From: Gammaproteobacteria bacterium | GTDB lineage: Bacteria > Pseudomonadota > Gammaproteobacteria > S012-40 | Reading direction: 5' to 3' | Assembly (NCBI GenBank): GCA_029884425.1 | Contig: JAOUHV010000009.1 | Location: 1,571-65,570, forward strand | Length of the DNA: 64,000 nucleotides | Shown: positions 1 to 64,000 of the stretch, piece after piece | How the letters are laid out: every line of letters begins with the position of its first letter | How positions within the stretch are numbered: the stretch's first letter is position 1 | Notes under the pieces: model-generated | Database searches by the model: none | Seen by the model: only the letters and a program-made list of their open reading frames with translations | What the model was told of the DNA's origin: nothing | Made by a program: the position numbers and the translations under genes

Positions 1-318
1 GCTACAAATGAGAGTGACAACCATGAGCCGGATATTGAGCTCTCTCCGTTCGGTATCACCAGCAACGTAATTTATGACCCGCCCCATGTCTCCCCGCGCA
101 TTCGTGCACAGGATGGCGTACTGCTGGCCTGCCAGCAGCCCATGTCGCCACTGGAGGAGCGGGATGTACTGGAAATAGTGATCAGCCATCAGGCCCATGA
201 TGACATCCGCCGTCGCCTGGATCAGTATGGTGTGTTCGACAAGCAACTCTTCCCCGACCTGGACGGCATTGCCAAATGGCTCAAATACCGGGTCTATGAA
301 ACCAATGGCATGGCTTAA
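1..318 (+). CDS. 3' end of an upstream gene (partial, 5' end outside window); product unknown
   Basis: Frame-1 open from base 1 to TAA at 316-318 (105 aa, no in-window start). The next gene starts 10 nt downstream, so it is probably co-transcribed with the nuclease and hsdR genes. I do not recognise the C-terminal sequence (..QLFPDLDGIAKWLKYRVYETNGMA). Confidence 0.35.
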   Translation, partial: ATNESDNHEPDIELSPFGITSNVIYDPPHVSPRIRAQDGVLLACQQPMSPLEERDVLEIVISHQAHDDIRRRLDQYGVFDKQLFPDLDGIAKWLKYRVYETNGMA

Positions 319-327
319 AGGAATAAC

Positions 328-1248
328 ATGAGCGACATAAAACTGTTTCGTACCGATGCCAAAGGCGTAGTGGAGCTGCCAAGTCAGTCCATGGCGCTAG
401 AGCGTTCGCTCCAATCGCTGATGGAAAAGAATTTGGAGGCGCTACTTGGGGTGCGCTTTCTCGCCTCGGAGTACTCCACCGGCGCCAAACACAAGGGGCG
501 CATCGATACGCTGGGCATTGATGAAAACGGCTGTCCTGTGATCATCGAATACAAGCGCAACACCAATGAGAATGTGATTAATCAGGGGCTGTTTTATCTC
601 GACTGGCTGATGGATCATCAGGCGGAATTCAAACTGCTGGTATTGGAGCAGTTGGGCAAAGAGGCCGCCGATGAGATTGAGTGGGGCGGGCCACGGCTGT
701 TGTGTATTGCCGGTGATTTTACCCGCTACGATGAGCATGCTGTGTTGCAGATGAATCGCAACATCGAACTGATTCGCTATCGTCACTACCCGGATGGTTT
801 TCTGATTCTGGAGCGGGTGAATTCGGTTACAGTCGAGTCAGTGGCAGCACCTTCCAGCCATAGCCATACTGGTGCCAAATCCAAACAGGTATACACCACC
901 GTTTCCCAATATCTGGAACGCGCGCCTGAGCAGGTGAAATCGCTGTACCAGGATGTCGAGGATCTGCTGTTGTCGTTGGGTGACGATGTGGAAAAAAAGG
1001 TACTGAAGTTCTATGTCGCCTACAAACGGATCAAAAACTTTGCCTGCGTGGAGGTGCGTGTGCAGGCAATGTGTGTGGTTGTTTATTTGAAGTGCCCAAC
1101 TACGCCAGATTACATTATTGATGGCTTTACACGTGACGTAAGCAATATCGGCCATTTTGGTACCGGTGACCTTGAAGTCACACTGCGCAGCAAAGAGGAT
1201 GTTGAACGGGCTCGCCATCTGTTCGAGCTAAGTTATCAGGCGAGTTAG
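328..1248 (+). CDS. PD-(D/E)XK (NucS/DUF91-like) nuclease-domain protein with C-terminal DUF5655-like region
   Basis: 306-aa ORF. The N-terminal part has a D..E.K pattern (GRIDTLGIDENGCPVIIEYKRN) typical of the restriction-endonuclease fold. The architecture resembles proteins often found inside type I R-M loci. It lies 12 nt upstream of hsdR. Confidence 0.55.
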   Translation: MSDIKLFRTDAKGVVELPSQSMALERSLQSLMEKNLEALLGVRFLASEYSTGAKHKGRIDTLGIDENGCPVIIEYKRNTNENVINQGLFYLDWLMDHQAEFKLLVLEQLGKEAADEIEWGGPRLLCIAGDFTRYDEHAVLQMNRNIELIRYRHYPDGFLILERVNSVTVESVAAPSSHSHTGAKSKQVYTTVSQYLERAPEQVKSLYQDVEDLLLSLGDDVEKKVLKFYVAYKRIKNFACVEVRVQAMCVVVYLKCPTTPDYIIDGFTRDVSNIGHFGTGDLEVTLRSKEDVERARHLFELSYQAS

Positions 1249-1259
1249 GGGGGGAAGGA

Positions 1260-4200
1260 ATGTCTCAAACCAACGAAAAAGCATTTGAGGCCTACGTAGA
1301 GCAAACCTTACTGACCAAGGGTTGGCAACAGGGCTCAGTCAGTGGCTGGGACAAGGATCGCGCGCTGTTCCCGCAACAGATCCTTGGGTTTATCGAGGCT
1401 ACGCAGCCCGAGCTGTGGCAAAACATGCTCACCCAGCATGGTGCGCAACTACAGCCGATGTTGATCGAGACACTGGTGAAGGAGCTGCGCATCAAGGGTT
1501 CGCTGCATGTGCTGCGCCACGGCTTTAAGTTTTACGGCAAGGGCTTTCGCCTGGCCTATTTCAAACCGGCCCACGGTCTGAATGAGGAGATTCTGACCCA
1601 GTACGGGCAGAACCAGCTTACCGTGACGCGGCAGGTGCCTTGCCACCCCGGTGACCACTCAACGGTGGATCTGGTGTTTGCCCTGAATGGCCTGCCGGTA
1701 GCCACCTGTGAGCTGAAGAACCCCTGGACCGGCCAGAGCTGGCGCCATGCGGTGCAGCAGTATCAGCAGGATCGCATTCCCGGTGCACCGCTGTTCGAGT
1801 TCAAACAGCGGGCGCTGGTGCATTTTGCGGCGGATCCCAACGAAATTCACATGACCACCCGCCTGCAGGGTGGCAAGACCTTCTTTTTGCCCTTTAATCG
1901 CGGCAGCCACCCCGGCGAGGTGCAGTGCGGTGCCGGTAACCCGGCCCATCCATCAGGCCACCGCACCGGTTACTTCTGGGAGGAGGTGCTGGAGCGGGAG
2001 AGTTTTCTCGACATTCTTGGCCATTTCATCTTCATCCAGCGCAAGGAGGAGAAGGTGGAGGATGGCCCCCAGGGATCAGGGCGCGGCAGCCGTTTGGTGA
2101 CCAAGGAGGCGATGATCTTTCCCCGCTATCACCAGCTGGATGCCACCCGTAAGCTGATTCGCACCGCCAAGACTGAAGGCACGGGCAATAACTATCTGAT
2201 TCAACACTCGGCGGGCAGTGGCAAGACCAACTCCATCTCCTGGCTATCACACCGGCTGGCAAGCCTGCACGATGACCGCGATCACAAGATCTTCGATTGC
2301 GTGGTGGTGATTACCGACCGGCAGGTGCTGGACCGCCAGCTACAGGATGCCATCTACCAGATCGAGCATGCCCAGGGGGTGGTGAAGGCGATCGATCAGG
2401 ATGCGAAACAGTTGGCCGAGGCGCTGATCGACGGCACGCGCATTGTGATCACCACTTTGCAGAAGTTTCCCTTTGTGTTGCGCGGCCTGCTGCGCAGCGC
2501 CGGGGCGGAGAACCCGGATGAGGCCGATGCCCAGAGCCGCGCCCAGGCCAAGGCGTGGGAGGATGAGATCGGCAAGCGCCGCTATGCGGTGATTGTGGAT
2601 GAGGCGCATTCGTCGCAAAGCGGCGAGACGGCCCGCGAGCTGAAGGCGATTCTGGGGGCCAATGCGGCACCGGCAGACGAGGAAGAGGACTGGGAGGATG
2701 GACTCAACCGGGTGATGGCCTCACGGGGTCGTCAGCCCAACATGAGCTTTTTCGCCTTTACCGCCACGCCCAAGGGCAAGACACTGGAGCTGTTTGGTCG
2801 TGTCGGACCAACGGGCAAACCAGAGCCGATCCACCTTTACAGCATGCGCCAGGCGATTGAGGAGCGCTTCATTCTCGATGTGCTGCAAAACTACACCACC
2901 TATGACACCTACTTCCGCCTGGTAAAGGCGGCAGAGGATGACCCGGATCTGCCGAAGAAGAAGGCGGCACGGGCGCTGGCCAAGTTTCTGGTGATGCACC
3001 CTACCAATATCAGCCAGAAGATCGAGGTGATCGTCGAACACTTTCGCAACAACGTGCGCCAGCATCTGGGCGGGCAAGCCAAGGCGATGGTGGTCACCGG
3101 TTCACGCCTGCACGCGGTGAAGTATATGCAGGCGTTTGAGCGTTACATCGCTGAACGGGGTTATACCGATGTTCGGCCGCTGGTGGCCTTTAGTGGCACG
3201 GTGAAAGACCCGGAGACCGGAGAGGAGTTTACCGAACCGGGTATGAATACCGATGTGGTGACTGGCAAACCAATCAGTGAGAAACAGTTGCCGGAGCGCT
3301 TTGCCTCACCCGATTATCAGGTATTGCTGGTAGCCAATAAGTATCAGACCGGATTCGATCAACCACTGCTGATGTCGATGTATGTGGACAAACGACTGGA
3401 CGGGGTGCAGGCGGTGCAGACGTTATCGCGCCTCAATCGCATGATTCCCGGCAAGCAGACGCCGTTTGTACTCGATTTCGTCAATGGCGCAGAAGAGATC
3501 TATTCGGCCTTCAAGCCCTATTACGATGCCACCAGTTTGCAGGAGAGTTCCGATCCATCACAGCTGGAGCAGTTAAAGCATGAACTGGACAAGGCGCAGG
3601 TCTATCACTGGAGCGAGGTGGAAGCCTTCTCACGCTTCTTTTACAAGTTGCCTGCTAACCAGAATCCGGCGGACCATGCGCATATCAATCGCCAGCTACA
3701 ACCGGCCATTGATCGCTTCAAGGCAATTGAGGATGAGGAGAAGCGCAGTGAGTTCCGCGACAAACTGAGCGGCTATGTGCGGGTTTACTCCTTCCTGAGC
3801 CAGATCATTCCCTTTGGTGATGCCGACCTGGAGATGCTGTTCAGCTATGGTCGTTTGCTGCTACCACACCTGCCACTTGATCGCGACACGACAGTGGTAA
3901 AACTGAATGAAGAGGTGGATTTGCAATACTACCGTTTGCAGCGCGTATTCTCCGGTGCAATCAACCTCAAGGACGGCGAAGGGGAGTATGGAGTAAAGAG
4001 CCCCACTGATGTCGGTACCGGTCGAGCAAAAGATGAGACAGCTCCACTCTCGGAGATCATCAAGGTATTGAACGAACGCTTTGGCACCAACTTCACCGAT
4101 GAAGATCGTCTGTTCTTCGAGCAGATAAAAGAGAAAGCAGCACACTCACCGCAGGTGGTTCAACTTCGGCAGGCCAACCCGTTCGACAAGTTCCAACTGG

Positions 4201-4367
4201 GACTGCGCAAGATGCTTGAGGACATCATGATCCAGCGCATGCATGAGAACGACAAGATCGTAACCCGCTACATGGATGACAAGGCATTTGAAGAGGCTGC
4301 GTTTGCGGTGCTATCGAAGGTGATTTATGAAGCGATTCCAGGCCAGCAAGGAAGCCAACCCAACTGA
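1260..4367 (+). CDS. hsdR: type I restriction enzyme R subunit (HsdR, SF2 helicase-nuclease)
   Basis: 1035 aa. N-terminal nuclease motif (DLVFALNGLPVATCELKN), Walker A (QHSAGSGKTNSISW), DEAH box (VIVDEAHSSQ), and a C-terminal region typical of HsdR. No hsdM or hsdS is visible in the window. Confidence 0.85.
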   Translation: MSQTNEKAFEAYVEQTLLTKGWQQGSVSGWDKDRALFPQQILGFIEATQPELWQNMLTQHGAQLQPMLIETLVKELRIKGSLHVLRHGFKFYGKGFRLAYFKPAHGLNEEILTQYGQNQLTVTRQVPCHPGDHSTVDLVFALNGLPVATCELKNPWTGQSWRHAVQQYQQDRIPGAPLFEFKQRALVHFAADPNEIHMTTRLQGGKTFFLPFNRGSHPGEVQCGAGNPAHPSGHRTGYFWEEVLERESFLDILGHFIFIQRKEEKVEDGPQGSGRGSRLVTKEAMIFPRYHQLDATRKLIRTAKTEGTGNNYLIQHSAGSGKTNSISWLSHRLASLHDDRDHKIFDCVVVITDRQVLDRQLQDAIYQIEHAQGVVKAIDQDAKQLAEALIDGTRIVITTLQKFPFVLRGLLRSAGAENPDEADAQSRAQAKAWEDEIGKRRYAVIVDEAHSSQSGETARELKAILGANAAPADEEEDWEDGLNRVMASRGRQPNMSFFAFTATPKGKTLELFGRVGPTGKPEPIHLYSMRQAIEERFILDVLQNYTTYDTYFRLVKAAEDDPDLPKKKAARALAKFLVMHPTNISQKIEVIVEHFRNNVRQHLGGQAKAMVVTGSRLHAVKYMQAFERYIAERGYTDVRPLVAFSGTVKDPETGEEFTEPGMNTDVVTGKPISEKQLPERFASPDYQVLLVANKYQTGFDQPLLMSMYVDKRLDGVQAVQTLSRLNRMIPGKQTPFVLDFVNGAEEIYSAFKPYYDATSLQESSDPSQLEQLKHELDKAQVYHWSEVEAFSRFFYKLPANQNPADHAHINRQLQPAIDRFKAIEDEEKRSEFRDKLSGYVRVYSFLSQIIPFGDADLEMLFSYGRLLLPHLPLDRDTTVVKLNEEVDLQYYRLQRVFSGAINLKDGEGEYGVKSPTDVGTGRAKDETAPLSEIIKVLNERFGTNFTDEDRLFFEQIKEKAAHSPQVVQLRQANPFDKFQLGLRKMLEDIMIQRMHENDKIVTRYMDDKAFEEAAFAVLSKVIYEAIPGQQGSQPN

Positions 4368-4380
4368 AATCGACCAATAA

Positions 4381-4457
4381 TGGCGCGCCCGAGACGATTC
4401 GAACGTCCGACCTTTGCCTCCGGAGGGCAACGCTCTATCCAGCTGAGCTACGGGCGC
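4381..4457 (-). tRNA. tRNA-Arg (anticodon CCG)
   Basis: Reverse complement reads GCGCCCGTAGCTCAGCTGGATAGAGCGTTGCCCTCCGGAGGCAAAGGTCGGACGTTCGAATCGTCTCGGGCGCGCCA. It folds as a cloverleaf with a 7-bp acceptor stem, a CU-CCG-GA anticodon loop, a GTTCGAATC T-loop and an encoded CCA. It is near-identical to enterobacterial tRNA-Arg(CCG). Its 3' end faces the hsdR stop 14 nt away. Confidence 0.9.
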
Positions 4458-4726
4458 CTGATTTTCCAGAACCGAGGTTCCGACGCTGATATCTCAGCGA
4501 TTTCTGCCATAAACCTGGCGGTTTACGACCATGAACCGGGCGAAAAAAACAGCGATTGAACACTTCACGGTTAATTCGGCGGAGCATTGTTCCGATAGGA
4601 TGGCGATGACATCCCCGGAAAGCGGCATAGGATACCCCAAAGGATGGTGGCCCGTCTATCGGACTATCCCTTTGGCATTTGCACCGCTTCGGGGTATGCT
4701 CTTACAAACCAATGACCTAGGCAATT

Positions 4727-5617
4727 TTGATGTCCCTGTTGATCATAATTTTGGGCTTGATCACCGAGCGATTTTTAGGCGAACTGAAACTCTATCGCCG
4801 TTTTGACTGGTTTGCGACCGGTACCCAAGTCACGTTAAAAACCTTCAAAAAGTGGCCCGCACTGAACAGCGGCGCTGCGGTGGTGGCGCTGCTGCTGATC
4901 ATTGCCCTGATTTCTGCGCTGCTATTCCATGCACTATACAAACTGTCGCCGCTACTCTGGTTTGTTGCAGCAGGAATTGCGCTAGTTTATTCGTTGGGCC
5001 CTAAAACCTTTTACGATGACGCCAAAACCTTTTCCCGCGCCTTCGAAGCCGGGGACACGCAGGCAGCCTACCACCACGCCCAGGAGCTATTCGACCGCCC
5101 GCTGACCGAAGACGAAAGCCGCCACATCATGCGCAGCAGCGTGGAGGCTTTGCTGGTTGCCGCCAACGACCGTTTGTTTGGCACCTTGTTTTGGTTCATT
5201 GTCGCCGGCCCGGTCGGCGCATTGATGTACCGCCTGTCCAGCCATCTGGCGCACTGGGCCGAGCACCATCCTCATCGTGAAGAGGATGAGGCTTTTGTCG
5301 TAACCGCTGAAAAAGTTCACTTCTTCATGAAGTGGGCCCCTACTCACTTGCTCGCATTAAGCTACGGTCTGGCAGGTAATTTTTCCCACAGCCTGGCGCA
5401 GTGCCGCGTGATCAATGCACGCACCTGCTCGCAATGGAAAAATAGTCACGACCAAATCATTATCTGCGCCGGGCTGGGAGCCCTGGGCAAAGATGCAGAA
5501 AGCCTGGACGAATACCAGCCAGAAAATATCGGTGCTGCGCTGGCGCTGATCAGACGCTCCGCCGTCCTTTGGTTAATGGCCACGGCACTGCTCACCCTGG
5601 CGGGCATCCTCTCCTAG
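4727..5617 (+). CDS. ampE: AmpE-family inner-membrane protein
   Basis: 296 aa, multi-TM. The N-terminus (LIIILGLITERFLGELK...) and internal LFWFIVAGPVG / W.P.RL pattern resemble E. coli AmpE ([21 protein letters not shown]...LFWLIVGG). No ampD is adjacent. Confidence 0.55.
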   Translation: MMSLLIIILGLITERFLGELKLYRRFDWFATGTQVTLKTFKKWPALNSGAAVVALLLIIALISALLFHALYKLSPLLWFVAAGIALVYSLGPKTFYDDAKTFSRAFEAGDTQAAYHHAQELFDRPLTEDESRHIMRSSVEALLVAANDRLFGTLFWFIVAGPVGALMYRLSSHLAHWAEHHPHREEDEAFVVTAEKVHFFMKWAPTHLLALSYGLAGNFSHSLAQCRVINARTCSQWKNSHDQIIICAGLGALGKDAESLDEYQPENIGAALALIRRSAVLWLMATALLTLAGILS

Positions 5618-5714
5618 AGTTCGCAATGACTTCACTTTACTGTGCAATGTGATTACCCTATAGGCAGGATTTGCCTATACTTCTCGCACAAAAATTATAA
5701 TTAACAGGGAATCT

Positions 5715-7028
5715 ATGATTTCGTCATTCCACCTAACGCGCTTGTGTGTCGCCGTCTCGCTGGCATTGGTAATCGCCGGCTGCGCCAGTCCGCGCCTGCA
5801 GGATATTCAGCCCACCCAGGAAGATATCAGCCATTATCAGAACATGACCGGCAACGCAGCCATTGCCGAGCTGGAAGAATCGCTCGCCAAACTACGCGTC
5901 AGCCAGGATTTGAATTTTTTCGCCCCCAGCCACTTTGAGCTGGTCAGCCGCTCGCTGGATGATGCGCGCAGCAAAGCTGCCGTGAATGCCTCCGATTCGC
6001 AAATTGCCCTGAAAGTGGCGACTGCCGAGGCCGTGCTGCGCAATGGTCAGCGCGTTGCCAAACAGGTTAAGGACCTGTTGGAAGAAGAAATTGCGATTAA
6101 GCAAAGTCTGGATAATCTCAACACCCGCGACACCTACGCCAGCGAATACTCCAGCCTGGTGGATCGCATGAGCCAAATCATTCGCGACATTGAGAATGGC
6201 AAAAAATCTCGCGCCGAAGAACTGCGCCCTCAGTTGCTTCAGGACATGCAGGAACTGGAAGTACGCGCCATTCGTCACGAAGCACTGCACGAGGCGGAAG
6301 AAATGCTCATGCGCGTGTCCAACAACGGTGGCGCGGACTTGACCCCCATCACCTATCGCGACGCCATGGCTGTGTTCACTCGCGCCGAGGAATTTATTAA
6401 CGCCAACGCCCATGATCGCGCCAGCGTCAAAAAAGTGGCCGCCGAAGCATTGTTCGCCGCCAAACGCGCCCTGAGCATTTTGGGCGAAGTGGCCGCGCTA
6501 AACCATAAATCTCGGCAGTCGCTGGAACAAATCGTGTTGGATGAAGAGTTCCGTCTGTATCGCATTGCCCGCCGCTTGGGAATAGACGATCCACGCTCCC
6601 AACCGCTGGAAGTTCAGTCAGAAATTTTGAGCAAAGCAGTCGCCTCGATTATCGAGGAGCGCAGCAACAATGAGCAAATGGCAGAAATTCTGAGCGATGC
6701 CGTGGCCCGCCAGGCAGAAATCAACAACGAACCGGCGCTGCTTGAGGAAATCCGCAACCTGAAACGCGAACGCAGTGAATTGCTGGCCAAGGAATCGCTG
6801 TACACCACCAAACTCGCCGAACTGCGTGAGCGACTTGAAACCACTCAGAAACGCGCCATAAACGCCGAGAGCAAACTGGAGACGCTCATCGCCCAGCAAA
6901 CAACAATCCAACCCGCCTCAACAGCAGTGATCTCGCCCGCAGACGAAACAACGCCATCTCAGGAAAATACGCCTGCAGCAGAAGGCACCGCGACCGAGTT
7001 CGGCGCATTTGCCAACTCGGCGCCTTAG
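5715..7028 (+). CDS. lipoprotein, coiled-coil rich, unknown function
   Basis: 437 aa. Signal peptide with lipobox (LALVIAG-C), long Glu/Leu/Arg/Gln-rich predicted coiled-coil regions, and a Pro/Thr/Ala-rich tail. Its 3' end overlaps the convergent CDF transporter gene by 4 nt. Confidence 0.55.
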   Translation: MISSFHLTRLCVAVSLALVIAGCASPRLQDIQPTQEDISHYQNMTGNAAIAELEESLAKLRVSQDLNFFAPSHFELVSRSLDDARSKAAVNASDSQIALKVATAEAVLRNGQRVAKQVKDLLEEEIAIKQSLDNLNTRDTYASEYSSLVDRMSQIIRDIENGKKSRAEELRPQLLQDMQELEVRAIRHEALHEAEEMLMRVSNNGGADLTPITYRDAMAVFTRAEEFINANAHDRASVKKVAAEALFAAKRALSILGEVAALNHKSRQSLEQIVLDEEFRLYRIARRLGIDDPRSQPLEVQSEILSKAVASIIEERSNNEQMAEILSDAVARQAEINNEPALLEEIRNLKRERSELLAKESLYTTKLAELRERLETTQKRAINAESKLETLIAQQTTIQPASTAVISPADETTPSQENTPAAEGTATEFGAFANSAP

Positions 7029-7900
7029 ACGGGCGAGCTGGCCACACCCGGCTCAATGTGAATCGAGATATCGTGAACCTGGAACCGCTCTTCCAGCAAC
7101 TGTTCCACCACATCAGAAATTACGTGCGCCTGCTCAGTCGTTAGATCGGGCGCCACTTCGATCACCATGTCCACCGCCCGGTGTGCGCCGATCCAGCGAG
7201 AACGCAGCTTGGTCACCTGCCACACGCCCTCCACCTCACTGACGGCACGAATCAGCGGTTCCGGCTCCACCGCAATTTCATCCACCAATACCGGCACTGC
7301 CCGCTTGAACAATCCGTAGGCCAACACCAGCACCATCGCCGCCACCAGCAGAGTCACAACTTTATCCACCCAGAGATAGCCCATCGCCGCCATTTGCCAA
7401 CCGATAATAACGCCCAAGGTGATCAACACATCGCTGAAAGTATGACTGGCGTCCGCCAATAAAATGTCAGAATTCAATCGTTTTGCCCAGCGACGCTCCC
7501 ACCAGGAAATCGTCACATTGCTCACCAACACCAAGGCCATCAGGCCCATCGCCCAGGGGTTCGTGTCCACCGGTTTGGGTTCCGCGGTAAACGCGTGCAC
7601 CACCAGCTCAAACGCCAGCACCACCAGAATGGAGCCCAGGACAAACACCGCCAGATTTTCAAACTTCCGGTGCCCATAGGGGTGCTCGCGATCTGCAGGG
7701 CGACTGGAAATACCAATCACCACCCAGGCAACGATATTGTTCGCTAGATCGGTCAGAGAATGCAGTGCATCTGCCAGCACCGCCATGGAACCCGTCCATA
7801 CACCGACCACCACTTTGATCACCAGCACCAGCAAGTTGGCCAAGCCTTCAATGAGGATAATCCTCAGTACTGTGCGATCACGATCCGATCGATTATCCAC
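7025..7900 (-). CDS. cation diffusion facilitator (CDF) family divalent-metal efflux transporter
   Basis: 291 aa. Six TM segments, a conserved HSL.D motif on TM2 and H..SDV on TM5, and a C-terminal cytoplasmic domain. It resembles CzcD/FieF. Confidence 0.85.
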   Translation of the reverse strand: MDNRSDRDRTVLRIILIEGLANLLVLVIKVVVGVWTGSMAVLADALHSLTDLANNIVAWVVIGISSRPADREHPYGHRKFENLAVFVLGSILVVLAFELVVHAFTAEPKPVDTNPWAMGLMALVLVSNVTISWWERRWAKRLNSDILLADASHTFSDVLITLGVIIGWQMAAMGYLWVDKVVTLLVAAMVLVLAYGLFKRAVPVLVDEIAVEPEPLIRAVSEVEGVWQVTKLRSRWIGAHRAVDMVIEVAPDLTTEQAHVISDVVEQLLEERFQVHDISIHIEPGVASSPV

Positions 7901-8158
7901 CCTCCAGACCTCCTAATCGGTCAATAATTAGACTAAACATCAATGCGTTATATTTTTTTGTGGTCTTTAAGGATGCTGTCATATTTGGCAGCGAAAATAC
8001 GGCCCAAATCTGGCATTAGCTTCAGCTTCGATTCAATAACCAGAGGCAACTGATTACTGATGTACCCACATGCTAGCAATTCCACCATAGGCCAAAATGG
8101 CCCTTTGACTCAGTCCTTTCGTTGGATTAGTATGCGCCCGCTTCGCGGACGCTAGGAT

Positions 8159-8878
8159 GTGGACCACAATAGGGGATCTAAGTTTATGGACCTAAACTCT
8201 ACCGCGCTGGACGATGCCACGCCCAAGGATCAAGCTAGCTACCAGTTTTTCATCAACGGCCCTGTCGGCCGGATTGAGGCTCTTCTCAACCGCGCCACCG
8301 AAAGCAGCCGTTTCAATGCCATTGCCGTCATCTGCCACCCACACCCACTGTACGATGGCAGTCTGCACAACAAAGTCACCTATACCCTTGCCCGCACCCT
8401 GAACAGCCTGGGCATACCGGCGCTGCGTTTTAATTTTCGTGGTGTTGGTGAAAGCCAGGGCAATTACGCCAATGGCGAGGGCGAACTGCAGGACCTGCTG
8501 GCCGTCATCGCCGAGGCCAAGCGGCTTTATCCAGGCCGCGACCTTTGGCTGGCCGGATTTTCTTTCGGTGCCTATATCGCACTGCGAGCCGCACACCAGG
8601 CCAAACCTGCGCAACTGATCACCATTGCACCCGCGATCAACTTCTTCGATCCGCACGCGATCCGCACGCCGACCTGCCCTTGGCTGTTAATCCAGGGCAA
8701 GGACGACGACATCGTCCCCTGCGAGGAAGTGCTTGATTGGCTGGAAGACCTCCACCCCGCCCCCAGTCTGCGCCTGGTGGAGGGTACCGGACACTTTTTC
8801 CATCGGCAACTGGTTACGCTGCGCAACGCCATTGAGCATCATTTCGAACAAAACCAGCTGGATTCTGTCGCTGTCTGA
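8159..8878 (+). CDS. alpha/beta-hydrolase fold protein
   Basis: 239 aa. Nucleophile elbow GFSFG (G-x-S-x-G), a candidate catalytic Asp in the C-terminal half and a His in GTGHFFH. The true start may instead be the ATG at 8186 (MDLNSTAL), which has a better Shine-Dalgarno. Confidence 0.7.
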   Translation: MDHNRGSKFMDLNSTALDDATPKDQASYQFFINGPVGRIEALLNRATESSRFNAIAVICHPHPLYDGSLHNKVTYTLARTLNSLGIPALRFNFRGVGESQGNYANGEGELQDLLAVIAEAKRLYPGRDLWLAGFSFGAYIALRAAHQAKPAQLITIAPAINFFDPHAIRTPTCPWLLIQGKDDDIVPCEEVLDWLEDLHPAPSLRLVEGTGHFFHRQLVTLRNAIEHHFEQNQLDSVAV

Positions 8879-9219
8879 TGCCCAAAATCCGGCTATGCGC
8901 CCTTTCCGACATTGACGAAAACCAAAGCAAAGGCTTCTCCCCCGAAGGAGAGCCTTTGCAGCAACTGTTCATCGTTCGCCGCGATGGCCAATACTTCGCC
9001 TACCTCAACCAATGCCCTCACACCGGTGCCACCCTGAACTGGCAAGATCACCAGTTTCTGGACATCGACAATCAATATATTCAATGCGCTGTCCATGGCG
9101 CCCTTTTTCGGGTACACGATGGCTACTGTCTGCGCGGCCCCTGTGCCAACCAGCGACTGTCCTCAGTCAGCATCGAAATCCTGGATAACGACATTTACTG
9201 GCTAAAATCCCACACCTAA
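8878..9219 (+). CDS. Rieske [2Fe-2S] domain protein
   Basis: 113 aa. CPH..(17 aa)..CAVHG Rieske ligand boxes. The start overlaps the preceding stop (ATGA), suggesting translational coupling with the hydrolase. Confidence 0.75.
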   Translation: MPKIRLCALSDIDENQSKGFSPEGEPLQQLFIVRRDGQYFAYLNQCPHTGATLNWQDHQFLDIDNQYIQCAVHGALFRVHDGYCLRGPCANQRLSSVSIEILDNDIYWLKSHT

Positions 9220-9346
9220 TCTAGTATTTTTGCTGGAATTTTCAGCAAACAATCAAAAATCAGTTAATTTATTTGACGTTTTTCCGCTAAGACTTACTGC
9301 CTGCTTCTAGTAATCAGCACAATGACAACGGGAATGTCGAACTCTC

Positions 9347-11476
9347 ATGATGGAGCCAACATCAACAATTCAGCAGCGGCAACTGCAAACCAATCACTAC
9401 CAGTTGGAACAACTGTTTCGCGCCATTGGCACAACCATGGTCGCCAGCCTGCTTGCCAGTTTGTTTCTGTACGCCAGTATTCACGCGTATTTTGGCAATG
9501 CTCATGTCCATCTCTGGATGATAGCACAAGGGATTGTGACCATTATTGCACTGAGCTATCGCTCACTGTTCCGTAACAAAAATCAACAATTCACCGAAAA
9601 TCAATGGTGCGCTTCGCACATGGCCATTACCGCAACCAGTTCAGTGCTTTGGTGCCTGGCCATCAGTTGGACCTACACGAATGCCGCCGAAGTTCGCGAG
9701 CTGATTATCTTCCTCATTGCCGGATTACAAGCTGTCGCCGCCACAACACTCAGCTACAAACCCTGGCCCGTGATCGTTTTCAGCACTCCCATTTCCATTG
9801 CTATCATGATTCAGCTATATCTGCATCCAAATAGCATCGATGCCTTAGCTATCGCATATTTTGCCGCGCTGCTGCCCATCACTACCTTCATTGCAATACG
9901 TAACTACAACAACAATGTTCTTCTCTACCGCCATTTGCAAAAATCAAAAATCGACAGCGAACTATTATTGCGAAGCAAAGAGCGATTTCGGAATATTATC
10001 GATAGTGCCGGTGACATGCTGCTGGTACATGCGCCTGACGGCCGGATCATTGACGCCAATCATCGTGCCGTCAACTTATTGGGCTACCCGTCAAAAACCG
10101 AGTTGCTAAAAAAAACCATCACCGATATAGCTGGCGATGCCAGTGACATTTACCACCGTTTGCTGTGGTTGCTCAGCGATAATGAACCAGTCACTTACGA
10201 ATCACAATATACGTGTCTGGATAATAAAATACTCACCGTCGACGCCTGCGTTACCCACTACGACGATCCTCGCGAAGGCGATGTCGTTTTGGTTTTGGCT
10301 CGCGACATTACCGTCAAAAAACAAGAACGCCAGGAGTTAAATGAATCTCGACAAAAACTCGACTTACACATCCAATCAACACCACTTGCCACCATTGAAT
10401 GGGATAGCGAACAAAAAATTTCCAGTTGGAATCCTGCCGCAGAACACATCTTTGGCTATACCAGCGACGAAGTCGTCGGCACCTGCGGCATCAAGATACT
10501 GCTCGATGAAAGTAAAAACACTCCACACCTGTTTAGCGAATTAATCTCTGAAAATAACAAGCAAGTTATTATCTCGCACATCACCAAAGACAAGCGCGTC
10601 ATCTATTGCGAATGGTTTGTCACTCGACTATCGGACAATCAGGGCAACCCACTGGGCGCATCGGCCTTCGCCATGGACATCACCACACGAATCCAGGCAG
10701 AGCAAGCTTTCAAAATGGCTGTACAACGCGAGCAGCAAGCCAACAATGCCAAGTCTGAGTTTTTATCCCGCATGAGTCATGAACTGAGAACGCCACTTAA
10801 CGCCGTCATTGGCTTATCGCAACTGCTGCAATTTGACGACAACCTGACCAACCAACAGCAAGAATACATTGGCGACATTAGCAATGCAGGACAGCACCTG
10901 CTCGGTTTAATCAATGAAGTTTTAGATATTTCGCGCATAGAGCAAAACCGTTTTTTGCTCAACGAACAGCCCGAGAAGCTTCATCAACTAATAAGATCAG
11001 CCATCAACTTAACTGAAAATGTTATCAAGAATAAAAAGCTGGAATTAATTTACCAACCACAAGTCGACGACTTTTATTTCCTGGTCGACAAACAGCGCGT
11101 CGTACAAGTTTTGGTCAACCTGCTCAGCAACGCTACAAAATTCAATAACGAAGGTGGCAAAATATGGGTTTCCGAACGCCTACTCAACGATGACACCGTA
11201 GAAATCAGCGTTCGTGATAACGGCATGGGCATTCCCAACGAGATGCAAAACAAAATATTCCAACCATTCCAGCGCGCGGGGGCTGAATATTCCGGCATCG
11301 AAGGCAATGGTCTTGGATTAATGCTGAGCAAACAGCTCATCGAAAAAATGAGTGGTAGAATCGGTTTTGAAAGCACCTTAGGCAAAGGCAGCTGCTTCTG
11401 GATAAGACTCCCCACTAAAAGCAGCTCACTTCTAAACAGGCACGCACAATCGTCGCAACAAAAACCTATTTCCTGA
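9347..11476 (+). CDS. membrane-anchored PAS sensor histidine kinase
   Basis: 709 aa. About 190-aa multi-TM N-terminus, two PAS-like regions, HisKA (SEFLSRMSHELRTPLNAVIG), HATPase_c (N, D.G.G, G.GLGL boxes). No receiver domain. Confidence 0.8.
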   Translation: MMEPTSTIQQRQLQTNHYQLEQLFRAIGTTMVASLLASLFLYASIHAYFGNAHVHLWMIAQGIVTIIALSYRSLFRNKNQQFTENQWCASHMAITATSSVLWCLAISWTYTNAAEVRELIIFLIAGLQAVAATTLSYKPWPVIVFSTPISIAIMIQLYLHPNSIDALAIAYFAALLPITTFIAIRNYNNNVLLYRHLQKSKIDSELLLRSKERFRNIIDSAGDMLLVHAPDGRIIDANHRAVNLLGYPSKTELLKKTITDIAGDASDIYHRLLWLLSDNEPVTYESQYTCLDNKILTVDACVTHYDDPREGDVVLVLARDITVKKQERQELNESRQKLDLHIQSTPLATIEWDSEQKISSWNPAAEHIFGYTSDEVVGTCGIKILLDESKNTPHLFSELISENNKQVIISHITKDKRVIYCEWFVTRLSDNQGNPLGASAFAMDITTRIQAEQAFKMAVQREQQANNAKSEFLSRMSHELRTPLNAVIGLSQLLQFDDNLTNQQQEYIGDISNAGQHLLGLINEVLDISRIEQNRFLLNEQPEKLHQLIRSAINLTENVIKNKKLELIYQPQVDDFYFLVDKQRVVQVLVNLLSNATKFNNEGGKIWVSERLLNDDTVEISVRDNGMGIPNEMQNKIFQPFQRAGAEYSGIEGNGLGLMLSKQLIEKMSGRIGFESTLGKGSCFWIRLPTKSSSLLNRHAQSSQQKPIS

Positions 11477-12308
11477 ACAGCCGGAATCGCACATCTACCG
11501 TCAAACTCAGATTCTGCGATTGCAATGCCTGTTGCCGGCGATCTTCAGTAATTTTAAAAAAATGTGGCGTCATTAACAGCAGTGCATAGAGTTGCTCCTG
11601 CGACAAACTATCAATCACGTATGTCAGCTGCTGATCATCCACCAAGCAAAATCCCACCTGCGTTGCCGCATCCACCAACTTATCCTGCTTTAACTTCACT
11701 TCGGGATAAATGATCTGACGTAACTCCGCCAAATGATTTTCAGCAGGATCAACCATCAGCAAGCATCCATCCTGGCGAAGCAATCGCAAAAACTCCGCAT
11801 ACACCGGAAAACCAAAAAGACACATCACCATATCCATGGATGCCGGCTGCAGCGGCAGTTTTCGATTACTGGCGACCAACCATAACGGTGATCGATTGCG
11901 TTGACATGCTTTGATGATGGCATGTTTGGAAATATCATTGCCCACACAGACCAGATCAAAGCCTGTGTGCTTTGCAACAAAATCGAGGTAGTAACCCTCA
12001 CCACACCCTGCATCCAGCAAGCGCGACCCTGTCGACAAACACGGCACAACCATTTCGGTGATTTTTTGCGCCAGGGGTTGGTAAAAGCCCGCATCTAAAA
12101 ACGCCCGCCGGGCAGCCACCATTTCCTTACTGTCACCGGGATCCAGGCTGCGTTTTTCCTGAACCGGCAGCAAATGCACATAACCCTGCCGGGCCACATC
12201 AAAACTATGTCCCTGCGGACAACACCACTGGTTGTTTTGCAAAACAAGAGGTTGTCCATCCAGCGGACAACAAAGAAGAGAATCCATCATGCAGTCATTT
12301 ATCGGCAA
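11466..12308 (-). CDS. rlmA: 23S rRNA (guanine745-N1)-methyltransferase
   Basis: 280 aa. N-terminal Zn-finger CPLDGQPL..(12)..CPQGHSFDVARQGYVHLL as in E. coli RlmA(RrmA), followed by a SAM-methyltransferase fold (LLDAGCGEGYY). Confidence 0.75.
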   Translation of the reverse strand: MPINDCMMDSLLCCPLDGQPLVLQNNQWCCPQGHSFDVARQGYVHLLPVQEKRSLDPGDSKEMVAARRAFLDAGFYQPLAQKITEMVVPCLSTGSRLLDAGCGEGYYLDFVAKHTGFDLVCVGNDISKHAIIKACQRNRSPLWLVASNRKLPLQPASMDMVMCLFGFPVYAEFLRLLRQDGCLLMVDPAENHLAELRQIIYPEVKLKQDKLVDAATQVGFCLVDDQQLTYVIDSLSQEQLYALLLMTPHFFKITEDRRQQALQSQNLSLTVDVRFRLFRK

Positions 12309-12703
12309 GCGCGTAGCCAGTTAACAGCCTCGGCACTATCTCTAAAACAGGCAAATTGCAGGTCCAACGGTGAAATGGTACGCCGCAACTCGATGTACTG
12401 AGTGGCTCGCTCTTGTTGCATCGTGTCAGCCACCAAAAACGCCGTGGGACGGGAGCTGTCCTGTGCATCAAACACCTTGGCAGCCACTTCCGACAAACGC
12501 ATCAAATCATGAATAAGTACGCTCATCATCCTTACCTGGCGAAAATCGAGCAGCACACCAAAGCTTGGGTAGATTTTGTGAAGATTAAACGAAAGAATAA
12601 AGCTGCACGCCAAATCAAAACTCAGCTCTGCGCCCCAAGTCACCTTGATTATCTGTTCGCTGGCATCAACATCCACTTCACAATCGTTTATGTACAAATC
12701 CAT
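12299..12703 (-). CDS. hypothetical protein
   Basis: 134-aa ORF directly upstream of rlmA (10-nt overlap). No recognisable motifs. Confidence 0.4.
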   Translation of the reverse strand: MDLYINDCEVDVDASEQIIKVTWGAELSFDLACSFILSFNLHKIYPSFGVLLDFRQVRMMSVLIHDLMRLSEVAAKVFDAQDSSRPTAFLVADTMQQERATQYIELRRTISPLDLQFACFRDSAEAVNWLRACR

Positions 12704-12823
12704 GCGCTGAGCGCCTCTTTCTCCCCGAAGGGTATCAGCCTATTCCTCTTAGACAAGCATACCAACAAACGTCGCCCCCCAACGGATCAGGCGGCGCGAA
12801 GCATGGCCAAAAATCAATATCTA

Positions 12824-15800
12824 CTACAAAAGCACCTTTTCGATGCCATCTTTTTTCACTTTTGAAACAAATTGCGGCTGCCAATTATCGCCGAGCAGTT
12901 TGTTCGCCAGCTCTACAACAATGTAATCGGTTTCCATGCCGGTATCGTTCTGATAGCGCGACAGGCCCTGCACACAAGCCGGACACGAGGTCAGCAGTTT
13001 TACATTGCCTTTTTTGGCCTTGCTCTCGCCGGTCAACTGCTCAACCCCTTTGATCAGTTCTTCCTGCTTACGGAACCGAACCTGGGCGGCAATATCCGGA
13101 CGGGCAGTTGCGAAAGTACCGGCTTCACCGCAGCAGCGGTCATTCAAACTTACCTTGTTGCCCAGCAGGTTCTGCGCCACGGTAATTGAATTATGGGTTT
13201 TCATCGGCGTGTGACAGGGCTCGTGATACATGTACTGCACACCGGCAACACCGTCGAGTTTCACACCCTTTTCCATCAAGTATTCGTGAATGTCCAGCAA
13301 ACGACAGCCAGGGAATATTTTTTCAAATTCGTATTTCAGCAACTGATCCATGCAGGTACCGCAGGAAACAATTACTGTTTTGATGTCCAGATAATTCAGC
13401 GTATTGGCGACACGATGGAACAGCACGCGATTTTCCGTACTGATCTGTCGACCTTTGGCATCGTCGCCACCAGAAGATTGCGGATAACCGCAGCACAAAT
13501 AGCCCGGCGGCAATACCGTCTGCGCACCAACCTCGTACAACATCGCTAGCGTCGCCAAGCCGACCTGACTGAACAGACGCTCCGAACCGCAGCCGGGGAA
13601 ATAAAACACCGCATCACTGTCATCGGTGACCTTCGCTGGATCGCGCAGAATTGGCACCGTTTTGCTGTCTTCCACTTCCAGCAAACCGCGCATGGTTTGC
13701 GACGGAATATTTGCCGGCATCGGTTTTTTGAAGAAGTTGATAACCTGTGCTGGCAATGGCGTCTTGCCAGTGGTGCCTTCCGGACGCTTGTTTTGCTTGA
13801 GCATGCCGGTGGTTTTCAACACCGAATGCGCCAGTCGTTGCCCTTTGGCTCCCCACTCAATCATACCTTTGCGCATGATACGAACCGCGGTCGGGTCAGT
13901 CACGTTCAGGTAACTCATCGCCAGTGCCGAGCCAAGATTCTTCGACTTCTGACCGCGATTATTCAAAATATTACGCAGCCGTACCGTCACATCACCAAAA
14001 TCGATATTGACCGGACATGGCGTCACACAGCGATGACACACGGTGCAGTGATCGGCCACATCATTGGCTTCGTCAAAGTGACGCAGGGAAATACCGCGAC
14101 GCGTTTGTTCTTCGTACAAAAACGCTTCGATGATCAAGCCCGTGGCCAGAATTTTATTGCGTGGCGAATACAACAGATTGGCGCGCGGCACGTGCGTGGT
14201 ACACACCGGCTTACACTTGCCACAACGCAAACAATGACGAATATCATCATTGAGCGCGCCCAGTTCGCTTTCTTCCAGAATCAGCGCTTCTTGCTGAACT
14301 AAGCGCAGCGATGGCGTATAGGCATTGGCCAGATCCGCGCCGCGCATCAACTTGCCTTTGTTGAAATGTCCTTTCGGATCAACCTTGGCTTTGTAACTGG
14401 CGAACGCATCCAGACTTTTATCGTCCATGTACTGAATTTTGGTGATCCCAATACCATGCTCGCCGGAAATCACGCCATCAAGCGACGTTGCCAGCGCCAT
14501 GATTTCATCGACCACATGATCGGCGGTTTGCAGCATTTCGTAATCGTTGGAATGCACCGGAATATTGGTGTGCACATTGCCATCGCCCGCATGCATGTGG
14601 GTGGCCACAAACAGGCGACTGGTGCGAATCTGCTGATGAATTTCGTCAAATTTCGCCCGCACCAATTCCTGCTCTCGACCGGCAAAAATTTCCTTGAGCG
14701 GCGATTCAATACTGTTGCGATAGGACACGCGCAAATCACGACGCAACAGCAGATCAAGCAGCGTATCACCCTCGCGCATTGCCTGCTGGGTACGCTCTGA
14801 CAAATGCGGCAAATGATCTCGCGCTGGTGCATCCAGTTTTTCCAAAAACGTCTGCCAGCGATTGCGCACTTCGGTCATGCGCGCTTTGGCGGCGATTTTT
14901 TTCTGCTCCAGAATCACATCGCTTTCGGCGCTGGCCAGATATTCCTTGTTCTTGCGCAGCAGCTCCTGCCAATCCTCGTCGATGAAGCCAAACACCGCAT
15001 CGAGAATTTTAATTTTATTGCGAATAGACTGGACGATATTGATGCGCTCAATACCGCGAGAATATTCTGCCAGTCGCGACAGTGGAATCACCACGTCTTC
15101 GTTAATCTTGAACGCATTGGTGTGCGCAGCAATGGCTGCGGTACGACTGCGATCCAGCCAGAAACGACGCCGTGCCTCCGGACTGATGGCGACAAAGCCC
15201 TCACCATCGCGGCGCTGAATCATCGCCACCACGTGCGCCACAGCCTCGGCCACATCGGCTTCAACATCGCCGGAGATATCCGCAATCAACACCATCTTGG
15301 GCTGTTCGCGACGCGCTGCCTTGGTGGCGTATTTCACTGCCTTGACGTAACGCTCGTCCAAGTGTTCCAGACCGGCCAACACAACCGTGGGATGCTTTTG
15401 CAAATAATCGTTAATTTCAACTATCGCCGGTACGGCATTGCCAACGTCGTAGCCAAAAAATTCCATGCAGACGGTTTGGGTAAAATTGGGCATACGGTGC
15501 AGCACAAACACACCGGAGGTAATCAAACCGTCACAGCCTTCTTTTTGCACGCCAGGCAAACCACCGAGGAATTTGTCGGTAACATCTTTGCCCAGACCCA
15601 GTTTGCGGAATGCCTGACCCGGCATTTGCAGAATTTCCGGTTCGCCTTTACGCGTTTTGCCATCAGCCTGATAGCGGGTAATACGGAACGTCACCTGCGC
15701 CTGATCGTGAATCTTGCCCAGGTTGTGATTGATGCGCTCGACCTCCAGCCACTCGGCATCGGGCGTCACCATCCGCCAGGAAACCAGATTGTCCAGCGCC

Positions 15801-16669
15801 GTACCCCACAGCACGGCTTTTTTGCCGCCGGCATTCATCGCGATGTTGCCGCCAATGGTGGACGCATCCTGCGAAGTAGGATCGACCGCAAACACACAAC
15901 CCGCCGCTTCGGCGACCTCGGCCACGCGTCGTGTCACTACACCGGCTTCAGCACGCACCGTAGCAACGTCGCGATCCACGCCTTCCAGACGACGCGTCTC
16001 GACCTTGCCCAGACCTTCCAGCTTTTCGGTATTAACCACCGCCGATTCGGACACCAGCGGAATCGCACCGCCGGTGTAGCCGGTACCGCCGCCGCGAGGA
16101 ATCACGGTCAGCCCCAGCGCAATACACTCTTTGACCACCAGCGCCATTTCTTCTTCGCTGTCCGGCGTAATGACCACAAACGGGAATTCCACCCGCCAGT
16201 CGGTCGCGTCGGTCACATGAGATACGCGCGCCAAACCACCAAAATCGATATTGTCCTTGCGGGTGATGCGCCCCAGCCGCTTGCTGGCCTCGGCGCGCAG
16301 CACCATCTGCCGCGCAAACCAGGCTTCAAATTCAGTCACTGCCAAGCGCGCCGCACCGACCAGTTTGCGCGTCAGTTCATTTTCGTTGGCGCGCAAGTCG
16401 ATCTGGTCCAGACGATGGTGCAATGCACCGACCAGCGCCTTATTGCGGCTTTCGTTTTCCAGCAGGTCGTCCTGGATGTAAGGATTGCGCGTGATAACCC
16501 ACATATCCCCCAACACCTCGAACAGCATGCGTGCCGATCGACCGGTGCGACGGGTGCCGCGCAGCTCGTTGAGCACGCGCCACATGTCCTCGCCCAAAAA
16601 GCGAATGACGATTTCTCGGTCGGAAAATGAGGTGTAATTGTAGGGAATTTCGCGAATGCGCATGGGCAA
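12824..16669 (-). CDS. DUF3683-containing FAD-binding / (Fe-S)-binding oxidoreductase (YdiJ-like 2-hydroxyacid dehydrogenase)
   Basis: 1281 aa. N-terminal extension, an FAD-binding PCMH domain, a GlcD-like oxidase body, then C-terminal CX2CX2CX3C ferredoxin-like and CCG cysteine-rich domains (GlcF/HdrD-like). Collinear with E. coli YdiJ plus roughly 260 extra N-terminal residues. Confidence 0.8.
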
Positions 16670-16728
16670 AAATCAAACCTTGGCAGCGTAAAAAAAGGAT
16701 GCCATTGTAGCACGGAAAGCGCGCCGTT

Positions 16729-17469
16729 TCAGGCTTTTACCGGAATGCTAAACACCTGTTCTGTGTGCAGGTTTATCAGGCTCAGTGAGCCTTCCCAGGA
16801 AACGCCGGTATCGATAAAACAAACGTTACCCATCTGACTGATGCCGGGCACAATACTATGGCCGACAAACACGCGATACACCCCGGTCACCACAGCCTGT
16901 GGCGAGGTCGGTGCCAGCTCACCGCTTTTCATGCGCTTGTAGCGATCCCGCGACCAAAGCAGCTCGCGCATTTGCTCGGATTTGAGTTTGTCCTGCTCCA
17001 GCCCAACCAGCAACTCATCCCAGCTCATTCCCTGCGGCACGTCGGCATGCACCACCCCGATCCGGCCTCGTGGCGTTTCCACCTCAATGGCCAGGGGCAG
17101 CGGATCAACCAGCGCCCGCATGCGATCCAGCAGGCGAGAATCCGCGTCCAGCGCCCATTCGCCGCCGACACGCATCCACAGATCAAAACTGCCGTCTACC
17201 GAGCGAAATGGCCCGGCGGCACGCATCAACAATTCTTCGTGATTGCCCTTGACCGTGTACAGCCAGGGCTGCTGGAGATACTCAATCGCCTTTTCGCTTT
17301 CCGGGCCACGGTCGATCAAATCGCCGACGCAAATCAGCCGATCGACCCGAGAATCGAACCCGGCATGATCCAGCAAGACTTCCAGCAGACTGAAATAACC
17401 ATGGATATCGCCGACCACATAGTCGCGACCACGTTGATTGAGAGGAAGGCGGAGTACTTTTTTCGACAT
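16729..17469 (-). CDS. PPP-family metallophosphoesterase (Ser/Thr phosphatase PrpA/ApaH-like)
   Basis: 246 aa. GDIHG, GDLIDRG, GNHE signature motifs. Confidence 0.75.
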   Translation of the reverse strand: MSKKVLRLPLNQRGRDYVVGDIHGYFSLLEVLLDHAGFDSRVDRLICVGDLIDRGPESEKAIEYLQQPWLYTVKGNHEELLMRAAGPFRSVDGSFDLWMRVGGEWALDADSRLLDRMRALVDPLPLAIEVETPRGRIGVVHADVPQGMSWDELLVGLEQDKLKSEQMRELLWSRDRYKRMKSGELAPTSPQAVVTGVYRVFVGHSIVPGISQMGNVCFIDTGVSWEGSLSLINLHTEQVFSIPVKA

Positions 17470-17473
17470 GAGC

Positions 17474-17950
17474 TCACATTATAGCAAGAACAAGGGCATA
17501 GCGCGCGCCTTTGCCAATCGCGATGAACAGCAAACATGCCCAGACATTGAGCCGCAACCAGCCAGCAACCACGCACAGCGGATCACCGATGATCGGCACC
17601 CACGACAGCAGCAGCACCGGACTCCCCCAGCGGCGCACCCGCGTCAGCGCCGTCTGATATGCCGGCCGCTCCAGACGACGCCAGGGAAAACGCCGCGCCA
17701 GCCACCAGCCCACCCACCAGGAGGTCCAACCGCCCAAGGTATTAGCCGATGTTGCCACCAGCCACAGTGCCCACGTTGAGTGCAGCTCCTGGTGCTGCAG
17801 ATAGGCCAACACCAACTCTGAGCCGCCTGGCGCCAGGGTTGAGGACATGAAGGCGCTGAGAAACAATCCCCACAGCCCCCATTCGAGCAAAATCTCGTTC
17901 AAATCCACCTCAGCCACCACACACCACCATTGCGCGCCACTTCCCAACAA
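17474..17950 (-). CDS. YqaA/DedA-family small inner-membrane protein
   Basis: 158 aa, 3-4 TM helices with Trp-rich segments. Pattern resembles YqaA. The start may be an internal ATG. Confidence 0.45.
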   Translation of the reverse strand: MLGSGAQWWCVVAEVDLNEILLEWGLWGLFLSAFMSSTLAPGGSELVLAYLQHQELHSTWALWLVATSANTLGGWTSWWVGWWLARRFPWRRLERPAYQTALTRVRRWGSPVLLLSWVPIIGDPLCVVAGWLRLNVWACLLFIAIGKGARYALVLAIM

Positions 17951-18099
17951 AAATTCAGGGGGCTTTCTACCACAGGAAAGCCGCCCGCACTATCCCCTGT
18001 TGGTGGGTACGCTTCGGCCCCACCCCTCACCTGTGCTATTCTAGACAGCCGTCCCGATCCGGGACCCAACCGCGCCTTTCGCGCCATACGGAGTTTTGC

Positions 18100-18525
18100 A
18101 TGATTTGGGTCAAGGCCTTTCACGTCGCGTTCATGGTCACTTGGTTTGCCGGTCTGTTCTATCTGCCGCGCCTGTTTGTCTACCACGCCATGGAAAACAC
18201 CTCAGAGGATATGCATCAGCGTTATCTGGTGATGGAGCGCAAGCTGTTTGCCATCATGACCATGGGTGCTGTTCTCACCGCCCTACTGGGCACTTGGATG
18301 CTCGTCAGTTACGGCGCTGCACTGGCCAGCGGCTCGGGCTGGCTGCACGCCAAATTAACCCTGATATTTCTGCTGATTGGCTACCACGCATACTGCTACA
18401 AAATCATGGTTTCGTTCCGTAAAGGAACCAATCGTCGTGGCCATGTGTTTTATCGCTGGTTCAACGAATTTCCGGTGCTACTGCTGTTCGGCATAATCAT
18501 CCTGGTTGTCGTTCGCCCGTTCTAA
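18100..18525 (+). CDS. hemJ: protoporphyrinogen IX oxidase HemJ
   Basis: 141 aa. N-terminus MIWVKAFHVAFMVTWFAGLFYLPRLFVYHA matches the HemJ/UPF0093 signature (LH..AVV.WFAGLFYLPRLFVYHA). Four TM helices. Confidence 0.85.
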   Translation: MIWVKAFHVAFMVTWFAGLFYLPRLFVYHAMENTSEDMHQRYLVMERKLFAIMTMGAVLTALLGTWMLVSYGAALASGSGWLHAKLTLIFLLIGYHAYCYKIMVSFRKGTNRRGHVFYRWFNEFPVLLLFGIIILVVVRPF

Positions 18526-18541
18526 CCACAGGAAACCGCCT

Positions 18542-19093
18542 ATGGCACGTCTAGCACCCAAAATTTTGCGCGAACAGACGATTGCTCGATCGCGACTTTT
18601 TCATATTCAAACGCTGGATCTCCAATTCAGCAATGGCGTGGAAGTCCAGTTTGAACGCCTGTGCAGCAACAGCAAAGGAGCAGTTTTGGTAGTTCCCATG
18701 CTAGATGACAACACTGTGCTATTGATCCGCGAATACGCCGCCGGCGTGCAGCGCTATGAGCTGGCCCTGCCCAAGGGCCGACTGGAACAGGGCGAATCCA
18801 TCCTCGAGGCCGCCAACCGCGAGATCATGGAAGAAGTGGGCTACGGTGCTCGTCAACTCCTGCACATCAAGAGTTTCAGCATCGCCCCCAGCTACCTCAA
18901 CCACGAAACCCATATCGTGCTGGCCACCGACCTGTTTCCGCAACGCATGGACGGCGACGAGCCAGAAGACATTGATGTCGTGCCGTGGTCGCTGGAGAAC
19001 CTTCACGAGCTGCTGCAACACCCGGAATGCACCGAAGCGCGCAGCATCGCAGCCCTGTTCATGGCCCGCGACCTGATGAGGCCCCGTCCATGA
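18542..19093 (+). CDS. nudE: ADP compounds hydrolase NudE (Nudix)
   Basis: Aligns along its length with E. coli NudE (ILREQTIARSRLF.. vs ILNVETVARSRLF..; Nudix box GESILEAANREIMEEVGY). The ORF track starts it at 18506, but the ATG at 18542 has an AGGAA Shine-Dalgarno and matches the NudE N-terminus. Confidence 0.85.
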   Translation: MARLAPKILREQTIARSRLFHIQTLDLQFSNGVEVQFERLCSNSKGAVLVVPMLDDNTVLLIREYAAGVQRYELALPKGRLEQGESILEAANREIMEEVGYGARQLLHIKSFSIAPSYLNHETHIVLATDLFPQRMDGDEPEDIDVVPWSLENLHELLQHPECTEARSIAALFMARDLMRPRP

Positions 19094-19902
19094 TTCAGCA
19101 AACCTTGCTCACTGCCCTGATGCAGATCACCCGACAGGCGGGCGAGGCCATTCTGGAAGTTTATCAAGGTCCGTATGAAATTTCCCACAAGCAAGACACC
19201 ACCCCGGTCACCGACGCCGATCTAATTGCCCATCAGCTGCTGGTCAGCACCCTGCACGACCTGGCACCACAACTGCCGATTTTGTCGGAAGAATCACCAC
19301 TGATTCCGCTGTCCACCCGCCGCCAGTGGAAACGCTACTGGCTCATTGACCCACTGGATGGAACTTTGGAATTTATCCGTAAAACCGGCGAATTTTCAGT
19401 GAATGTTGCGCTGGTGGAAAAAAACCGCCCGGTCTTTGGCCTGGTTTACGCCCCGGTCAGCGGTACGTTTTACTATGCCCAAAAGGGACTGGGCGCCTAC
19501 CGGCAGAAACGCGACCAACCGGCGGAACGCATTTATGGCCGCCAGCTACAACCCAAGCAACTGGTCGTTACCACCAGCAGCCGCTCCCGCCGCGATCGTC
19601 GCACCCTGGAATTTCTGAGCCGCCTACCCGACTACCAACTGCTAACCATGGGCAGCGCGCTCAAAAGCTGCCTGATTGCCGAAGGCAAGGCTGACATTTA
19701 CCCCCGCATTGGCCCCACCTCGGAATGGGACACCGCCGCTGCGCAAATCATCGTCGAAGAAGCTGGTGGCCAGCTCACCGACATGAATTTGCAGCCGTTG
19801 CGCTACAACACCCGCGAAACGCTGCTCAATCCCGATTTCCTGGCAGTCGCCGATGCCAATTTTGACTGGCGCCAGTTCCTGGCAGAACCGGCCAGCTGCT
19901 AA
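19090..19902 (+). CDS. cysQ: 3'(2'),5'-bisphosphate nucleotidase CysQ
   Basis: Strong collinear similarity to E. coli CysQ (PVTDADL, WLIDPLDGT.EFI, GEF.VN.AL motifs of the Li-sensitive phosphatase family). The start overlaps the nudE stop (ATGA). Confidence 0.85.
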   Translation: MIQQTLLTALMQITRQAGEAILEVYQGPYEISHKQDTTPVTDADLIAHQLLVSTLHDLAPQLPILSEESPLIPLSTRRQWKRYWLIDPLDGTLEFIRKTGEFSVNVALVEKNRPVFGLVYAPVSGTFYYAQKGLGAYRQKRDQPAERIYGRQLQPKQLVVTTSSRSRRDRRTLEFLSRLPDYQLLTMGSALKSCLIAEGKADIYPRIGPTSEWDTAAAQIIVEEAGGQLTDMNLQPLRYNTRETLLNPDFLAVADANFDWRQFLAEPASC

Positions 19903-19905
19903 CGT

Positions 19906-20334
19906 CTAGCAGCCGTAGCGCATCCGCGTACCGCGAATCAGCGACATGGTGATTTCATCCGAGCTCAATTCCTTGGGGAAATACGCGCCGGAAATTTTCG
20001 CCTCGTGCACGCTACATCCTTCCATGATCGCTTTGGTAAAATCGATTCCGCGCAGATCCGCCAAACGAAAATAGCTGCCGGAAAAATCCAGGCCGGTCGC
20101 GATCATACCCTGTAAATCCATACCGCGAAAATCGCAGTTGGTAAGATCACAGGCTTTCCCCATTGACCTCAACTTATTGAAATCCTGAATCTTTCCCTCA
20201 CGCAGCAACATATACATCGGGTCTTTCTTGATCTGCGGACCGGTGGGGGCCAAACCGGATTTTTTCTCCCCTTCCAACCATTTGCTCATCAGGCTTTCTC
20301 CAAAAAGCGAGGACTCACCCTCAACTATCGGCAA
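19906..20334 (-). CDS. pentapeptide-repeat protein
   Basis: 142 aa with tandem A(D/N)LxG-type pentapeptide repeats (CDLTNCDFRGMDLQGMIATGLDFSGSYFRLADLRGIDF). Confidence 0.65.
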   Translation of the reverse strand: MPIVEGESSLFGESLMSKWLEGEKKSGLAPTGPQIKKDPMYMLLREGKIQDFNKLRSMGKACDLTNCDFRGMDLQGMIATGLDFSGSYFRLADLRGIDFTKAIMEGCSVHEAKISGAYFPKELSSDEITMSLIRGTRMRYGC

Positions 20335-20493
20335 CAGGCCGCTGTTTTTTCAACCAATCCACCTCGACAAGCGGCATACCCGCTTGATTTTCAGTGAAAT
20401 TACCGCCCAGTCCAGCCGGGGGACATCCCGGCGGTTTTCCGGTATCATTCGACCCATTCTTTACACCGAACAAGCATAGAGAGCGAAGTTGTC

Positions 20494-21783
20494 ATGAAAA
20501 TACTGGTCGTTGGCAGCGGTGGTCGCGAACACGCCCTGGCGTGGAAAGCCGCACAATCCCCCGAAGTAAGCAAAGTTTTTGTCGCCCCCGGCAATGCCGG
20601 CACTGCCCGCGAACCCAAACTGGAGAACCTCGCCATCGGTGTAACCGACATCGACAAACTGGTCGCCTTCGCCCGTGACAACGCCATCGCCCTGACCATC
20701 ATCGGTCCTGAGGCACCACTGGTCATCGGCGTAGTCGATGCCTTCCGCGCCGCCGGCCTGCGCTGCTTCGGCCCCACCAAGGGTGCCGCCCAGCTGGAAG
20801 GCTCCAAGGCGTTCACCAAAGATTTTCTGGCGCGACACAACATTCCCACCGCCGCCTACCAGAATTTCACCGAAATCGAACCAGCCATCGCCTATGTGCG
20901 CAAAATGGGCGCTCCCATTGTCGTCAAGGCTGACGGTCTGGCCGCCGGCAAAGGCGTGATCGTCGCCATGACCCTGGGCGAAGCCGAAGAGGCCATCCGC
21001 GACATGCTGTCCGGCAACGCCTTTGGCAACGCCGGCTCACGCGTGGTGATCGAGGAATTCCTCGACGGCGAGGAGGCCAGCTTCATCGTCATGGTCGACG
21101 GCAAAAACGTCCTGCCCATGGCCACCAGCCAGGATCACAAACGCGTCGGCGACGGCGACACCGGCCCCAACACCGGCGGCATGGGAGCCTATTCCCCTGC
21201 ACCCGTGGTCACCGCTGAGGTGCACGACCGCGTCATGCACGAAGTCATCATGCCCACCGTGCGCGGCATGGCCGCCGAAGGCAATCCCTACACCGGTTTT
21301 CTCTACGCCGGCCTGATGATAGACGCCAGCGGCGCGCCCAAGGTCATCGAGTACAACTGCCGTTTCGGCGATCCCGAAACCCAGCCGATCATGATGCGCC
21401 TGCAATCGGATCTGGTCGCCCTGTGCAACCAGGCACTGGACGGCAAACTGGACAGCGCCACCGCCAACTGGGATTCCCGTGCTGCGCTGGGCGTGGTGCT
21501 GGCCGCTGGCGGCTACCCCGGCGACTACGCCAAAGGCGACGTCATCAGCGGCCTGGATGGTGCCGATACCGCCGATGCCAAAATTTTCCACGCCGGCACC
21601 ACCAGCCAAAACGGCGAAGTGGTCACCGCCGGTGGTCGCGTACTGTGCGCCACCGCACTGGGCAACAGCGTTGGTGAAGCCCAGCGCAAAGCCTACCAGC
21701 TGGCCGACAAGATCCGCTGGAAGGGTCTGTTGATGCGCCGCGACATCGGCTATCGCGCCATCGACCGCGAGAAGGGTAAGTAA
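20494..21783 (+). CDS. purD: phosphoribosylamine--glycine ligase
   Basis: 429 aa. MKILVVGSGGREHALAWK N-terminus and an ATP-grasp core, collinear with E. coli PurD. Confidence 0.95.
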   Translation: MKILVVGSGGREHALAWKAAQSPEVSKVFVAPGNAGTAREPKLENLAIGVTDIDKLVAFARDNAIALTIIGPEAPLVIGVVDAFRAAGLRCFGPTKGAAQLEGSKAFTKDFLARHNIPTAAYQNFTEIEPAIAYVRKMGAPIVVKADGLAAGKGVIVAMTLGEAEEAIRDMLSGNAFGNAGSRVVIEEFLDGEEASFIVMVDGKNVLPMATSQDHKRVGDGDTGPNTGGMGAYSPAPVVTAEVHDRVMHEVIMPTVRGMAAEGNPYTGFLYAGLMIDASGAPKVIEYNCRFGDPETQPIMMRLQSDLVALCNQALDGKLDSATANWDSRAALGVVLAAGGYPGDYAKGDVISGLDGADTADAKIFHAGTTSQNGEVVTAGGRVLCATALGNSVGEAQRKAYQLADKIRWKGLLMRRDIGYRAIDREKGK

Positions 21784-21870
21784 CTCTTCTCCGCTCCCCG
21801 GCTAGAAACAGCACATTGAGCAGGGTTAAAATACACCCTGCACTCATATCGCCGCCGGCCAGGGACAACG

Positions 21871-22959
21871 ATGAGCAATGCGCGTTTCATCAAGGATTTT
21901 CACCAACTCTGCTGTCTGGGCGTCAACTCACGGGAGCTGATGCCCCATCTCATCCGCGAGGTCGAGAACAATATTCCAACCATTATGGTCAGTTTCCAGT
22001 GGACCAATGGCAACGGAAACACCGTCGATTATTACCACACCGGAGCCGACTTTCCGCTCGAACTGCAGCAGCGCTGCCTCGACGTCGTCATCAATGGCAC
22101 CGAGGCCGAATACGGTCCTACCACCCGCGATTTCCTGAGCGGTACCGAGTCCGTCATCAACTACAGTCAGCGCTATGCCCGGCGCTACCACAACTCCTCT
22201 GCCTACGATGAGGTCCACCGCCCAATCGGCATTTACCACTTCACCCGCGCTGCCACCCATGACGGCCAGCGCGCCACGGGACTGTTCCACTTCTGCCGCT
22301 CCCGACAAGACCCGGACTTTAGCGAGAATGAGCTATCCCTGATCCAGCAGCTACTCCCGCTGATCAGCCACGCGGTCAGTGCTGACAACAGCCATCCCGG
22401 CTATGACCAGCTCACCGATGGCGAGTTTGGCCAGATCGTGGTCACTCCCAGCGCCGGCGTCGAATACTGCGATGCGGAAGGCCAACAGTTTCTCAACCAC
22501 ATGATCAAGGTACCGCTACGCACCGGTCACAACGCAACACCGAAATTTGAGGAAATCGTGGCACAGCTGCTGCGCAAACTGAACCACCCGGAAGAGAAAC
22601 CTGCCCCGCCTGCCCTGCGCCTGCGCACCCTCTGGGGACACTTCACCCTACGTGCCACTTGGCTGCGCAGCAACCCTGCGCCTGAAAGCAAGCCGATGAT
22701 CTCCATCCAGGTGCAACATCACCTGCCGCTACCCCTGCGACTCTGGCAGCGACTACAGGAAAGCCCTCTCAGCAGCAAACAGAAAGAAATTGGCCTGTTG
22801 CTAACCCAAGGATTGGGACGCGAAGAAATCGCCCGTAGGCTCGGCCAAAGCCCTCACACCATCACCACTCATGTGCGCCAGCTTTATTTGCGGCTTCACG
22901 TCAGCAATCGCGAAGAACTACTCAAGCAACTTCTCACTCACTCCACCCACACTTTCTGA
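21871..22959 (+). CDS. LuxR-family transcriptional regulator with uncharacterised N-terminal domain
   Basis: 362 aa. C-terminal LuxR-type HTH (LSSKQKEIGLLLTQGLGREEIARRLGQSPHTITTHVRQLYLRLHVSNR). No receiver or autoinducer-binding domain recognised in the 290-aa N-terminal region. Confidence 0.7.
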   Translation: MSNARFIKDFHQLCCLGVNSRELMPHLIREVENNIPTIMVSFQWTNGNGNTVDYYHTGADFPLELQQRCLDVVINGTEAEYGPTTRDFLSGTESVINYSQRYARRYHNSSAYDEVHRPIGIYHFTRAATHDGQRATGLFHFCRSRQDPDFSENELSLIQQLLPLISHAVSADNSHPGYDQLTDGEFGQIVVTPSAGVEYCDAEGQQFLNHMIKVPLRTGHNATPKFEEIVAQLLRKLNHPEEKPAPPALRLRTLWGHFTLRATWLRSNPAPESKPMISIQVQHHLPLPLRLWQRLQESPLSSKQKEIGLLLTQGLGREEIARRLGQSPHTITTHVRQLYLRLHVSNREELLKQLLTHSTHTF

Positions 22960-23076
22960 TCCGCAGCATCCCCCCTGCGGGTGATATTCGCTGCAAATCG
23001 CCAGCGGTAAAATTCCCCGCATAGCCGAGGGAATTTTCATTCTCCCGGAACAATGATGTTTTTCAGGAGAACAACC

Positions 23077-23916
23077 ATGCACAAAATCACAACAGTAATC
23101 CGCTCACTGGCGCCTGCCCTCCTAGGCAGCGTCATGACACTAACAGCACTGCCTGCCATGGCGACGGCCAGCTACTCAATCTGGGGAGAACTCGATGCCG
23201 ATGTCACGGCGAGCTCCGACACCGGAGTAGGCACCAGTATCTACAACAGCAACACCACCCTCACCCCTGCAATGGCTGGCAACGGTACTCACACCGAATT
23301 CACCAATGGCAGCCAGAGCGCCCACACGGACGGAAGCTTCACCAGCACACTGGCATTGTTTGGCGTGGCCGGCGATGGCTCCGCAAATGGAAATTCCATG
23401 GCGTGGTATCAAGGCCACTCCTTCATGGACATCGTTTTTGGAAATTACGGCGAGGACATGGGTGGCGGAACTATCAACATTAACTTCGCCAAGCAGTTTT
23501 CGCGCGTCGACGCACTCACCGATCTGACTGGCGAATTGGCTGCTGCCAGATTCACCTTCGAGATAGCGTGGTACGAACTGGGTTCAGAAGCGGTTTCTCT
23601 ACTCAAAGTCAGCCACGAAGTTACTGCCCAACAAGGTGACAAGCAATCACTGGAGACATACTCCCTGCTGTGGCCCAATACCGACATCAGCTTCCACGCC
23701 AACAAGTCAGGAACGCTACTGTTTTACACCACACTGGAAGGCACAGCGGGAGCATCCTATCCGGAAACCGGCGGTGGCCAGGGTGGCGGTGGCGTGATTT
23801 GCGGCAATCTGGCCGCCTGCGACGTCAGCAGAGAGGTTCCAGCGCCAACAGCACTGCTCCTGCTCACACTTGGACTGGCTGGCATGGGTCTAGGCCGCAA
23901 ACATCGCACTGCTTGA
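23077..23916 (+). CDS. PEP-CTERM sorting-domain secreted protein
   Basis: Signal peptide (..LTALPAMATA), Ser/Thr/Gly/Asn-rich body, and C-terminal VPAPTALLLLTLGLAGMGLGRKHR, which is the PEP-CTERM pattern (VP.P + TM helix + basic tail). Start chosen at MHKITTV (AGGAGA Shine-Dalgarno) rather than 23053. Confidence 0.65.
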   Translation: MHKITTVIRSLAPALLGSVMTLTALPAMATASYSIWGELDADVTASSDTGVGTSIYNSNTTLTPAMAGNGTHTEFTNGSQSAHTDGSFTSTLALFGVAGDGSANGNSMAWYQGHSFMDIVFGNYGEDMGGGTININFAKQFSRVDALTDLTGELAAARFTFEIAWYELGSEAVSLLKVSHEVTAQQGDKQSLETYSLLWPNTDISFHANKSGTLLFYTTLEGTAGASYPETGGGQGGGGVICGNLAACDVSREVPAPTALLLLTLGLAGMGLGRKHRTA

Positions 23917-24151
23917 TTTTCCTGCGGACGCCATTAGCGGCGTCCGCCCCTCCCCCACTCGATCGAATTTGCAATCCGCACAACGATTTTTGCCCTGCCA
24001 GCTTCCTTATGGGAGAATGCTCCATCGTTTTGATACAACAATTTCAACAGGAATTAGAAAGTCCCCATGGCAATTCCTCAACCACGAAACCCTCGCCTGA
24101 GCTACCGCTCAACAACCGGTTTCAACCCAGCTCGCAAACAGGTCTGACGCG

Positions 24152-24712
24152 ATGTCCCTCGCACCGTTCCAAGCTCGCATCGCCGCTCAGGTACTCCGTG
24201 ACGGCGGTCTGATCGCCTATCCCACCGAGGCCGTCTTCGGTCTGGGCTGCGATCCGTTTGACGAAGCCGCCGTGCTCAACCTGCTGGAAGTCAAACGGCG
24301 CCCACTGGAAAAGGGCCTGATCCTGATCGCCGCCGACTTCAACCAGTTGTCACCCTGGCTGCGCCCGGTCGATGCCCAGGTCATGGCCCGCATCCAGCCC
24401 AGCTGGCCCGGCCCCCACACCTGGATTTTGCCGGCCAACGACGATTTGCCCGAGTGGATCACTGGCGCTCACGAAGGCGTGGCGGTGCGTGTCACCGCGC
24501 ATCCGGTGGCGGCTGAACTCTGCCGCGCATTCGGGGGTCCGATAGTCTCCACCAGTGCCAATCTCAGCGGCCTGACGCCTGCGCGCTGTGCACTGCAAGT
24601 GGAAAAACAGCTGGGCGGACTGGTGGATTTGGTCATCCACGGCGAGGTCAACAGAAAAGCCAAACCCAGCCAGATCCGCGACGCGCTGACCGGAAAAATA
24701 TTAAGGATGTAA
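24152..24712 (+). CDS. tsaC: L-threonylcarbamoyladenylate synthase TsaC (YrdC)
   Basis: 186 aa. IAYPTEAVFGLGCDP, KGLILIAA, SWPGP, VSTSANLSG and IRDALTG motifs, collinear with E. coli YrdC. Confidence 0.85.
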   Translation: MSLAPFQARIAAQVLRDGGLIAYPTEAVFGLGCDPFDEAAVLNLLEVKRRPLEKGLILIAADFNQLSPWLRPVDAQVMARIQPSWPGPHTWILPANDDLPEWITGAHEGVAVRVTAHPVAAELCRAFGGPIVSTSANLSGLTPARCALQVEKQLGGLVDLVIHGEVNRKAKPSQIRDALTGKILRM

Positions 24713-24715
24713 AAC

Positions 24716-24880
24716 GTAGGGTGCGCCACGCGCACCAGAGCAACATAAGAAAAATGAACACTAACCTTGGCTGCAACTTTAAACATAGGTAGGAACAATA
24801 CTCAGAGCAGTGTTTTTACCAAAACTTGTGCTCTGGTGCGCGCAGCGTTTATGCCCTCGGGGTACACCCTACGGATAAAG
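24716..24880. repeat. imperfect inverted repeat (~28-bp arms, ~90-bp spacer); possible miniature element or structured RNA
   Basis: CGTAGGGTGCGCCACGCGCACCAGAGCA at 24716-24743 pairs with TGCTCTGGTGCGCGCAGCG..GTACACCCTACGG at 24828-24880. It lies in the tsaC-hemF intergenic region. No other copy is seen in the window. Confidence 0.4.
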
Positions 24881-24942
24881 TTTCTTGTACAGGATCGAAG
24901 TCATCGCCAAAGTTGTGTACCCTTTCGCACCACGAATAATAA

Positions 24943-25890
<948 letters not shown>

Positions 25891-25906
25891 TCGCGAGGAG
25901 CAGCCC

Positions 25907-27199
25907 ATGAAAATCGCTTTCAGGCTCATTACCGGCCTGCTGTTTTTCTGGGCTGCCGCCACTGCCCAGGCACAAACCGCCACCGTCATTTATTCGGGCA
26001 ATCTTGATGGCGAACTTGAGCCGTGTGGTTGCTCCGAAACCGGCAACTTTGGCGGCATCCTGCGTCGCGTCACCGTCCTCGACGAATTACGCGAAAAAAA
26101 TTCGCCATTTTTTCTGCTGTCCGCTGGCGGCCTGATAGTCAACGAAGCGCCGCAAGACAAAAATAAAAGCGAATACATTTTCAAAGGCTTTGCCGCACTG
26201 AACTATGACGCAATCGGCGTACAGCACAACGACCTGGCATTCGGCGCGCCGTTTATGCAACAAGCCAAATTGCCCTGGACTGTCAGCAACAGCCAAATCA
26301 GTGACATCCCTGCATTTCGCGATATTCGCAAAGGCGATACCAGTCTGCGTTTTTTCCAGTGGATGAGTCCAGCCGAGCACAGTACGGTAGACAACACGCC
26401 GGTCGATGCCAGCAGCGCGGCAATCAACCGATTGAGCCAACAGCTACAGCAAGCACGCCAGCAACAGCAGCTCACCCTGGTTGCCAGCACACTGACGCTG
26501 GACGAGGCGAAAAAAATTCTGCCACTGGCGCTGATTGATCTGTTGATCATCAAGGCCAATTACGAAATCTACGGCGAGCCACAAAAAATCGGCGACACCA
26601 TCGTGCTGCAACCGGGTTCACGCGGTATGCGCCTGGGTCGACTGGAATTACAAATCAGCAATGGCCGCGTTCTCAGTTTCAAGCATGACGTCATCGCCAT
26701 GCCCAACACCATCGCCGATGCACCGCGCATGCACGACTGGTATGTCGCCTACAACAATGCCGCTGCCGAATTTTTCAAAGCAAAAATTGCCAAACAGAAA
26801 AACCTGAAAGACAGCGACAAACTGTTTGCCGGCGCACAAGCCTGTCAAAGCTGCCACCGCAGCGCATACGAAACCTGGCAAAAATCCAAACATGCCGAGG
26901 CGTACTACAAACTGATGGACGTGGAAAAAGGTTACGACCCGGACTGCGTCGGCTGTCATGTACTGGGATTGGATAAACCCGGCGGATTCCTCGACCCCAT
27001 GCTCACCGAAGACATGATGCACGTGCAGTGTGAAAACTGTCATGGCGCCGCCAAAGCACACGTCAACAGCGGCGGCCAAACCAAAACCAGCAACCACGAC
27101 TGGAAAGCCAGCGATCGATGCGCCCAATGCCACGTGCAAAAACACAGTCCGCAATTCAAATTTGATCAATACTGGCCACGCATCCAGCACGGGAAATAA
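25907..27199 (+). CDS. secreted fusion protein: degenerate 5'-nucleotidase/metallophosphatase-like N-domain + C-terminal tetraheme cytochrome c
   Basis: 430 aa. Signal peptide (AAATAQA). Four CxxCH motifs (CQSCH, CVGCH, CENCH, CAQCH) in the last ~130 aa. The N-domain aligns to the UshA N-domain pattern (TVIYSGNLDG / LLSAGG / YDAIGVQHNDLAFG vs ITVLHTNDHHG / LLSGGD / YDAMAIGNHEFD) with the metal ligands mostly substituted. It starts 16 nt after the hemF stop. Confidence 0.7.
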   Translation: MKIAFRLITGLLFFWAAATAQAQTATVIYSGNLDGELEPCGCSETGNFGGILRRVTVLDELREKNSPFFLLSAGGLIVNEAPQDKNKSEYIFKGFAALNYDAIGVQHNDLAFGAPFMQQAKLPWTVSNSQISDIPAFRDIRKGDTSLRFFQWMSPAEHSTVDNTPVDASSAAINRLSQQLQQARQQQQLTLVASTLTLDEAKKILPLALIDLLIIKANYEIYGEPQKIGDTIVLQPGSRGMRLGRLELQISNGRVLSFKHDVIAMPNTIADAPRMHDWYVAYNNAAAEFFKAKIAKQKNLKDSDKLFAGAQACQSCHRSAYETWQKSKHAEAYYKLMDVEKGYDPDCVGCHVLGLDKPGGFLDPMLTEDMMHVQCENCHGAAKAHVNSGGQTKTSNHDWKASDRCAQCHVQKHSPQFKFDQYWPRIQHGK

Positions 27200-27226
27200 A
27201 AAAGGCTCATCATTGATGAGCCTAAA
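27198..27226. terminator. bidirectional intrinsic terminator
   Basis: Perfect hairpin GGCTCATCA-tt-GATGAGCC flanked by an A-run upstream and AAAAT downstream. It serves the cytochrome gene (+) and the convergent minus-strand gene. Confidence 0.6.
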
Positions 27227-27256
27227 ATAGCGCGGACTTAAACAGGGGAGGAGGTG

Positions 27257-28315
27257 TTAATGCCGCGCATCTGTGGACAGTTTCAAACCATCCTTGCTCA
27301 CCAGCAACACCTGCTGCGGCGAGTGCTGGGCCTGCTCACGCACAACCAGCTCAACACCCATGGCTTTCAAACCAGACACAATTATCGCCGCATCATCGAC
27401 ACTGGCCAAACGCACTGATTGAATAGCATTACCGCTCAGCAAACGCTGCTTTAATTTCAAAAACGCCACCGGCGCTGAATCTGCGGACAAATCCACATCC
27501 GCCGAAAAATCTTTCTCCAAAGGCAATGCACTGGCCTCCCGAACCTCATCCACCCAGCGGTCCACCTGCTCACTCAGCGCCAACAACTGCGGTTGAGTTT
27601 TTTCGCCCTGCAACTGATGATGCAACTGGGTGAAGACATTGACCAAATCACGGCGATCAGGCAGCGCTCTGGCCAGCGGTAATGCCAAACCGCCCTCGAT
27701 GACTCGCACACCACCGCGTGACTGGATGGCCGCCTTGGCCACCAGATCCAACACATTTTCATTGCATACCAGCACCTGCGACAACTCACCCGCACTCAGC
27801 AAGGTATTGCGAAATTGTTGTTCACTGCGCGCCTCGTCCAGCAGTGCGGCAATCGGATTTTGCTGGGCATCGCGCCCCATGGAATCCAGCATGATCGCGG
27901 CGAAATCCTGCTTGCCAGCAAAATCTGCCAACAACTCCGTCAGGTCTGACGGCGACACCTGCAGAAAGTCATCCAGCAGTTCGGTAAAAAATGGTAACTG
28001 CTTGCGGCAAACCCAGTCGGTAAATGCCTCATCGCTGGCGGCGTCCGCCTCGAAGGTGTGTTCAATGCGGGCAATGGCGGCACGTGCGCGCACCACCGGA
28101 ATTTCCGGCCCCAGCAAAGTCAGGCCAGCATTGTTGGCCGCGCATTCGCCACCCAGGCGCAGGCGATAAAACGGTACCAGCTTGCCGTACATCTGTTTCA
28201 TAAATCCGTGCAGACCTATATCTGCCGCCAGCGGCTGAGAAAAATTATTTAAATAGGCGCTGATTCCAACACTCAATTTCATCGATTCATTCCTCACCGC
28301 AAGCTGTGCGGCCAA
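27257..28315 (-). CDS. hypothetical protein
   Basis: 352-aa ORF with consistent codon usage. No motifs recognised. The start is more likely the internal ATG at MKLSVGIS than 28315. Confidence 0.45.
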   Translation of the reverse strand: MAAQLAVRNESMKLSVGISAYLNNFSQPLAADIGLHGFMKQMYGKLVPFYRLRLGGECAANNAGLTLLGPEIPVVRARAAIARIEHTFEADAASDEAFTDWVCRKQLPFFTELLDDFLQVSPSDLTELLADFAGKQDFAAIMLDSMGRDAQQNPIAALLDEARSEQQFRNTLLSAGELSQVLVCNENVLDLVAKAAIQSRGGVRVIEGGLALPLARALPDRRDLVNVFTQLHHQLQGEKTQPQLLALSEQVDRWVDEVREASALPLEKDFSADVDLSADSAPVAFLKLKQRLLSGNAIQSVRLASVDDAAIIVSGLKAMGVELVVREQAQHSPQQVLLVSKDGLKLSTDARH

Positions 28316-28604
28316 CTTAATTCGTCCGCATTCCGACCCGAACGCGCCTTAAATATTGGTGACCATGGAAAAGGCGGTGGCATCAACCAGGCAAGGCTGG
28401 GCGAACCAGCAAATCCATCTTGCCCGGCGGGGGACCATCCGCCCCGCGTGGCTGCCTCCATGATCACCAACATGAGGACGCTTCAACACTCCCCCGCCAG
28501 GAGCATCCGGCTTGGAGCTGGGGAGTATTGCAACTTTAGTCGCTTGCGCTTATAAATAGAAATAATGATTATTGATTTACATATCTGTTTTTGGAATAAG
28601 GGAC

Positions 28605-29600
28605 ATGAAATTAAAACAGCTGCAATACATCAGCACCGTCGCCAAATGTGATTTCAACATCTCTCAGGCCGCCGACAAGCTGCATACCACCCAGCCCGGC
28701 GTCAGCACCCAAATCCGGCTGCTGGAGGAGGAGCTGGGCAGCCTGATTTTCGTCCGTCACGGCAAGCGCATCATTGAGCTAACCCCTGCCGGCCACGAGG
28801 TGCTGCGCCTGGCCGAGGAAGCCCTGCTGAAAGTCGACGCCATCCGCGAGGTCAGTGAGGATCTGAAACACGAGGATCGCGGCACCCTGACCATCGCCAC
28901 CACCCATACCCAGGCCCGCTACGCCCTGCCCAGCACCATTGCGGCGTTCGTCAAGGAATTCCCCAAGGTACAGCTGCGCATCCGCCAGAGTAATCCCACC
29001 GAGATTGCCAACATGGTGGTCAGGGGCGAAGCCGACATCGGCATTGCCACCGAATCCCTGGGCGAACACGACGAACTGCTGGTACTGCCGGTGTACCGCT
29101 GGAACCGCTGCGTCGTCGCCCCGCTAAACCATCCCATCCTGGCGGAGAAAAACCTGACGCTGCAAAAAATCAGCGAATACCCGATTGTCACCTACGACTT
29201 CGCCTTCGCTGGCCGAACCGCGATGAACAAGGCATTTTCCATCCGTCGCCTCAAACCCAATGTGGTGCTGTCAGCGGTGGACGGTGACGTCATCAAGCAC
29301 TACGTGGAATTGGGACTGGGCATAGGCATTCTCGGCAACATGGCCTACGACCCGCGCACCGATACCGGGTTGCGCTCGGTGGACGTCAGCGACTTGTTTG
29401 ACGACAGTATTTCCAAACTGGGGGTGCGTAAAGGCCGCTATCTGCGCCAGTACGTCTATCGGTTCATGGAGTTGTTCGGCCCGCACCTGGTGCGCCGGGT
29501 AATTGAGCCGGCGATCATGGGCGGCAAGCTGGAAGAAAACACCTTTGATCTGGACAAGCTGCCCACGCTGACCAAGCCGAACACACCACTAAGTCAGTAA
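28605..29600 (+). CDS. cysB: LysR-type transcriptional regulator CysB
   Basis: Collinear and very similar to E. coli CysB (MKLKQLQYI..QPGVSTQIRLLEEELG..TIATTHTQARYALP..). Start at MKLKQLQ; the ORF track begins 11 codons upstream at 28572. Confidence 0.85.
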   Translation: MKLKQLQYISTVAKCDFNISQAADKLHTTQPGVSTQIRLLEEELGSLIFVRHGKRIIELTPAGHEVLRLAEEALLKVDAIREVSEDLKHEDRGTLTIATTHTQARYALPSTIAAFVKEFPKVQLRIRQSNPTEIANMVVRGEADIGIATESLGEHDELLVLPVYRWNRCVVAPLNHPILAEKNLTLQKISEYPIVTYDFAFAGRTAMNKAFSIRRLKPNVVLSAVDGDVIKHYVELGLGIGILGNMAYDPRTDTGLRSVDVSDLFDDSISKLGVRKGRYLRQYVYRFMELFGPHLVRRVIEPAIMGGKLEENTFDLDKLPTLTKPNTPLSQ

Positions 29601-30511
29601 ATGCTCGCCTCGCCTTCCGGCCTGACGCGAAATCGGTGATAAGCCCACTGGTATTGCGTAGGCAGGGCGCGGATGGCCTGCTCCACCTCGCGATTGAGCG
29701 CAGCTAACGCCACGTCCTCGTCGGTGCTGTAGATGTCCTCATGCGCCGGACGAATCACCACCCTGTAACCCGTCGCCCCGGGCAAGCGCTCGGCGTAGCA
29801 GGTGAACACCGGCGAGCCACTCTTGCCGGCGATCTTCGACAACAAGGTCATGGTATTGGCCGGCACACCAAACAACGGCGCAAGCCGACCATTGCCGGGA
29901 CCGGGGTCCTGGTCCGGCAACATGCCGATAATGCCACCATCGCGCAGCGCCTTGAGCAAGGCGCGAATCCCCTGCAGGTCGGTGGGCACAATTTTCATTC
30001 CGGCGCGCTGCCGCCCGGCCAGCATCATTGGCTCCAGCGCCTTGATTTGCGGCGGACGGTACATGTTGGTCATCGGATAGTGGTGAGCAATGTAGTGCCC
30101 CAGCAATTCCCACGATCCCAGATGCGGTGCCAGCACGATCGCGCCTTTACCCTGGGCAATGGCCGCGTCCAGCGTTTCCTTGCCTTCGACTTCACGCACC
30201 AGTGGCAGCAATCTCTCCAGCGGCCAGCCCCACATCGGCCCCAGCTCGGACAGCGTCTTGCCCGCTTCGACAAAACTGTCGCGCAGCAGTGTTTGTTGCT
30301 GAACTGCGGACAACTCAGGCAGACACAGCCGAACATTGACTTCGGCCAGATGCCGGCCATGGGCAGAAAAACGATACACCAGACGCCCCAGTCCGCTTCC
30401 CAGCAGTCGATTGAGCGACAGCGGCAAACGGCACAGCAGCCAAAACAGAATTTTCACCAGCGGCTCACGCAGGGCGTGGCGCAAACGACGCGCAAAAGAA
30501 GACTTTTTCAT
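29594..30511 (-). CDS. lipid A biosynthesis lauroyl/myristoyl acyltransferase (LpxL/LpxM family)
   Basis: 305 aa. N-terminal TM segment, HX4D-type acyltransferase region (APHLGSWELL), and a C-terminus YQWAYHRFRVRPEGE matching HtrB YMWLHRRFKTRPEG. Confidence 0.8.
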   Translation of the reverse strand: MKKSSFARRLRHALREPLVKILFWLLCRLPLSLNRLLGSGLGRLVYRFSAHGRHLAEVNVRLCLPELSAVQQQTLLRDSFVEAGKTLSELGPMWGWPLERLLPLVREVEGKETLDAAIAQGKGAIVLAPHLGSWELLGHYIAHHYPMTNMYRPPQIKALEPMMLAGRQRAGMKIVPTDLQGIRALLKALRDGGIIGMLPDQDPGPGNGRLAPLFGVPANTMTLLSKIAGKSGSPVFTCYAERLPGATGYRVVIRPAHEDIYSTDEDVALAALNREVEQAIRALPTQYQWAYHRFRVRPEGEASIY

Positions 30512-30601
30512 AGGCGCTGCGAGCTTACCACAGTCCCTGTGATTTTGCCGATGCCGGCGTATCGGAGTATCATTCGCCGCAGATTTTCACAACGGTGCAT
30601 C

Positions 30602-31027
30602 ATGAGCGACAAAGTCATTGAACTGGCCCCAACCGAGGCCTTCAACATCCTGAAAAAAAACCCCAATGCGGTACTGATCGACATCCGCTCCTCGCAGGAG
30701 TTTCTGTTCGTCGGCCACCCCAAAGGCGCAGTCAGCGTACCCTGGATAGACGAGCCCGACTGGATTGTTGACCCTCACTTCACCGCCAATGTACGTCGCG
30801 TGATGCTGGGCGGCACCAACGACGAAGGCGAAGCCAATCCGCCGATGTGCATCCTGATCTGCCGCAGCGGCCGCCGCTCCCACGAAGCCGGCGAACGCCT
30901 GCTCAGCAGCGGCCTGCGCAACATCTACCACATCTCCGGCGGCTTTGAAGGCCCGCTGAACGACGATCACCAGCGTTCACGCATCGCCGGCTGGCGATTT
31001 GAGGGCCTACCCTGGGAACAGTGCTAG
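30602..31027 (+). CDS. single-domain rhodanese (sulfurtransferase) protein
   Basis: 141 aa. Active-site loop ICRSGRRS (CX4R) and typical rhodanese spacing. Only the 3' third of ORF 29741-31027 is real; its upstream part is antisense to the lpxL-like gene. Confidence 0.75.
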   Translation: MSDKVIELAPTEAFNILKKNPNAVLIDIRSSQEFLFVGHPKGAVSVPWIDEPDWIVDPHFTANVRRVMLGGTNDEGEANPPMCILICRSGRRSHEAGERLLSSGLRNIYHISGGFEGPLNDDHQRSRIAGWRFEGLPWEQC

Positions 31028-31104
31028 GCCAGAAACCTGAAGAATCCCGCTAAAGCGTGTTAAAATGCGCGCTTTATCTTGATTATTCCGGGATTTGCAG
31101 GTCG

Positions 31105-34833
<3,729 letters not shown>

Positions 34834-34840
34834 CAAAAAA

Positions 34841-34863
34841 AGCCGGATTTTCCGGCTTTTTTT
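34841..34863 (+). terminator. intrinsic terminator of metH
   Basis: AGCCGGAttttCCGGCT hairpin followed by a T7 run, 8 nt after the metH stop. Confidence 0.8.
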
Positions 34864-35029
34864 AGCTCCGTCACGGCAATGCCCCCTTAAAAACAGGTTT
34901 TTTACTGCGCTTTTTGCTATATAATTCCCCCCCTCGGTCCAGCGGTAATCAGGACCAAGGTACGAGCGACCATGGAGTGGTGGTATCAAGGACGAATCAT
35001 GGCTGCAAGGAAATAACAGAAGAAAAGCC

Positions 35030-36076
35030 ATGAACTCACAGCAAACACTTGAAGAGCTGCAGACACGGATCGACATTCTGCAGCAAGAAAACCAGACTCT
35101 ACGTCAGCTACTCAATCAGCAAAACACCTTTGATTCAAGCGTGTTCAGCTGCTACAACCAGCACATCACCCTGCCCTTTGCCATCCGCGCCGCCGGCCTG
35201 GGACTGTGGTCCATGGATTTGCAGCGCTGCGCCGTCAACTGGTCTGCCGAGCTATGCGACATCCTCGGACTGGAGCGCAGCGAATTTTTGCTCAGAAACG
35301 GCAACAACTTTACCCTTGAGCGATTTCTGGAGTACATCCATCCCGATGACCGCAACCGTGTCAGGAACGAGATCAACGACTGCCTGACCAAGCACACCAT
35401 GCTTAACAGCATCTTCCGCGTACTGCATTCAGCAGGACACAGCAAGTGGATCCACTGCATCGGTGATTGCGGTTTCGCCAGCGATGGCACACCAGAGCAC
35501 ATGAGCGGCTTTGTTTGGGATATCAGCGACCATAAGTCCAACGAAGAACAACTGCGCACCCTGACCATTACTGACGCCCTGACCGGCTTGTACAACCGCC
35601 GCCACCTCACCCAGGTGCTCGAAGAAGAATTGCGCTATTGCGCACGATTCCGCACCGAAGTATGCGCCGTTTGCATTGACATTGATCACTTCAAAAACAT
35701 CAACGACAACTTCGGCCATGAAATGGGCGACCGTTTCCTTCGCGCCCTGGCCGACCTGATGCGCCACACTTTCCGCAATGTGGATTCGCTGTTCCGCTGG
35801 GGCGGCGAAGAGTTTGTCGCCATTTTGCCCAATGCCAACATTCACGATGCCAAGCATGCCGCCGAAAGACTCTGCACGGCCTTTCATGCACTCCAGATTG
35901 ACGGAGCACGCACTACACTCAGTGCTGGCGTCGCCAGTTCGCGCCAACTCTCGACGCCCCTGGCAAACTACACCGAACTGCTGGAAATCTGTGACGAGGC
36001 GTTGTACGCGGCCAAAAATGCCGGCCGCAACCGTGTCGTCGCGGCCGTCCGCCAGACCGAGACCGCACAAATATAG
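35030..36076 (+). CDS. PAS-GGDEF diguanylate cyclase
   Basis: 348 aa. N-terminal coiled coil, a PAS domain, and a GGDEF domain with an intact active site (DALTGLYNRRH .. RWGGEEF). Confidence 0.8.
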   Translation: MNSQQTLEELQTRIDILQQENQTLRQLLNQQNTFDSSVFSCYNQHITLPFAIRAAGLGLWSMDLQRCAVNWSAELCDILGLERSEFLLRNGNNFTLERFLEYIHPDDRNRVRNEINDCLTKHTMLNSIFRVLHSAGHSKWIHCIGDCGFASDGTPEHMSGFVWDISDHKSNEEQLRTLTITDALTGLYNRRHLTQVLEEELRYCARFRTEVCAVCIDIDHFKNINDNFGHEMGDRFLRALADLMRHTFRNVDSLFRWGGEEFVAILPNANIHDAKHAAERLCTAFHALQIDGARTTLSAGVASSRQLSTPLANYTELLEICDEALYAAKNAGRNRVVAAVRQTETAQI

Positions 36077-36151
36077 ACTTCCGGCCATGTCATGACGGCT
36101 CACAATGCTGCGTTTCAGCCGTTTTTCGTCGCTACTGGGCGGCTTGACACT

Positions 36152-36694
36152 TCAGCCCTGCAAATCCAGCTTCTGACCCAACTGGGCTGGCGTGAGATCA
36201 TACTGCTTGGCCAGGTTTTGTAATTGCTGACGAATCGCTGCCAGCGACTGCGACAACCCATCCCCCGCCGTCGGACCGGCGGCATTTTGACCAATCAGAT
36301 CATTTAGGCCGACGTTTTGTCGCAGGTGCTGCAGATTCTTCTTCGCCCGCAACATATAAATCTGCGAGGACAAGTCCAGCATCCCGCCCAGTCCGCCCGA
36401 CAACGTCGATGACTTGTCGTTGGCCTGATTGAAGTTGAGATACTGCGCCCCATTTCTCAGTTGCTCAGCCCACACCTTCTCGATGCCATCGACATTGACC
36501 TGCATCAAGCCCGGCACGGCGTTGCCATCCATCTTTGGCGCAGAGTCCAGGGCTTGACCTGACTGCGGCGCAGTCGATGCCATGCTGGCCAGCAAATCTG
36601 CCTGAAATGAGCGCGTATAGGCGCTTGCCTGCTGCTTTTTGCCGTTGTCCGGCAGGGGAAGCTGATCTCCCCAGTGACGAATACCTTGAATCAT
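36152..36694 (-). CDS. hypothetical Gln/Gly/Leu-rich protein
   Basis: 180-aa low-complexity ORF with no recognisable domain. It is convergent with the diguanylate cyclase gene. Confidence 0.4.
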   Translation of the reverse strand: MIQGIRHWGDQLPLPDNGKKQQASAYTRSFQADLLASMASTAPQSGQALDSAPKMDGNAVPGLMQVNVDGIEKVWAEQLRNGAQYLNFNQANDKSSTLSGGLGGMLDLSSQIYMLRAKKNLQHLRQNVGLNDLIGQNAAGPTAGDGLSQSLAAIRQQLQNLAKQYDLTPAQLGQKLDLQG

Positions 36695-36863
36695 CAGTCA
36701 CCTCCGTAACTATCCGATTTCAGGTTTCGTGCCATCCCTATATAGAATTTTTATGCTTGAAATTCAATCAATTAACAGGCGCCCACCCCAGCCATTCCAA
36801 GGGCGGCAAACCCCGACCGGCAGAGCATTGCCATTGGCCATGATCTTTCCGCTGACCATAAAA

Positions 36864-36891
36864 CAAAAAAGCCGCCCAAAGGCGGCTTTTT
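36864..36891. terminator. bidirectional intrinsic terminator
   Basis: A7-GCCGCC-caaa-GGCGGC-T5. On the minus strand it terminates pbpG. Confidence 0.75.
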
Positions 36892-36907
36892 CATACCTGT
36901 AATCCAA

Positions 36908-37846
36908 TCAACCGGCACTGGCCAGCGTACCGTGGGCGCGAGCCACACGTTTTTCTGTGGACAGCAACCAATTCTTGATTCGGCTGGCATCGCCAAACTT
37001 AGACTGCTTACCCCAGGAATTTAGCAACACCACCGCAACCGGGCGATCGGCAATCATCGCGCTCATCACCAAACAATGGCCGGCGGGAACGATGTAGCCA
37101 GTCTTGCTAACTTCCACGTCCCAAGTCTTTTGTCTGACCAGACGATTGGTGTTAATGAATTCGATCTTCCAGTTGGAGCGTAAATCCGTCACGTGGCTCT
37201 TGGCTGTCACTGACGCCTCACGAATCAGCGGATAACGCTGCGACGCCTCAACCATTTTCACTAGGTCACGGGCAGTGGAAACGTTGTCATCATCCAGCCC
37301 GGTGGCGTCCGCGAAACGGGTATGCATCATCCCCAACTGCTTGGCTTTCTGGTTCATCGCCGCCACAAATCCCTTGATACCACCGGGGTAATTGCGTCCC
37401 AGCGCCGCCGCCGCACGATTTTCGCTCGCGACCAGAGAAATCAGCAACATGTCTTCACGTGTCAGGCGAGTTCCGAACGCCAGGCGAGAACGTGAACCAC
37501 GCAAGGTATCACGATCCGCACGGGTCACAATCAACTCTTCGTCCAACGGCAACCCGGCGTCCAACACGACCATTGCCGTCATCAATTTGGTCAACGAGGC
37601 CACAGGACGTTGAGCGTCAGCGTTGCGCTCAAACAGAACTTGGCCGTCTCGTAAATCGTAAATCACCGCAGCAGAGGAGCGCAGGTGTAATTTGCCAGGG
37701 TCAAGATGCAAGCGTAGTTCATCTGCAGTAATGTAGCTCTCATCATCCAACGCCAACACTGGCAGCGAAAGGGCGACGAGCACCATCAACAACAGGGAGG
37801 ACAATTTCTTGGATAGTTTTTTTGTTTGCATAATACGTCTTTGCAT
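36908..37846 (-). CDS. pbpG: D-alanyl-D-alanine endopeptidase (PBP7/PbpG-like class C low-molecular-weight PBP)
   Basis: 312 aa. Signal peptide, SxxK (ASLTKLMT), SxN (SEN) and KTG motifs. Confidence 0.75.
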   Translation of the reverse strand: MQRRIMQTKKLSKKLSSLLLMVLVALSLPVLALDDESYITADELRLHLDPGKLHLRSSAAVIYDLRDGQVLFERNADAQRPVASLTKLMTAMVVLDAGLPLDEELIVTRADRDTLRGSRSRLAFGTRLTREDMLLISLVASENRAAAALGRNYPGGIKGFVAAMNQKAKQLGMMHTRFADATGLDDDNVSTARDLVKMVEASQRYPLIREASVTAKSHVTDLRSNWKIEFINTNRLVRQKTWDVEVSKTGYIVPAGHCLVMSAMIADRPVAVVLLNSWGKQSKFGDASRIKNWLLSTEKRVARAHGTLASAG

Positions 37847-37926
37847 CTGTGTTCGTTAAATAAACGCGGCATAAATTCTGTAAAATCAAAATTATAGCCG
37901 GACATTCCAATCAATGCAGTTATAAA

Positions 37927-39039
37927 TTAACCCGGGACTGGAAGCATAACCAATAACTCGGTGCCATGCACATCATCCGTCACCATCGAAATGTCCCCGT
38001 TTTGTACCAGAGCACTCAATCGCGCCGAATATGTTCCCAGTCCGGTGCCACCTTTTTTCCCTGCCGTAGAGAATTTCTCGAAGAAACACCCCCTCAGCAC
38101 CTCAGGCACCACCCCCTGATTGTGGATACGAACATGCGCCCTACCCCCAACCAGGTCCAGATCAACCTGCACTCCCCCTCCTTCCGGGGACGCTTCCATC
38201 GCGTTCTTCAACAGGTTGGAGAATATGATCTGACACAACATCTCCTCCCCGTATACCTTAAATTCGTCATTTCTTGTAATAACTTTACCCCTGCACAGCA
38301 AATTTACTGTCAGCTTCTTTTCCCGCACATAACGCTGCATCTCGCCAAGGACTGAAAACAGCACCCCCACCAGGTTCACCTGCTCAGGATTTAACCGATA
38401 TTTGCCCATTTCCAGCTTATACATATCCAGTGAGCGGTTAATCATGTTTAACATTCGATAACCTGCGCTGCGTATCTCATTCAGCGCATCTGCCTGGGAA
38501 TCACTCAGCCCTCCCTCCAGCATCAAAATATCCGGATAGGCCAAAATCACGTTGAGCGGACTTTTCAGGTCATGCCGGGTCATTACCTCGACCTGATCAC
38601 GCAATGCTGCCGACTCTTTCAGTCGCTGATTATTCCTTTCCAGCTCCCTCTGAACATCATATAACCGCAGATAATTTCGCACTCGGGCCCGAACAATGGC
38701 CGACTTGACCGGCTTGACCAAGTAATCGATACCACCCGCCAACAAGCCCGTCTCTTCGTCATTTTCATCCGTCAGCGAGGAAACAAACACCACCGGAATA
38801 TCCTTGGTTTGTGGGTTGCGCTTAAGTTCGGCGCAAACTTCGTAGCCACTCATTTCCGGCATCACCACATCCAGCAAAATCAAATCCGGCTGCGGCGTTT
38901 TAGCAGCAAGACTCAGCGCTTTCTGCCCATCCGTCGCAGCGACAATATTGTATTCGTTGCGCAGCACCGAAATAAGCACCTGTATATTGGTGGGAACGTC
39001 ATCGACAATAAGAATCGTTTTACGAGCTTGGTCAGTCAT
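37927..39039 (-). CDS. response-regulator receiver fused to histidine kinase core (REC-HisKA-HATPase)
   Basis: 370 aa. REC domain with a phospho-acceptor Asp in DLILLDVVMPEMSG, then HisKA (H in TRHDLKSPLN) and HATPase_c. No sensor or output domain. Starts 1 nt after the hybrid kinase stop. Confidence 0.8.
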   Translation of the reverse strand: MTDQARKTILIVDDVPTNIQVLISVLRNEYNIVAATDGQKALSLAAKTPQPDLILLDVVMPEMSGYEVCAELKRNPQTKDIPVVFVSSLTDENDEETGLLAGGIDYLVKPVKSAIVRARVRNYLRLYDVQRELERNNQRLKESAALRDQVEVMTRHDLKSPLNVILAYPDILMLEGGLSDSQADALNEIRSAGYRMLNMINRSLDMYKLEMGKYRLNPEQVNLVGVLFSVLGEMQRYVREKKLTVNLLCRGKVITRNDEFKVYGEEMLCQIIFSNLLKNAMEASPEGGGVQVDLDLVGGRAHVRIHNQGVVPEVLRGCFFEKFSTAGKKGGTGLGTYSARLSALVQNGDISMVTDDVHGTELLVMLPVPG

Positions 39040-42000
39040 CTAAGATTCCAGACTACGTTTCAAATTCAGCAATTGTTTCCGTAAACCTTCACTATCAAAT
39101 TCCATCTGGCGGACAACACACAAATTATAGGCGGCGAAATATCTGCTGCCCTTTAGCAAATAGCCGACACCATTGAGCTTTTCTTCAACAGCGACGACAT
39201 CCTTGTCTATTACCCGCTCAATTTCTGCGATCATTTCCCTGACCTTATTCCTATCACCTTCTGCTAACTCAGCAGAATGCTCGGCATCCGACGATCGCTG
39301 CAGACTTTTCAACCCCAAGAGCACCCTTTCCAGCTCCAGATCAAATCGCCCGATCACCTCCGGCAACCCTACCTGATCTGAGCCGATTGCTTTTTCCAGC
39401 ATCGCTGCTGCCACAAACAAACTTGTCATTCCCAAATTACCGGCCACGCCTTTCACGTTATGCACTATACCCTTGGCCTCGCTATATCGCCCACGTTCAA
39501 TAAGCGAGTTTATTTCACTCATAACATTCACATGATGAGCAAAAAACTGCGCTAACAACCGACGATATAACGCTGCATTGTTTGCCACATTGGCCAAACC
39601 AGCAGCGTAATCCATCCCTGGCAACTCAATAATTTCGTCGTCATCGCCGCCATCCGTAACGTTTGGCGCAGCATCATCACCATACGACCGTTCTGGCAAC
39701 CACGCTTCAAGTACCGCATATAATTCAGCCGCAACAATCGGCTTGGTCACATGTTCGCACATACCCGCAGCCAACGATTTATCTTTATCGCCATCCATCG
39801 CATGCGCTGTCATCGCCACAATCGGGATATGGCAATATTCAGACTGATCCAGAATATATCTGGCAGCATCAAGCCCGGAAACCTGGGGCATTTGAATATC
39901 CATCAAAATTAAATCTATTTCGTGTTGACGCAGAGATTCATACGCGACCAGTGCAGAATCCGCCAAAAACACATTCGCCCCCTTGGTTCGCAACAACTCT
40001 TCTGCTACCTGCAGATTTATCGAATTATCATCAACAACCAATATTCTAGAACCTCGAATATTTGGATAGTCTTTTTCTTCACGCACAGGAAACTTGTAAT
40101 CTCTTATCGCTTGCCTTTGAATTTTGGCAACTCCAAATAATGCTAAGTTCAAAGATGCATACAGGGAATTAGGGGTATATGGTTTTACCAGCACACCATT
40201 GGCTCCGGATACCAAGCATTTGTCGCGCAATCGATCATCGCCATATGGGACAGTCACCAATATCTTTGACTCTGCAGATTTCTCACCAGCTCTGGCGCGT
40301 AATTTATTAACAATCGGGATTCCCTGCTTTTCCACGTCAACAACATCAACCAAAATTAAGACATGACTTTCCAAGTCCAAAATATTTAATTCGTTTACAT
40401 CACTGACTACATCGCAACCAACACCAAGTCGCCGAAGTGCTTTGCGCATAATCTCTGCGGAAGACTGCTGATAGCTAATCAGCAACACCCTCTGTCCAGC
40501 CATATGTGCAGTTTTGTCTTCTGACTCATCAGATTGCACGTCGACATCCAGCCTTACTGGAATATCGACTTTAAATATTGAACCTTCTCCCGACTTACTA
40601 TCCACCGAAATCGTTCCGCCCATCAATTCAACCAGGCTTTTACTAATCGCCAGCCCCAACCCCGTCCCTCCAAACCGACGAGATATTGAACCATCAACCT
40701 GAGTAAAACTCTTGAACAATTTCCCAGTTTCCATGTCACTCATACCAATGCCTGTATCACTGACGGAAAACGTCATCCAACACTCCCCATCTGCACATCC
40801 ATGCTGCGATACAGACAGAATCACCTCTCCTTTCTCGGTAAACTTTATCGCATTATTGATAAGATTAATCAGCACCTGTTTGAGCCGGAGAGAGTCAACA
40901 TAAATAACCCTTGGAACATCTGGACTAACATCTAAAAGAAACTCGATCTCTTTGCCTTTCAGCTTAAACACCGACAACATAACCAGCTCATCAAAAAACT
41001 CGTCGAGACTGCATTGATGCTCATCCAACTCCATTTTGGACGCCTCTATTTTTGAGAAATCCAGCACATCATCTAGAAGTGTCAATAAATTCTTTCCTGA
41101 AACCTCAATTTTGTTCAGATAATCCTTGATTCGCGAAGATGCATCCCCCTCTTTGGCTAAATACGCCAGATTAATAACAGCATTTAGCGGCGTTCTTATC
41201 TCATGACTTATATTCGCCAAAAACTCCGACTTTGCCTGCGTTGCTTTTTCAGCGACTTCTTTGGCCCTGATCAATTCAATTTCAACCTGTTTGCGCTCGG
41301 TGATATCCTTCGACACCCCCATCAGCATACTCATCTGACCATCGTTGGACGCCCCAAACAACGCAACAGTTTCCAAATATCTGATTTCACCGGAGGGTCG
41401 AATAATTCGGTGCTCAACACGAAAAGGGGTCTCGTTGAGAATGCTCGATTGCAAGGCATCTGCCAGCAGGTCCGCGTCATTCGGATGTATTCTTTGCATA
41501 ATTTCTTCAAAAGTCACCGTCCACGACTGCCGCTTTAAACCAAAAATACGGTACATCTCATCAGACCACTGCAACTCATTGGTCACAACATTAAGCAACC
41601 AGCTCCCCACATGACCAATTCTCTGCGCTTGCGCCAACTGATACTCACGATTTTTTAATTGCTCTTTTGTATCGCTGACACTATCCAGCATGGAATTTAG
41701 CCCGGCGGAAATCGTGGCAAGTTCATCCTGTCCAGCCAGATCAGATCGAGTTCGCTCTTCGCCATTTTCTATACGCCGCAGCGTTCCCAGCAGCGCCTCC
41801 ACCCTCCTGGTAAAAACATAATGAAAAACAAACATCAACAACACCAATGCCAGCACTGTCCCCATCAAATGTTCCAGCACCTGCTGCAATGCCAGTTTAT
41901 TTGCTCCCTTAAGCTGCTTGGAAATATCTATTTGATGAATGAGCACACCGCACTGTGCTTTCAGTGCAACATTACTCGCCAGTTCGCCGCTACAGACGCG

Positions 42001-42435
42001 AACATATCCCACCATGCCATTTTTATTGCCTTGAACGAGCTCTTCAACGACAGCGATTTGTTGACCGCTCAAAATTGACAAAACAACATTTTCATCAAAG
42101 CGTTGATCAATGACTCTCCATTGACTCCCAACATACGCCAGCCGGGTTGAGGAAATGATGGCGCCACTTGCATCGGTCAAAATACTGATATCGTGACCTT
42201 CTTTCGTTGCCAGCGAAGCGATATACAGTTTTATTGCTCCCAAGTCTCCTGTTCTCAGCAATACTTCGGTTGCTTCCTGTATGGAGCTCAAATTTGATCG
42301 CAAATCATTCAGCGCCGCCTGTCTTATTTGGCTTGAGGCACTTTCAACAGCACGTAGATAATTAAATACGCCCGCAATAATTGCCAGCAACAGCATCGTA
42401 ATGGGAATGAAGTGTTTTATTTTTAACTGATACAC
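39040..42435 (-). CDS. hybrid sensor histidine kinase (periplasmic sensor-HAMP-PAS-HisKA-HATPase-REC-REC-Hpt)
   Basis: 1131 aa. Two TM helices bracket a ~170-aa periplasmic region. Then HAMP, a PAS domain, HisKA (ISHEIRTPLNAVINLAYL), HATPase_c, one degenerate and one intact receiver (ILVVDDNSINL..DLILMDIQMP) and a C-terminal Hpt (HNVKGVAGNLGM). Confidence 0.85.
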   Translation of the reverse strand: MYQLKIKHFIPITMLLLAIIAGVFNYLRAVESASSQIRQAALNDLRSNLSSIQEATEVLLRTGDLGAIKLYIASLATKEGHDISILTDASGAIISSTRLAYVGSQWRVIDQRFDENVVLSILSGQQIAVVEELVQGNKNGMVGYVRVCSGELASNVALKAQCGVLIHQIDISKQLKGANKLALQQVLEHLMGTVLALVLLMFVFHYVFTRRVEALLGTLRRIENGEERTRSDLAGQDELATISAGLNSMLDSVSDTKEQLKNREYQLAQAQRIGHVGSWLLNVVTNELQWSDEMYRIFGLKRQSWTVTFEEIMQRIHPNDADLLADALQSSILNETPFRVEHRIIRPSGEIRYLETVALFGASNDGQMSMLMGVSKDITERKQVEIELIRAKEVAEKATQAKSEFLANISHEIRTPLNAVINLAYLAKEGDASSRIKDYLNKIEVSGKNLLTLLDDVLDFSKIEASKMELDEHQCSLDEFFDELVMLSVFKLKGKEIEFLLDVSPDVPRVIYVDSLRLKQVLINLINNAIKFTEKGEVILSVSQHGCADGECWMTFSVSDTGIGMSDMETGKLFKSFTQVDGSISRRFGGTGLGLAISKSLVELMGGTISVDSKSGEGSIFKVDIPVRLDVDVQSDESEDKTAHMAGQRVLLISYQQSSAEIMRKALRRLGVGCDVVSDVNELNILDLESHVLILVDVVDVEKQGIPIVNKLRARAGEKSAESKILVTVPYGDDRLRDKCLVSGANGVLVKPYTPNSLYASLNLALFGVAKIQRQAIRDYKFPVREEKDYPNIRGSRILVVDDNSINLQVAEELLRTKGANVFLADSALVAYESLRQHEIDLILMDIQMPQVSGLDAARYILDQSEYCHIPIVAMTAHAMDGDKDKSLAAGMCEHVTKPIVAAELYAVLEAWLPERSYGDDAAPNVTDGGDDDEIIELPGMDYAAGLANVANNAALYRRLLAQFFAHHVNVMSEINSLIERGRYSEAKGIVHNVKGVAGNLGMTSLFVAAAMLEKAIGSDQVGLPEVIGRFDLELERVLLGLKSLQRSSDAEHSAELAEGDRNKVREMIAEIERVIDKDVVAVEEKLNGVGYLLKGSRYFAAYNLCVVRQMEFDSEGLRKQLLNLKRSLES

Positions 42436-42442
42436 TGGAAAA

Positions 42443-43387
42443 TCACTTCACGTAGTCGTTATTCAACAACTGCACAGGATCAAAATTTGTCTTTAACAAA
42501 TCATGATTACGCATCGTTTTTGCCAAACCACGCAAACTTTCATACAAATGGCTATCATCACCACTCAACAGCGCATTGGTGCGCTTCCTGTCAGGCAAGA
42601 TCATGCCATCAAAACTGGCCAATACTGCTGCCTCGCCAACATGCATTCGCTCGTTGATAATCCGAGCTGCCCCCACCTTATCGGAGTCAAATGTGGCCAA
42701 TGATAGGTACCATCCATCAACCAAATCTTTCACCACTTCAGGATGTGTCGCTAAATATTTTTCTGTCACCACCAGCACATCGACAATTTCACCCGGAATA
42801 TCTGCCGAAGAAAATATTTGCGCCGCACCATTTCTGATCAGTTTGGTCTTTGCTGGCTCGTATGTCACTACAGCATCAATACCGCCATCGGTAAACACTG
42901 TCTCGTGCATGGTACTACTCAGCCGCACGCTTCTTATATCCGCCAAACTCAATCCATTTATTTCCAGCGCACGTGCCAGCAGATACTGAGCCAACACCGA
43001 GCCCTCGTTCGCCACCCTTTTGCCCTTCAGGTCTTTCACACTACGAATACCTTGGCGCGCGAGGATAACGTCACCGCCTTCCGAAATATTTATCACCAAC
43101 ACGACTTTAATAGGTACGCCAACCTCTTTGATCTTAAGCACCTCATCCATGGTCAGTGTGGCTGCCTGAACAGAGCCATTGATCAAGGCACGCACCGCCC
43201 CCGCCGGGACGGGATACTCCACAAAGGTAATTTCTGAATTATTAAAATGGCCATGGCGTTTGCCCAAAAATAGCGGCTCATAGCCAGGCCACAGAGAGGT
43301 CCCCACTTTCAGCGTTTCCACCGATTCGCCCTCGCAACCGGTCAGCAGCACTGCGAATACAATCACGAGTTTGTACAGTCGCCCCAT
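42443..43387 (-). CDS. periplasmic solute-binding lipoprotein (NMT1/SsuA/TauA-like)
   Basis: 314 aa. Lipobox LLTGC and a type-II periplasmic binding fold resembling sulfonate/nitrate-family binding proteins. First gene of a three-gene minus-strand operon with the two kinases. Confidence 0.7.
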   Translation of the reverse strand: MGRLYKLVIVFAVLLTGCEGESVETLKVGTSLWPGYEPLFLGKRHGHFNNSEITFVEYPVPAGAVRALINGSVQAATLTMDEVLKIKEVGVPIKVVLVINISEGGDVILARQGIRSVKDLKGKRVANEGSVLAQYLLARALEINGLSLADIRSVRLSSTMHETVFTDGGIDAVVTYEPAKTKLIRNGAAQIFSSADIPGEIVDVLVVTEKYLATHPEVVKDLVDGWYLSLATFDSDKVGAARIINERMHVGEAAVLASFDGMILPDRKRTNALLSGDDSHLYESLRGLAKTMRNHDLLKTNFDPVQLLNNDYVK

Positions 43388-43606
43388 GCCCCATCTCCTT
43401 GGTTTTTCCGGTCTTCTCTTCTGTCTTCCATCACTGATCAGCTTCCACCGATTTGCTGCATATATGGCTCCAGAATCCCACTCTCTGGCCCAAACAGTTC
43501 ACAATATCTTAATCTAAGCAAAACACTAGGGTATTTTTTTTCGGCACAATTTTCTGTATAGTAGACGTTTCAGATATTGACCCCATATCCAAAGAGGAAG
43601 TACCCA

Positions 43607-43744
43607 AATGAACGTTGACCAACACTTGAAAGTAGCCCAGTGGCACATCGAGCAGGCTCGCCTGCACGCAACCAAACAACACTCTTGCGGCTGCCCAATT
43701 AGCCCAGAGTACCAGCGCATCATCGACGAAGTCGAGAGCGGTAA
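43607..43744 (+). CDS. small hypothetical protein (45 aa, C-x-C)
   Basis: ATG preceded by AGAGGA at a 9-nt spacing. Encodes MNVDQHLKVAQWHIEQARLHATKQHSCGCPISPEYQRIIDEVESG. Tandem intrinsic terminators follow. It is below the ORF-track size cutoff. Confidence 0.3.
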
Positions 43745-43796
43745 GATTATGGAAGAGCTGGTTTGCAAAACCGGTAAGTAATCGCCTTCCACTGGC

Positions 43797-43829
43797 TGAA
43801 AAAAACCGCTCCAATGAGCGGTTTTTTTT
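43797..43829. terminator. intrinsic terminator (bidirectional)
   Basis: A-run, CCGCTC-caat-GAGCGG, then T8. Confidence 0.7.
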
Positions 43830-43844
43830 CGCCTGAGTTTAGGC

Positions 43845-43877
43845 CAAAAAAAAGCCCGCAACTATGCGGGCTTTTTT
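43845..43877. terminator. intrinsic terminator (bidirectional; terminates the EF-G paralogue on the minus strand)
   Basis: A8-GCCCGCA-acta-TGCGGGC-T6, 20 nt beyond the fusA-like stop at 43897. Confidence 0.75.
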
Positions 43878-43896
43878 CTCAAACGGGAAGCAAACG

Positions 43897-45987
43897 TTAT
43901 TTCTTAGCTGCTGCTTCGCGCTCTTTGGTTTCCTTGATAACGGCTTCAGCCACGTTGTTCGGGCATGGAGAATAACGCGCGAACTCCATGGAGAACTGAC
44001 CACGACCAGAAGTCATGGTACGCAGATCACCGATGTAACCGAACATTTCAGACAGTGGAGCTTCGGCCTTGATACGAACACCCGTAGATGCAGTATCCTG
44101 ACCCAGGATCATGCCGCGACGGCGGTTCAAGTCACCGATAACGTCACCTACGTGATCGTCTGGGGTAAACACGTCAACCTTCATGATCGGCTCCAGCAAC
44201 TGCGGGCCGGCCTTAGGCAAAGACTGGCGGTAAGCAGCGCGGGCAGCGATTTCGTAAGCGATCGCAGAAGAGTCAACCGCGTGGTAGCTACCGTCTGTCA
44301 GAGCAACCTTAACGTCCAAGCAGGGGAAGCCCGCCAGAACACCTTTGACCATGGACTCTCTGAAGCCCTTTTCAACCGCTGGCCAGAATTCGCGAGGTAC
44401 GTTACCACCGGTAACCTTGGACGCAAATTCAAAACCGCTGTTTGGCTCACCTGGCTCAATGGTGTAGTCAATTTTCGCAAACTGACCAGAACCACCGGTT
44501 TGCTTCTTGTGGGTGTAGCTGTCGTTAATTTTCTTGGTGATGGTTTCGCGGTAGGCAACCTGCGGCTTACCAACCACTACGTCTACACCATGGGTACGAC
44601 GCAAAATGTCGACCTTGATGTCCAGATGCAATTCGCCCATGCCCTTGATGATGGTTTCGCCTGAATCCTGGTCAGTTTCAACGCGGAAGGAAGGATCTTC
44701 CTGAACCATCTTGCCAATGGCGATACCCAGTTTCTCGGCAGCGCCCTTGTCTTTCGGAGCGATGGCGATAGAAATAACTGGCTCTGGGAACACCATCGGT
44801 TCCAGAGTCGCAGGTTTCTTTGGATCCGCCAGTGTGTGACCGGTCTGCACGTTCTTCATACCGATGACTGCAACGATGTCACCCGCCTGGGCGCCATCCA
44901 GTTCGATACGGTCGTTGGCCTGCATCTCTACGATACGGCCGATACGCTCGGTCTTGCCTGTAAAGGTATTCAGTACGGTGTCGCCTTTCTTCAGCGTACC
45001 GGAGTAAACACGGATAAAGGTCAGGGCGCCGAAACGGTCGTCCATGATCTTGAACGCCAGTGCGCGGAACGGGTAGGAAGTATCAACGATCGCGTGACCA
45101 CCGGTCTCGTTACCTTCCAAATCAACTTCAGGCTGTGGATCAACTTCTGTCGGGTTAGGCAGGTAATCAACCACGCCATCCAGCACCAGCTGCACGCCTT
45201 TGTTCTTGAACGAAGAACCACAGAACGTCGGGAAGAAGTCCAACTTGATTGTACCCTTACGGATGCAACGCTTCAGGTCTTCGACAGAAGGCTCTTTACC
45301 TTCCAGGTAGGCTTCCATCAGCTCGTCGTCTTGCTCAACCGCAGTTTCGATCAGCTCGGCGCGGTACTGCTTGGCCTTTTCCAGGTACTCAGCAGGAATC
45401 TCTTCAATCTTGTAGGCCATGGGGTCACCGGAGTCATCCCAGATCCATGCTTTCATGGTCAACAGGTCGATAACGCCAGAAAACTGGTCTTCGATACCGA
45501 TAGGCAGAGTCATTACCACAGGACGTGCGCCCAGGATTTTCTTCACCTGACCAACCACTTTGTAGAAGTCTGCGCCGATACGGTCCAGCTTGTTCACGTA
45601 GATGATACGGGCAACGCGTGAATCGTTCGCATAGCGCCAGTTGGTTTCTGACTGAGGCTCTACACCGCCGGAACCACAGAATACACCGATACCACCGTCC
45701 AGAACTTTCAGGGAGCGGTAAACTTCGATAGTGAAGTCAACGTGTCCAGGGGTGTCGATGACGTTGAAACGGTGACCGTTCCAGAAACAGGAAACCGCCG
45801 CCGACTGAATGGTGATACCACGCTCACGTTCCTGGTCCATGAAGTCTGTGGTAGCCGCGCCATCGTGTACTTCACCCAGCTTATGGATTTTACCGGTCAG
45901 CTTCAGGATACGCTCGGTGGTCGTGGTTTTACCCGCGTCTACGTGAGCAAAAATACCAATGTTTCTGTATTTGCTTAGATCAGTCAT
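43897..45987 (-). CDS. elongation factor G paralogue (EF-G2-like translational GTPase)
   Basis: 696 aa. G1-G4 motifs ([18 protein letters not shown]), EF-G domains II-V. Clearly EF-G-like ([45 protein letters not shown]) but diverged from canonical FusA. Confidence 0.85.
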
Positions 45988-46330
45988 GGTTGCACTCTAT
46001 TCAAAAGGTGATTAACTAAAAATTCTTGCCACGGACAACACTCACAAGTCGCCAGACATATTCTTAAGAAAAACAATACGTTATATTCAGGCTCAGGGAC
46101 AAAAGCGACCCATCAGGCTGTCGTTTCGTGCGCTCGGGCAGAGTCAAAGCGCGCTATTTTACCCTGAAATCGTCGTAAAACCAGCAAAATAGCGTCAGAA
46201 TTTTCCTGACTCCGCTCAACGACTCATTTAGCACGCAGCCTCTCGCCCAAATTTCAGGCTCTGCATTCTAAATCCACATTGGCACACATAGAGTTGTTTC
46301 TGCATTTTGAAGCCATGCCCAGCGCCTGAA

Positions 46331-46867
46331 TTATTGCCAGCGCGTCAGCACGACGTTCAGCGTTTGTTGACCATCGCTCACCCAGCACGCATCCTCGTCC
46401 AACGTAACCTGCAAGCGCATGCTGCGCTGACACATCTGCGCCAGACCTGCGACGGAGTCATCGTCCAGCGCATACACCATCAGATTTTCCAGGCGCTGCA
46501 ATTTGTCCTGGCTTTGTTTCCACCATTGTTGCGCTGCAGCAGGTTGATAGGTGTAGACCTTCACCTGCTCGGCCAGATGCGATGCCTTGCGCAGGCGCTT
46601 TTCATCGACTTGCCCCAGATCAATCCACAGCTCGACATCGCCATGCAGATTTTTTTGCCACACGTCGGGTTCATCATCGCTGGAGATACCGCGACCAAAC
46701 TGCAGGGTTTCGCTGGCATTGAGCGCAAACGCCAGTAACCGCACCATCATCCGCGCATCATTTTCGGAGGGATGGCAAGCAATGGTCAGTGCATGGGTTT
46801 GGTAGTAGTGACGCAGCAGATCACTGACCGTCAGTTCGGCTTTGAAAATGGTGGATTTGAGAGCCAT
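46331..46867 (-). CDS. yaeQ: YaeQ-family protein
   Basis: 178 aa, collinear with E. coli YaeQ (ALTIACHPSENDARMMVRLLAFAL .. DEPD.W.KN .. WIDLG). Confidence 0.8.
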   Translation of the reverse strand: MALKSTIFKAELTVSDLLRHYYQTHALTIACHPSENDARMMVRLLAFALNASETLQFGRGISSDDEPDVWQKNLHGDVELWIDLGQVDEKRLRKASHLAEQVKVYTYQPAAAQQWWKQSQDKLQRLENLMVYALDDDSVAGLAQMCQRSMRLQVTLDEDACWVSDGQQTLNVVLTRWQ

Positions 46868-46885
46868 GAATTCCTCGAATTGGCG

Positions 46886-47239
46886 CTAATGCAATGATGG
46901 GGGCAGGTCGTCGTCAACACTGACCAGTGGCTGCGGCAAATCCATGACCAGATAATCGCGGCGATTGCCAATCATCGCCACCACGCCTTCACGACGCTCA
47001 TCGCCGGTGCAACTGAATTCAAAACCAAAATAGCGCACCAACACCCAACCACGACGGGCGGAACGTTTGATTTTCATGCTTTTCAACGCCACCGACTGAT
47101 CCAGCAATTGCACACCTTCGCGATTGCAGGCCGTCAGTGCAATACGCTGGGCATGTTCACGGGCCTGGGTGGTTTTCCACCAGAATACACCCGCCAGAAA
47201 TAGCAGCAGCACAATCACGATATCCAGCAAATCGATCAT
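46886..47239 (-). CDS. DUF3301-like small membrane-anchored protein
   Basis: 117 aa with one N-terminal TM helix. Sits between ylqF and yaeQ in an apparent operon. Confidence 0.45.
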   Translation of the reverse strand: MIDLLDIVIVLLLFLAGVFWWKTTQAREHAQRIALTACNREGVQLLDQSVALKSMKIKRSARRGWVLVRYFGFEFSCTGDERREGVVAMIGNRRDYLVMDLPQPLVSVDDDLPPSLH

Positions 47240-47250
47240 GACGATATGGC

Positions 47251-48162
47251 CTATTCCTCGTCGTCTTGCGCAGGTGGTTCTGCCGCTTTGCGCTCAGCCA
47301 TGACCTGCATGCGTTGCTGTATCGACTGCGGTGACTCCAAGGTTAAATTACCCAGAGCACCGGCACGATAATCGTGCAGCAACACTTCAGCCGCTTTGTT
47401 CATGTCCAGTTTGCCTCCCGCACGCACACCGCCGCGCTTGCGCGCAATGATTTCCAGCAGGTCGATATTGTCCTTGGGTGGTTCGGTCAGTTTGTAGCGT
47501 GCGCAAATCTGCGCCGGATAATGCTGCAGCAAATAGGCCGCTGCGTAACTGGCAATATCTTCAAATTCAATGGCGGTATTTTTCACCGCGCCAGTCAGCG
47601 CCAGCAAATATCCGCTGTCTTCGTCTTCAATTTTGGGCCAGAGTATCCCCGGCGTATCGCACAGCATGACGCCGTCATCCATGCGAATCATTTGATTGGT
47701 TTTGGTAACCGCCGGTTCGTTGCCGGTTTTCGCCAGATTACGTCCGGTCAACGCATTGATGATGGTGGACTTGCCCACATTGGGAATGCCCATGATCATG
47801 ATACGCACAGGCCGGACTTCGTAATTGCGCTCTGGCAGCATTTTTTTGCATTGAGCCACTGCCTGATTGATCGCAGAACGGGTCGAGCCCTTGTTCTCAG
47901 CCACCACGGCAACGGCCTTGACGCGGTCCTGCTGCTCAAAATGACTGATCCACTGTTTGCTCAACTGCGGGTCTGCCAAATCGCTTTTATTTAACACCTT
48001 GATGCAAGGCCGCGATTGACGCAAATTGGCCACCAGAGGGTTCTCGCTGCTGTAAGGGATACGGGCATCCAACACCTCAATCACGATGTCGATCTTGCCC
48101 ATTGCCTCTTTGATACTTTTCCGGGCCTTGTGCATATGCCCGGGGAACCACTGAACCGCCAT
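47251..48162 (-). CDS. rbgA: ribosome biogenesis GTPase A (YlqF/RbgA, circularly permuted GTPase)
   Basis: 303 aa. Permuted G-motif order: G4 (NKSDL), G1 (GIPNVGKST), G3 (DTPG). N-terminus MAVQWFPGHMHKARK typical of YlqF. Confidence 0.85.
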   Translation of the reverse strand: MAVQWFPGHMHKARKSIKEAMGKIDIVIEVLDARIPYSSENPLVANLRQSRPCIKVLNKSDLADPQLSKQWISHFEQQDRVKAVAVVAENKGSTRSAINQAVAQCKKMLPERNYEVRPVRIMIMGIPNVGKSTIINALTGRNLAKTGNEPAVTKTNQMIRMDDGVMLCDTPGILWPKIEDEDSGYLLALTGAVKNTAIEFEDIASYAAAYLLQHYPAQICARYKLTEPPKDNIDLLEIIARKRGGVRAGGKLDMNKAAEVLLHDYRAGALGNLTLESPQSIQQRMQVMAERKAAEPPAQDDEE

Positions 48163-48298
48163 TTTTATTTACCCGCTTTAAGCTTCGCGCCATTTTAGCA
48201 AATTAGCATCAGGCTATCGCCGTCTGCTTTTCGAGACAGTTAAACTGGCCCCGCAGATGGTTTATGATTAGTGACCAATTTTTCACCAGGAACCCGCT

Positions 48299-50176
48299 AT
48301 GCGCCCGCTGATCGCTGTGAAACTTAGACCCGCTCTGGTTGGCATCCTGCTCGCCAGCCCGGCCCTAGCTCAGGACCCACAATACAGCATTACCGATCTG
48401 GGCCCCATCGGTTATCTGACGGACGAATACAACACCGCCATCAACCAGACACTGCAAGTCAACGACAACGGCCTGGTGGTCGGCTCCACCTGGGCTGCCG
48501 ACAGCACCCAGCGCGCAGTGGTGTTTGAGGCTGGCAGCAGCCAGTTCAGCCAACTTCCCAGCACCAGCAGTGCCGCAGCCAACGGCGTGAACAATGCCGG
48601 CGTTGCCGTAGGCTGGTACAAGGACAGCTCGCAGACTATCGTCGCCTGCCAGTGGAAAAAAATCAGTGGCAGCTGGACTCTGCAACCGCTGCCTCTGCTA
48701 TCAGGCTATTCCAGCAGCAAAGCCTGGGCGATTAATGACAACGGCGTCATCGTCGGCAGTGTCAACGACGGCAGCAACGATTACGCGGCTTACTGGCCCA
48801 ATGCCAGTGCCAATCCCATTTTGATCGCCGGTGGCTTTGTTGGTGCCGCCTACGGCATCAACAACCAGGGCAAGATCAGCGGCATCAGCGGAAAGGTTGG
48901 CAACTACAGCCAGAGCAACGGCTTTGTCTGGCAACCTGGCAACGGCAGCCCGGCCTTACTGCCTCATCTGGTCAACAGCTTAGGCACCGGCACCACCAAC
49001 TGGGGTGGCATCGACATTAACGAATCCGGCAATGTGGTGGGCGGCAGCGGCACCTGGTTCGCCTGGAGCAACTGGAGCCAGTCTGTCAGCCAAATCACCC
49101 ACCCCTACGTGTGGAACAGCGACAGCGGCATTACCGACATCAACCCCGGCAGCCCGCAAACTGCCTGGGCCAACAGCATTAACGACGCTGGTTATGTCGT
49201 CGGCGAAATCGTGGCTGCCGCCGCCTGGAACATCAATCAGGTATGGCCAGTACAGCCGCCCTCACCCAATGACGCAGTTCTTGTTCGCGATGCCTTCGTC
49301 TACCGCCAGGAACTGGATGCCAACGATGTCGCCGTCTGGCGCGAATACAAACTGTGGAATCAGATTCCATTAGCCGAACAACCGCTTTGGCATTTTTACA
49401 AAGCCAGCGACAACAGCAACATCGGTCACATCGTCGGCCTGGCGGGCAAAAAGGACGCCGATGGCAAATACCAGTGGCATGGCTATCTGCTCACCCCGGC
49501 GGTGGCCGATTTGGCCCTCACCCAGAGCATTGGTCTGGTCGGCGGCAATGCCAAAGCCACCACCCGTAGCTTGACATTCAGTAATCTGGAAACAGACACC
49601 CCGGTGCAAATGAGCCTCACCGTCAACAACCGTGGACCACTGACCGCCCATCAGGTGACGCTCACTGCCAAATTACCCAAAGGCTTGAGCGTTGCAGCGA
49701 TCAACGGCAACAATTGCAGCACCAGCAGCGATGCCTCGCAAAACACCGTACTGCAATGCGTACTGCCCAGCCTGGCAGTGCATCAATCCGCGCAATTTAG
49801 CGCCGAATTCAGTGCCAACGCCGCAGGTGAATATCTGGTCGACACCAGCGTCAGCTCGGACGAACTGGACAGCCTGAACAATGCCGACAACCGTCGCCAA
49901 CATCTCATTACTGTCACAGCGAAAAGCATCAGCATCGTACCTCAACCGAATCCCTTGCCCGAGCCGCTGCCAGTCAATCCGCCGATAGACAATCCGCCAG
50001 CCGCGGACGATCCCACCCCACCGCCGGCTGAAAACAACAGCCCAACGGGTGATGCCAGCACCGACGCACCCGTCCAAAACGACGATGGCGACAACGCCTC
50101 GGCCTTGTCGCCCTGGCAACTGCTCATGCTGCTGCCGCTGCTGGGACGCATCCGCCGCCGCTGGCGCTCGGCATGA
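48299..50176 (+). CDS. secreted HAF-repeat / DUF11-repeat protein with C-terminal hydrophobic-basic sorting-signal-like tail
   Basis: 625 aa. Signal peptide (LASPALA) and multiple (I/V)NDxGxVVG HAF-type repeats. A DUF11-like domain (LTVNNRGPLTAHQVTLTAKLPKGL) and a Pro-rich linker follow. C-terminus ..ALSPWQLLMLLPLLGRIRRRWRSA. Confidence 0.6.
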   Translation: MRPLIAVKLRPALVGILLASPALAQDPQYSITDLGPIGYLTDEYNTAINQTLQVNDNGLVVGSTWAADSTQRAVVFEAGSSQFSQLPSTSSAAANGVNNAGVAVGWYKDSSQTIVACQWKKISGSWTLQPLPLLSGYSSSKAWAINDNGVIVGSVNDGSNDYAAYWPNASANPILIAGGFVGAAYGINNQGKISGISGKVGNYSQSNGFVWQPGNGSPALLPHLVNSLGTGTTNWGGIDINESGNVVGGSGTWFAWSNWSQSVSQITHPYVWNSDSGITDINPGSPQTAWANSINDAGYVVGEIVAAAAWNINQVWPVQPPSPNDAVLVRDAFVYRQELDANDVAVWREYKLWNQIPLAEQPLWHFYKASDNSNIGHIVGLAGKKDADGKYQWHGYLLTPAVADLALTQSIGLVGGNAKATTRSLTFSNLETDTPVQMSLTVNNRGPLTAHQVTLTAKLPKGLSVAAINGNNCSTSSDASQNTVLQCVLPSLAVHQSAQFSAEFSANAAGEYLVDTSVSSDELDSLNNADNRRQHLITVTAKSISIVPQPNPLPEPLPVNPPIDNPPAADDPTPPPAENNSPTGDASTDAPVQNDDGDNASALSPWQLLMLLPLLGRIRRRWRSA

Positions 50177-50778
50177 GCCAGCGCAAAACCGTCGATATTC
50201 TGCGTCAGCAGGTCGGCTACGACGGTTTTTTTAAGCTATCGAAGTTCCGCCTGCGCCACTCGCTGTTCAACGGCAGCATGAGCCGCGAAATGAGTCGCGA
50301 ATTGTTTGAGCGCGGCCATGCCGTGGCCATGCTGCCCTACGACCCACAGCGCGATGAACTGGTACTGCTGGAGCAATTTCGCATTGGCGCACTGCACGAC
50401 CCCAACGGTCCGTGGTTAACCGAAATCGTCGCTGGCATGATCAAGGATGACGAACGCGCCGAAGACGTTGCCCGCCGCGAAGCCCTGGAAGAAGCCGGCT
50501 GCGAGATCAATTCCCTCGTTCACATTCTCAACTATTACGTCAGTCCCGGTGGCACGTCTGAAACCATCGCGCTGTACTGCGGCTTGATCGACAGCAGTTT
50601 GGTCAAGGAAGGCATTTACGGACTGGACGAAGAAAACGAAGACATTCGCGTTTTCAAAGTCAGCTACGATCAGGCGATCCACTGGTTGCGCAGTGGCAAA
50701 ATCAATTCCGCCGCACCCATCATCGCTCTGCAGTGGCTGATGATGAATCGCGAACAACTGCGGCAACAATCAGGCTAG
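50173..50778 (+). CDS. nudF: ADP-ribose pyrophosphatase (Nudix)
   Basis: 201 aa, collinear with E. coli NudF (YRGFF.L..YRFRH.LFNG.MS.E..RE.FERGHA ... Nudix box EDVARREALEEAG ... DENEDIRV). The start overlaps the upstream stop (ATGA). Confidence 0.85.
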   Translation: MSQRKTVDILRQQVGYDGFFKLSKFRLRHSLFNGSMSREMSRELFERGHAVAMLPYDPQRDELVLLEQFRIGALHDPNGPWLTEIVAGMIKDDERAEDVARREALEEAGCEINSLVHILNYYVSPGGTSETIALYCGLIDSSLVKEGIYGLDEENEDIRVFKVSYDQAIHWLRSGKINSAAPIIALQWLMMNREQLRQQSG

Positions 50779-51878
50779 AGACGCTGCAAAATTTGCGCGC
50801 GCGAAATCAGGCCCAATAATTTGCTGTGCTCATCAACCACCGCCACATATTCGCCCTCGTATTGGGCAAATTGTGGAATCAGCTCGGACAACAACATGTT
50901 CGGCGACACATGCAGCAGTTCAGAGCGCATTAACTGCCCCACCACTTCGTGTTTGTCCGAATCATGGCCCGGTGTACGTTGCAACAGCCGATGCAGTTTT
51001 TCCACAAACCGTTCAGGCTGCCCCACCTCCACCGCATGCATCATTTCGCGCAGCGTTAACATACCCATGACGTGATCAAAAGCATCGACCACAGGCAGCT
51101 CAACCAATCGATGCTCGCGCATCATGTGCCAGGCTTTATCCAGCTCTGTGCCATATTGCACCGTCAGCACATCAACCTGCATCACATCACTGCAACGCAC
51201 CGCGCCCAATTGGCGAATGCGTGAATGCATGCGTGCCTGATAATAAATTTTTTGTAAATCGGATTCGGACACATCAACAAAACCATCCATGTCGCGCAGC
51301 GCCTCGGTCAAATCCTCGGCGGAAAAATCCTGCGGTTTGCGCTGTTCACTCGCCAGCAACTCCGTGCTTTGTGGATAACGCCGACCTGGCAGCAAATTAT
51401 TCAGCAGCAACGCCGCCAGCAGAATCAGCAATACGTTCAGCAACACCGGCGTGATTAGAAATTTGTATCCCAACGCGTGAATATGTTCATCACCCACGAC
51501 AGCCACCAACGCCGCTGCTCCGCCCGGCGGATGCAAACAGCGCAGTTGCTGCATCAGCGCAATCGACACCGCCACCGCCAATGCCGCAGCCAAAGCCCAG
51601 TTGCCTATCCACTGGACGCAGGTCACTCCAACCGCTACCGACACCATGTGTCCGGCAAATACTGCCCAAGGATGCGAAAAACGACTGCCAGGCACGGCAA
51701 ACAACAACACGGCGGATGCCCCCATTGAGGCAATCATCAACGGCACCGCTGCACCGGACAAAAAGTGATGACTAATCCCGGCCACAAACAAGATGCTGAG
51801 CAAGGCCGCCACAAACGCAAACAGCCGTTCGCTAGCACTGGTTACATCGGCCTGGGGAATGAATCGCTGGTACCACAT
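50775..51878 (-). CDS. HPP-family membrane protein with tandem C-terminal CBS domains
   Basis: 367 aa. 4-5 TM helices with an LHPPGGA (HPP) motif, then two CBS domains. Confidence 0.75.
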   Translation of the reverse strand: MWYQRFIPQADVTSASERLFAFVAALLSILFVAGISHHFLSGAAVPLMIASMGASAVLLFAVPGSRFSHPWAVFAGHMVSVAVGVTCVQWIGNWALAAALAVAVSIALMQQLRCLHPPGGAAALVAVVGDEHIHALGYKFLITPVLLNVLLILLAALLLNNLLPGRRYPQSTELLASEQRKPQDFSAEDLTEALRDMDGFVDVSESDLQKIYYQARMHSRIRQLGAVRCSDVMQVDVLTVQYGTELDKAWHMMREHRLVELPVVDAFDHVMGMLTLREMMHAVEVGQPERFVEKLHRLLQRTPGHDSDKHEVVGQLMRSELLHVSPNMLLSELIPQFAQYEGEYVAVVDEHSKLLGLISRAQILQRL

Positions 51879-52028
51879 GTATAGACCCGTTGGTTTTTTC
51901 TGACATTATTCCACAATTAGCGTCCTATCTTTTGATTAACACAGTCGTGATTAGCTAACAGATCAGCCCCAACCAATATCAGCCATTACAAAACAATAAG
52001 TTACGACTCTAGCAAGCACTAAAGTCCG

Positions 52029-52057
52029 AAAAAAAAGCCGCGACACCAGGTCGCGGC
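52029..52057 (-). terminator. orphan minus-strand intrinsic terminator in the divergent intergenic region upstream of the GRE operon
   Basis: Minus strand reads GCCGCGAC-ctggt-GTCGCGGC followed by U8 (plus strand shows the A8 run at 52029-52036). No minus-strand ORF of 30 aa or more lies upstream of it between 52058 and 52372. Confidence 0.5.
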
Positions 52058-52298
52058 CAAGGGACTACGGAGCAAAAATTGCGCGTGAGAATCGGGTACT
52101 TTACCAACCACCCAAACTCTTCGCCGTTATCGCCAGCCCCCCCATACCAACTGAAGCCACAATCGTCCTGTTCACAAAAATTTTACCCGCAGCAATCACT
52201 CACCACCCAGCCAGAATCATTCGTTCCGTCAGCCTGTCTTTTCTGCCTAAAACCAAGGGAATAGCCTCATAAATTGTCACGTTTCCTTTACTATCCCT

Positions 52299-52328
52299 AT
52301 TGGAAAGCCCTCCCTCATCTCTCTATAC
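52299..52328 (+). promoter_or_regulatory. candidate sigma70 promoter of the GRE operon
   Basis: TTGGAA, 18-nt spacer, TATACT. About 45 nt upstream of the GRE start codon. A GAGG Shine-Dalgarno sits 9 nt before the ATG at 52373. Confidence 0.35.
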
Positions 52329-52372
52329 TGGAGGTGAGCCCTTTTCCACCCAAATCTTTGAGGCATCTACTC

Positions 52373-55357
52373 ATGAGTGAATCCCAGCTTGGCCACGGGG
52401 GCATACAGATCGACCTGACGAACCCCGCCAGTAAAACCCACGACTCCCCCAGCCGCGTATTTCCCATCGCCAACGACAATCCAAAGCAGGTCAAAACACT
52501 GCGCGATTTGTCACTGACCGACATCAGCATCAATGATTTCCAAACCGTCAAATGGTGGCGCGAGCGGCTTTTTCTCGACGAAGGAACACCGGAAATTTGC
52601 GATGAATTGCCGCGCTTGCTCACCGAATTCATGCGCGACCCTGCCAATGATGAACTACCGCCTTACCAAAGACGCGCCGAAGCACTGAACTATATTTTCA
52701 GCAAGAAAACACCACTGGTGCGCAAAACAGATTTATTACCCGGTCAAACCACAACCAGTTTTGTTGGCCCAGTAATTTATGCTGACACCATTGGCTATTG
52801 CATCTGGCCAGAATTAAATACCGTCACTCATCGTGCGCAAAATCCGTTCAAAATAAAACCTGAAGTTGCAGAACGCTTAAACAAAGAAATTTTTCCCTAC
52901 TGGTTGCAACGCCTGCCTGTGCAGGAAGTCGCCCGTTATCGCGCCTATGACACCCAACAATATCGCAACGATGGCCGCGACACCGTGGACGGTGGCCATT
53001 ATCACGGCATTCCATCCATCGACCCGCAATTGAAAAAAGCTGCCGGTGAAACACCGACCTGTCAGGCATTGATGGAACGCGTGTCCTTTTTCCTGTCAGA
53101 CAAAGCCACCTGCGTTTCGCACACCGTGCCGGATTTTGCGCGCGTGCTCAAATACGGTCTGAATGGTTTAATTCAACAAGCCAATAACGATATCGCCAAT
53201 TCCGCACTCAGTGATTCGCAACAACAGTTTTTAAAAGGCGTCGTCTGCGTGTTTGAGGGCGCAAAAAACTATGCGCAACATTTGGCGCAAGCTGCCGCCG
53301 AGGCAGGCAATACCGAACTGAGCGCTATCTGCCAGCGCGTACCGGCACAACCTGCACGCACGCTGCATGAAGCCATCACCAGCATCTGGATTTGCTATCA
53401 CCTGTTGCTACAGGAAAATACCAATTTTGGTTTGTCCATTGGTCGTCTTGATCAACTGCTCAATCCGTATTATCTCAGCGATTGGTCACAACTGGGTTCC
53501 GGCCAGGAACGCGACGCCTATACCAAGCACGCCGTAGAGTTGATGTGTCATTTCTTCCTTCGTTGTTCCGATCACGTTCCGCTATCCACCGAAGGTTCTG
53601 AAACCTTGTTCGCCGGCAGCGGTTCCAATCAGGCGCTGACGGTCGGTGGCACACAGGTGGTCGATGGCAAAGTTGTCGATGCCGTTAACGACATGACCTA
53701 CATCATTCTCAAAGCCACGGAATTGCTGGGCATTCGCGACCCGAATGTTCATGCCCGTTATCACAAAGATGTGCATCATCGCGACGCCAGTGGCAATCCT
53801 CTGCCTGCCGAAGTCCACGATGGTTATCTCAAGCGAATTTGTCAGGTCAATATTCTCACTCGCGCCACACCGGCGCTGCATGGCGATGCCGCCGTGGTTG
53901 ATGCCATGGCCAGCTATTACGCGGCTCATGATGGCGTGAGCGCCGATGAGGCACTGGCTGACGCCCACGATTACGCCTCCATCGGCTGCATTGAGCAAAA
54001 TTCAGCAGGTAAACATTACGGCAACACCGGCTCGACCTTGATGGTTTTACCTGCTGTGCTGGAGCTGGCGATGTTTGGCGGCAAACATCGCAGCGACGGC
54101 ATCGCTGCCAATGATCCGAATTTATTTTACGGCGCGAGCGCCTACACCACACCACCGCTCAGCCGAATGAAAACCATGGAAGAGTTCATCGCTGCTTTTC
54201 GTATCCAGCTGGATGAAATGGCCAGACATGCAGTGCAATGCAACAACTATCTGGGGCGCGCCATGGAAGATGTTCGGCCTTCGCCATTTTTGTCTGGCTT
54301 GTTTGTTGGACCAAGTAATTTACCTGGCGGACAAGGTGCCAAGTTCCGCGACGTTGCCGCTGGTGGGGCAAAATACAATTCCGCCGGGGTTGCCATTATC
54401 GGTCTGGCCGATGTCATCGACTCGTTCTGCATTTTTGATCAATTAGTCTTTGGTAAAAAAATCTCAGTCAGCGAATTGCTGTCCGCAATGAACAGCAACT
54501 TTGGTCAGCAAGCGCCCGCCTCAGCAAAAGAAAGCAGCTGGATTCGACGCATTATCCAGCGCATCGTTGCCTGGTTGCGTTTGTCTGACGAACTGCAAAC
54601 GCTGCCTACGCTCAGCGATGAGCGCATCGCACAAATCAACCAGCTGCTGCGCCGCGCACCCAAATATGGCGCCGGCATTGAACAAACACCGGGCAGTGTT
54701 TACGACAATCATCTTGCGGTGAAATACACGCACCTGCTGACCGAAATGATTCATGATACGTTCTACAAATATCGCACCCATCGCGGTGGCCGCTATCTGG
54801 TCGGCTATTGGAGCATGACCAACCATGCCGGCTTTGGCATGCTAACCAAAGCCACGCCCAATGGCCGCCGCGGTGGTCAATCGTTTGCCAGCGGCATCAC
54901 CCCTTGCCCCAACATTGTCAAAGCCAACGGTGATCCGGTAATGATTTTCGATCACATGCTGTCGGTGGCTGAAGTCCGTCCGCAGACGGTGCAAAATGGC
55001 TACACCTACAACCTCAGTCTGACCACTCGCGATGCTGAACATTTTGACGCCGACACCGAACTGTTTTCGCGCTACATGAAAGCCTTCATGGATCATGACG
55101 GTGTATTGGTGCAGCTGTGCGTATCCTCCATTGAGGATTTGCGCGCAGCCCACAAGGCAGCCAATGACGCCGAAGCCATCGGTGCCACGACTGAAGCCAA
55201 ACAGGCGCTGACACCGTTCAAGGATTTAATGATTCGCGTTGCAGGATACTCTGCCTATTTCGTCACTCTCAGCCCGCAAATGCGGCAGGAGATTATCGAT
55301 CGGGCGAACTTCTCACTCGACACAGGCAAAGAAACACACACCGCTTTCAGCGTTTAG
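52373..55357 (+). CDS. glycyl radical enzyme, PFL2 (glycerol dehydratase/CutC-like) class, unknown substrate
   Basis: About 994 aa. C-terminal glycyl-radical loop IRVAGYSAYFVTLSPQMRQEIIDR (Gly codon 55244-55246). Active-site loop SIGCIEQ (Cys 53987-53989, Glu two residues later), which is the C-x-E arrangement of PFL2-class enzymes rather than the PflB Cys-Cys pair. N-terminal region homologous to PFL2 N-termini (RRAEALNYIFSKKTPLVRKTDLLPGQTT) preceded by a ~100-aa extension. Start at MSESQLGHGG; the ORF track begins 33 codons upstream without a Shine-Dalgarno. Confidence 0.85.
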   Translation: MSESQLGHGGIQIDLTNPASKTHDSPSRVFPIANDNPKQVKTLRDLSLTDISINDFQTVKWWRERLFLDEGTPEICDELPRLLTEFMRDPANDELPPYQRRAEALNYIFSKKTPLVRKTDLLPGQTTTSFVGPVIYADTIGYCIWPELNTVTHRAQNPFKIKPEVAERLNKEIFPYWLQRLPVQEVARYRAYDTQQYRNDGRDTVDGGHYHGIPSIDPQLKKAAGETPTCQALMERVSFFLSDKATCVSHTVPDFARVLKYGLNGLIQQANNDIANSALSDSQQQFLKGVVCVFEGAKNYAQHLAQAAAEAGNTELSAICQRVPAQPARTLHEAITSIWICYHLLLQENTNFGLSIGRLDQLLNPYYLSDWSQLGSGQERDAYTKHAVELMCHFFLRCSDHVPLSTEGSETLFAGSGSNQALTVGGTQVVDGKVVDAVNDMTYIILKATELLGIRDPNVHARYHKDVHHRDASGNPLPAEVHDGYLKRICQVNILTRATPALHGDAAVVDAMASYYAAHDGVSADEALADAHDYASIGCIEQNSAGKHYGNTGSTLMVLPAVLELAMFGGKHRSDGIAANDPNLFYGASAYTTPPLSRMKTMEEFIAAFRIQLDEMARHAVQCNNYLGRAMEDVRPSPFLSGLFVGPSNLPGGQGAKFRDVAAGGAKYNSAGVAIIGLADVIDSFCIFDQLVFGKKISVSELLSAMNSNFGQQAPASAKESSWIRRIIQRIVAWLRLSDELQTLPTLSDERIAQINQLLRRAPKYGAGIEQTPGSVYDNHLAVKYTHLLTEMIHDTFYKYRTHRGGRYLVGYWSMTNHAGFGMLTKATPNGRRGGQSFASGITPCPNIVKANGDPVMIFDHMLSVAEVRPQTVQNGYTYNLSLTTRDAEHFDADTELFSRYMKAFMDHDGVLVQLCVSSIEDLRAAHKAANDAEAIGATTEAKQALTPFKDLMIRVAGYSAYFVTLSPQMRQEIIDRANFSLDTGKETHTAFSV

Positions 55358-55366
55358 GAGAATGAT

Positions 55367-56014
55367 ATGCACGCAGGCTTTCCCAATTACAGTCAACATC
55401 TTCATTCGGTATTAACGCTAGGGCGAAATCACGAAAAAATCCCGCAGATTGTCGAAAAACTGGGCGGCCCCATTGTCGCCAAGGGAGTCGCGGCACTGGT
55501 GGAATTTGGTTTTGTGTTCGTCATGCGCGATGCACTGCTAGATCCGGCGCATCGCAATCGTGCCACGCGTTTTTTTGATGACAATTTCGTCATACGCGAC
55601 CCTTACGTCAAGGGTGGCCAGCGCTACTACAACGGCAAATTTTTGCTGCGCACGAAAAAGCCCGGCGACAACATGAATGTTCACATTGAGTTTTGCAAAA
55701 ACCCTGACGCCTTGTTTTGTGATACGCCATTTGGCAAAACCATCAACCCACTGGAAATTGTCACCACCACAACCCTGACAGAAAATCAGGCCCTGGCCAT
55801 TGAACGCAATCCAGACAAAGTCGATTTGGTCATCGCTTTTAAAGACCTGGCCAGCATCATTAATCTGATTGGCAGGGACGAAGTCGATGTCGTCGGTTTG
55901 TTGCTGGAAAATATGGTACAGCTTACCGGCAATGTAGGTCACCTTTTCAAACTTGGCGCAATCGCATGCGAAGTTGAGCGTTTCATTGGCGTCGCCAATC
56001 AGCCGACTCACTGA
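55367..56014 (+). CDS. hypothetical protein co-operonic with the GRE (215 aa)
   Basis: 9 nt after the GRE stop; its own stop overlaps the activase start (ATGA). No Cys-rich Fe-S motif and no recognisable domain. Confidence 0.5.
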   Translation: MHAGFPNYSQHLHSVLTLGRNHEKIPQIVEKLGGPIVAKGVAALVEFGFVFVMRDALLDPAHRNRATRFFDDNFVIRDPYVKGGQRYYNGKFLLRTKKPGDNMNVHIEFCKNPDALFCDTPFGKTINPLEIVTTTTLTENQALAIERNPDKVDLVIAFKDLASIINLIGRDEVDVVGLLLENMVQLTGNVGHLFKLGAIACEVERFIGVANQPTH

Positions 56015-56904
56015 TGAGCATGCAAACCCAGGCATGGATTTTCGACATCAAACGCGATTGCAGCGAGGACGGACCTGGCATACGCACCACAGTTTTTTTC
56101 AAAGGCTGCCCTCTGCAGTGTCAGTGGTGCCAAAACCCGGAAGGTCTGCCCACACCCCATCATTTTCATCCTATCACCGAGCAATGTGCTGAACTGGACA
56201 ATGGCGAGCTGATTGATCTGCAAACGCTGCTGCATCGCGTGCTGATCGACAAACATTTCTTCATCTCCAGCGGCGGCGGGGTAACGGTCTCTGGCGGCGA
56301 AGCAACCCTACAACATGACTTCCTTCACCATTTTTTAAAACAACTCAAAGCCGAAGGCATACACACCTGCCTGGAAACCAGTGGATTCTTCAACTATCGC
56401 CGTTTCAGTGAACAGTTATTGCCCTATCTGGATCTGATTTATTTTGACGTAAAAATTTTCGACGACACCCTCAGCCGCCAATTCACCAAGCAAGGCAGCT
56501 CCCTTATTTTGCAGAATCTGAAAAACCTCAGCCAACAATCCAAGGTCACCGTCATCCCACGAATTCCATTAATCCCTGGTATCACCACCCGCAAAGACAA
56601 TCTTGTTCGCATTGCACAACACCTGCGCCAATTACATTTTTCCACCGCTGTTTTGCTGCCATACAACCCCCTATGGCAGGACAAGCTGGCCAAACTCAAT
56701 ATGCACAGCGAATATCAGCGAAAAACTTTCATGACTGCGGATGAACTACAGGAGTGCCAGGATATTTTCATTTCTGCACTTAACCAAACTTCACAAGCAA
56801 CCAACGATTATCATGGCGTACAAGGAGATCACAATGAACAATCCTTACCTGAGCAGCCACAATTTCCCCTGCCAAAACGAACAAGAGAGGCAACAACTCA
56901 ATAA
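56014..56904 (+). CDS. glycyl-radical enzyme activating enzyme (radical SAM, PflA-type)
   Basis: 296 aa. GIRTTVFFKGCPLQCQWCQNPE (CX3CX2C radical-SAM cluster), SGGGVTVSGGEATLQ and EGIHTCLETSGF motifs near-identical in pattern to E. coli PflA. No CX2CX2CX3C ferredoxin-like insert. Confidence 0.85.
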   Translation: MSMQTQAWIFDIKRDCSEDGPGIRTTVFFKGCPLQCQWCQNPEGLPTPHHFHPITEQCAELDNGELIDLQTLLHRVLIDKHFFISSGGGVTVSGGEATLQHDFLHHFLKQLKAEGIHTCLETSGFFNYRRFSEQLLPYLDLIYFDVKIFDDTLSRQFTKQGSSLILQNLKNLSQQSKVTVIPRIPLIPGITTRKDNLVRIAQHLRQLHFSTAVLLPYNPLWQDKLAKLNMHSEYQRKTFMTADELQECQDIFISALNQTSQATNDYHGVQGDHNEQSLPEQPQFPLPKRTREATTQ

Positions 56905-59317
56905 CAAGCTGCAAGACATTCTCGCGCGTGATGGCCAGGAAAATCCGTTTGCCATGTTCGCCAACTATCAGCGCATCCTTGCTGACAACAACAAAAAAGA
57001 TCAATGGCCCGCCGTTCACAACACCTTGCGCACCTTATTTGAATGCGGCTCTGCTGTTGCCATCGACGGCCCAATGATAGGCATTCCAGTTTCCATTCGT
57101 GACAGCGATTTTTTCCGCGAGCTTGCTCAACAATTCGGCCAACAACGTTCCGCCATCGCCGGACTGGAAGTCATGGCCAGCGCATGGAATGCCACGTTTG
57201 CTGATACGGGCTTGTGGATGGGAAAAACCTTTGAGCCATTGTCTCGCGAACAGGTCCGGGGAATTTGTAATGATGACTCCGTCACCATGGAGACTTATGA
57301 CGCCAGCAAAACACGCATAGGTCGAAATTTTTTCCGCCCACCGGGCAATCCCAATTTAGTTCAAGGCATCGGCCTTCCCGGCCTGCACCGACTATGGCGA
57401 CTGCAGGATAGACCGACCTCCCCCGGCGACCCACGATTCATGGGTGAGATCTTGCCCAAGAATCTGGAAAAAGAGAAAACCATACCTTACACCGAAACCG
57501 GCGGTATTTTTTTGGCTGACATGGGCCAATCAGTTGTGCCGGAAATGCGCAATAAAAAAGTCTATCAGCTCAATTATCGCTGGGATAGCTTGCAGCCCAC
57601 CTACCCGATGACATGTTTGATCGATGAGCTGGTACAAGTCGCCGACGGCATTTATCTAGGTCAACTGGTTTTTGCCACACAACACTTCAACGTAGGCCAG
57701 CTCGACATCTCGTTTTTGGAGCACCACACACCACTCACCCTTGGCGAAAAATATCAACCGCGCAAGCCCGCCAGCTGGTGGCAACGTTTCCTTGATTTTT
57801 TGCTACGTCGCAACAGTGGAAAATTTGTTGATTACGGCTACCAGAACAACGGCTTTTTCTTGATGATGGACCCGGCCTATGCCTCGCAGGTTTATGCCGA
57901 CGATGCGTTTCCACAACTGCGTCCACGTCCCGGTGAAGCAGGCTTCCGCGAGCTGGGCTACGACAAACTCGCCAACGTTGAGGATACGCCTCGCGCACTG
58001 GATGAATGGAAAGACGGCTGGAAGAAGCATGCGGATTTGCGCGCAAAATTCACCACCATGACTCTGGAAACATCGCCCGTGGCCGGCGACAACGCTATCG
58101 TATCGACCCTGCTTCAACCTGACGAAAGCATTTTGCAGATGCTGCAGCGCATCAGCCAGCGCATCTCATCACAAACATCCCACTTCGACAGACTTGAGGA
58201 ATTTGAAAGCCTCAATCGCTTGTTCCGTTGCGGCATCGCACCCACGGTTGTCAACGGCGTATTTCAAAGTGCGTCAGAGAAAAACTATCACGTCCGACTC
58301 AACAGCCAAAACAGTTACGACTGGTATGGTGAGCGCAACCGCATTCAGGGGTTTGACTATTATCACGGCGCCACGCTCAGTTTGCATGGTGGCTTTGGCG
58401 ATAATCTGCGGACGGGGGCATTTGATGACCAGTGGCTGCTGCCCAACACGCTCGCGGCCATGTTGCGCGAGGACAAACTCTATGATCCCAATGTGCTCGA
58501 TATGGTATGGCGCGCCATAGGCAAATATATTTTCCCTTGGGGCGGAAAATCCTTTGAGAAAATTCCGCCGCGCACCCTCAGTATGCTGCTGGACGAAAGT
58601 GATGATCTTGCACAGCGCTATCCCGAACGTGTCGAGCAATTAAAAAATCATCTGGCCAGCGCGCCGCATTATCAACTGACCAAATTTAATGCCCAGCACC
58701 ATTGGGAACCTGGAAAGTATGCTGCGCACTTGTCACATGGCAGCTGGGACAATGGCATGACCGAGCAGGACAAAGCATTCTGGCAGGATCAGGCAGATAA
58801 TCATTGGGTACAGGGATATAACTTGCAGGACAAACGCATTCTCAGCGCCGATGCATTCATGCGCATCGTTGACATGAACTACCGCGTTCCCGATCCGTTG
58901 CTGCAAGCCTACGCAGCGCAAGGACCGTCACCATTCGTACGTCAGGGTTACATGTTCCTGGGCGTTGCCGATCAAACCTCCATTTTGCCAATGAATCATG
59001 GCAACGAGCAGCGCAAGCAAGTGTTCCAGTTCCACTATCGCTATCCCATGATTGGCGGCCCGGCACCGATTGGTTTTTGTCTGGATGAGTTAGTGCAACT
59101 TGCTGACGGTTTGTTTTTGGGGCAGCTGATTTATGCCACACGCTTAACTGAACCGTTCCACTCCTCCGTGCCAGCAGAAAAATATGCCTATCAGTTGTTC
59201 GGTTATTTTCTGCTGCTGGACAACGACTGGGAATCACATCGCCAGGCCATTGGTCTGGATGTGCTGGACGCCAAGCCACAAACGGTTGTCGAACAACTGG
59301 TGGATCTGGTCAGCTAA
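56834..59317 (+). CDS. large uncharacterised protein with internal tandem duplication, last gene of the GRE operon
   Basis: About 827 aa from the ATG at 56834 (AAGGAG Shine-Dalgarno 6 nt upstream), which overlaps the activase 3' end by 71 nt. Alternative starts are 56741 and 56954. Two homologous halves (YQLNYRWDSLQPTYPMTCLIDELVQVADGIYLGQLVFAT..GYQNNGFFLMMD vs FQFHYRYPMIGGPAPIGFCLDELVQLADGLFLGQLIYAT..AYQLFGYFLLLD). No known domain recognised. Confidence 0.55.
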   Translation: MNNPYLSSHNFPCQNEQERQQLNNKLQDILARDGQENPFAMFANYQRILADNNKKDQWPAVHNTLRTLFECGSAVAIDGPMIGIPVSIRDSDFFRELAQQFGQQRSAIAGLEVMASAWNATFADTGLWMGKTFEPLSREQVRGICNDDSVTMETYDASKTRIGRNFFRPPGNPNLVQGIGLPGLHRLWRLQDRPTSPGDPRFMGEILPKNLEKEKTIPYTETGGIFLADMGQSVVPEMRNKKVYQLNYRWDSLQPTYPMTCLIDELVQVADGIYLGQLVFATQHFNVGQLDISFLEHHTPLTLGEKYQPRKPASWWQRFLDFLLRRNSGKFVDYGYQNNGFFLMMDPAYASQVYADDAFPQLRPRPGEAGFRELGYDKLANVEDTPRALDEWKDGWKKHADLRAKFTTMTLETSPVAGDNAIVSTLLQPDESILQMLQRISQRISSQTSHFDRLEEFESLNRLFRCGIAPTVVNGVFQSASEKNYHVRLNSQNSYDWYGERNRIQGFDYYHGATLSLHGGFGDNLRTGAFDDQWLLPNTLAAMLREDKLYDPNVLDMVWRAIGKYIFPWGGKSFEKIPPRTLSMLLDESDDLAQRYPERVEQLKNHLASAPHYQLTKFNAQHHWEPGKYAAHLSHGSWDNGMTEQDKAFWQDQADNHWVQGYNLQDKRILSADAFMRIVDMNYRVPDPLLQAYAAQGPSPFVRQGYMFLGVADQTSILPMNHGNEQRKQVFQFHYRYPMIGGPAPIGFCLDELVQLADGLFLGQLIYATRLTEPFHSSVPAEKYAYQLFGYFLLLDNDWESHRQAIGLDVLDAKPQTVVEQLVDLVS

Positions 59318-59349
59318 AAAAAGGGGCCCGAAAGGGCCCCTGTCTTTTT
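59316..59349. terminator. bidirectional intrinsic terminator ending the GRE operon
   Basis: A7-GGGGCCC-gaaa-GGGCCCC-tgtcTTTTT immediately after the stop at 59317. Confidence 0.8.
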
Positions 59350-59365
59350 CATCATTGCTCGAACG

Positions 59366-60553
59366 TTATGCGATAGATGCGTAAACTTCACGCGCCGCTT
59401 CCAGCGCGACACCACGCTTGATTGCTGCTTTTTGTTCTACCAGTGCAGCTTCCAGCGCACTCAGGCAGAGGAAAATGTTGTTGATGTTCGCACTTTGTCC
59501 CATCAAACCAATCCGCCACACCTTGCCTGCCAAATCGCCCAAACCGCCGCCAATTTCCAGATTGAAATTTTTCAGCAGATACGCGCGCACTGCGGCTTCG
59601 TCGACACCGTCAGGCACGGTCACAGCATTCAACTGCGGCAGACGTGCTTTTTCATCAACAATAAAGCGCATGCCCATTGCTTCCAGACCAGCCTTCAGCA
59701 CATTGTGCATGTTGCGGTGACGCGCCCAGGAATTTTCCAAACCCTCTTCCTGCAGCATCACCAAGGATTCGTGCAATGCGTACAGCGGATTAATCGGTGC
59801 GGTGTGGTGGTAAGCGCGCTTCACGCCCTGCCCCCAATAGCCCATCACCAAGGTCAAATCCAAAAACCAGCTTTGCACGGGCGTTTTGCGCGCCTTGATT
59901 TTTTCTACCGCCGCTGGACTCAAGCTCACTGGCGACAAACCAGGTGTGCATGACAAACATTTTTGCGTGCCCGAGTAGACCGCATCCACGCCCCACTCGT
60001 CGACTTTGATCGGCGTTCCGCCCAGCGAGGTGACCGCATCCACAATGGTCAAACAGCCGTGGTCATGTGCAATTTTGCACAAGGTCGCAACATCGGACTG
60101 CGCGCCAGTTGACGTTTCAGCGTGAACAAATGCAACCAGTTTGGCCTGAGGGTTGGCCTTGAGTGCCTCTTGCAGTTTCTGCGGATCAACCGCTTCTCCC
60201 CATTTATCCTGCACCATCACCGCGTTGCCACCGGCGCGGATGACATTTTCTTTCATCCGTCCGCCAAACACGCCGTTCTGGCAAACGATAACGGTATCAC
60301 CAGGCTCCACCAGATTCACAAAACAGGTTTCCATCCCAGCCGATCCCGGTGCGGACACTGCAACGGTCAGTTCGTTTTTGGTCTGAAAGGCGTACTGCAA
60401 CATCGCCTTGACCTCATCCATCATGCTGACAAACACGGGGTCCAGATGACCAATGGTCGGGCGCGCCATAGCGCTCAGAACGCGTGGATGAACATCAGAA
60501 GGACCTGGGCCCATCAAGGTACGCAAAGGCGGGATAAAACTTTTTGTGCTCAT
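59366..60553 (-). CDS. class V aminotransferase of the serine-pyruvate/alanine-glyoxylate (AGXT) family
   Basis: 395 aa. LMGPGPS N-terminal motif, PLP-lysine region SGTQKCL, collinear with SPT/AGT enzymes. Not a cysteine desulfurase. Confidence 0.75.
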   Translation of the reverse strand: MSTKSFIPPLRTLMGPGPSDVHPRVLSAMARPTIGHLDPVFVSMMDEVKAMLQYAFQTKNELTVAVSAPGSAGMETCFVNLVEPGDTVIVCQNGVFGGRMKENVIRAGGNAVMVQDKWGEAVDPQKLQEALKANPQAKLVAFVHAETSTGAQSDVATLCKIAHDHGCLTIVDAVTSLGGTPIKVDEWGVDAVYSGTQKCLSCTPGLSPVSLSPAAVEKIKARKTPVQSWFLDLTLVMGYWGQGVKRAYHHTAPINPLYALHESLVMLQEEGLENSWARHRNMHNVLKAGLEAMGMRFIVDEKARLPQLNAVTVPDGVDEAAVRAYLLKNFNLEIGGGLGDLAGKVWRIGLMGQSANINNIFLCLSALEAALVEQKAAIKRGVALEAAREVYASIA

Positions 60554-60662
60554 GTAATTATCTTTCTATGGTGGCCAAATACCTACGAGTTTACTCTACT
60601 AATGATCACCCGCAAAGTCAGTTTGGATAAAAATCCAGCACATTATCATCAATCAGCACCGA

Positions 60663-61436
60663 CTATTCTCCGGCGTTTTGGCCGCGTATCGCTGCCAGAT
60701 GGACAGGAGCATCCACCTGCCACTGGCGCTTCAACATCGCCGCCGGCGTTTCCAGTTGCCGCAGATCCGGTCGCTTGTCAAAAGCAAACACCAAGGCATT
60801 TCCATTTTGCTTGTCCAGCACATAGCGTAGCGTTTGTTTTCTGAATACCGCCTGGAACTCGCGATAGCGCTGACGAAAATCATCAATCTGCCGGTTCCAC
60901 AAATTGGCACACAGCACGCCGCCGGGACGCAACTGCTGACGACAGTTCTGCAAAAAATCCCACTGCAAAAATTCATTCACCGGCCCCTGCCGATCATAGA
61001 CATCCAGCAGGATCAAATCGTAGCCTGTGGCATCCAGTCGGCGCACAAACTCCAGTCCGTCCTGACAATGAATTTGCAACCGGGGATGATCTTCGGGCAC
61101 GCCAAAATAGCCATGCGCCAAGCGTATTACCGACTGTCGCAATTCGACCGCATCGATTGTGGCCTGCGGACAGGCGTTGAGCAGAAATTTCGCCAGCGAT
61201 CCACCACCCAGCCCGAGCAACAAAATTCGCTGCGGCCGGGAATTGAACAGCACGCTGATGGCCATGGCCTGGGTATAACGCAGCACCAACATATCGGGTT
61301 GCTGCAGCAATAAACTGGACTGTTTGCTGATTGAGCCAAAATACAAATGACGATAAATCTCGGTATCCGTGACCACCAGGTCACCGTACGCGTCACGACT
61401 TTGATGAATGATATGTTCGCCGGGGCTTAGCTGCAT
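60663..61436 (-). CDS. spermidine-synthase-like (polyamine aminopropyltransferase fold) protein
   Basis: 257 aa. LLLGLGGGSLAKF glycine-rich SAM/dcSAM-binding loop, VELRQSVI and DLILLDVYD motifs. Confidence 0.65.
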   Translation of the reverse strand: MQLSPGEHIIHQSRDAYGDLVVTDTEIYRHLYFGSISKQSSLLLQQPDMLVLRYTQAMAISVLFNSRPQRILLLGLGGGSLAKFLLNACPQATIDAVELRQSVIRLAHGYFGVPEDHPRLQIHCQDGLEFVRRLDATGYDLILLDVYDRQGPVNEFLQWDFLQNCRQQLRPGGVLCANLWNRQIDDFRQRYREFQAVFRKQTLRYVLDKQNGNALVFAFDKRPDLRQLETPAAMLKRQWQVDAPVHLAAIRGQNAGE

Positions 61437-61519
61437 AAGCCTGATACTAACAAAACGCAGCTATGGGCAGATAAAATTTGCGAGATTACAGCGCACGCCG
61501 GACGGCGTGCGCCAGCAAT

Positions 61520-61927
61520 TTAGTGGTCAGTACCGGTAGCCGGTACGCCTTGCTTCTTGGAAAGATAATCTTCGACCGCTGCCTTGATGGCATCTTCGGC
61601 CAACACGGAGCAATGCACCTTCACCGGCGGCAGCGCCAGCTCTTCGGCAATCTCTGTGTTCTTGATTTGCTGTGCCTGCTCCAGCGTCTTGCCTTTGACC
61701 CATTCGGTCAACAGCGAGCTGGAAGCGATGGCTGAACCACAACCATAGGTCTTGAATTTGGCGTCTTCGATCACGCCCTGGTCGTTAACTTTGATCTGCA
61801 GACGCATCACGTCGCCGCAGGCAGGCGCGCCCACCATACCCGTTCCAACCGACAGATCGTTCTTGTCAAAAAAACCAACATTGCGTGGGTTTTCATAATG
61901 ATCCAGAACTTTGTCACTGTAGGCCAT
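61520..61927 (-). CDS. iscU: Fe-S cluster assembly scaffold IscU
   Basis: Near-identical pattern to E. coli IscU (MAYSDKVLDHYENPRNVG, GAPACGDVM, YGCGSAIASSS, LPPVKVHCSVLAEDAIKAA) with all three ligand Cys and the His. Start at the second ATG. Confidence 0.85.
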   Translation of the reverse strand: MAYSDKVLDHYENPRNVGFFDKNDLSVGTGMVGAPACGDVMRLQIKVNDQGVIEDAKFKTYGCGSAIASSSLLTEWVKGKTLEQAQQIKNTEIAEELALPPVKVHCSVLAEDAIKAAVEDYLSKKQGVPATGTDH

Positions 61928-61986
61928 TGCCATCTCCTTAAACTAGCGCGCAAAAATATAGCATTTTTTCGCGACAAACAACACTC

Positions 61987-62439
61987 TCAAGCTCTTTTAT
62001 CGGCAGCGTCGGGAATTAGTTCATCAGTATCCACTAATATTTCATCCTTCCCGGGCTCTCGTCGATTCCGCAAACAATCTGCCAGGCTAATACCATCCAA
62101 ATACCGGTACAAGCGCTCACTCAGCTCTTCCCAGAGCCTAAAGGGCTCATAGTGCTCATGCTGCGGTAACCGATACAGGGTACGCTGCTCCACCGCCTCT
62201 ATCACCTGGGCGATACTGATCTGCGCCGGATCGCGCGCCAGCACATAACCTCCGCCCGGACCGCGCATCCCCTTGATCAACTGGGCCTTGCGCATATCGG
62301 CAAATAACTGCTCCAGGTACGACAAAGAAATATTTTGTTTTTCAGCAACTTCCGCTATTGTCAACGGCCCTTTTGCGTGGTTCATAGCCATATCGATCAA
62401 AGCAGCAACTGCGTAACGACCTTTGCTTGGTATTCGCAT
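61987..62439 (-). CDS. Rrf2-family regulator, IscR-like but lacking the Fe-S ligand cysteines
   Basis: N-terminal 90 aa align closely to IscR (MRIPSKGRYAV..ISLSYLEQLF..GMRGPGGGYVLARD). The region where IscR has C92/C98/C104/H107 reads EQRTLYRLPQHEHYEPF with no Cys. Sits 53 nt upstream of iscU. Confidence 0.7.
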   Translation of the reverse strand: MRIPSKGRYAVAALIDMAMNHAKGPLTIAEVAEKQNISLSYLEQLFADMRKAQLIKGMRGPGGGYVLARDPAQISIAQVIEAVEQRTLYRLPQHEHYEPFRLWEELSERLYRYLDGISLADCLRNRREPGKDEILVDTDELIPDAADKRA

Positions 62440-62558
62440 ACGCAACCTCGGCAGCACAGCCATCATTGGCAATCATACAAGGTCAATCTACGAAAACTGA
62501 GCAAAAGAGTCAAGAATAAATTGTTTATGAATTCCCTTTGTTTTTGTCCATGTTTTAA

Positions 62559-63287
62559 TCAAAAGTCTCCGTACCTGACCTGAAGGATACTGATCACCGC
62601 CAGAGCTGCGGTTTCGGTGCGCAGAATACGCGGCCCCAAACGCACCCCGATAAACCCTTTGGCAACTGCACCCTCAATCTCCGTATCACTCAATCCTCCT
62701 TCCGGACCGATCAACAAATGAATGGGTTGAGTCGTATCCAGCTCCGCCGTCGAAATTGACTGCGCCGCCAACGGATTGAGCACCAGTCCAACGCCCCGGG
62801 CTTGCAACAGCCATGGCTCCAAGTCCATCGGCGCATGCAATGCCGGCACAATCTCCCGACCACATTGCTCACACGCAGCCTCGATGACACCTTGCCAATG
62901 TTCAATGCGCTTTTCCAAACGATCAGGTGGCAACTTCACATTACAGCGCTCGGTAAACAACGGCGTAATCGCCGTCACACCCAGTTCAACCGACTTTTGC
63001 AAAGCAATATCCATACGTTCACCACGTGAAATCGCCTGCCCCAAATGAACGTGCAAGGGTGACTCCTTATCCAGCTTGGCAAAGCTATCAAGCCGGACAA
63101 TCACCTGACGTTTTTGCACATCCACAATCGTTGCAGTGTATTCTCCACCCTTGCCATTAAATATTTTCAGTAAATTACCGATTGATAGCCTCAACACTTG
63201 ATTTACGTGGCGAGCTGCCTGATCAGGCAGCGGCAATTGCTGACCAACCGCTAACGACTCATCTACAAATATCCTGGGTACACGCAT
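62559..63287 (-). CDS. rsmE: 16S rRNA (uracil1498-N3)-methyltransferase
   Basis: Collinear with E. coli RsmE (MRVPRIF, LHVHLGQAISRGERMD, ACEQCGR, LLIGPEGGLS, LGPRILRTETAAL). Start at MRVPRIF rather than 63383. Confidence 0.85.
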   Translation of the reverse strand: MRVPRIFVDESLAVGQQLPLPDQAARHVNQVLRLSIGNLLKIFNGKGGEYTATIVDVQKRQVIVRLDSFAKLDKESPLHVHLGQAISRGERMDIALQKSVELGVTAITPLFTERCNVKLPPDRLEKRIEHWQGVIEAACEQCGREIVPALHAPMDLEPWLLQARGVGLVLNPLAAQSISTAELDTTQPIHLLIGPEGGLSDTEIEGAVAKGFIGVRLGPRILRTETAALAVISILQVRYGDF

Positions 63288-63364
63288 TGCATTCTGCCTC
63301 ACTTCACAAACTGAACTATTATAATCCAGGCAACCTGCTTGGGTTGTAGCAAACGAGGATACGC

Positions 63365-64000
63365 ATGAATCAAAAAACCACAATGACGTTACAATTTTTC
63401 GCGGAACAACTGGGGATGGACAAAGCGTCCCTGGCGCAAGCCATTAGCCGCCGCCTGATGTTCACTGTGGGCAAAGACAGCTTTACCGCCACCGAGCGCG
63501 ATTGGTTGCACGCAACGATTTATGCCGTCCGTGACCGCGTCATTGAGCGCTGGATGGAGACGATGCGCAACTACTATCGCCAGGACCGCAAGCGCGTCTA
63601 CTACCTCTCGCTCGAATTTTTGATGGGCCGCGCGCTCTCCAACTCACTGCTCAGCCTTGGCCTCACCGACGTTGTAGGCGATGCGCTGCGTGAATTAGGC
63701 ATGGATTTGAATGCTCTGCTGGATGAAGAAAACGATGCAGGACTGGGCAACGGCGGCCTGGGTCGGCTGGCCGCCTGCTTCCTGGACTCCATGGCTACGC
63801 TGCAAATGGCCGGCTTTGGCTACGGAATTCGTTACGAGTACGGCATATTCCGCCAGAGCATCGAAAACGGCAAACAGGTAGAGCATCCTGACAACTGGTT
63901 GCGCTACGGCAATCCGTGGGAATTTTCACGCCCCGAAGTATTGTTTCCGGTTAAATTCGGTGGACGCGTCATCGAGTACAGCGACAACAGCGGTCGCATG
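63365..64000 (+). CDS. glgP: glycogen/maltodextrin phosphorylase (5' part; continues past window end)
   Basis: N-terminal 212 aa show phosphorylase signatures (YLSLEFLMGRAL.N, ENDAGLGNGGLGRLAACFLDS, GYGIRYEYGIFRQ). It is absent from the ORF track because it has no in-window stop. Confidence 0.85.
   Translation, partial: MNQKTTMTLQFFAEQLGMDKASLAQAISRRLMFTVGKDSFTATERDWLHATIYAVRDRVIERWMETMRNYYRQDRKRVYYLSLEFLMGRALSNSLLSLGLTDVVGDALRELGMDLNALLDEENDAGLGNGGLGRLAACFLDSMATLQMAGFGYGIRYEYGIFRQSIENGKQVEHPDNWLRYGNPWEFSRPEVLFPVKFGGRVIEYSDNSGRM

Follow-up and report, generated by a model that had tools for sequence, protein, structure and literature searches.

A 'COG0737 UshA-like' selenoprotein with a CxU motif was listed in 2008 by Zhang & Gladyshev (PMC2398784), and the UshA-like family appears as a CxU selenoprotein in PMC13188914 as well. 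The PCGU family, NCBIfam NF041198 'UshA-like (seleno)protein', is carried in the literature without an assigned function (PMC2398784, PMC9312934, PMC13188914). The CxC arrangement is described as a redox-active dithiol with a PDI/DsbC-like potential, with values of -167 mV for the CGC tripeptide, -139 mV for CsgC and -130 mV for YphP (PMC3173608), and a CGC peptide acts as a PDI mimic (bioRxiv 10.64898/2026.01.27.701630). Our literature search on the combination of nucleotidase, multiheme and DsbA modules, on metallophosphoesterase-cytochrome fusions and on cytochrome-dependent re-oxidation of DsbA retrieved nothing relevant.

The gene analysed here resides in a gammaproteobacterial window, i.e., the whole 64-kb stretch of DNA under study. 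Its 430-aa product is identical to P0001, 'MAG: multiheme c-type cytochrome [Gammaproteobacteria bacterium]'; family members are named in databases either 'multiheme c-type cytochrome' or 'UshA-like (seleno)protein'. The combination of domains, which the first-pass annotation did not recognise, already defines NF041198 (PMC2398784, PMC13188914). This family has been catalogued since 2008, yet it is uncharacterised, and the protein did not turn out to belong to a well-characterised cytochrome family, an outcome that the annotation had allowed for.

NF041198 was the best database match of the window protein (206.3 bits, E 7.1e-61, against a curated cutoff of 275); a true member (P0200) scores 371.9 and other short clades 195-267. 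The model matches in two stretches, including residues 256-419 aligned to profile positions 348-518. The window protein has P-C-G-(U/C) after the first beta strand and the secreted UshA-like plus tetraheme architecture. Judged by its sequence, it is a member of a shorter, all-Cys gammaproteobacterial sister clade of NF041198, which scores under the cutoff. As to the distribution of the fusion across genomes, a check proposed by the first-pass annotation, it is widespread: below E 1e-30 the family comprises no fewer than 476 clusters of 50% identity, and its species representatives number 500 or more, with hosts in Gammaproteobacteria, Nitrospirota, Nitrospinota, Desulfobacterota, SAR324, Acidobacteriota and others.

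Architecture and genomic setting of the gene

The features of the locus are as follows.

24955..25890, + strand: hemF, oxygen-dependent coproporphyrinogen III oxidase (PF01218, 1.5e-135; NF003727, 8.7e-141)
25896..25900, + strand: Shine-Dalgarno-like AGGAG, 6 nt 5' of the ATG, within the hemF gap (sequence reading)
25907..27199, + strand: UshA-like PCGC tetraheme cytochrome gene, stop codon included (430 aa, ATG start)
25907..25972, + strand: predicted Sec-type signal peptide, aa 1-22, cleaved between MKIAFRLITGLLFFWAAATAQA and Q (basic n-region, hydrophobic core, AQA cleavage motif)
25973..26716, + strand: 5'-nucleotidase-fold (calcineurin-like metallophosphoesterase) N-domain, aa 23-~270 (profile and Foldseek)
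26021..26032, + strand: P39-C40-G41-C42, the family-defining PCG(C/U) motif and proposed redox dithiol (alignments)
26723..26797, + strand: long linker helix, aa 273-297, from the N-domain to the heme domain (AF2 secondary structure)
26819..27196, + strand: tetraheme c554-type domain, aa 305-430 (PF13435, 5.6e-15)
26843..26857, + strand: heme motif 1, C313-Q-S-C-H317 (100% conserved, 135 representatives)
26945..26959, + strand: heme motif 2, C347-V-G-C-H351 (sequence, c554 match, 135-representative alignment)
27029..27043, + strand: heme motif 3, C375-E-N-C-H379 (sequence, 135-representative alignment)
27119..27133, + strand: heme motif 4, C405-A-Q-C-H409 (sequence, 135-representative alignment)
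27203..27223, no strand assigned: 9-bp hairpin between convergent genes (T-run on the minus strand)

The hemF gene ends with the TAA at 25888-25890, exactly 16 nt before the ATG of the cytochrome gene, as given in the first-pass annotation. No promoter-like site was found in this 16-nt gap. Co-transcription with hemF, also proposed there, is plausible because the gap of 16 nt leaves no space for a promoter and a ribosome-binding site is present, and both genes are probably on one transcript in this genome; the arrangement carries no functional weight, though, with hemF upstream on the same strand in only three of the ~42 loci from Gammaproteobacteria (L005, L036 and the present one) and on the opposite strand in L012. 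On this count, with 80 loci compared overall, hemF was rejected as a functional partner: it is not conserved, and its adjacency is local synteny without a functional link and easily over-interpreted. The neighbours tsaC, purD, miaB and phoH reshuffle between loci just as hemF does. The T-run on the minus strand marks the hairpin downstream of the gene as a terminator of the convergent ORF, perhaps a bidirectional one.

An N-terminus equivalent to the signal peptide is present in all family members of the family alignment. Attachment of heme c requires export to the periplasm; the predicted signal peptide and the c-type hemes together put the whole protein in this compartment.

The likeness of the N-domain to nucleotidases was judged by family-profile and structure searches, not by Pfam with the single sequence, which detects the cytochrome domain only and gave no match to PF00149 (Metallophos) or PF02872 (5_nucleotid_C); by itself, this Pfam result would have been misleading evidence against the likeness. 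The family profile matched 5'-nucleotidases (1e-31), UshA (1e-19) and SoxB (7e-19) among PDB entries, and Foldseek with the AlphaFold model of the window protein (pLDDT 80, pTM 0.77) found 3ivd, CD73 and 1ush as best matches (E ~2e-15, TMq 0.51). Both searches bear out the UshA/5'-nucleotidase-like N-domain of the first-pass annotation, with its calcineurin-like alpha/beta sandwich, and the profile value speaks against an N-domain unrelated to metallophosphatases. The ~300 aa assigned to this domain in fact comprise the metallophosphoesterase domain and the linker helix, but lack the 5'-nucleotidase C-domain. The alignment to 5'-nucleotidases ends at about profile position 305, at the linker helix, which is the counterpart of the inter-domain helix of these enzymes; residues 305-430 are cytochrome, and the tetraheme domain occupies the place of the C-terminal substrate-binding domain.

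In the profile alignment the DxH, GD, GNH(E/D), GH and GxH motifs are all replaced, and the dimetal site does not survive. The substitutions given in the first-pass annotation were right (NDxH to N32-L-D34, GD to G74-G75 and GNHE to Q106-H107-N108-D109). Among the metal ligands, D is exchanged for N32, H for D34, D for G75 and N for H/W107; the later His are gone, their positions aligning to A-S-T and K-A-N in the window protein. Members of the Sec type retain GD and GGH remnants of the former metal site.

The description of the domain as catalytically degenerate holds for the dimetal ligands, but it does not account for 26 invariant N-domain positions in the close family at ~45-66% overall identity, nor for the superfamily-wide C40/C42 and the Sec found at C42. 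Polar residues invariant in the gamma clade (N32, E36, E38, R53, D101, Q106, D109, N128, Y219, E220, S238, R239 and R242) look like a small-molecule pocket; in the alignment with the DsbA-linked clades they were not common to both. The N-domain thus appears to have lost phosphoesterase chemistry and yet to be strongly constrained around a new centre, and 'degenerate nucleotidase' is the wrong reading. The phosphoester-sensing module considered in the first-pass annotation is without support, as neither the metal site nor the nucleotide-binding C-domain is left.

The C-terminal part matches PF13435 (Cytochrome_C554) with 56.5 bits against a gathering score of 20.8, and the four CxxCH reported for it are confirmed at C313, C347, C375 and C405. 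Cytochrome c554 (1bvb) was matched at 7e-7 with the single sequence and at 4e-23 with the family profile, and OcwA (6i5b) at 5e-31 with the profile. Signal peptide, N-domain and c554-type domain lie in one ORF, in agreement with the secreted fusion to a tetraheme c-type cytochrome seen at first pass. Conserved distal His across the 135 representatives are H329, H385 and H428, three for four hemes. Exactly four CxxCH are found in nearly all of 150 representatives, which makes the heme domain an obligatory component of the module.

The Cys-Gly-Cys/selenocysteine centre and its DsbA-type neighbours

The CGC first noticed as an insertion is present (C40-G41-C42), but it is not inserted: 5'-nucleotidases have a loop at the equivalent place, and the profile sets C42 opposite the first loop Cys of venom and human 5'-nucleotidases (KC..C.GGVAR). 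In an alignment of 49 diverse members, no N-domain side chains other than those of C40 and C42 are invariant; these two are invariant in the close-family alignment too, and the pair is 96-97% conserved among the 135 representatives.

C40 is encoded by TGT and C42, the Cys/Sec position, by TGC (26030-26032); the window gene is the Cys form, with Cys at both positions and without in-frame UGA. The codon for C42 is an in-frame TGA in L064, from a deltaproteobacterial MAG, and in L072, from Acidobacteriota, where the frames read through it to give 455- and 457-aa proteins with four CxxCH. As for a SECIS element, the hairpin immediately downstream of the TGA in these two loci does not exceed shuffled sequences in stability (z -0.6 to -0.9), and selenocysteine is assigned there from the in-frame conservation and from the listing of the family in the literature. 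Because Cys/Sec interchange is an established signature, Sec in two distant relatives marks C42 as the putative catalytic redox residue.

In 14 loci a DsbA-like gene follows 2-50 nt downstream on the same strand, and in a 15th at 166 nt; these loci span Nitrospirota, Thermodesulfobacteriota and deltaproteobacterial MAGs. The downstream genes match PF01323, carry one CxxC and have DsbA as their best NCBIfam match. A DsbA or GILT domain is also fused to the UshA-like module in at least nine representative clusters. It is C-terminal in P0155, P0159, P0161, P0184 and P0197, where it belongs to the DsbA-like subfamily of the operon partners (E down to 1e-38 with an HMM built from these), and of GILT/DsbA type in P0221 and P0249, while P0172 and P0248 have first a UshA-like CxC module and then a DsbA domain. 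This recurrent neighbourhood and fusion with DsbA is a new inference of the present analysis. Motifs of the DsbA-like partners include CGHC, CSHC, CPHC and CDHC, which we take to be of the oxidase/isomerase type.

The gamma clade has such a link in one of about 42 loci, L031, where a Thioredoxin_4/DsbA protein overlaps the start of the cytochrome gene; otherwise the gene stands alone. No DsbA-like ORF was found by tblastn in the 64-kb window, neither beside the gene nor elsewhere, and in this genome the partner of the CxC is presumably a DsbA-type protein encoded elsewhere.

ArsR and a P-type ATPase lie near the operon in seven loci of the DsbA-linked clade, CDF efflux genes in three, and ResB/CcsA cytochrome c biogenesis genes are nearby in five Nitrospirota-type loci; these genes recur in the Nitrospirota-type lineage only and are a minor lead. 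Response regulators, CheB, ABC ATPase, Rrf2, spermidine synthase, Amt and CBS neighbours were set aside as generic or lineage synteny. In the related loci compared, sox, dsr, fcc and ars were not recurrent neighbours.

Candidate functions

With somewhat less than even confidence, we favour a periplasmic thiol(selenol)/disulfide oxidoreductase that links DsbA-type partners to the c-type cytochrome pool, a function that we infer from the fusions and the neighbourhood. The 5'-nucleotidase N-domain would have been repurposed, its dimetal phosphoesterase site erased, and the loop past the former motif I would carry Cys40-Gly-Cys42 as the new centre, with Cys42 replaced by Sec in some relatives. The pair may cycle between dithiol and vicinal disulfide (or selenenylsulfide) and would contact the tetraheme domain, which would split the two-electron thiol chemistry into one-electron steps towards the periplasmic c-type cytochrome pool. 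The protein partner would be a DsbA-type thioredoxin-fold protein, co-operonic or fused in other clades, and the preferred flow would run from the reduced DsbA-type protein to the CxC, the hemes and the respiratory chain. Such a protein would be a soluble, heme-based counterpart of DsbB/VKOR. The novel periplasmic electron-transfer protein named in the first-pass annotation comes closest among its alternatives, but leaves out the thiol/selenol centre and the connection to DsbA. Counting against the oxidoreductase are the lack of a DsbA-like gene in the 64 kb, the single linked locus among about 42 in the gamma clade, and the absence of the pocket residues of this clade from the DsbA-linked clades. 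Furthermore, DsbB is already present in most Gammaproteobacteria, where another DsbA oxidase would be superfluous.

The pocket could also serve a small-molecule oxidoreductase, an idea that we regard as rather unlikely. Here, the CxC/CxU in the retained 5'-nucleotidase/SoxB-like cleft would attack an inorganic compound of sulfur, selenium or a metalloid, such as sulfide, polysulfide, thiosulfate, sulfite, selenite or arsenite, the hemes would trade electrons with the cytochrome pool, and the DsbA-like partners would merely recycle or protect the active-site thiols; the protein would then resemble flavocytochrome c sulfide dehydrogenase, though without flavin, or work by S-S bond chemistry of the SoxXA/TsdA type. 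The homology to SoxB (profile 7e-19, plus TIGR04486 matches) fits this idea, as do the invariant R53, R239 and R242 with acidic and amide residues in the gamma pocket, typical of oxyanion binding, and the stand-alone gene of the gamma clade. The hosts include many sulfur oxidisers (Ectothiorhodospiraceae, Chromatiales, Thiohalomonadales, Sedimenticola), but also oxidisers of nitrite (Nitrospira, Nitrospinia) and heterotrophs (Motiliproteus, Aestuariirhabdus, Pseudohongiella), and have no sulfur metabolism in common; sox, dsr, fcc and ars do not recur nearby. One of the four hemes is without a universally conserved distal His, and cytochrome c554 contains a five-coordinate heme; such a heme could be catalytic. 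The pocket residues, however, vary across the superfamily, whereas the CxC and the DsbA linkage recur in several clades. The heme that lacks a conserved distal His enters a further alternative, which we consider quite improbable, namely that the Cys/Sec pair is a ligand and not a dithiol switch. It would either hold a metal ion (e.g., Cu, Ni or Fe) in a site built anew or be the sixth ligand of this heme, whose ligation would then be His/Cys(Sec), as known from SoxAX or TsdA. That only three distal His are universally conserved among the four hemes would be in line with it, and so would the GD and GGH remnants in Sec-type members and the ArsR/P-type ATPase (seven loci) and CDF (three loci) genes near the operon of the DsbA-linked clade; formate dehydrogenases and [NiFeSe] hydrogenases use Sec to bind their metal. 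These metal-efflux neighbours are limited to one lineage, though, and the linkage with DsbA-type thiol oxidoreductases indicates thiol exchange; moreover, Cys-Gly-Cys is a poor bidentate chelator for most metals and a known redox motif (PMC3173608).

The architecture and the DsbA linkage would equally suit electrons running backwards, from low-potential cytochromes through the hemes to the CxC disulfide, so that a DsbA-like or thioredoxin-fold partner is kept reduced, in a soluble functional analogue of DsbD/CcdA for disulfide isomerisation, cytochrome c maturation or thiol repair. Bis-His c-type hemes are commonly of low potential, and DsbA-linked hosts are often anaerobes with low-potential cytochrome pools. 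We find this direction unlikely: the partner sites CGHC, CSHC and CPHC are oxidase/isomerase-like and not of the CcmG/ResA reductase type, and the ResB/CcsA genes of the five Nitrospirota-type loci, which could speak for it, are divergent, lie beyond an ATPase gene in one lineage only and may be synteny. CxC disulfides are, in addition, rather oxidising (-130 to -167 mV; PMC3173608). Least probable is the reading of the first-pass annotation in which the N-domain is inert or binding only and the protein a soluble tetraheme carrier co-expressed with hemF. The loss of every phosphoesterase metal ligand, the 16-nt gap to hemF and a Pfam match for the cytochrome part alone are compatible with it, but the 26 invariant N-domain positions at ~45-66% overall identity and a CxC invariant throughout the superfamily are not expected of a relic, and inert domains do not maintain selenocysteine, which relatives have at C42; the nucleotide-binding C-domain is missing, and the hemF link exists in 3 of ~42 loci only.

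The favoured thiol/disulfide oxidoreductase is a new proposal, in which a hydrolase scaffold became a Cys/Sec redox enzyme with four hemes wired to it and a genetic link to DsbA-type proteins. Should it hold, the superfamily has swapped its catalytic chemistry and kept its two-domain mechanics, and periplasmic thiol-disulfide homeostasis is tied to the cytochrome c pool without quinones, which bears on the powering of oxidative folding in diverse, often anaerobic or uncultured bacteria. A bolder version, which we consider improbable, is that UshA-like PCG(C/U) tetraheme proteins form a third, unrecognised class of periplasmic disulfide-generating machinery: soluble, with DsbA re-oxidised via Cys-x-Cys/Sec and electrons passed straight to c-type cytochromes. 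On the bacterial side they would then correspond to the mitochondrial Mia40-Erv1-cytochrome c relay and could explain DsbA recycling where DsbB/VKOR-quinone systems are absent or ineffective, the window protein being a stand-alone gammaproteobacterial version that uses a DsbA encoded elsewhere.

Comparison with known systems

CsgC, YphP and the CGC peptide PDI mimics have a vicinal Cys-x-Cys redox disulfide, as proposed for the window protein, but the folds (Ig-like, thioredoxin-like) are unrelated to it, and none of the three is heme-wired. With DsbB/VKOR the proposed likeness is a functional analogy, in that electrons of DsbA-type proteins would pass via a vicinal Cys pair to the respiratory chain. 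The mitochondrial Mia40(CPC)-Erv1-cytochrome c relay would be comparable; Mia40 also uses a CxC (CPC), and its relay ends in cytochrome c. Kinship in sequence or fold to these systems is lacking, the window protein being soluble and using hemes c, not quinone or FAD. DsbB and VKOR are polytopic proteins of the membrane that have a quinone site and two pairs of Cys. No DsbB/VKOR signature was matched in the window protein with Pfam or NCBIfam, its only hydrophobic N-terminal segment is the signal peptide, and the AlphaFold model is soluble and two-domain.

Cytochrome c554 (Nitrosomonas europaea CycA; 1bvb/1ft5) and the c554-like OcwA modules have the same spacing pattern of four CxxCH, and the second motif of the window protein, DCVGCHV, is nearly identical to its Nitrosomonas c554 counterpart. 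Three distal His for four hemes in the family fit c554, which has one five-coordinate heme. The window version is the C-terminal domain of a larger enzyme and not a free carrier in hydroxylamine oxidation: NF043010 (CycA), describing a stand-alone carrier of ~211-240 aa, gave 39.5 bits against a cutoff of 400 for this domain in a 430-aa protein.

The thiosulfohydrolase SoxB (TIGR04486; PDB 2wdc) belongs to the same superfamily (profile 7e-19), is periplasmic, and acts in thiol/sulfur chemistry on the protein-bound cysteine of SoxY. In this hydrolase the dimanganese site is intact and hemes are absent, whereas the window protein is without the ligands and matches TIGR04486 over residues 209-300 only, with 28.4 bits against a cutoff of 550. 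The window protein resembles 5'-nucleotidases, UshA and CD73 in its N-domain fold and inter-domain helix (Foldseek ~2e-15, profile 1e-31), in the conserved GG-x-x-R helix cap and in the S/A-N motif; venom and human 5'-nucleotidases likewise bear a Cys loop after motif I. Unlike them, it has neither the dimetal ligands nor the nucleotide-binding C-domain, in whose place the tetraheme domain is found.

Compared to NF041198, the window protein is ~90 aa shorter (430 against ~520 aa) with a trimmed N-domain, is all-Cys instead of Sec, has GG as motif II (GD/GG in NF041198) and Q-H/W-x-D as motif III, and falls into a distinct gammaproteobacterial clade that has an invariant pocket of its own. Both share the signal peptide, the UshA-like N-domain, the C-terminal tetraheme domain and the same position of PCG(C/U).

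The gene, its hemF junction and its family

The tetraheme fusion protein is the product of a real open reading frame, which has an ATG start and encodes 430 aa; as the first-pass annotation had described, it begins 16 nt after the stop codon of hemF. At its N-terminus the protein carries a typical Sec signal peptide, MKIAFRLITGLLFFWAAATAQA, followed by Q. No promoter-like site was found in the 16-nt gap, and co-transcription with hemF, proposed in the same annotation, is probable in this genome. A conserved partnership did not hold: with ORFs called in 84 loci and clustered by all-against-all BLASTP, same-strand upstream hemF was present only in the window and in two loci of relatives (L005 and L036), and the junction is local synteny with no conserved functional link. 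Within the gammaproteobacterial clade the gene essentially stands alone amid shuffled housekeeping genes; tsaC is near in six loci. The window is otherwise made up of ordinary housekeeping genes (purD, tsaC, hemF, metH, fusA, type I R-M and sensor kinases), with some further features listed below. The secreted protein with the sorting tail may be an exosortase substrate, and the ORF upstream of it may encode the regulator.

Features of the window gene and its surroundings
12824-16669 (-): 1281-aa oxidoreductase with DUF3683, FAD-linked oxidase, 4Fe-4S dicluster, CCG cysteine-rich and DUF3400 domains
21871-22959 (+): 362-aa ORF with LuxR-type C-terminal HTH-like sequence
23053-23916 (+): 287-aa secreted protein with a PEP-CTERM-like sorting tail, …VPAPTALLLLTLGLAGMGLGRKHRTA, at its end
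25888-25890: TAA stop codon of hemF (PF01218, 1.5e-135; NF003727, 8.7e-141)
25896-25900: AGGAG upstream of the window gene ATG
25907-27199 (+): window gene
27203-27223: 9-bp hairpin with a minus-strand T-run, between the window gene and the next ORF
27257-28315 (-): convergent, downstream 352-aa ORF without Pfam or NCBIfam match; homologue in one related locus only (L008)
52274-55357 (+): 1027-aa PFL-like glycyl-radical enzyme, followed by small ORFs
56741-59317 (+): 858-aa ORF without Pfam match, beyond these small ORFs

The combination of domains, not recognised in the first-pass annotation, has already been catalogued as a family: the window protein matches the NCBIfam models NF041198, ‘UshA-like (seleno)protein’ (7.1e-61), and NF049981, ‘UshA-like (seleno)protein family 2’ (1e-11). 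Since NF041198 covers both the UshA-like and the tetraheme part, this fusion architecture is what defines the family. A bona fide member of 522 aa (P0200) scores 372 bits against a cutoff of 275, the window protein 206 and other short clades (gamma and Nitrospirota-type) 195-267; the window protein is thus a new variant, from a shorter, sub-threshold, all-Cys sister clade. The identical database representative (P0001) carries only the PGAP name ‘multiheme c-type cytochrome’.

The fusion is widespread. In 1.84 billion representatives, searched exhaustively, there were 6128 matches with E up to 1e-3; the numbers at 1e-10 and 1e-30 were 3668 and 476. Almost all of the matches listed have exactly four CxxCH motifs, and the scanned species-representative genomes contain at least 500 encoding loci. 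Hosts among the loci listed include Ectothiorhodospiraceae, Chromatiales, Thiohalomonadales, Sedimenticola, Methylococcales, Pseudohongiella, Nitrospinia, Thermodesulfovibrionia, Nitrospira japonica, SAR324, Thermodesulfobacteriota, Acidobacteriota and others; among them are cultured isolates, Motiliproteus sp. MSK22-1 as well as Aestuariirhabdus sp. LZHN29.

The N-domain, its CxC centre and the hemes

Pfam gave neither a Metallophos nor a 5_nucleotid_C match on the window protein; despite this silence, the N-domain is homologous to 5'-nucleotidases, as first annotated, according to three independent results. Besides the above NCBIfam models, SoxB was matched (5e-7). Compared with solved structures, a profile built from 49 diverse relatives (A2) found snake venom 5'-nucleotidase (1e-31), CD73 (about 1e-28), E. 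coli c4898 (2e-26), UshA (1e-19) and SoxB (7e-19). For an AlphaFold2 model based on 40 homologues (pLDDT 80.4, pTM 0.77), the 50 best PDB matches were 5'-nucleotidases (E about 2e-15, TM 0.51, about 315 residues). The profile alignment ends at the long inter-domain helix (273-297 in the model), beyond which the nucleotide-binding C-terminal domain of the 5'-nucleotidases is missing and the tetraheme domain stands in its place. The motif substitutions noticed earlier hold in this alignment, and with its ligands replaced the dimetal site is lost.

Metal-site motifs of 5'-nucleotidases and their counterparts in the window protein (profile alignment)
Motif I, D-x-H: N32-L-D34
Motif II, G-D: G74-G75
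Motif III, G-N-H-E: Q106-H107-N108-D109 (most close relatives have W for H107)
Later GH and GGH histidines: A-S-T and K-A-N

‘Degenerate’, the earlier term for this domain, fits the metal ligands but not the domain as a whole. Among 40 close homologues (45-66% identity), 26 N-domain positions are invariant, including N32, G35-E36-L37-E38-P39-C40-G41-C42, G49-G50, R53, D101, Q106, D109, N128, Y219-E220 and G237-S238-R239-G240-M241-R242. In the diverse alignment, whose members share as little as 22% identity with the window protein, only C40, C42, G49 and G74 remain so; C40 and C42 are 96-97% conserved among 135 full-length representatives, and the signature G-x-(L/I)-x-P-C-G-C...G-G-(I/L)-x-R-R is common to the whole superfamily. 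This conservation argues that CGC is the functional core of the N-domain. The motif had been called an insertion; it is present, but the corresponding site of 5'-nucleotidases carries a loop, whose first Cys in the venom and human enzymes aligns opposite C42.

At C42 the window gene has TGC, the Cys form. In a deltaproteobacterial MAG (L064, position 6127) and an Acidobacteriota locus (L072, position 879) the corresponding codon is TGA (…EPCG-TGA-AE…GGLYK), and read-through gives full-length proteins of 455 and 457 aa with all four CxxCH. In a single test, the stability of the SECIS-like hairpin after either TGA did not exceed that of shuffled sequence. Exchange of Cys and Sec at a given position is the standard marker of a catalytic redox residue. 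The two TGA codons fit the ‘COG0737 UshA-like’ family with a CxU motif in the GOS survey of selenoproteins (PMC2398784); reviews list the UshA-like selenoprotein with NF041198 and NF049981 (PMC9312934, PMC13188914), and none of the three papers assigns a function. Both Sec-type proteins retain remnants of the metallophosphoesterase motifs (DSGD, VGE.DL, GGH) that are gone from the window clade, which suggests that the metal site eroded stepwise after the CxU/CxC centre arose.

The four heme motifs of the earlier annotation are present (C313, C347, C375 and C405). Pfam Cytochrome_C554 matches residues 312-380 above its gathering score (5.6e-15), and the sole PDB match of the single sequence is Nitrosomonas cytochrome c554 (1bvb, 7e-7); c554-like modules of the nonaheme OcwA (6i5b) are also related (profile, 5e-31). 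All four CxxCH are 100% conserved in the 135 representatives. The conserved candidate distal ligands are H329 (100%), H385 (99%) and H428 (97%), whereas H413 is His in just 62%. Three universal distal His for four hemes match cytochrome c554, which has one five-coordinate heme; by this count one heme may be five-coordinate and open, or ligated from elsewhere, such as the N-domain.

Linked DsbA-type proteins and a proposed relay

In 14 loci (L044, L045, L048, L050, L051, L054, L055, L057, L059, L061, L062, L065, L067 and L068) the gene is followed after 2-50 nt, on the same strand, by one for a protein of about 209 aa; in L079 the gap is 166 nt. This second gene encodes a DsbA-like thioredoxin-fold protein (PF01323, 9.5e-11; best NCBIfam match DsbA) with a signal peptide and a single CxxC, e.g., CGHC, CSHC, CGSC or CPHC. 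In the gammaproteobacterial clade only L031 has a DsbA-type neighbour, a 402-aa Thioredoxin_4/DsbA protein with CPHC and an N-terminal extension (1152-2360, +), directly upstream of the homologue (2373-3716) and also given as overlapping its start; its best NCBIfam match, below cutoff, is the Rcas_1661-family thioredoxin-like (seleno)lipoprotein (NF041057). No DsbA homologue was found in the 64-kb window.

A DsbA-type domain is fused in 7 of 10 unusually long superfamily members. It lies C-terminal to the hemes in P0155, P0159 and P0161, and as a GILT/DsbA domain in P0221 and P0249; P0172 and P0248 (about 1200 aa) have a UshA-like module, the DsbA domain, then a second UshA-like module with tetraheme. 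An HMM from the operon partners finds the fused domains of P0155, P0159, P0161, P0184 and P0197 (1e-31 to 1e-38), each with one CxxC. Neighbourhood and fusion therefore tie the CxC-tetraheme module independently to DsbA-type proteins, in several clades and two domain orders. In P0172 (EPCEC in the first UshA-like module, CPHC in the DsbA domain) the DsbA domain follows the N-domain, in the slot of the window protein's tetraheme and of the substrate-carrying C-domain of 5'-nucleotidases, which suggests that DsbA domain and tetraheme both dock on the CxC-bearing face.

Near DsbA-linked operons of the Nitrospirota/Desulfobacterota type, an ArsR-family regulator and a heavy-metal-type P-type ATPase occur in L044, L047, L051, L057, L059, L065 and L067; CDF (cation-efflux) genes occur in L055, L061 and L068, and ResB/CcsA cytochrome c biogenesis genes in L051, L057, L059, L065 and L080. 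These could reflect metal stress, cytochrome maturation or mere lineage synteny.

The best supported reading is a periplasmic thiol(selenol)/disulfide oxidoreductase. C40-G-C42 would cycle between dithiol and vicinal disulfide (or selenenylsulfide), lie near the fused four-heme chain and exchange electrons with it; the partner, presumably in this organism too, would be a DsbA-type thioredoxin-fold protein. Published CxC potentials are PDI/DsbC-like (CGC peptide -167 mV, CsgC -139 mV, YphP -130 mV; PMC3173608), and CGC peptide is a PDI mimic (bioRxiv 10.64898/2026.01.27.701630). As these are relatively oxidising and the partner active sites are of oxidase/isomerase type, the favoured reading is that electrons would flow from the DsbA-type protein through CxC and hemes to the respiratory chain; the relay could also run reductively, with a DsbD-like function. 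The searchable literature yielded neither the DsbA linkage nor the resulting mechanism.

A serious rival is a small-molecule substrate (sulfur, selenium or metalloid), because an invariant polar, Arg-rich pocket is peculiar to the gamma clade and absent from the DsbA-linked clades; SoxB ancestry and many sulfur-oxidising hosts fit it as well. Alternatively, the Cys/Sec could be a metal or heme ligand. The constrained N-domain and the Sec in relatives make an inert relic attached to a simple electron carrier the least likely reading. As a thiol/disulfide oxidoreductase working in the oxidising direction, the family would be a soluble, heme-based analogue of DsbB/VKOR, and the proposed relay is reminiscent of Mia40(CPC)-Erv1-cytochrome c.

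Follow-up and report, generated by a model that had tools for sequence, protein, structure and literature searches.

A four-gene operon encoding a glycyl radical enzyme system from an uncharacterised family, with partner proteins whose modelled folds suggest a hydrophobic substrate

Positions 52373–59317 of the window (the whole 64-kb stretch of DNA analysed here) hold a four-gene operon on the + strand, which encodes an oxygen-sensitive glycyl radical enzyme (GRE) system from an uncharacterised family (Table 1). The operon belongs to a conserved module, new in this analysis, made up of the GRE, a small protein (P2 in the window), an activase, a large duplicated protein (P4) and usually a fifth protein, DUF6765, and found in methanotrophs, nitrifiers, iron and sulfur oxidisers, Nitrospirota, Desulfobacterota and Acidobacteria. 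We favour, with slightly less than even confidence, a function in which P2 and P4 deliver to the GRE a substrate, as yet unidentified, that is bulky, hydrophobic and hydroxylated. To our knowledge, every characterised GRE related to pyruvate formate-lyase (PFL) has a small hydrocarbon or a small soluble molecule as its substrate; those characterised recently come largely from microbiome anaerobes, and the hydrocarbon-activating GREs from environmental anaerobes.

The original prediction described four tightly packed open reading frames (ORFs) with overlapping stops and starts, and all four were found on the + strand where it had placed them: P2 and the activase share a single nucleotide (TGATG), the activase and P4 overlap by 71 nt, and the AGGAG of P2 overlaps the GRE stop codon. 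The GRE ORF is open upstream to a TTG at 52274, with a GAGG 11 nt 5' of the chosen ATG. The P4 ORF opens at 56741, and the ATG at 56834 is favoured, having AAGGAG 7 nt upstream and agreeing with the N-termini of homologues. A terminator had been proposed to close the operon, and a G+C-rich hairpin with T runs was indeed located 3' of P4, starting 5 nt past its stop codon and lying between it and a convergent aminotransferase gene. The proposed promoter region fared less well, as seven sites matching 9/12 consensus positions were counted against 6.4 ± 2.3 in shuffled sequence, which is chance level. Genes for an HPP-CBS membrane protein, a NUDIX protein, a class V aminotransferase and a methyltransferase flank the operon, and the oxygen-dependent hemF reported in its surroundings is present at 24955–25890 (PF01218, 451 bits). 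Microcompartment genes had been called absent, and a tblastn search of the 64-kb window with one PduA sequence as query gave no match; the same query found no BMC shell genes in 87 related loci.

Table 1. Features of the operon and its borders in the window
Feature	Coordinates	Strand	Basis or remark
Promoter-like site TTGGAA, 18 nt, TATACT	52300..52329	+	9/12 consensus; 44 nt 5' of GRE start codon; weak evidence
GRE, 994 aa, "type A" form	52373..55357	+	PF02901, 349.6 bits; several insertions relative to other PFL2-class enzymes
CVSHTVP segment	53111..53131	+	H250 pairs in alignment with glycerol dehydratase His164, for which a role in protonating the leaving group has been proposed
Cys loop GCIEQ, residues 538–542	53984..53998	+	Catalytic Cys539 and Glu541 (CXE); aligns with C433/E435 of glycerol dehydratase
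Gly loop RVAGYS, residues 955–960	55235..55252	+	Gly958 predicted radical site; alignment with 2f3o, 1r8w and 9rco Gly loops
P2, 215 aa, small protein in small-subunit position, SCP2-like by modelling	55367..56014	+	ORF
GRE-activating radical SAM enzyme, 296 aa	56014..56904	+	TIGR02494, 207.6 bits (cut-off 174.35)
CX3CX2C (C32, C36, C39), radical SAM [4Fe-4S] cluster motif	56107..56130	+	Sequence motif
P4, 827 aa, internally duplicated, two predicted beta-barrel modules	56834..59317	+	Likely ATG 56834
P4 predicted barrel module, copy 1, residues 218–352, VYQLNYRW ... LIDELVQVADGIYLGQLVFAT	57485..57889	+	Half-versus-half BLASTP
P4 predicted barrel module, copy 2, residues 700–802, VFQFHYRY ... 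CLDELVQLADGLFLGQLIYAT	58931..59239	+	Half-versus-half BLASTP
Bidirectional terminator-like hairpin	59322..59341	.	8 pairs, 7 G-C; T runs on both strands

The reading of the first gene as a PFL2-class GRE is upheld, with the qualification that the protein is a divergent member of that class. PF02901 spans residues 63–822 against a cut-off of 24.3 bits, PF01228 scores 22.4 bits (cut-off 22.2), and both the RVAGYS Gly loop and the GCIE Cys loop are present as predicted, so that the locus passes the superfamily tests of a PFL-like domain, a Gly loop, a mid-protein Cys loop and an activase one gene away. The PflA type claimed for the activase agrees with its TIGR02494 score and with the absence of a ferredoxin-like insert, which is the PflA-like architecture. 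Homologues of ~990 aa with 65–74% identity to the GRE occur in Methylomonas, Nitrosomonas, Gallionella and others.

The partner genes were said at first to match no characterised system; the set has no characterised counterpart, but a neighbourhood survey showed that it is no one-off and belongs to the widespread module. Among 40 well-flanked loci, with at least 6 kb on either side of P4, a GRE was encoded at 34 and DUF6765 at 27, and GRE, P4, small protein and activase stood together at 32; the window meets this four-protein definition. DUF6765 (PF20551) was not detected in the 64-kb window, where tblastn gave nothing better than E = 0.1, and is also absent from 6 of the 20 well-flanked type A loci. 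Two versions of the module exist, one with the ~990-aa GRE of the window (type A), found in aerobes and microaerophiles, the other with a ~820-aa GRE of anaerobes (type B). These enzymes share only 32% identity and the homologous small proteins ~22%, whereas P4 and DUF6765 keep 52–58% across both versions (58% for P4). Gene order differs among the loci, which favours selection for co-location over inherited synteny. Each module protein falls into several hundred 90%-identity clusters, and conservation is very tight. In the two closest relatives P4 does not adjoin the rest of the set, so that physical cooperation is unproven. Invariant His and Asp residues abound in DUF6765, which is possibly a metal-dependent hydrolase; one of nine members touches a Zn-dependent phospholipase C (E = 0.054), and a DUF6765 profile found nothing meaningful among PDB sequences. 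A lipase-like alpha/beta hydrolase lies inside the cluster in Methylomonas and one Desulfobulbaceae locus, five loci only; this gene and the phospholipase C similarity are additional pointers towards lipids. Genes for an ABC ATPase, a histidine kinase, a response regulator and a LolC-like protein were considered as module members and, occurring at no more than 10 loci, were judged incidental.

The two partner proteins were predicted to be uncharacterised, and neither has a Pfam, NCBIfam or PDB sequence match, searches of P2 and the two P4 halves with Pfam and NCBIfam models staying empty even at E = 10. Profiles of P4 and of the type B small protein likewise retrieved nothing meaningful from PDB sequences. 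By sequence, then, both lack a described family; they are not featureless, as P2 models as an SCP2-like fold and each half of P4 as a lipocalin-like beta-barrel. The internal duplication suspected in P4 was borne out by BLASTP between its halves (E = 4e-12, residues 218–352 against 700–802). A Foldseek search of the P4 model against the PDB gave no match at E <= 0.001. For comparison, the lipocalin/calycin barrel of Tcur_1030 (PDB 4mve) is itself uncharacterised, and P4 differs from it and from calycins in its modelled tandem of two modules with large helical additions and in showing no detectable sequence similarity to Pfam or PDB entries. A P4 profile run against 1.84 billion representatives returned one full-length representative and distant relatives of 300–700 aa without Pfam domains. 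One distant relative adjoins PKD and PEP-CTERM genes, an unrelated context that offers no functional lead. The SCP2 proteins UbiJ and UbiT of ubiquinone biosynthesis share 13% sequence identity with P2, which has no Pfam SCP2 match and, unlike them, is predicted to carry extra N-terminal helices and has no linked ubiquinone biosynthesis gene.

The absence of a small subunit had also been claimed, and this holds for the Fe-S type alone. The 4-hydroxyphenylacetate decarboxylase HpdBC-A and the benzylsuccinate synthase BssABC-D share with the window operon the order of large subunit, small protein and activase, and the conservation of the small protein with the enzyme; their small subunits, however, bind Fe-S clusters or Fe, whereas P2 has three cysteines (110, 118 and 201), of which C110 alone is invariant across 30 homologues, and so does not meet the Fe-S criterion of HpdC- or BssB/BssC-type Cys clusters. 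Given its HpdC-type position between GRE and activase and its conservation in both module versions, P2 may well be a new kind of GRE small subunit. A rival idea would make both P2 and P4 structural or protective subunits rather than carriers, which might lend the enzyme stability, protect its glycyl radical or repair it where the host is microaerobic, or control a channel as the benzylsuccinate synthase beta subunit does, with an ordinary soluble metabolite as substrate. We consider this unlikely. The position of P2 and its divergence alongside the GRE fit it, channel access is regulated by small subunits in other GREs (PMC13450708), and the hosts of the expanded type A enzyme are aerobes and microaerophiles. 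P4, however, is equally conserved in strict anaerobes, so that guarding against oxygen is probably not its principal function; its occasional distance from the GRE would be unusual for an obligate subunit, and the folds modelled for both partners are ligand-binding ones.

The chemistry is best approached through the active site. The CXE motif marks every characterised GRE 1,2-eliminase and isomerase (PMC13450708), and the GRE passes this test with C539-I-E541. As CXE is kept, together with the His164 equivalent, in both types, the motif points to eliminase or isomerase chemistry, a proposal made from sequence alone. The PFL2-class eliminases and isomerases (1r8w, CutC, propanediol dehydratase, HypD, IslA/HpsG, YbiW/PflD) have in common with the GRE the barrel, the Gly loop, CXE, the His164 equivalent and a dedicated activase. 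The GRE differs from them in being 150–200 residues longer, through extension at the N-terminus and insertions at four or more internal sites, in small or hydrophobic replacements of pocket residues, and in the lack of downstream aldehyde-handling or microcompartment genes; P2 and P4 are unlike the partner proteins of any known GRE system. When His164, Ser282, Asp447 and Tyr339, the glycerol dehydratase substrate residues, were checked in the 1r8w alignment, only the His164 equivalent was kept. In the window enzyme, His281/Ser282 become Phe/Gly, Asp447 Gly and Tyr339 Ser; over both module types the replacements are Tyr339 to Ser/Ala, His281 to Phe/Met, Ser282 to Gly/Ala and Asp447 to Gly/Ser. 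The pocket is thus inferred to be larger and less polar than that of glycerol dehydratase, an inference from alignment in the absence of a structure of this enzyme.

This bears directly on the possibility that the GRE is a diol, glycerol or amino-alcohol eliminase of new specificity whose neighbours are functionally unrelated, which we regard as improbable. The solved structures closest to it are those of PFL2, glycerol dehydratase and CutC, it carries CXE and the His164 equivalent, and a Nitrosomonas homologue is labelled "glycerol dehydratase" in one record, with a MIP-family channel gene adjoining the cluster. Against these points stand the loss of three of the four checked residues, the persistence of the linkage between GRE, P4 and small protein in different phyla and gene orders, the lack of any conserved aldehyde or alcohol dehydrogenase or shell gene, the largely autotrophic hosts, and scores far under the cut-off of every equivalog model. 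TIGR01774 (PFL2/glycerol dehydratase) reaches 334 bits in three separate stretches, and 548 bits on a type B relative, where 678.2 is needed. The NCBIfam equivalogs for CutC (219, cut-off 1050), HpsG (196, 1000), HpfG (182, 1000), PRK09983 of the PflD type (184, 1109), HypD (152, 1100), indoleacetate decarboxylase (133, 1100) and 4-hydroxyphenylacetate decarboxylase (80, 1150) likewise stay below their cut-offs. On the strength of model scores and motifs, the GRE was judged not to be CutC, glycerol dehydratase, HypD, IslA/HpsG, any of the decarboxylases or an X-succinate synthase. A characterised enzyme with described partners had been named as the match that would refute the prediction, and none emerged from the family and PDB searches; GRE, P2 and P4 all fall outside curated families, and nothing comparable is listed in a GRE review of June 2026.

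The best PDB sequence match of both versions is the Archaeoglobus fulgidus PFL2 (2f3o; 5e-58 for type A, 5e-116 for type B), which has no assigned substrate and a disputed function, glycerol dehydratase and alkylsuccinate synthase being the alternatives (PMC13450708). This archaeal enzyme of 776 aa lacks the insertions and keeps the Asp447 equivalent that the window family has lost, and the 2026 review reports no P2- or P4-like partners for it. In line with a proposal made for 2f3o, the GRE could add a hydrocarbon or unfunctionalised lipid chain to fumarate, as X-succinate synthases do, and the hydrophobic-ligand folds modelled for the partners would suit such a substrate. We give this very little weight. 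CXE is the signature of eliminases and isomerases, benzylsuccinate and alkylsuccinate synthases are matched far more weakly (1e-14 and 1e-12), small subunits of the Fe-S type are missing (P2 having its one invariant Cys), no beta-oxidation genes are linked, and obligate oxidisers of ammonia and of iron are among the hosts. Pyruvate formate-lyase, the name in the source records ("formate acetyltransferase" or "pyruvate formate lyase family protein"), is effectively refuted by a TIGR01255 score of 36.7 bits against a cut-off of 994, by a Cys loop without the adjacent Cys-Cys pair of PFL and by a marginal PFL structure match (38la, 1.3e-07). One paper repeats the PFL annotation in Gallionella and goes no further.

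In the function we prefer, with P2 and P4 handing a bulky, hydroxylated hydrophobe to the GRE, the activase would install the radical, predicted to reside on Gly958. A thiyl radical would then take hydrogen from a hydroxyl-bearing carbon, Glu541 would deprotonate the hydroxyl, and the resulting ketyl radical would expel or shift a group on the neighbouring carbon. The substrate, probably a lipid or lipid-like alcohol, would be a cell constituent rather than imported food, delivered by the pair of lipocalin-like barrels in P4 and by the SCP2-like P2, which probably sits at the substrate channel as a small subunit; in most relatives DUF6765 would complete the set. The module would run only where oxygen is scarce, at the oxic–anoxic boundaries that its hosts inhabit. 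A non-catabolic role is suggested because no aldehyde-processing, transporter or microcompartment genes are conserved among module neighbours and because Nitrosomonas, Gallionella and other obligate lithoautotrophs are among the hosts. A lipid-like substrate is considered because the folds modelled for P2 and P4 usually bind greasy molecules; the Pfam SCP2 and lipocalin models find no match in either, and such folds do not prove lipid binding.

A more specific version, which we think possible but rather doubtful, would make this the first GRE system to act on a membrane lipid or other cell-made hydrophobe. P4 and DUF6765 would be a lipid-handling pair of ancient origin and slow evolution, to which some genomes add the lipase-like hydrolase and which has been coupled to two deeply diverged trios of GRE, SCP2-like subunit and activase. 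Bacteria of oxic–anoxic interfaces, including methanotrophs, nitrifiers and iron oxidisers regarded as aerobes, would thereby modify lipids without oxygen, for example through a radical elimination on head groups of the glycerol or polyol type. The candidate substrates considered, none of which is claimed, were bacteriohopanepolyols, head groups of phosphatidylglycerol or diacylglycerol, quinones and precursors of lipid A.

The hosts of the module are drivers of the methane, nitrogen, iron and sulfur cycles in redox-boundary settings, and some are usually treated as obligate aerobes. Literature searches on DUF6765, on GRE with SCP2 or lipocalin, on GRE in Methylomonas together with Nitrosomonas or in methanotrophs, and on PFL in Methylomonas or Nitrosomonas returned nothing relevant. 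The partner proteins are without precedent in GRE biology, and their modelled folds point to a hydrophobic substrate, whose identification would add a new reaction class or substrate class to the superfamily and could reveal an anaerobic trait in methanotrophs and nitrifiers. The conserved P4/DUF6765 pair, set against two enzyme versions of such low identity, amounts to a natural comparative experiment, and the proposal is directly testable in hosts that are in culture and genetically tractable, for instance Methylomonas sp. DH-1 and M. koyamae, and in cultured Nitrosomonas aestuarii and N. oligotropha. An amphipathic stretch of a type A insertion was considered as a membrane anchor and rejected, its high hydrophobic moment being confined to the window and one homologue. 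The activase of the window ends in a C-terminal tail of ~40 aa that is absent from its homologues.

The four genes of the window, which encode a glycyl radical enzyme (GRE), the small protein P2, an activase and the internally duplicated protein P4, are shown by comparison with other genomes to be part of a conserved module. A scan for P4 relatives, taking one genome per species, gave 80 loci, onto which the four window proteins were mapped and at which all ORFs were clustered, with linkage counts restricted to the 40 loci having at least 6 kb either side of P4. A GRE was found at 34 of these 40, and GRE, small protein and activase together at 32, so that the gene set, whose conservation the original prediction had proposed to survey, does recur elsewhere. 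DUF6765 (PF20551, 352 aa), a protein with many invariant His and Asp residues, was present at 27 of the 40. Most often P4 comes first, followed by GRE, small protein, activase and DUF6765; split and inverted layouts are also frequent, and the order in the window is GRE, P2, activase, P4. As the linkage persists despite this reshuffling, it argues for a shared function of the module genes. No DUF6765 was detected by tblastn in the entire 64-kb window; in its two closest relatives (GRE 73% identical) DUF6765 occupies the slot held by P4 in the window, and no P4 lies inside 9 kb. Beyond the module genes no conserved neighbours were seen at the related loci. In line with the predicted lack of transporter and microcompartment genes, neither a transporter nor aldehyde or alcohol dehydrogenases are conserved around the module, and tblastn with a PduA query found no shell proteins in the window or in 87 related loci.

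ORF inspection placed the four genes head to tail, and the tight packing with overlapping stops and starts originally described is borne out: the AGGAG of P2 overlaps the stop codon of the GRE gene, the activase ATG and the P2 stop have one base in common (TGATG), and the P4 and activase genes overlap by 71 nt. The GRE frame is open upstream as far as a TTG at 52274; its ATG has a GAGG 11 nt on the 5' side, and homologues are 985-1000 aa long. We place the start of P4 at 56834 because an AAGGAG lies 7 nt upstream and because the N-terminus, MNNPYLSSHNFP, fits the consensus MTxYLSSxNFP of the N-termini of 29 homologues. The terminator predicted after the last gene is present as a hairpin between P4 and a convergent class V aminotransferase gene. 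The sole claim to find no support was that of a promoter-like region belonging to the cluster, as promoter-like matches in the region, including the partial match tabulated, are not more frequent than in shuffled sequence. A further strong terminator-like hairpin, pointing leftwards, sits in the 494-nt gap between the GRE gene and a divergent HPP-CBS gene; no minus-strand gene terminates there, and it could be the mark of a small RNA or a remnant. Elsewhere in the window, hemF (oxygen-dependent coproporphyrinogen oxidase) supports the earlier view of a host able to live with oxygen, and two long ORFs overlap on opposite strands.

Positions of genes, signals and motifs in the window and its proteins
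Feature	Position	Strand	Details
GRE gene	52373-55357	+	994 aa; ATG start
P2 gene	55367-56014	+	215 aa
Activase gene	56014-56904	+	296 aa
P4 gene	56834-59317	+	827 aa; ORF itself open from 56741
Terminator-like hairpin after P4	59322-59341	both, with T runs	8 pairs, 7 G-C
Promoter-like site	52300-52329		9/12 consensus positions matched
Terminator-like hairpin upstream of GRE gene	52036-52058	-	9 pairs, 7 G-C, then T7
hemF	24955-25890		PF01218, 451 bits
Long ORF	12824-16669	-	1281 aa
Long ORF	14804-16630	+	608 aa
Cys loop GCIEQ	GRE residues 538-542		sequence motif
Gly loop RVAGYS	GRE residues 955-960		sequence motif
Amphipathic stretch KESSWIRRIIQRIVAWLR	54527-54580; GRE residues 719-736		hydrophobic moment 0.66
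CX3CX2C	activase C32, C36, C39		C32-X3-C36-X2-C39
C-terminal activase tail (…NQTSQATNDYHGVQGDHNEQSLPEQPQFPLPKRTREATTQ)	56785-56904		~40 aa

Judged from their sequences, two of these genes almost certainly encode a GRE and its activase. The PFL2-class hallmarks ascribed to the enzyme are in place, namely both loops and the PFL-like domain (PF02901, 349.6 bits), and the activase carries the CX3CX2C motif and scores above the curated GRE-activase model (TIGR02494, 207.6 vs 174.35). The claim that the enzyme is not an already characterised one has likewise stood, with 334 bits on TIGR01774 (cut-off 678) and about one fifth of the cut-off or less on all the equivalog models (CutC, HpsG, HpfG, HypD, PflD-type, two decarboxylases and PFL). 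The system would work like the PFL2-class eliminases and isomerases; its GRE fails the curated membership tests of the PFL2 subfamily and of each characterised GRE. Among solved structures its strongest match is 2f3o, the PFL2 protein of Archaeoglobus (5e-58), with glycerol dehydratase and CutC next. Alignment to glycerol dehydratase shows that the CXE motif (Cys with Glu two residues on) is retained and that H250 is the equivalent of His164, with His281/Ser282 replaced by Phe/Gly, Tyr339 by Ser and Asp447 by Gly. The June 2026 superfamily review (PMC13450708) states that CXE is kept by every characterised GRE 1,2-eliminase and isomerase, its Glu binding the substrate hydroxyl, and we consider chemistry of this type fairly probable for the window enzyme. 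What makes the enzyme longer is an extended N-terminus together with several insertions inside the protein, of which the largest spans residues ~711-770, and 16 residues right before the Gly loop. The amphipathic stretch within that largest insertion has the joint highest hydrophobic moment of the GRE and is clear in some homologues only. Of the names in public records, 'pyruvate formate lyase family protein' and 'formate acetyltransferase' are incorrect if taken strictly, and 'glycerol dehydratase', given once to a homologue, is unsupported.

The module exists in two versions. Type A, with a ~990-aa GRE and the 215-aa P2, occurs in Gamma- and Betaproteobacteria and Nitrospirota, including Methylomonas, Methylobacter, Crenothrix, Nitrosomonas, Gallionella, Sulfuricella, Sedimenticola and Chromatiaceae; type B, with a ~820-aa GRE and a 147-aa small protein, in Desulfobulbaceae, Desulfocapsa, Desulfobacteraceae, Smithella, Syntrophus, Bryobacterales and Holophagaceae. 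The GRE of each type has that of the other as its nearest relative (451 bits, 32% identity, full length). CXE and the His are found in both, as is an MTNHAG motif, and the small proteins are homologous across their SCP2-like part (hhalign probability 91%). From the identities within and between types, P4 and DUF6765 behave as one slow-evolving family; the trio formed by GRE, small protein and activase comes in two deeply separated forms. Our inference is that the GRE and the small protein co-evolve, consistent with direct contact, and that a factor shared by the two types, most simply the substrate, constrains P4 and DUF6765. The long, insertion-rich type A GRE is found in mostly aerobic or microaerophilic lineages and the compact type B GRE in strict anaerobes. 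The family is large and set among key lithotrophs and methanotrophs, its two-version architecture is striking, and it is testable in cultured strains.

Sampled mean pairwise identities within and between module types
Protein	Within A	Within B	Between types
GRE	68%	69%	32%
Activase	55%	48%	41%
P4	60%	63%	58%
DUF6765	52.5%	57%	52%

P2 and P4 are, as predicted, unlike the partners in characterised systems: with a threshold as loose as E = 10, neither had a match among the Pfam and NCBIfam models. Both are strongly conserved all the same, with homologues 52-63% identical for P2 and 55-60% for P4, and such homologues as bear a name are labelled only hypothetical or uncharacterised. The internal duplication of P4 is evident from the alignment of its halves (E = 4e-12), and its predicted model (pLDDT 74, pTM 0.56) has a beta-barrel at the end of each half. 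Since Foldseek found no match for this model in the PDB, the barrel assignment is moderate rather than firm. When 1.84 billion representatives were searched with a P4 profile, a single full-length P4 representative at 50% clustering came back, and the family is therefore unusually tight. A distant 608-aa relative (L081, 3844-5670), with six matching stretches, adjoins histidine kinase, PKD-domain and PEP-CTERM genes and has no GRE nearby, so the barrel module also exists outside GRE systems. In Methylomonas sp. DH-1, whose GRE has the accession ANE57473.1, P4 (L082, 16566-18955) is annotated as overlapping 440-aa and 380-aa genes, split at the border of the two repeats, either through a frameshift or as a true division into halves.

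Taken together, these data lead us to propose, tentatively, an eliminase- or isomerase-type GRE acting on a bulky, hydrophobic, cell-made substrate. By established GRE chemistry, the thiyl radical would take hydrogen off a carbon carrying a hydroxyl, Glu541 would remove the proton from that hydroxyl, and the adjacent group would then depart or a bond shift. This view of the substrate is inferred on several grounds: the folds modelled for P2 and P4 typically hold hydrophobic ligands; small or hydrophobic residues stand in place of the polyol-binding pocket residues of glycerol dehydratase; no catabolic follow-up genes are linked; many hosts are obligate autotrophs; a lipase-like alpha/beta hydrolase lies in the Methylomonas cluster and beside P4 at one Desulfobulbaceae locus; and one DUF6765 member weakly resembles Zn-dependent phospholipase C (E = 0.054). 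P2 and P4 may instead act as structural or protective subunits, an unlikely but live alternative. More doubtful still is a small-molecule eliminase with coincidental neighbours, a reading that would keep the CXE chemistry and must face linkage that survives reshuffling. Fumarate-addition chemistry, in an enzyme retaining CXE, seems very improbable, and a true PFL can be dismissed on the PFL equivalog score.

For the proposed eliminase or isomerase, what is new is an unprecedented accessory set; the enzyme class is known, and the function is still inferred. The gene order matches HpdB-HpdC-HpdA, but P2, between GRE and activase, has no Fe-S motif, upholding the claim that a small Fe-S subunit is lacking. 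Full-text literature searches found no description of the GRE/P2/P4/DUF6765 gene set, and the same review, its small-subunit section aside, mentions no SCP2 protein, methanotroph or Nitrosomonas.

In Methylomonas the lipase-like gene (L064, L066 and L072, ~9080-9940; L082, 15651-16514; L067, 3910-4782) is flanked by DUF6765 and P4, and in one Desulfobulbaceae MAG it sits immediately upstream of P4; the two protein versions are 39% identical. They score at or near the Palm_thioest cut-off (35.6 and 24.4 bits, cut-off 26.8), slightly over those of PGAP1 and Lipase_2 and under that of LCAT. Genes of the fatty-acid-hydroxylase superfamily (PF04116; L087, 2007-2882; L085 and L011, 5526-6554), 56% identical to each other, occur 4-7 kb off the cluster in one gammaproteobacterial and one Desulfurivibrio contig; with two independent cases only, this proximity may be chance.

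Most PFL2-class activases have a ferredoxin-like insert with two Cys-rich motifs. In this one GRE family, the activases of some genomes carry the insert and those of others, including the window, lack it entirely (contrast drawn from L003, L017, L026, L064 and L020 vs L004, L009, L015, L032 and L069, plus the window), and the auxiliary clusters thus seem dispensable and repeatedly lost or gained. The C-terminal tail of the window activase is absent from most aligned homologues, two of which have tails of similar length unrelated to it; the start of P4 overlaps this tail region, and the tail is probably a by-product of the rearrangement that put P4 behind the activase.

Follow-up and report, generated by a model that had tools for sequence, protein, structure and literature searches.

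The vast majority of the identified activating enzymes (AEs) of glycyl radical enzymes (GREs) carry an auxiliary ferredoxin-like domain, the function of which is still called unknown, including in a 2026 review (PMC13450708, PMC10239695, PMC11528403). Such a domain is found in the activases covered by TIGR02494, among them CutD, HypD-AE, 4-Hpad-AE, BssD/IbsAE and E. coli YbiY, whereas E. coli PflA (PFL-AE; PDB 3C8F/3CB8; TIGR02493) consists of the radical-SAM domain alone with a single CX3CX2C cluster. In E. coli PflC, the PFL2-type activase of PflD, the insert is reduced and comprises one cluster motif instead of two; the auxiliary domain is therefore evolutionarily labile. GRE research is said to be held back chiefly by the insolubility of the activases and by the reconstitution of their clusters.

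The locus described here lies in the window, i.e. the complete analysed stretch of 64,000 nucleotides. It comprises a GRE, a 215-aa protein (p215), an activase and a conserved protein of ~830 aa (p858), as summarized in Table 1.

Table 1. Position and basis of assignment of the features of the GRE-activase locus.
Feature	Position in the window	Strand	Basis
Glycyl radical enzyme (GRE), 994 aa, Gly loop RVAGYSAYF (G958), Cys loop IGCIEQ (C539/E541)	52373..55357	+	PF02901 6e-104
p215, 215 aa, N-terminal helices followed by a predicted SCP2-like alpha/beta domain	55367..56014	+	AF2 and Foldseek
GRE-activating radical-SAM enzyme (AE), 296 aa, without ferredoxin-like auxiliary-cluster insert	56014..56904	+	TIGR02494, PF04055, PF13353
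Codons for C32-P-L-Q-C36-Q-W-C39, the sole cluster-binding motif (radical-SAM [4Fe-4S])	56107..56130	+	Conserved Cys columns
Linker with the probable deletion scar, residues 40-86	56131..56271	+	Alignment, Cys-column table, linker-length series
C-terminal tail of ~40 aa, residues ~256-296	56779..56904	+	Homolog lengths
p858 ORF, conserved ~830-aa protein	56834..59317	+	Start probably ATG 56834

The window activase is 100% identical to a database entry named 'MAG: radical SAM protein [Gammaproteobacteria bacterium]'. Its only Pfam matches were Radical_SAM PF04055 (9e-15) and Fer4_12 PF13353 (9e-13), the latter of which is the N-terminal region of single-cluster radical-SAM proteins. PF00037, PF12837, PF12838 and PF13237, which are recorded for homologs of ~300 aa, were absent from the Pfam scan. 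The protein contains seven Cys, namely the triad C32/C36/C39, which is shared by 100% of the 36 short and 31 long orthologs and by PflA, and in addition C16, C58, C119 and C248; a CX2-5CX2-4CX3C motif was not found in its sequence. The linker from the third radical-SAM Cys to GGG[VI]T comprises 47 aa with 1 Cys, which is similar to the 33 aa of E. coli PflA, whereas full-length orthologs show 91-96 aa with 8-10 Cys in this region. The earlier note had described an activase lacking the auxiliary ferredoxin-like Cys domain and carrying the canonical CX3CX2C motif only, and both observations were confirmed, including the absence of an overlooked second Cys-cluster motif. Since the insert with its 8 conserved Cys is missing, both auxiliary [4Fe-4S] clusters are missing as well.

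The designation 'PflA-type', given to the activase in the same note, could not be maintained. The motifs DGPGIR (residues 19-24), CX3CX2C (32-39) and GGE (94-96, G94-G95-E96) can be read in the sequence, and DGPGIR, GGE, a DTNG-like motif and LLPY are aligned with PflA within residues 17-227, the range in which PflA (3c8f) is also the closest PDB sequence match (2.7e-29). Nonetheless, TIGR02494 (PFLE_PFLC) scored 207.6 bits, above its curated cut-off of 174.35, while the PflA equivalogs TIGR02493 (152.8, cut-off 231.75) and PRK11145 (124.1, cut-off 375) remained below theirs, and the top equivalog-level matches were the HypD, HpsH, HPAD and PflC activases. The TIGR02494 match falls into two stretches skipping profile positions ~45-100, with a separate N-terminal stretch and residues 64-253 corresponding to profile positions 101-290. 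The core identity amounts to 28.5% with PflA, 33-35% with PflC/YbiY and 50-56% with the insert-bearing orthologs. These closest homologs have the architecture of the TIGR02494 activases and the same genomic partner as the window activase, which differs from them by the lack of the whole 8-Cys insert; from PflC, which retains one cluster motif, it differs in retaining none.

A comparison with related loci, mostly from metagenome-assembled genomes, showed that the insert is absent in 36 of 67 complete activases. Among the best 120 database homologs, 54 were short, with 246-296 aa and a median of 6 Cys, and 66 were long, with 295-329 aa, a median of 14 Cys and two Cys-rich motifs. Short and long forms alike share contigs with orthologous GREs of 65-75% identity, and the nearest relatives of the window activase carry an insert of 45-55 aa with 8 conserved Cys in the same gene order and with orthologous partner enzymes. 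The earlier note had held that its view would fall if PflA-type activases were routine in the closest relatives. Activases without the insert are indeed routine there, which in part counts against the view of the note.

In the alignment, the short activases miss exactly the insert, and the flanks 'WCQNPEG...' and '...PVGYWISLDELLYRV' are those of the long orthologs, not of PflA. The expected place of the insert of ~45-55 aa in the window activase is between C58 and A59. The Cys with which the ferredoxin motif of the long orthologs begins is matched by C58 (56185-56187); in the corresponding alignment column 73, 100% of the long, but 6% of the short forms have a Cys. The lengths of the linker form a series from 34-51 aa in the short activases via 63 aa in E. 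coli PflC (4 Cys) and 79-84 aa in Crenothrix/Methylobacter (5-6 Cys) to the full 91-96 aa. At the DNA level, the comparison of the short activase L003 with the long activase L077 showed a clean in-frame deletion of 147 nt (49 codons), the flanks being nearly identical with a handful of mismatches (dS 0.24). The C-terminal tail of the window activase is missing in the other short homologs (246-286 aa), and its final 71 nt are shared with the next gene, which is read in a different frame.

An activase phylogeny, proposed in the earlier note as a check, was calculated by neighbour-joining with the insert masked and 100 bootstraps, using reference activases from E. coli only. One clade unites all activases of the family (79%), and the window activase belongs to this clade and not to PflA. 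The clade lies nearer to PflC/YbiY, while PflA joins YjjW, with a support of 57% only for this deep node. Within the clade, the short L003 and the long L077 form a pair (100%), the short L056 and L007 pair with the long L010 (98%), the Gallionella clade (97%) includes the long L038, and the window activase is placed with the long L079 and L010 (68%). The GRE tree is congruent with the activase tree, its basal lineages all have long activases, and the pairwise distances of GREs and activases correlate with r = 0.76. Altogether, the short activases occupy at least five separate places in the tree with differing breakpoints, and the insert was lost independently at least five times within one orthologous GRE-AE family.

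The partner GRE is identical (100%) to the 994-aa database entry P0121 and is a member of a divergent, uncharacterised PFL-like family of ~990-aa proteins, for which at least 120 homologs of 65-75% identity were found, with Methylomonas, Nitrosomonas, Nitrospiria and Mariprofundus as named sources. With the PFL2-type GREs (2F3O; glycerol dehydratase 1R8W; CutC) it shares the PFL-like fold, the RVxG[YF] Gly loop and the GC[IV]E Cys loop with the general-base Glu, both loops being invariant in 22 family members, and the top PDB sequence match was A. fulgidus PFL2 (2f3o, 5e-58). An N-terminal extension and insertions, however, add ~200 aa to its length. Since TIGR01774 (PFL2/glycerol-dehydratase) gave 333.7 bits where its cut-off requires 678.2, the term 'PFL2-class', used for this enzyme in the earlier note, is approximate: it holds for fold and loops, but not at the level of the model. 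Pyruvate formate-lyase itself does not apply (TIGR01255 36.5 bits, cut-off 994.2), PF01228 barely reached its cut-off (22.3 vs 22.2), and with every equivalog model (CutC, HpsG, HpfG, HypD, IAD, HPAD, PflD-type) the score of the GRE stayed far under the respective cut-off. The suggestion of a distinct enzyme lineage is correct for the GRE. A diol-dehydratase reading was considered and rejected; the Cys-x-Glu pair is present, but a Gly occupies the position aligned with what is presumably D447 of glycerol dehydratase. No FNR box (TTGAT-N4-ATCAA, up to 2 mismatches) was found upstream of the GRE, and the count over the whole window was not above chance. Literature searches turned up nothing relevant on the GRE family in nitrifiers or methanotrophs, on 'DUF6765' or on a combination of GRE and SCP2.

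GRE and activase are not directly adjacent, p215 being located in between, and this order of the three genes was observed in nearly all of 80 related loci. In 73 of these 80, the gene after the GRE encodes a p215 homolog, and most of the others end before the respective position. An AGGAG precedes the ATG of p215, the TGA stop of which overlaps the start codon of the activase (cTGATGa); judged from this arrangement, p215 appears to be translationally coupled to both GRE and activase. Among 120 listed of 286 homologs, every source name was 'hypothetical' or 'uncharacterized'. The protein itself gave no match in Pfam or NCBIfam, 20 members gave none in Pfam at E <= 10, and the PDB sequences gave none with the single sequence or an HMM profile. 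The AF2 model, of moderate confidence (pLDDT 78.5, pTM 0.75), matched almost only SCP2 folds in a Foldseek search of the PDB (prob 0.8-1.0, TMt 0.45-0.64, marginal E-values of 1e-3 to 1e-1), among them UbiJ-SCP2 6h6p with prob 1.0 and TMt 0.64, the C-terminal domains of alkylsulfatases and sterol carrier protein 2. With the alpha/beta domain predicted at residues ~75-207, p215 may resemble the SCP2-fold carriers, from which it differs in showing no sequence match to any SCP2 Pfam model and in an extra N-terminal helical region of ~70 aa.

Downstream of the activase, an AAGGAG-N7-ATG (56821-56836) marks the probable start of p858, in which the regions ~210-295 and ~710-817 form an internal repeat. 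This protein was found in ~50 of the 80 loci, mostly directly upstream of the GRE, and is represented by only 95 among 1.84 billion proteins. Scans of the single members in Pfam and NCBIfam (E <= 10) gave no credible match, only scattered ones of single members with E-values of 0.014-0.2; distant relatives showed no significant Pfam domain, and neither single sequences nor an HMM profile matched any PDB sequence. Its AF2 model (pLDDT 81.3, pTM 0.62) gave no significant fold match in the PDB by Foldseek. Neither p215 nor p858 resembles the HiPIP-like or rubredoxin-like GRE small subunits described in a review. A DUF6765 protein (phospholipase-C-like) is conserved downstream of the activase in 37 loci; neither a copy nor a remnant of it was detected in the window.

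The earlier note had spoken of a mix-and-match pairing. In an explanation of this kind, an activase of the PflA lineage would have been recruited beside a PFL2-like enzyme and would have replaced the ferredoxin-bearing original. While the architecture with the radical-SAM domain alone, the best match among solved structures and the 152.8 bits with TIGR02493 would be in line with such a recruitment, the PflA model stays below its cut-off where TIGR02494 passes, the core identity rises from PflA via PflC/YbiY to the insert-bearing orthologs, and the activase tree follows the GRE tree. Together with the relic Cys of the first motif and the deletion visible in the DNA of the sister pair L003/L077, this makes the recruitment barely credible. 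Based on the HMM scores, the core identities and the congruence of the trees, the window activase is instead very probably the cognate activase of the GRE, a member of the PFLE/PFLC lineage that lost its insert by an in-frame deletion and would work with one cluster like PflA. The assignment to the PFL2 lineage with secondary domain loss also follows from the insert of the relatives, the 147-nt deletion and the dN/dS values, and the short architecture would accordingly not point to descent from PflA.

A short activase could also be a decaying or inactive one, in a system that is non-functional in mostly aerobic lineages. Several hosts are known aerobes (Nitrosomonas, Gallionella) in spite of the oxygen sensitivity of glycyl radicals, and the odd overlapping tail of the window activase would fit such a decay as well. 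The dN/dS of 0.05-0.2 between short forms is, however, the same as that between long forms (0.10-0.15), the catalytic motifs of the activase and the Gly and Cys loops of the GRE are intact and invariant, and the open reading frames are intact across dozens of independent genomes, including the cultured isolates Nitrosomonas aestuarii Nm36 and N. oligotropha Nm45 and Nm75 with short activases. The short activases are under purifying selection, a pseudogene reading was discarded because of the dN/dS, and decay is very improbable. Somewhat less remote, but still unlikely, is a supply in trans, in which the auxiliary-cluster function is still required and the domain was relocated rather than lost. 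Such a supply would agree with a possible role of the domain in electron delivery (PMC13450708) and with the presence of two conserved partner proteins. But p215 and p858 accompany short and long activases alike and have few conserved Cys (one invariant in p215; one invariant and one nearly invariant in p858), no ferredoxin-like or Cys-rich gene is enriched beside the short activases (ORF clustering, 9 kb flanks, 80 loci), and the only other CX2CX2CX3CP motif of the window is located 40 kb away, in a FAD/Fe-S oxidase of 1281 aa.

For the favoured loss of the insert from the cognate activase, the following course can be proposed. The ancestor would have been a ferredoxin-domain-bearing activase (PFLE/PFLC, 'PFL2-type'), with the GRE two genes upstream as its partner. 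An in-frame deletion would have removed the insert of ~45-55 residues, the presumed binder of two auxiliary [4Fe-4S] clusters, leaving C58 as the single relic Cys. By analogy to PflA, the window activase probably functions with a single cluster: the [4Fe-4S] cluster on C32/C36/C39 would bind SAM, would receive its electrons straight from a flavodoxin or ferredoxin of the cell, and would cleave SAM to the 5'-deoxyadenosyl radical, which in turn would take a hydrogen from the GRE at G958, within its RVAGYSA loop.

Due to the independent losses and the purifying selection on the short genes, the auxiliary-cluster domain is considered dispensable within this GRE-AE family. According to the literature, IbsAE activates its GRE even when its auxiliary clusters are not reconstituted (PMC10239695), and the glycyl radical formed by 4-Hpad-AE after removal of the domain was only short-lived, according to citations of Selvaraj 2014 in PMC13450708 and PMC10239695. 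In view of the latter finding, the dispensability may not be general, and a compensation may exist in the present family.

The family represents a natural, near-isogenic set with full, half-decayed and absent domain beside orthologous GREs with an identical Gly loop. Pairs such as L003/L077, which differ essentially by 49 codons, could directly test the role of the domain, and the short activases may be easier to produce. Furthermore, the GRE family and its two conserved partners without family model are widespread in nitrifiers, methanotrophs and iron/sulfur oxidisers, and the occurrence of a GRE in organisms considered aerobic points to unknown anaerobic chemistry there. As a tentative reading, which we hold to be possible though doubtful, the module could be a new glycyl-radical system that catalyses an undescribed reaction on a lipid-like or hydrophobic substrate under oxygen shortage in chemolithoautotrophs and methanotrophs that are regarded as aerobic (Nitrosomonas, Nitrospira, Methylomonas, Gallionella), and in this system the SCP2-like p215 would be a new accessory subunit delivering the substrate and the shedding of the auxiliary Fe-S clusters an adaptation to oxygen exposure or iron economy. 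The module in question consists of the ~990-aa GRE, the SCP2-like protein, the activase, the ~830-aa protein and, often, the DUF6765 protein.

The activase (AE) of the window has a 100% identical database entry from a Gammaproteobacteria MAG and comprises seven Cys, of which C32, C36 and C39 make up the radical-SAM motif CX3CX2C; no ferredoxin-type motif was found among the Cys of the whole 296-aa sequence. DGPGIR is present, as is GGE for SAM binding, and residues 17-227 match the structures of E. coli PflA (2.7e-29). Pfam assigned only Radical_SAM (PF04055) and Fer4_12 (PF13353), the latter of which covers the N-terminal region of radical-SAM enzymes with its single cluster. Both the Pfam assignment and the Cys motif count bear out the absence of a ferredoxin-like domain described in the earlier note, whose observation is correct. 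The partner glycyl radical enzyme (GRE) is encoded two genes upstream, with the reading frame p215 in between. A C-terminal tail of ~40 aa (56779-56904, +), which overlaps the gene of the partner protein p858 by 71 nt, was also observed, possibly a rearrangement scar.

Features of the GRE module in the window and in related loci (L numbers)
Feature	Position	Strand	Description
GRE	52373-55357		994 aa, PF02901 (6e-104); two genes upstream of AE
p215	55367-56014	+	215 aa, between GRE and AE
AE	56014-56904	+	intact ORF, 296 aa
p858	56834-59317	+	~830-aa conserved partner protein
AE pair L003/L077	L003:10990-11130 vs L077:10715-11010		Sulfuricella MAG and Proteobacteria MAG; 147-nt ferredoxin-insert deletion
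DUF6765 examples	L003:11706-12758; L060:13338-14393		3' of AE
Alpha/beta-hydrolase	L009:14555-15484		Methylomonas methanica; also other Methylomonas loci

The earlier note had further proposed that a PflA-type activase was swapped in beside a PFL2-class GRE. The AE indeed shares the single-cluster radical-SAM architecture of E. coli PflA, but the core identity amounts to only 28.5%, compared to 33-35% for PflC and YbiY and 50-56% for orthologs carrying the ferredoxin-like insert (long AEs). It failed the PflA equivalog TIGR02493 (152.8 bits, cut-off 231.75). With 207.6 bits against a cut-off of 174.35, it passed TIGR02494, the NCBIfam model for activases with a ferredoxin domain; the two matching stretches leave out the ferredoxin-insert part of the profile. 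In the alignment, AEs without the insert (short AEs) miss exactly this part, and their flanks are like those of long orthologs and unlike PflA. The proposed swap does not hold against these data; the AE is a cognate activase of the PFL2 lineage that has undergone a deletion, not a recruited PflA. The best 120 database homologs of the AE fall cleanly into two sets. The 54 short forms measure 246-296 aa, have a median of 6 Cys and lack a ferredoxin motif; the 66 long forms measure 295-329 aa and have a median of 14 Cys and two Cys-rich motifs, and for most of them Fer4 Pfam domains are recorded. A comparison of the AE and GRE homolog lists showed that orthologous GREs, 65-75% identical to that of the window, go with either form. 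The absence of the domain, which had been called unusual, is real and unusual; short forms are common among the relatives of the AE.

With one genome scanned for each species, 80 loci encoding the same GRE family were obtained, with hosts including Nitrosomonas, Nitrospira/Nitrospirota, Methylomonas, Crenothrix, Gallionella, Sulfuricella, Sedimenticola, Chromatiaceae, Ectothiorhodospiraceae, Magnetococcales, anammox Planctomycetota and Desulfobacterales. The gene order GRE-p215-AE was kept in essentially all loci long enough to show it, and 36 of the 67 complete AEs were short and 31 long. In a neighbour-joining tree of the AEs, calculated from 248 columns with the insert masked and with 100 bootstraps, the whole family formed one clade (79%), in which short L003 paired with long L077 (100%), short L056 and L007 grouped with long L010 (98%), and long L038 lay inside the Gallionella clade (97%). 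The AE of the window was placed beside long Chromatiaceae forms (68%). A large Nitrosomonas/Sedimenticola group was entirely short, with a node bootstrap of only 38%, and the deep node separating PflA/YjjW from PflC/YbiY plus the AE family reached only 57%, the outgroup references all being from E. coli. The GRE tree showed the same groups, and the pairwise distances of GRE and AE correlated with r = 0.76; therefore, enzyme and activase co-evolved. Since all basal GRE branches (Desulfobacterales, Magnetococcales, anammox, Planctomycetota/Thermodesulfobacteriota) carry long AEs and the trees match, the insert is ancestral in the AE family and was lost at least five times. The breakpoints vary between the short groups, which points in the same direction of repeated loss. 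On the DNA level, L003 differs from L077 by a clean in-frame deletion with otherwise almost identical flanks (dS = 0.24), which makes these sisters an ideal natural pair to experiment on.

The insert of long AEs comprises eight conserved Cys, the first of which aligns with C58 of the window AE, so that C58 is a relic. The length of the linker from the third radical-SAM Cys to the GGG[VI]T motif was graded across the groups: 33 aa with 0 Cys in E. coli PflA, 34-51 aa with 0-2 Cys in short AEs (47 aa and 1 Cys in the window), 63 aa with 4 Cys in E. coli PflC, 79-84 aa with 5-6 Cys in the Crenothrix/Methylobacter group and 91-96 aa with 8-10 Cys in full-length AEs. Intermediate states of decay were seen in this Crenothrix/Methylobacter group (L017, L068, L078), where the second Cys motif is gone and 5-6 Cys remain, and in Gallionella (L042, L046, L047, L049), where only short remnants with 1-2 Cys are left. 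In E. coli K-12, pflC (L084:259-1137) encodes a reduced insert with four Cys, corresponding to one motif, and YbiY has a full-length insert with six Cys; domain reduction is therefore not limited to the AE family studied here.

Short AEs retain intact catalytic motifs, and their dN/dS within clades (0.05-0.2) lies in a range like that of long-long comparisons (0.10-0.15). Short AEs are no artefacts of assembly, since they also occur in cultured isolates, namely Nitrosomonas aestuarii Nm36 and N. oligotropha Nm45 and Nm75. The Gly and Cys loops of the GRE are invariant with either AE type; p215 and p858 likewise occur with both, and conserved Cys are almost absent from them. No enrichment of a ferredoxin-like gene beside short AEs was found within 9 kb of the module in the 80 loci. 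The radical installed by IbsAE was persistent although its auxiliary clusters had not been reconstituted (PMC10239695), which is consistent with a dispensable domain, while the shortened radical lifetime of 4-Hpad-AE minus the domain, as cited in PMC13450708 and PMC10239695, points the other way. By analogy, a one-cluster PflA-like mechanism is most likely for the window AE: a single [4Fe-4S] cluster on C32/C36/C39 would bind SAM, would be reduced directly by cellular flavodoxin or ferredoxin, and would generate the 5'-deoxyadenosyl radical abstracting a hydrogen from G958 of the GRE. Altogether, the family represents a natural near-isogenic series to test what the auxiliary-cluster domain does, a long-standing question, and it adds an uncharacterised GRE system around the AE.

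The GRE comprises the Gly loop RVAGYSAYF and the Cys loop IGCIEQ, with A. fulgidus PFL2 as best PDB sequence match (5e-58). Compared to characterised GREs it is ~200 aa longer, while the Cys-x-Glu pair is retained; at the position aligned with D447 of glycerol dehydratase it has a Gly. TIGR01774 scored half its cut-off and the NCBIfam profile search gave no equivalog model near its own, in line with the distinct lineage suggested before. No paper describing the family was found in the literature searched. The divergently encoded neighbour just 5' of the GRE is a membrane protein of the HPP family that carries two CBS domains (50775-51878, -); it is not conserved in related loci.

An AGGAG precedes the start of p215, and its TGA stop overlaps the AE start. 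Sequence and profile searches found no family for p215; nearly all fold matches of its AF2 model (pLDDT 78.5) are lipid carriers of the SCP2 type (including UbiJ-SCP2, alkylsulfatase C-terminal domains, sterol carrier protein 2). Since the small subunits described for GREs resemble HiPIP or rubredoxin according to a review, p215, if SCP2-like, would be a new kind of GRE accessory protein. For p858, which probably starts at ATG 56834 after AAGGAG, neither a Pfam match nor a PDB fold match of the confident AF2 model was obtained. It contains an internal repeat (~210-295 and ~710-817), and a set of 1.84 billion proteins includes only 95 representatives of it. In 37 loci, the AE is followed by a DUF6765 protein with a weak Zn-phospholipase-C signature, which is absent from the window, and Methylomonas loci carry an extra lipase/palmitoyl-thioesterase-like alpha/beta-hydrolase between DUF6765 and the p858 homolog. 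The predicted SCP2-like fold, DUF6765 and the hydrolase together suggest that the substrate may be hydrophobic or lipid-derived.

Elsewhere in the window, the only other ferredoxin-type Cys motif belongs to a 1281-aa DUF3683/FAD-oxidase/4Fe-4S dicluster/CCG-domain protein (12824-16669, -). The region 38001-44000 shows a G+C of 0.445-0.49 compared to 0.52-0.59 elsewhere and contains the gene of a hybrid histidine kinase of 1131 aa (39040-42435, -). A 625-aa DUF3466/DUF11 repeat protein (48299-50176, +) ends in a hydrophobic, Arg-rich C-terminus (…LLMLLPLLGRIRRRWRSA), which resembles a PEP-CTERM-type sorting signal and is a candidate for one.

Follow-up and report, generated by a model that had tools for sequence, protein, structure and literature searches.

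A fused pair of undescribed ~300-aa units is encoded with an uncharacterised glycyl radical enzyme in several bacterial phyla

Results

The glycyl radical enzyme locus and the start of gene X

The window, a 64-kb stretch of DNA from a gammaproteobacterium, carries on its plus strand a block of genes for a glycyl radical enzyme (GRE), a small protein, a radical-SAM activase and, last, an 827-residue protein that we call X (Table 1). Homologue alignments of the GRE start at residues 24-42, and its translation probably begins at the ATG near 52373. The 215-residue small protein gave no direct Pfam match, SCP2 (PF02036) included. It is homologous to the ~150-residue small proteins of related gene clusters (class B, see below), and in the combined small-protein alignment SCP2 was matched by three of ten members, with a best E value of 0.0077. 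Homologue alignments of the activase end at residues 217-265, mostly 244-265; the last ~35-45 codons, which run into the start of X, form a tail that is not conserved.

The original prediction had favoured a start for X at 56834, overlapping the activase gene by 71 nt, and had named 56741 and 56954 as alternatives. All three starts are present in the sequence, the uninterrupted open reading frame running from 56741 to 59317, and the activase stop at 56904 accounts for the overlap. Twenty-two homologues of X begin with M-x-x-YLSS-x-NFP, which aligns with MNNPYLSSHNFP of X, and the NCBI protein MDH5300550.1 has precisely the 827 residues counted from 56834. Since the homologue N-termini, the AAGGAG motif 6 nt upstream and the NCBI record agree, the predicted start can be fixed at 56834. 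We rejected 56954, the start of a 787-residue database call (P0001) that is identical in sequence to X and shares a 90% cluster with MDH5300550.1, as conserved residues would be lost; the starts at 56741 and 56813 were rejected on the homologue N-termini and the position of the Shine-Dalgarno motif.

X has the sequence of a soluble protein, with no signal peptide, no RVxG motif and no CxxC motif among its six scattered cysteines (positions 13, 71, 145, 261, 466 and 749). The gene downstream of X is convergent to it, and the intervening hairpin is consistent with a bidirectional terminator that would close the operon. The description of X as the terminal gene of its operon holds in the window; elsewhere, X is mostly the first gene and lies directly upstream of the GRE gene.

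Table 1. Features of the X locus (window coordinates).
Feature	Coordinates	Strand	Basis
GRE, PFL2/eliminase type	52274..55357	+	PF02901, E 6e-104; GCIE Cys loop, RVAGYS Gly loop
Small protein, 215 aa, C-terminal part weakly SCP2-like	55367..56014	+	homology to class-B small proteins
GRE activase (radical SAM)	56014..56904	+	TIGR02494, E 2e-61, aligned only to ~residue 253
Shine-Dalgarno motif AAGGAG	56822..56827	+	read from sequence; 6 nt 5' of the ATG at 56834; within activase ORF
Gene for X, 827 aa	56834..59317	+	ORF; start from homologue alignment, Shine-Dalgarno motif and 827-aa NCBI record
N-terminal unit of X, residues 1-395	56834..58018	+	unit HMM on residues 6-291 and beyond
Repeat core of the original prediction, N copy, residues 244-346	57563..57871	+	BLASTP and hhalign
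C-terminal unit of X, residues 396-827	58019..59317	+	unit HMM on residues 398-814, three collinear pieces
Repeat core of the original prediction, C copy, residues 731-796	59024..59221	+	BLASTP and hhalign
G+C-rich hairpin with T-runs on both strands	59322..59341		consensus scan only

X consists of two paralogous units of an undescribed family

X had been proposed to contain a ~300-aa domain in tandem duplicate, and comparisons of its halves bear this out. BLASTP aligned the N-terminal with the C-terminal half at E 6e-12 (27% identity over ~140 columns), with a 42-residue gap at the point where the original prediction had elided part of the repeat. When the 54-sequence family alignment was split at residue 395 and compared with itself by hhalign, residues 211-351 matched residues 694-802 with a probability of 98.9% (E 1.5e-17), and two lesser matches, collinear with it and each at E 0.002, lay in a W-x-G-K-[TS]-F-E and an LF-x-CG segment. 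Moreover, an HMM of 292 positions built from single-unit distant relatives mapped collinearly onto residues 6-291 and 398-814 of X; therefore, the entire unit is duplicated, beyond the stretch quoted originally. X is thus best read as a fusion of two paralogous ~300-aa units, in effect a covalently linked heterodimer.

We define the family by a ~290-aa unit (unit alignment and seed HMM) bearing, in collinear order, the motifs LF-x-[CG]G, W-x-GK-x-F, G-x-N-x-F, [NH]YR[WY], DE-x-V-x-[IL]-x-x-G-[LI]-[YF]-LG-x-L and, last, Y-x-[YF]-x-x-[FG]-[YF]-[FW]-x-L-x-D, and both halves of X belong to it by their collinear HMM matches. The unit profile aligned to the X family with a probability of 100% (E 1.9e-42 by hhalign). 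Minimal relatives measure ~290 aa, and the halves of X reach ~400 aa each because of insertions. The N-terminal unit carries GPMIGIPVSIRDSD, LWMGKTFEP, RIGRNFF, YQLNYRW and GYQNNGFFLMMD, together with a conserved linker, AFPQLRPRPGE; the C-terminal unit carries LFRCG, FPWGGKSFEK, FQFHYRY, CLDELVQLADGLFLGQLIYAT and YQLFGYFLLLD. An AlphaFold2 model of residues 36-362 reached a pLDDT of 81.9 and a pTM of 0.83, and the secondary structure of the full-length model (pLDDT 82.6) places a helical insertion in the C-terminal unit at about residues 579-656.

The original prediction could assign X to no family and would have yielded to a confident profile match with a known, unrelated one. None emerged from Pfam, NCBIfam or the PDB even at permissive thresholds. 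Full-length X matched no Pfam or NCBIfam family at E <= 0.1, and each half together with six distant relatives matched no relevant one at E <= 10; another ten distant relatives yielded a single weak N-terminal CarboxypepD_reg match. Searching PDB sequences with profiles of the family and unit alignments gave zero matches at E <= 10, while Foldseek against the PDB returned nothing below E 0.07 for the full-length model or E 0.25 for the N-unit model. From the W-x-G-K and 'YR...P..D..V...G.(Y/F)LG' patterns we had considered a likeness to GXWXG (PF14231) and DUF4334 (PF14232), which found no support, neither profile matching at E <= 10. SCP2 (PF02036) gave no match in X either. Beyond the X family, a search of 1.84 billion representative sequences returned only rare relatives of one or two units, and literature searches, including GRE papers since 2024, found none on the cluster; a paper on benzene activation proved unrelated (PMC13101534). 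In the databases and papers searched, the X unit is an undescribed domain family.

This family is tightly conserved. We recovered 362 homologues of X; among the 120 matches listed, identity is 55-60%, except for the identical P0001, and clustering at 50% identity puts every full-length member in a single group. Across 54 family sequences from different phyla, 177 columns are invariant, many of them Arg, Asp, Glu, Asn or Tyr. We could identify neither a ligand nor a cofactor site in X, and no catalytic motif.

X is linked to GRE clusters in several phyla

We collected 82 loci with an X homologue from Gamma- and Betaproteobacteria, Nitrospirota, Desulfobacterota and Acidobacteriota and searched by tblastn for partner genes within 10 kb. 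A GRE lay in this range at 61 loci, an activase at 53 and the small protein at 31, many of the partner-less loci ending at contig edges. X may be first, last or divergent, the gene set being kept together, and at most loci the GRE starts 9-100 nt past the X stop. None of the window's other neighbours (an HPP-CBS protein, a Nudix protein, an aminotransferase and a spermidine-synthase-like protein) accompanies X at any of the 82 loci. The linkage of X to the GRE cluster is firm, and the prospect raised originally, that the reading frame might not be kept beside homologous enzymes, did not materialise. The cluster is found in the cultured Nitrosomonas oligotropha Nm45, Nitrosomonas aestuarii Nm36, Methylomonas methanica and Methylomonas fluvii EbB. 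In Sedimenticola (L002/L016), X adjoins a muramidase gene and the GRE lies 8 kb off.

The X clusters of most genomes also encode DUF6765, a protein with many invariant His and Asp residues that is absent from the window. Its His/Asp pattern may be read as phospholipase C-like, and no relation was detected to PDB sequences or to the weakly Zn-phospholipase-C-like neighbour at one distant locus (L087). At least seven well-flanked loci (L001, L003, L049, L056, L057, L062 and L080) have X with no GRE within ~8-10 kb, and in L033, L049 and L069 X and DUF6765 form a pair with no GRE nearby. Apart from DUF6765, no family recurs among the neighbours of X in GRE-less loci; in Desulfosarcina ovata, two proteins adjoining X (335 and 333 aa) had no Pfam match.

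Distant relatives with one or two units occur in clusters with GRE and activase at four loci (L083, L085, L087 and L088), with an activase and no recognisable GRE at L086, and with neither at L084. Two of these loci (L086 and L087) each hold two adjoining single-unit genes, one nearer to the N-terminal and the other to the C-terminal unit of X. The unit is also fused to the cluster's SCP2-like small protein in two members (P0195 and P0282, on contigs of 18 and 112 kb), the latter lying near two GREs, an activase, a Metallophos protein and an alpha/beta-hydrolase. A Metallophos protein likewise neighbours the unit gene of L088 (E 1.7e-6), and that of L087 has a neighbour with a weak Zn-phospholipase-C match (E 5.7e-4). 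Some distant single-unit relatives have lipoprotein-like N-termini, which, unless their starts are miscalled, fit poorly with a GRE partner located in the cytoplasm.

Could the place of X beside the GRE be incidental, X being conserved but unrelated, or cargo on a mobile GRE cassette? The loci without a nearby GRE and the muramidase neighbour in Sedimenticola might suggest so. Yet the linkage spans at least four phyla, four gene orders and two deep GRE classes, X exists in split and fused forms, a unit is found joined to the cluster's own small protein, and the unrelated neighbours in the window never travel with it. We regard an incidental association as very improbable.

X diverges at a rate of its own

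The X clusters fall into two classes, A and B, whose GREs differ in length by ~175 residues. Since the GREs of both classes retain GC[IV]E and RV[AS]GYS, they appear to be catalytically competent eliminase-type enzymes. Between the classes, identity is 57.8% for X, 51.7% for DUF6765, 41.3% for the activase and only 31.3% for the GRE. The within-class figures are 60-62% for X and 65-70% for the GRE. Judged by these identities, the rate of X is decoupled from that of its GRE.

The decoupling bears on the view that X serves the GRE as a structural subunit or scaffold, or as a chaperone or repair factor, binding it and stabilising, activating or protecting its glycyl radical, as accessory subunits do in benzylsuccinate synthase. 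Such a role would suit a protein encoded directly next to the GRE at most loci, and in some GREs radical transfer is known to be regulated by accessory subunits (PMC13450708). One relative (P0218), in which a GRE fragment is joined to an X-type unit, would favour direct contact, but this singleton comes from a contig of 2.7 kb and could have arisen through misassembly or faulty gene calling. A partner bound to the GRE by an obligate interface would be expected to diverge in step with it, and X being 58% identical where the GREs are 31% identical argues against a co-evolving structural subunit. The known accessory subunits are, moreover, small HiPIP-like or rubredoxin-like proteins, and X can occur without a nearby GRE. 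X did not match PF01228 and has RVxG nowhere, so it is not a 'spare part' of the GrcA/YfiD type. We thus consider a subunit or maintenance role unlikely. Of the functions offered originally, scaffold, repair factor and chaperone are disfavoured because X evolves independently of the GRE, has GRE-less loci and lacks a glycyl-radical or Fe-S motif. Handling or processing of a substrate fits best.

Fold and substrate hints

The model of the N-terminal unit has about ten beta strands, with the conserved W-x-G-K near an early strand. Its best Foldseek matches, all non-significant, were small beta-barrel ligand binders: Tcur_1030 (PDB 4mve, probability 0.63), FABP/NanoLuc-like proteins and the lipocalin BcnA, with E values of at least 0.25 and TM scores of up to 0.53 on the target and 0.26 on the query. 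A calycin-type assignment would call for an 8-10-stranded antiparallel barrel round a ligand pocket and significant structural similarity. In contrast to these binders, the X unit is two to three times larger and has long helical insertions, and profile searches of PDB sequences detected no sequence-level relation to them. Together with the SCP2 matches and the Metallophos and Zn-phospholipase-C neighbours, the barrel matches are hints of a hydrophobic or phosphoester substrate.

Another view takes X purely as a non-catalytic carrier, a double barrel that shuttles a lipid or other hydrophobic ligand between the membrane and the GRE while the GRE and DUF6765 perform the chemistry. The weak barrel likeness, the pseudo-symmetric two-unit build, the fusion of an X-type unit to an SCP2-like carrier domain and the want of cofactor motifs all speak for it. 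Passive lipid carriers usually diverge quickly, however, and for them conservation as strong as the 177 invariant columns of X, many of them polar and kept across phyla, would be atypical. The cluster already has a dedicated carrier in its SCP2-like protein, and we find a purely carrying role improbable.

Discussion

Our preferred reading, to which we assign a probability of roughly 0.45, is that X is a cytoplasmic, cofactor-less fused pair in an uncharacterised GRE pathway, where it binds and/or processes a hydrophobic or amphiphilic substrate. The pathway would comprise X, the Cys/Glu 'eliminase-type' GRE, its radical-SAM activase, the weakly SCP2-like small protein and, mostly, DUF6765. X would bind or chemically convert the substrate, possibly one bearing a phosphoester, rather than build or repair the radical enzyme, and would form one module with DUF6765 that hands the substrate over to, or receives it from, the SCP2-like protein and the GRE. 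We infer that the substrate is lipid-like. As to whether X is enzyme or carrier, we lean towards an enzyme, because X is strongly conserved and SCP2 domains are mostly fused to enzymes.

A bolder version holds that X and DUF6765 are a self-standing enzyme module of new fold, unknown until now, for a conserved, oxygen-independent conversion of an amphiphile that derives from the membrane (a phospholipid, say, a hopanoid or a quinone-type lipid), and that two unrelated GRE lineages recruited this module independently. We deem this unlikely; if true, it would imply new anaerobic lipid chemistry in nominally aerobic nitrifiers and methanotrophs (Nitrosomonas, Methylomonas and Crenothrix) and in sulfate reducers at oxic-anoxic interfaces.

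GREs perform some of the hardest anaerobic reactions. As X travels with an uncharacterised GRE across several phyla, it marks an unstudied anaerobic pathway with an oxygen-sensitive radical enzyme, and its being more conserved than its GRE suggests that X holds the conserved chemical logic of that pathway. The hosts include tractable nitrifiers and methanotrophs usually deemed aerobes, in which the role of such an oxygen-sensitive enzyme is directly testable. With X, the databases would gain a new domain family and possibly a new fold.

Among known systems, the accessory subunits of GREs (HPAD gamma, BSS beta and gamma, and MASS beta, gamma and delta) resemble X in being encoded in the GRE operon with the catalytic subunit and activase and in being kept with a particular GRE clade, and they are small iron or iron-sulfur proteins (PMC13450708). 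X departs from them in its 827 residues, in its scattered cysteines, which form no clusters for [4Fe-4S] or Fe, and in its evolutionary independence of the GRE, which is sometimes missing from its vicinity.

A second comparison is with SCP2-assisted lipid enzymes. These include the SCPx thiolase-SCP2, MFE-2, the alkylsulfatase SdsA1 and UbiJ/UbiT in ubiquinone synthesis. The X system is like them in that an SCP2-like protein is fused to an X-type unit in two members and elsewhere encoded beside the GRE. The X system differs in that its unit resembles no thiolase, hydratase, sulfatase or Ubi protein; the SCP2 assignment is weak and the lipid substrate putative.

The GRE itself is closest to the PFL2, glycerol dehydratase and CutC group, with 2f3o (PFL2), 1r8w (glycerol dehydratase) and CutC as its nearest solved structures. 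It shares their RVAGYS and GCIE (Cys-x-Glu) loops, which we take to be typical of 1,2-eliminases; unlike them, it has ~1000 residues, including extra N-terminal sequence, and scores far under every NCBIfam equivalog cut-off. We know of no characterised member of this group that is accompanied by X, an SCP2-like protein or DUF6765. According to a 2026 review, entire GRE clades still have no validated function (PMC13450708), and the X locus defines one such clade, set apart by an accessory set of X, a weakly SCP2-like protein and DUF6765 that is without precedent.

The gene for X and its family

Table: Features of the X operon in the window.
Feature	Coordinates	Strand	Remarks
GRE	52274..55357	+	PF02901, E 6e-104
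215-aa protein	55367..56014	+	unassigned
GRE activase	56014..56904	+	TIGR02494, E 2e-61
Shine-Dalgarno AAGGAG	56822-56827	+	6 nt before ATG 56834
X open reading frame	56741..59317	+	uninterrupted; fourth after the GRE, 215-aa protein and activase genes
Hairpin with T-runs on both strands	59322-59341		closes the X operon

The original prediction placed the start of X, the two-unit protein under study, at ATG 56834. This choice is backed by the Shine-Dalgarno sequence, by the N-termini of 22 homologues, whose shared M-x-x-YLSS-x-NFP aligns to MNNPYLSSHNFP at this ATG, and by the NCBI record MDH5300550.1 (from a MAG, 'Gammaproteobacteria bacterium'), whose 827 aa are the length from 56834. That record shares one 90% cluster with P0001, an identical-sequence 787-aa call in other sources; the corresponding start, 56954, cuts away conserved residues and was rejected. 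The 71-nt overlap of X with the activase gene lies within the unconserved C-terminal tail of the activase (~40 residues, 56700-56904 region): homologue alignments of this 296-residue protein end at residues 217-265, mostly 244-265. For the GRE (glycyl radical enzyme), the listed frame begins at a TTG; its true start is probably downstream, given an ATG (MSESQLG...) at ~52373 and homologue alignments that start at residues 24-42.

X matches no Pfam or NCBIfam model and, at E <= 10 with profiles included, no PDB sequence. An indexed search gave 362 homologues. With P0001 set aside, the 120 listed are 55-60% identical and almost full-length (query coverage of 95% or more); they are free of Pfam domains, and those with a name are called 'hypothetical'. 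When 1.84 billion representatives at 50% identity were searched exhaustively with an HMM, only 116 proteins were returned, many of them short fragments. A single one of these is full length, which places every full-length member above 50% identity to the others; the remaining longer hits, of 250-710 aa, carry a ~290-aa unit once or twice. The family is tightly constrained: over 54 sequences the columns average 62% identity, and 177 of them do not vary at all, including 14 Arg, 11 Asp, 9 Glu, 7 Asn and 13 Tyr. X shows no signal peptide, hydrophobic segment, CxxC or RVxG, and its six Cys are scattered. We conclude that the X gene is genuine and conserved and that its product, built of two paralogous units, belongs to an undescribed domain family with no known relatives.

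X is a fusion of two related units

The internal repeat reported by the original prediction is real, as BLASTP between the halves gives E 6e-12. With the 54-sequence alignment split at residue 395, hhalign matched the two halves over their beta-rich C-terminal parts (E 1.5e-17), with weaker collinear matches over the W-x-GK-[TS]-FE and LF-x-CG segments. An HMM from single-unit distant relatives spans both halves collinearly (residues 6-291 and 398-814), and the unit profile matches the X family at 100% probability (hhalign, E 1.9e-42). By these matches X is made up of exactly two units, and no further domain was detected. At two distant loci (L086 and L087), the units are encoded separately by neighbouring genes of 316-320 aa, one like the N unit of X and the other like its C unit; X is therefore a fused heterodimer, and its duplication is old.

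AlphaFold2 modelled full-length X (pLDDT 82.6, pTM 0.62) and its N unit (pLDDT 81.9, pTM 0.83) confidently; each modelled unit has helices N-terminally, then about ten beta strands broken by helices. Foldseek of the models against the PDB returned nothing significant. The best N-unit match, 4mve_A (Tcur_1030; E 0.25, probability 0.63, TM 0.53 on target), and those following it, NanoLuc/FABP-like barrels and then the lipocalin BcnA, are all non-significant. They hint that the unit may be a derived ligand-binding barrel; a new fold is equally possible.

X is tied to a GRE system

A locus scan with one genome per species gave 80 loci, or 82 with two fetched earlier. They come from Nitrosomonas, Methylomonas, Crenothrix, Methyloprofundus, Gallionella, Sulfuricella and Sedimenticola, and also from Chromatiaceae, Ectothiorhodospiraceae, Nitrospirota, Desulfobulbaceae/Desulfocapsa, Smithella/Syntrophus, Holophagaceae and Bryobacterales. 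Conservation of X beside homologous enzymes elsewhere, a point raised by the original prediction, was evident: by tblastn with the window proteins, the GRE was found at 61 of the 82 loci, the activase at 53 and the 215-aa protein at 31, and the other window neighbours of X at none. Unsupervised clustering of all ORFs added two conserved neighbours, DUF6765 (PF20551, E 1.6e-110; 40 loci) and a ~150-aa protein (17 loci). X is thus firmly tied, functionally, to this GRE system.

The commonest order is X, GRE, small protein, activase, DUF6765; in variants the order is GRE, small protein, activase, DUF6765, X, or X is divergent from, or lies upstream of, an inverted cassette. No GRE lies within ~8-10 kb of X at seven or more well-flanked loci, and at three GRE-less loci (L033, L049, L069) X is paired only with DUF6765. 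The window has the GRE-first order and lacks DUF6765 throughout its 64 kb. Since DUF6765 separates activase and X at other loci of the same order (L017, L067, L075, L076), the activase/X overlap may be the scar of its deletion.

A papain-family cysteine peptidase (PF00112) lies upstream of X-type clusters (L025, 8846-9844; L048, 8999-9919); its ORF cluster covers six loci, and it recurs in the distant cluster L086 (1-632). In a Sedimenticola MAG (L002/L016, 1377-2354), a PG_binding_1 and Muramidase gene overlaps the X start, a hemerythrin follows X, and the GRE is 8 kb off behind housekeeping genes. Within the window, 38001-44000 (G+C 0.445-0.49 vs ~0.52-0.59 elsewhere, GC skew strongly negative) may be a foreign island.

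X and DUF6765 evolve apart from the GRE

The clusters fall into class A, with a GRE of ~1000 aa and the 215-aa protein, and class B, with a GRE of ~824 aa and its 150-aa counterpart.

Table: Protein identity between and within the two classes.
Protein	Between classes	Within class
X	57.8%	60-62%
DUF6765	51.7%	56-58%
Activase	41.3%	53-56%
GRE	31.3%	65-70%

By their between-class identities, set against that of the GRE, X and DUF6765 behave as a single conserved module that is combined with two deeply divergent GRE modules. Both classes of GRE keep GC[IV]E and RV[AS]GYS, and the closest solved relatives of the window GRE are PFL2, glycerol dehydratase and CutC; we read the Cys-x-Glu signature as that of 1,2-eliminases. 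The activases have two forms (L005, L013-L015 and L066 vs L011, L017 and L034): a Cys-rich ferredoxin-like insert follows CX3CX2C in 25 of 44 scored and is absent from 19. The window activase lacks it, as does PFL-AE.

Distant one- or two-unit proteins also occur within GRE and activase clusters (L083, L085, L087, L088); L086 has an activase and no recognisable GRE, and L084 (P0141) neither. At L083 (3951-6901, a metagenomic contig), a DDE transposase splits the GRE beside a single-unit relative, marking a decaying copy of the cluster. The SCP2-like small protein is fused to one unit in P0195/P0282, a two-member cluster on 18- and 112-kb contigs; P0282 adjoins two GREs, an activase, a HEAT-Metallophos protein and an alpha/beta-hydrolase. 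A Metallophos protein also lies beside the unit genes in L088 (E 1.7e-6), and a weak Zn-phospholipase-C match in L087 (E 5.7e-4); this recurrence in variant clusters suggests a possible phosphoester step. Many distant unit proteins (P0144, P0152, P0174, P0182, P0199, P0213, P0221) share a similar ~100-aa N-terminal segment, weakly matching CarboxypepD_reg in P0174 (E 0.0026) and no Pfam model in P0144, P0152 and P0182. P0133, P0156, P0258 and P0259 begin with lipoprotein-like signal sequences, odd for partners of cytoplasmic GREs.

A role in substrate handling is favoured

Among the roles originally put forward for X, substrate processing fits the reading we favour. Scaffold, chaperone and repair factor, like an obligate structural subunit, would suit its linkage to the GRE; they are disfavoured by the rate decoupling, the GRE-less loci, and the absence of Fe-S or glycyl-radical motifs. 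Three of the ten members of the combined small-protein alignment match SCP2 (best E 0.0077). We favour a model in which X would bind and/or transform a hydrophobic or amphiphilic substrate of the pathway, working with DUF6765 and physically contacting the SCP2-like protein. An SCP2 domain is usually found joined to an enzyme; with the extreme conservation and the many polar invariant residues, this makes us lean towards X being an enzyme, not a passive carrier.

Our literature search found no paper on DUF6765 or the X/GRE cluster. In a 2026 review, the only GRE accessories listed are small HiPIP-like and rubredoxin-like subunits, and whole GRE clades are said to lack validation (PMC13450708). 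We regard the X system as a GRE operon whose accessory set is without precedent.
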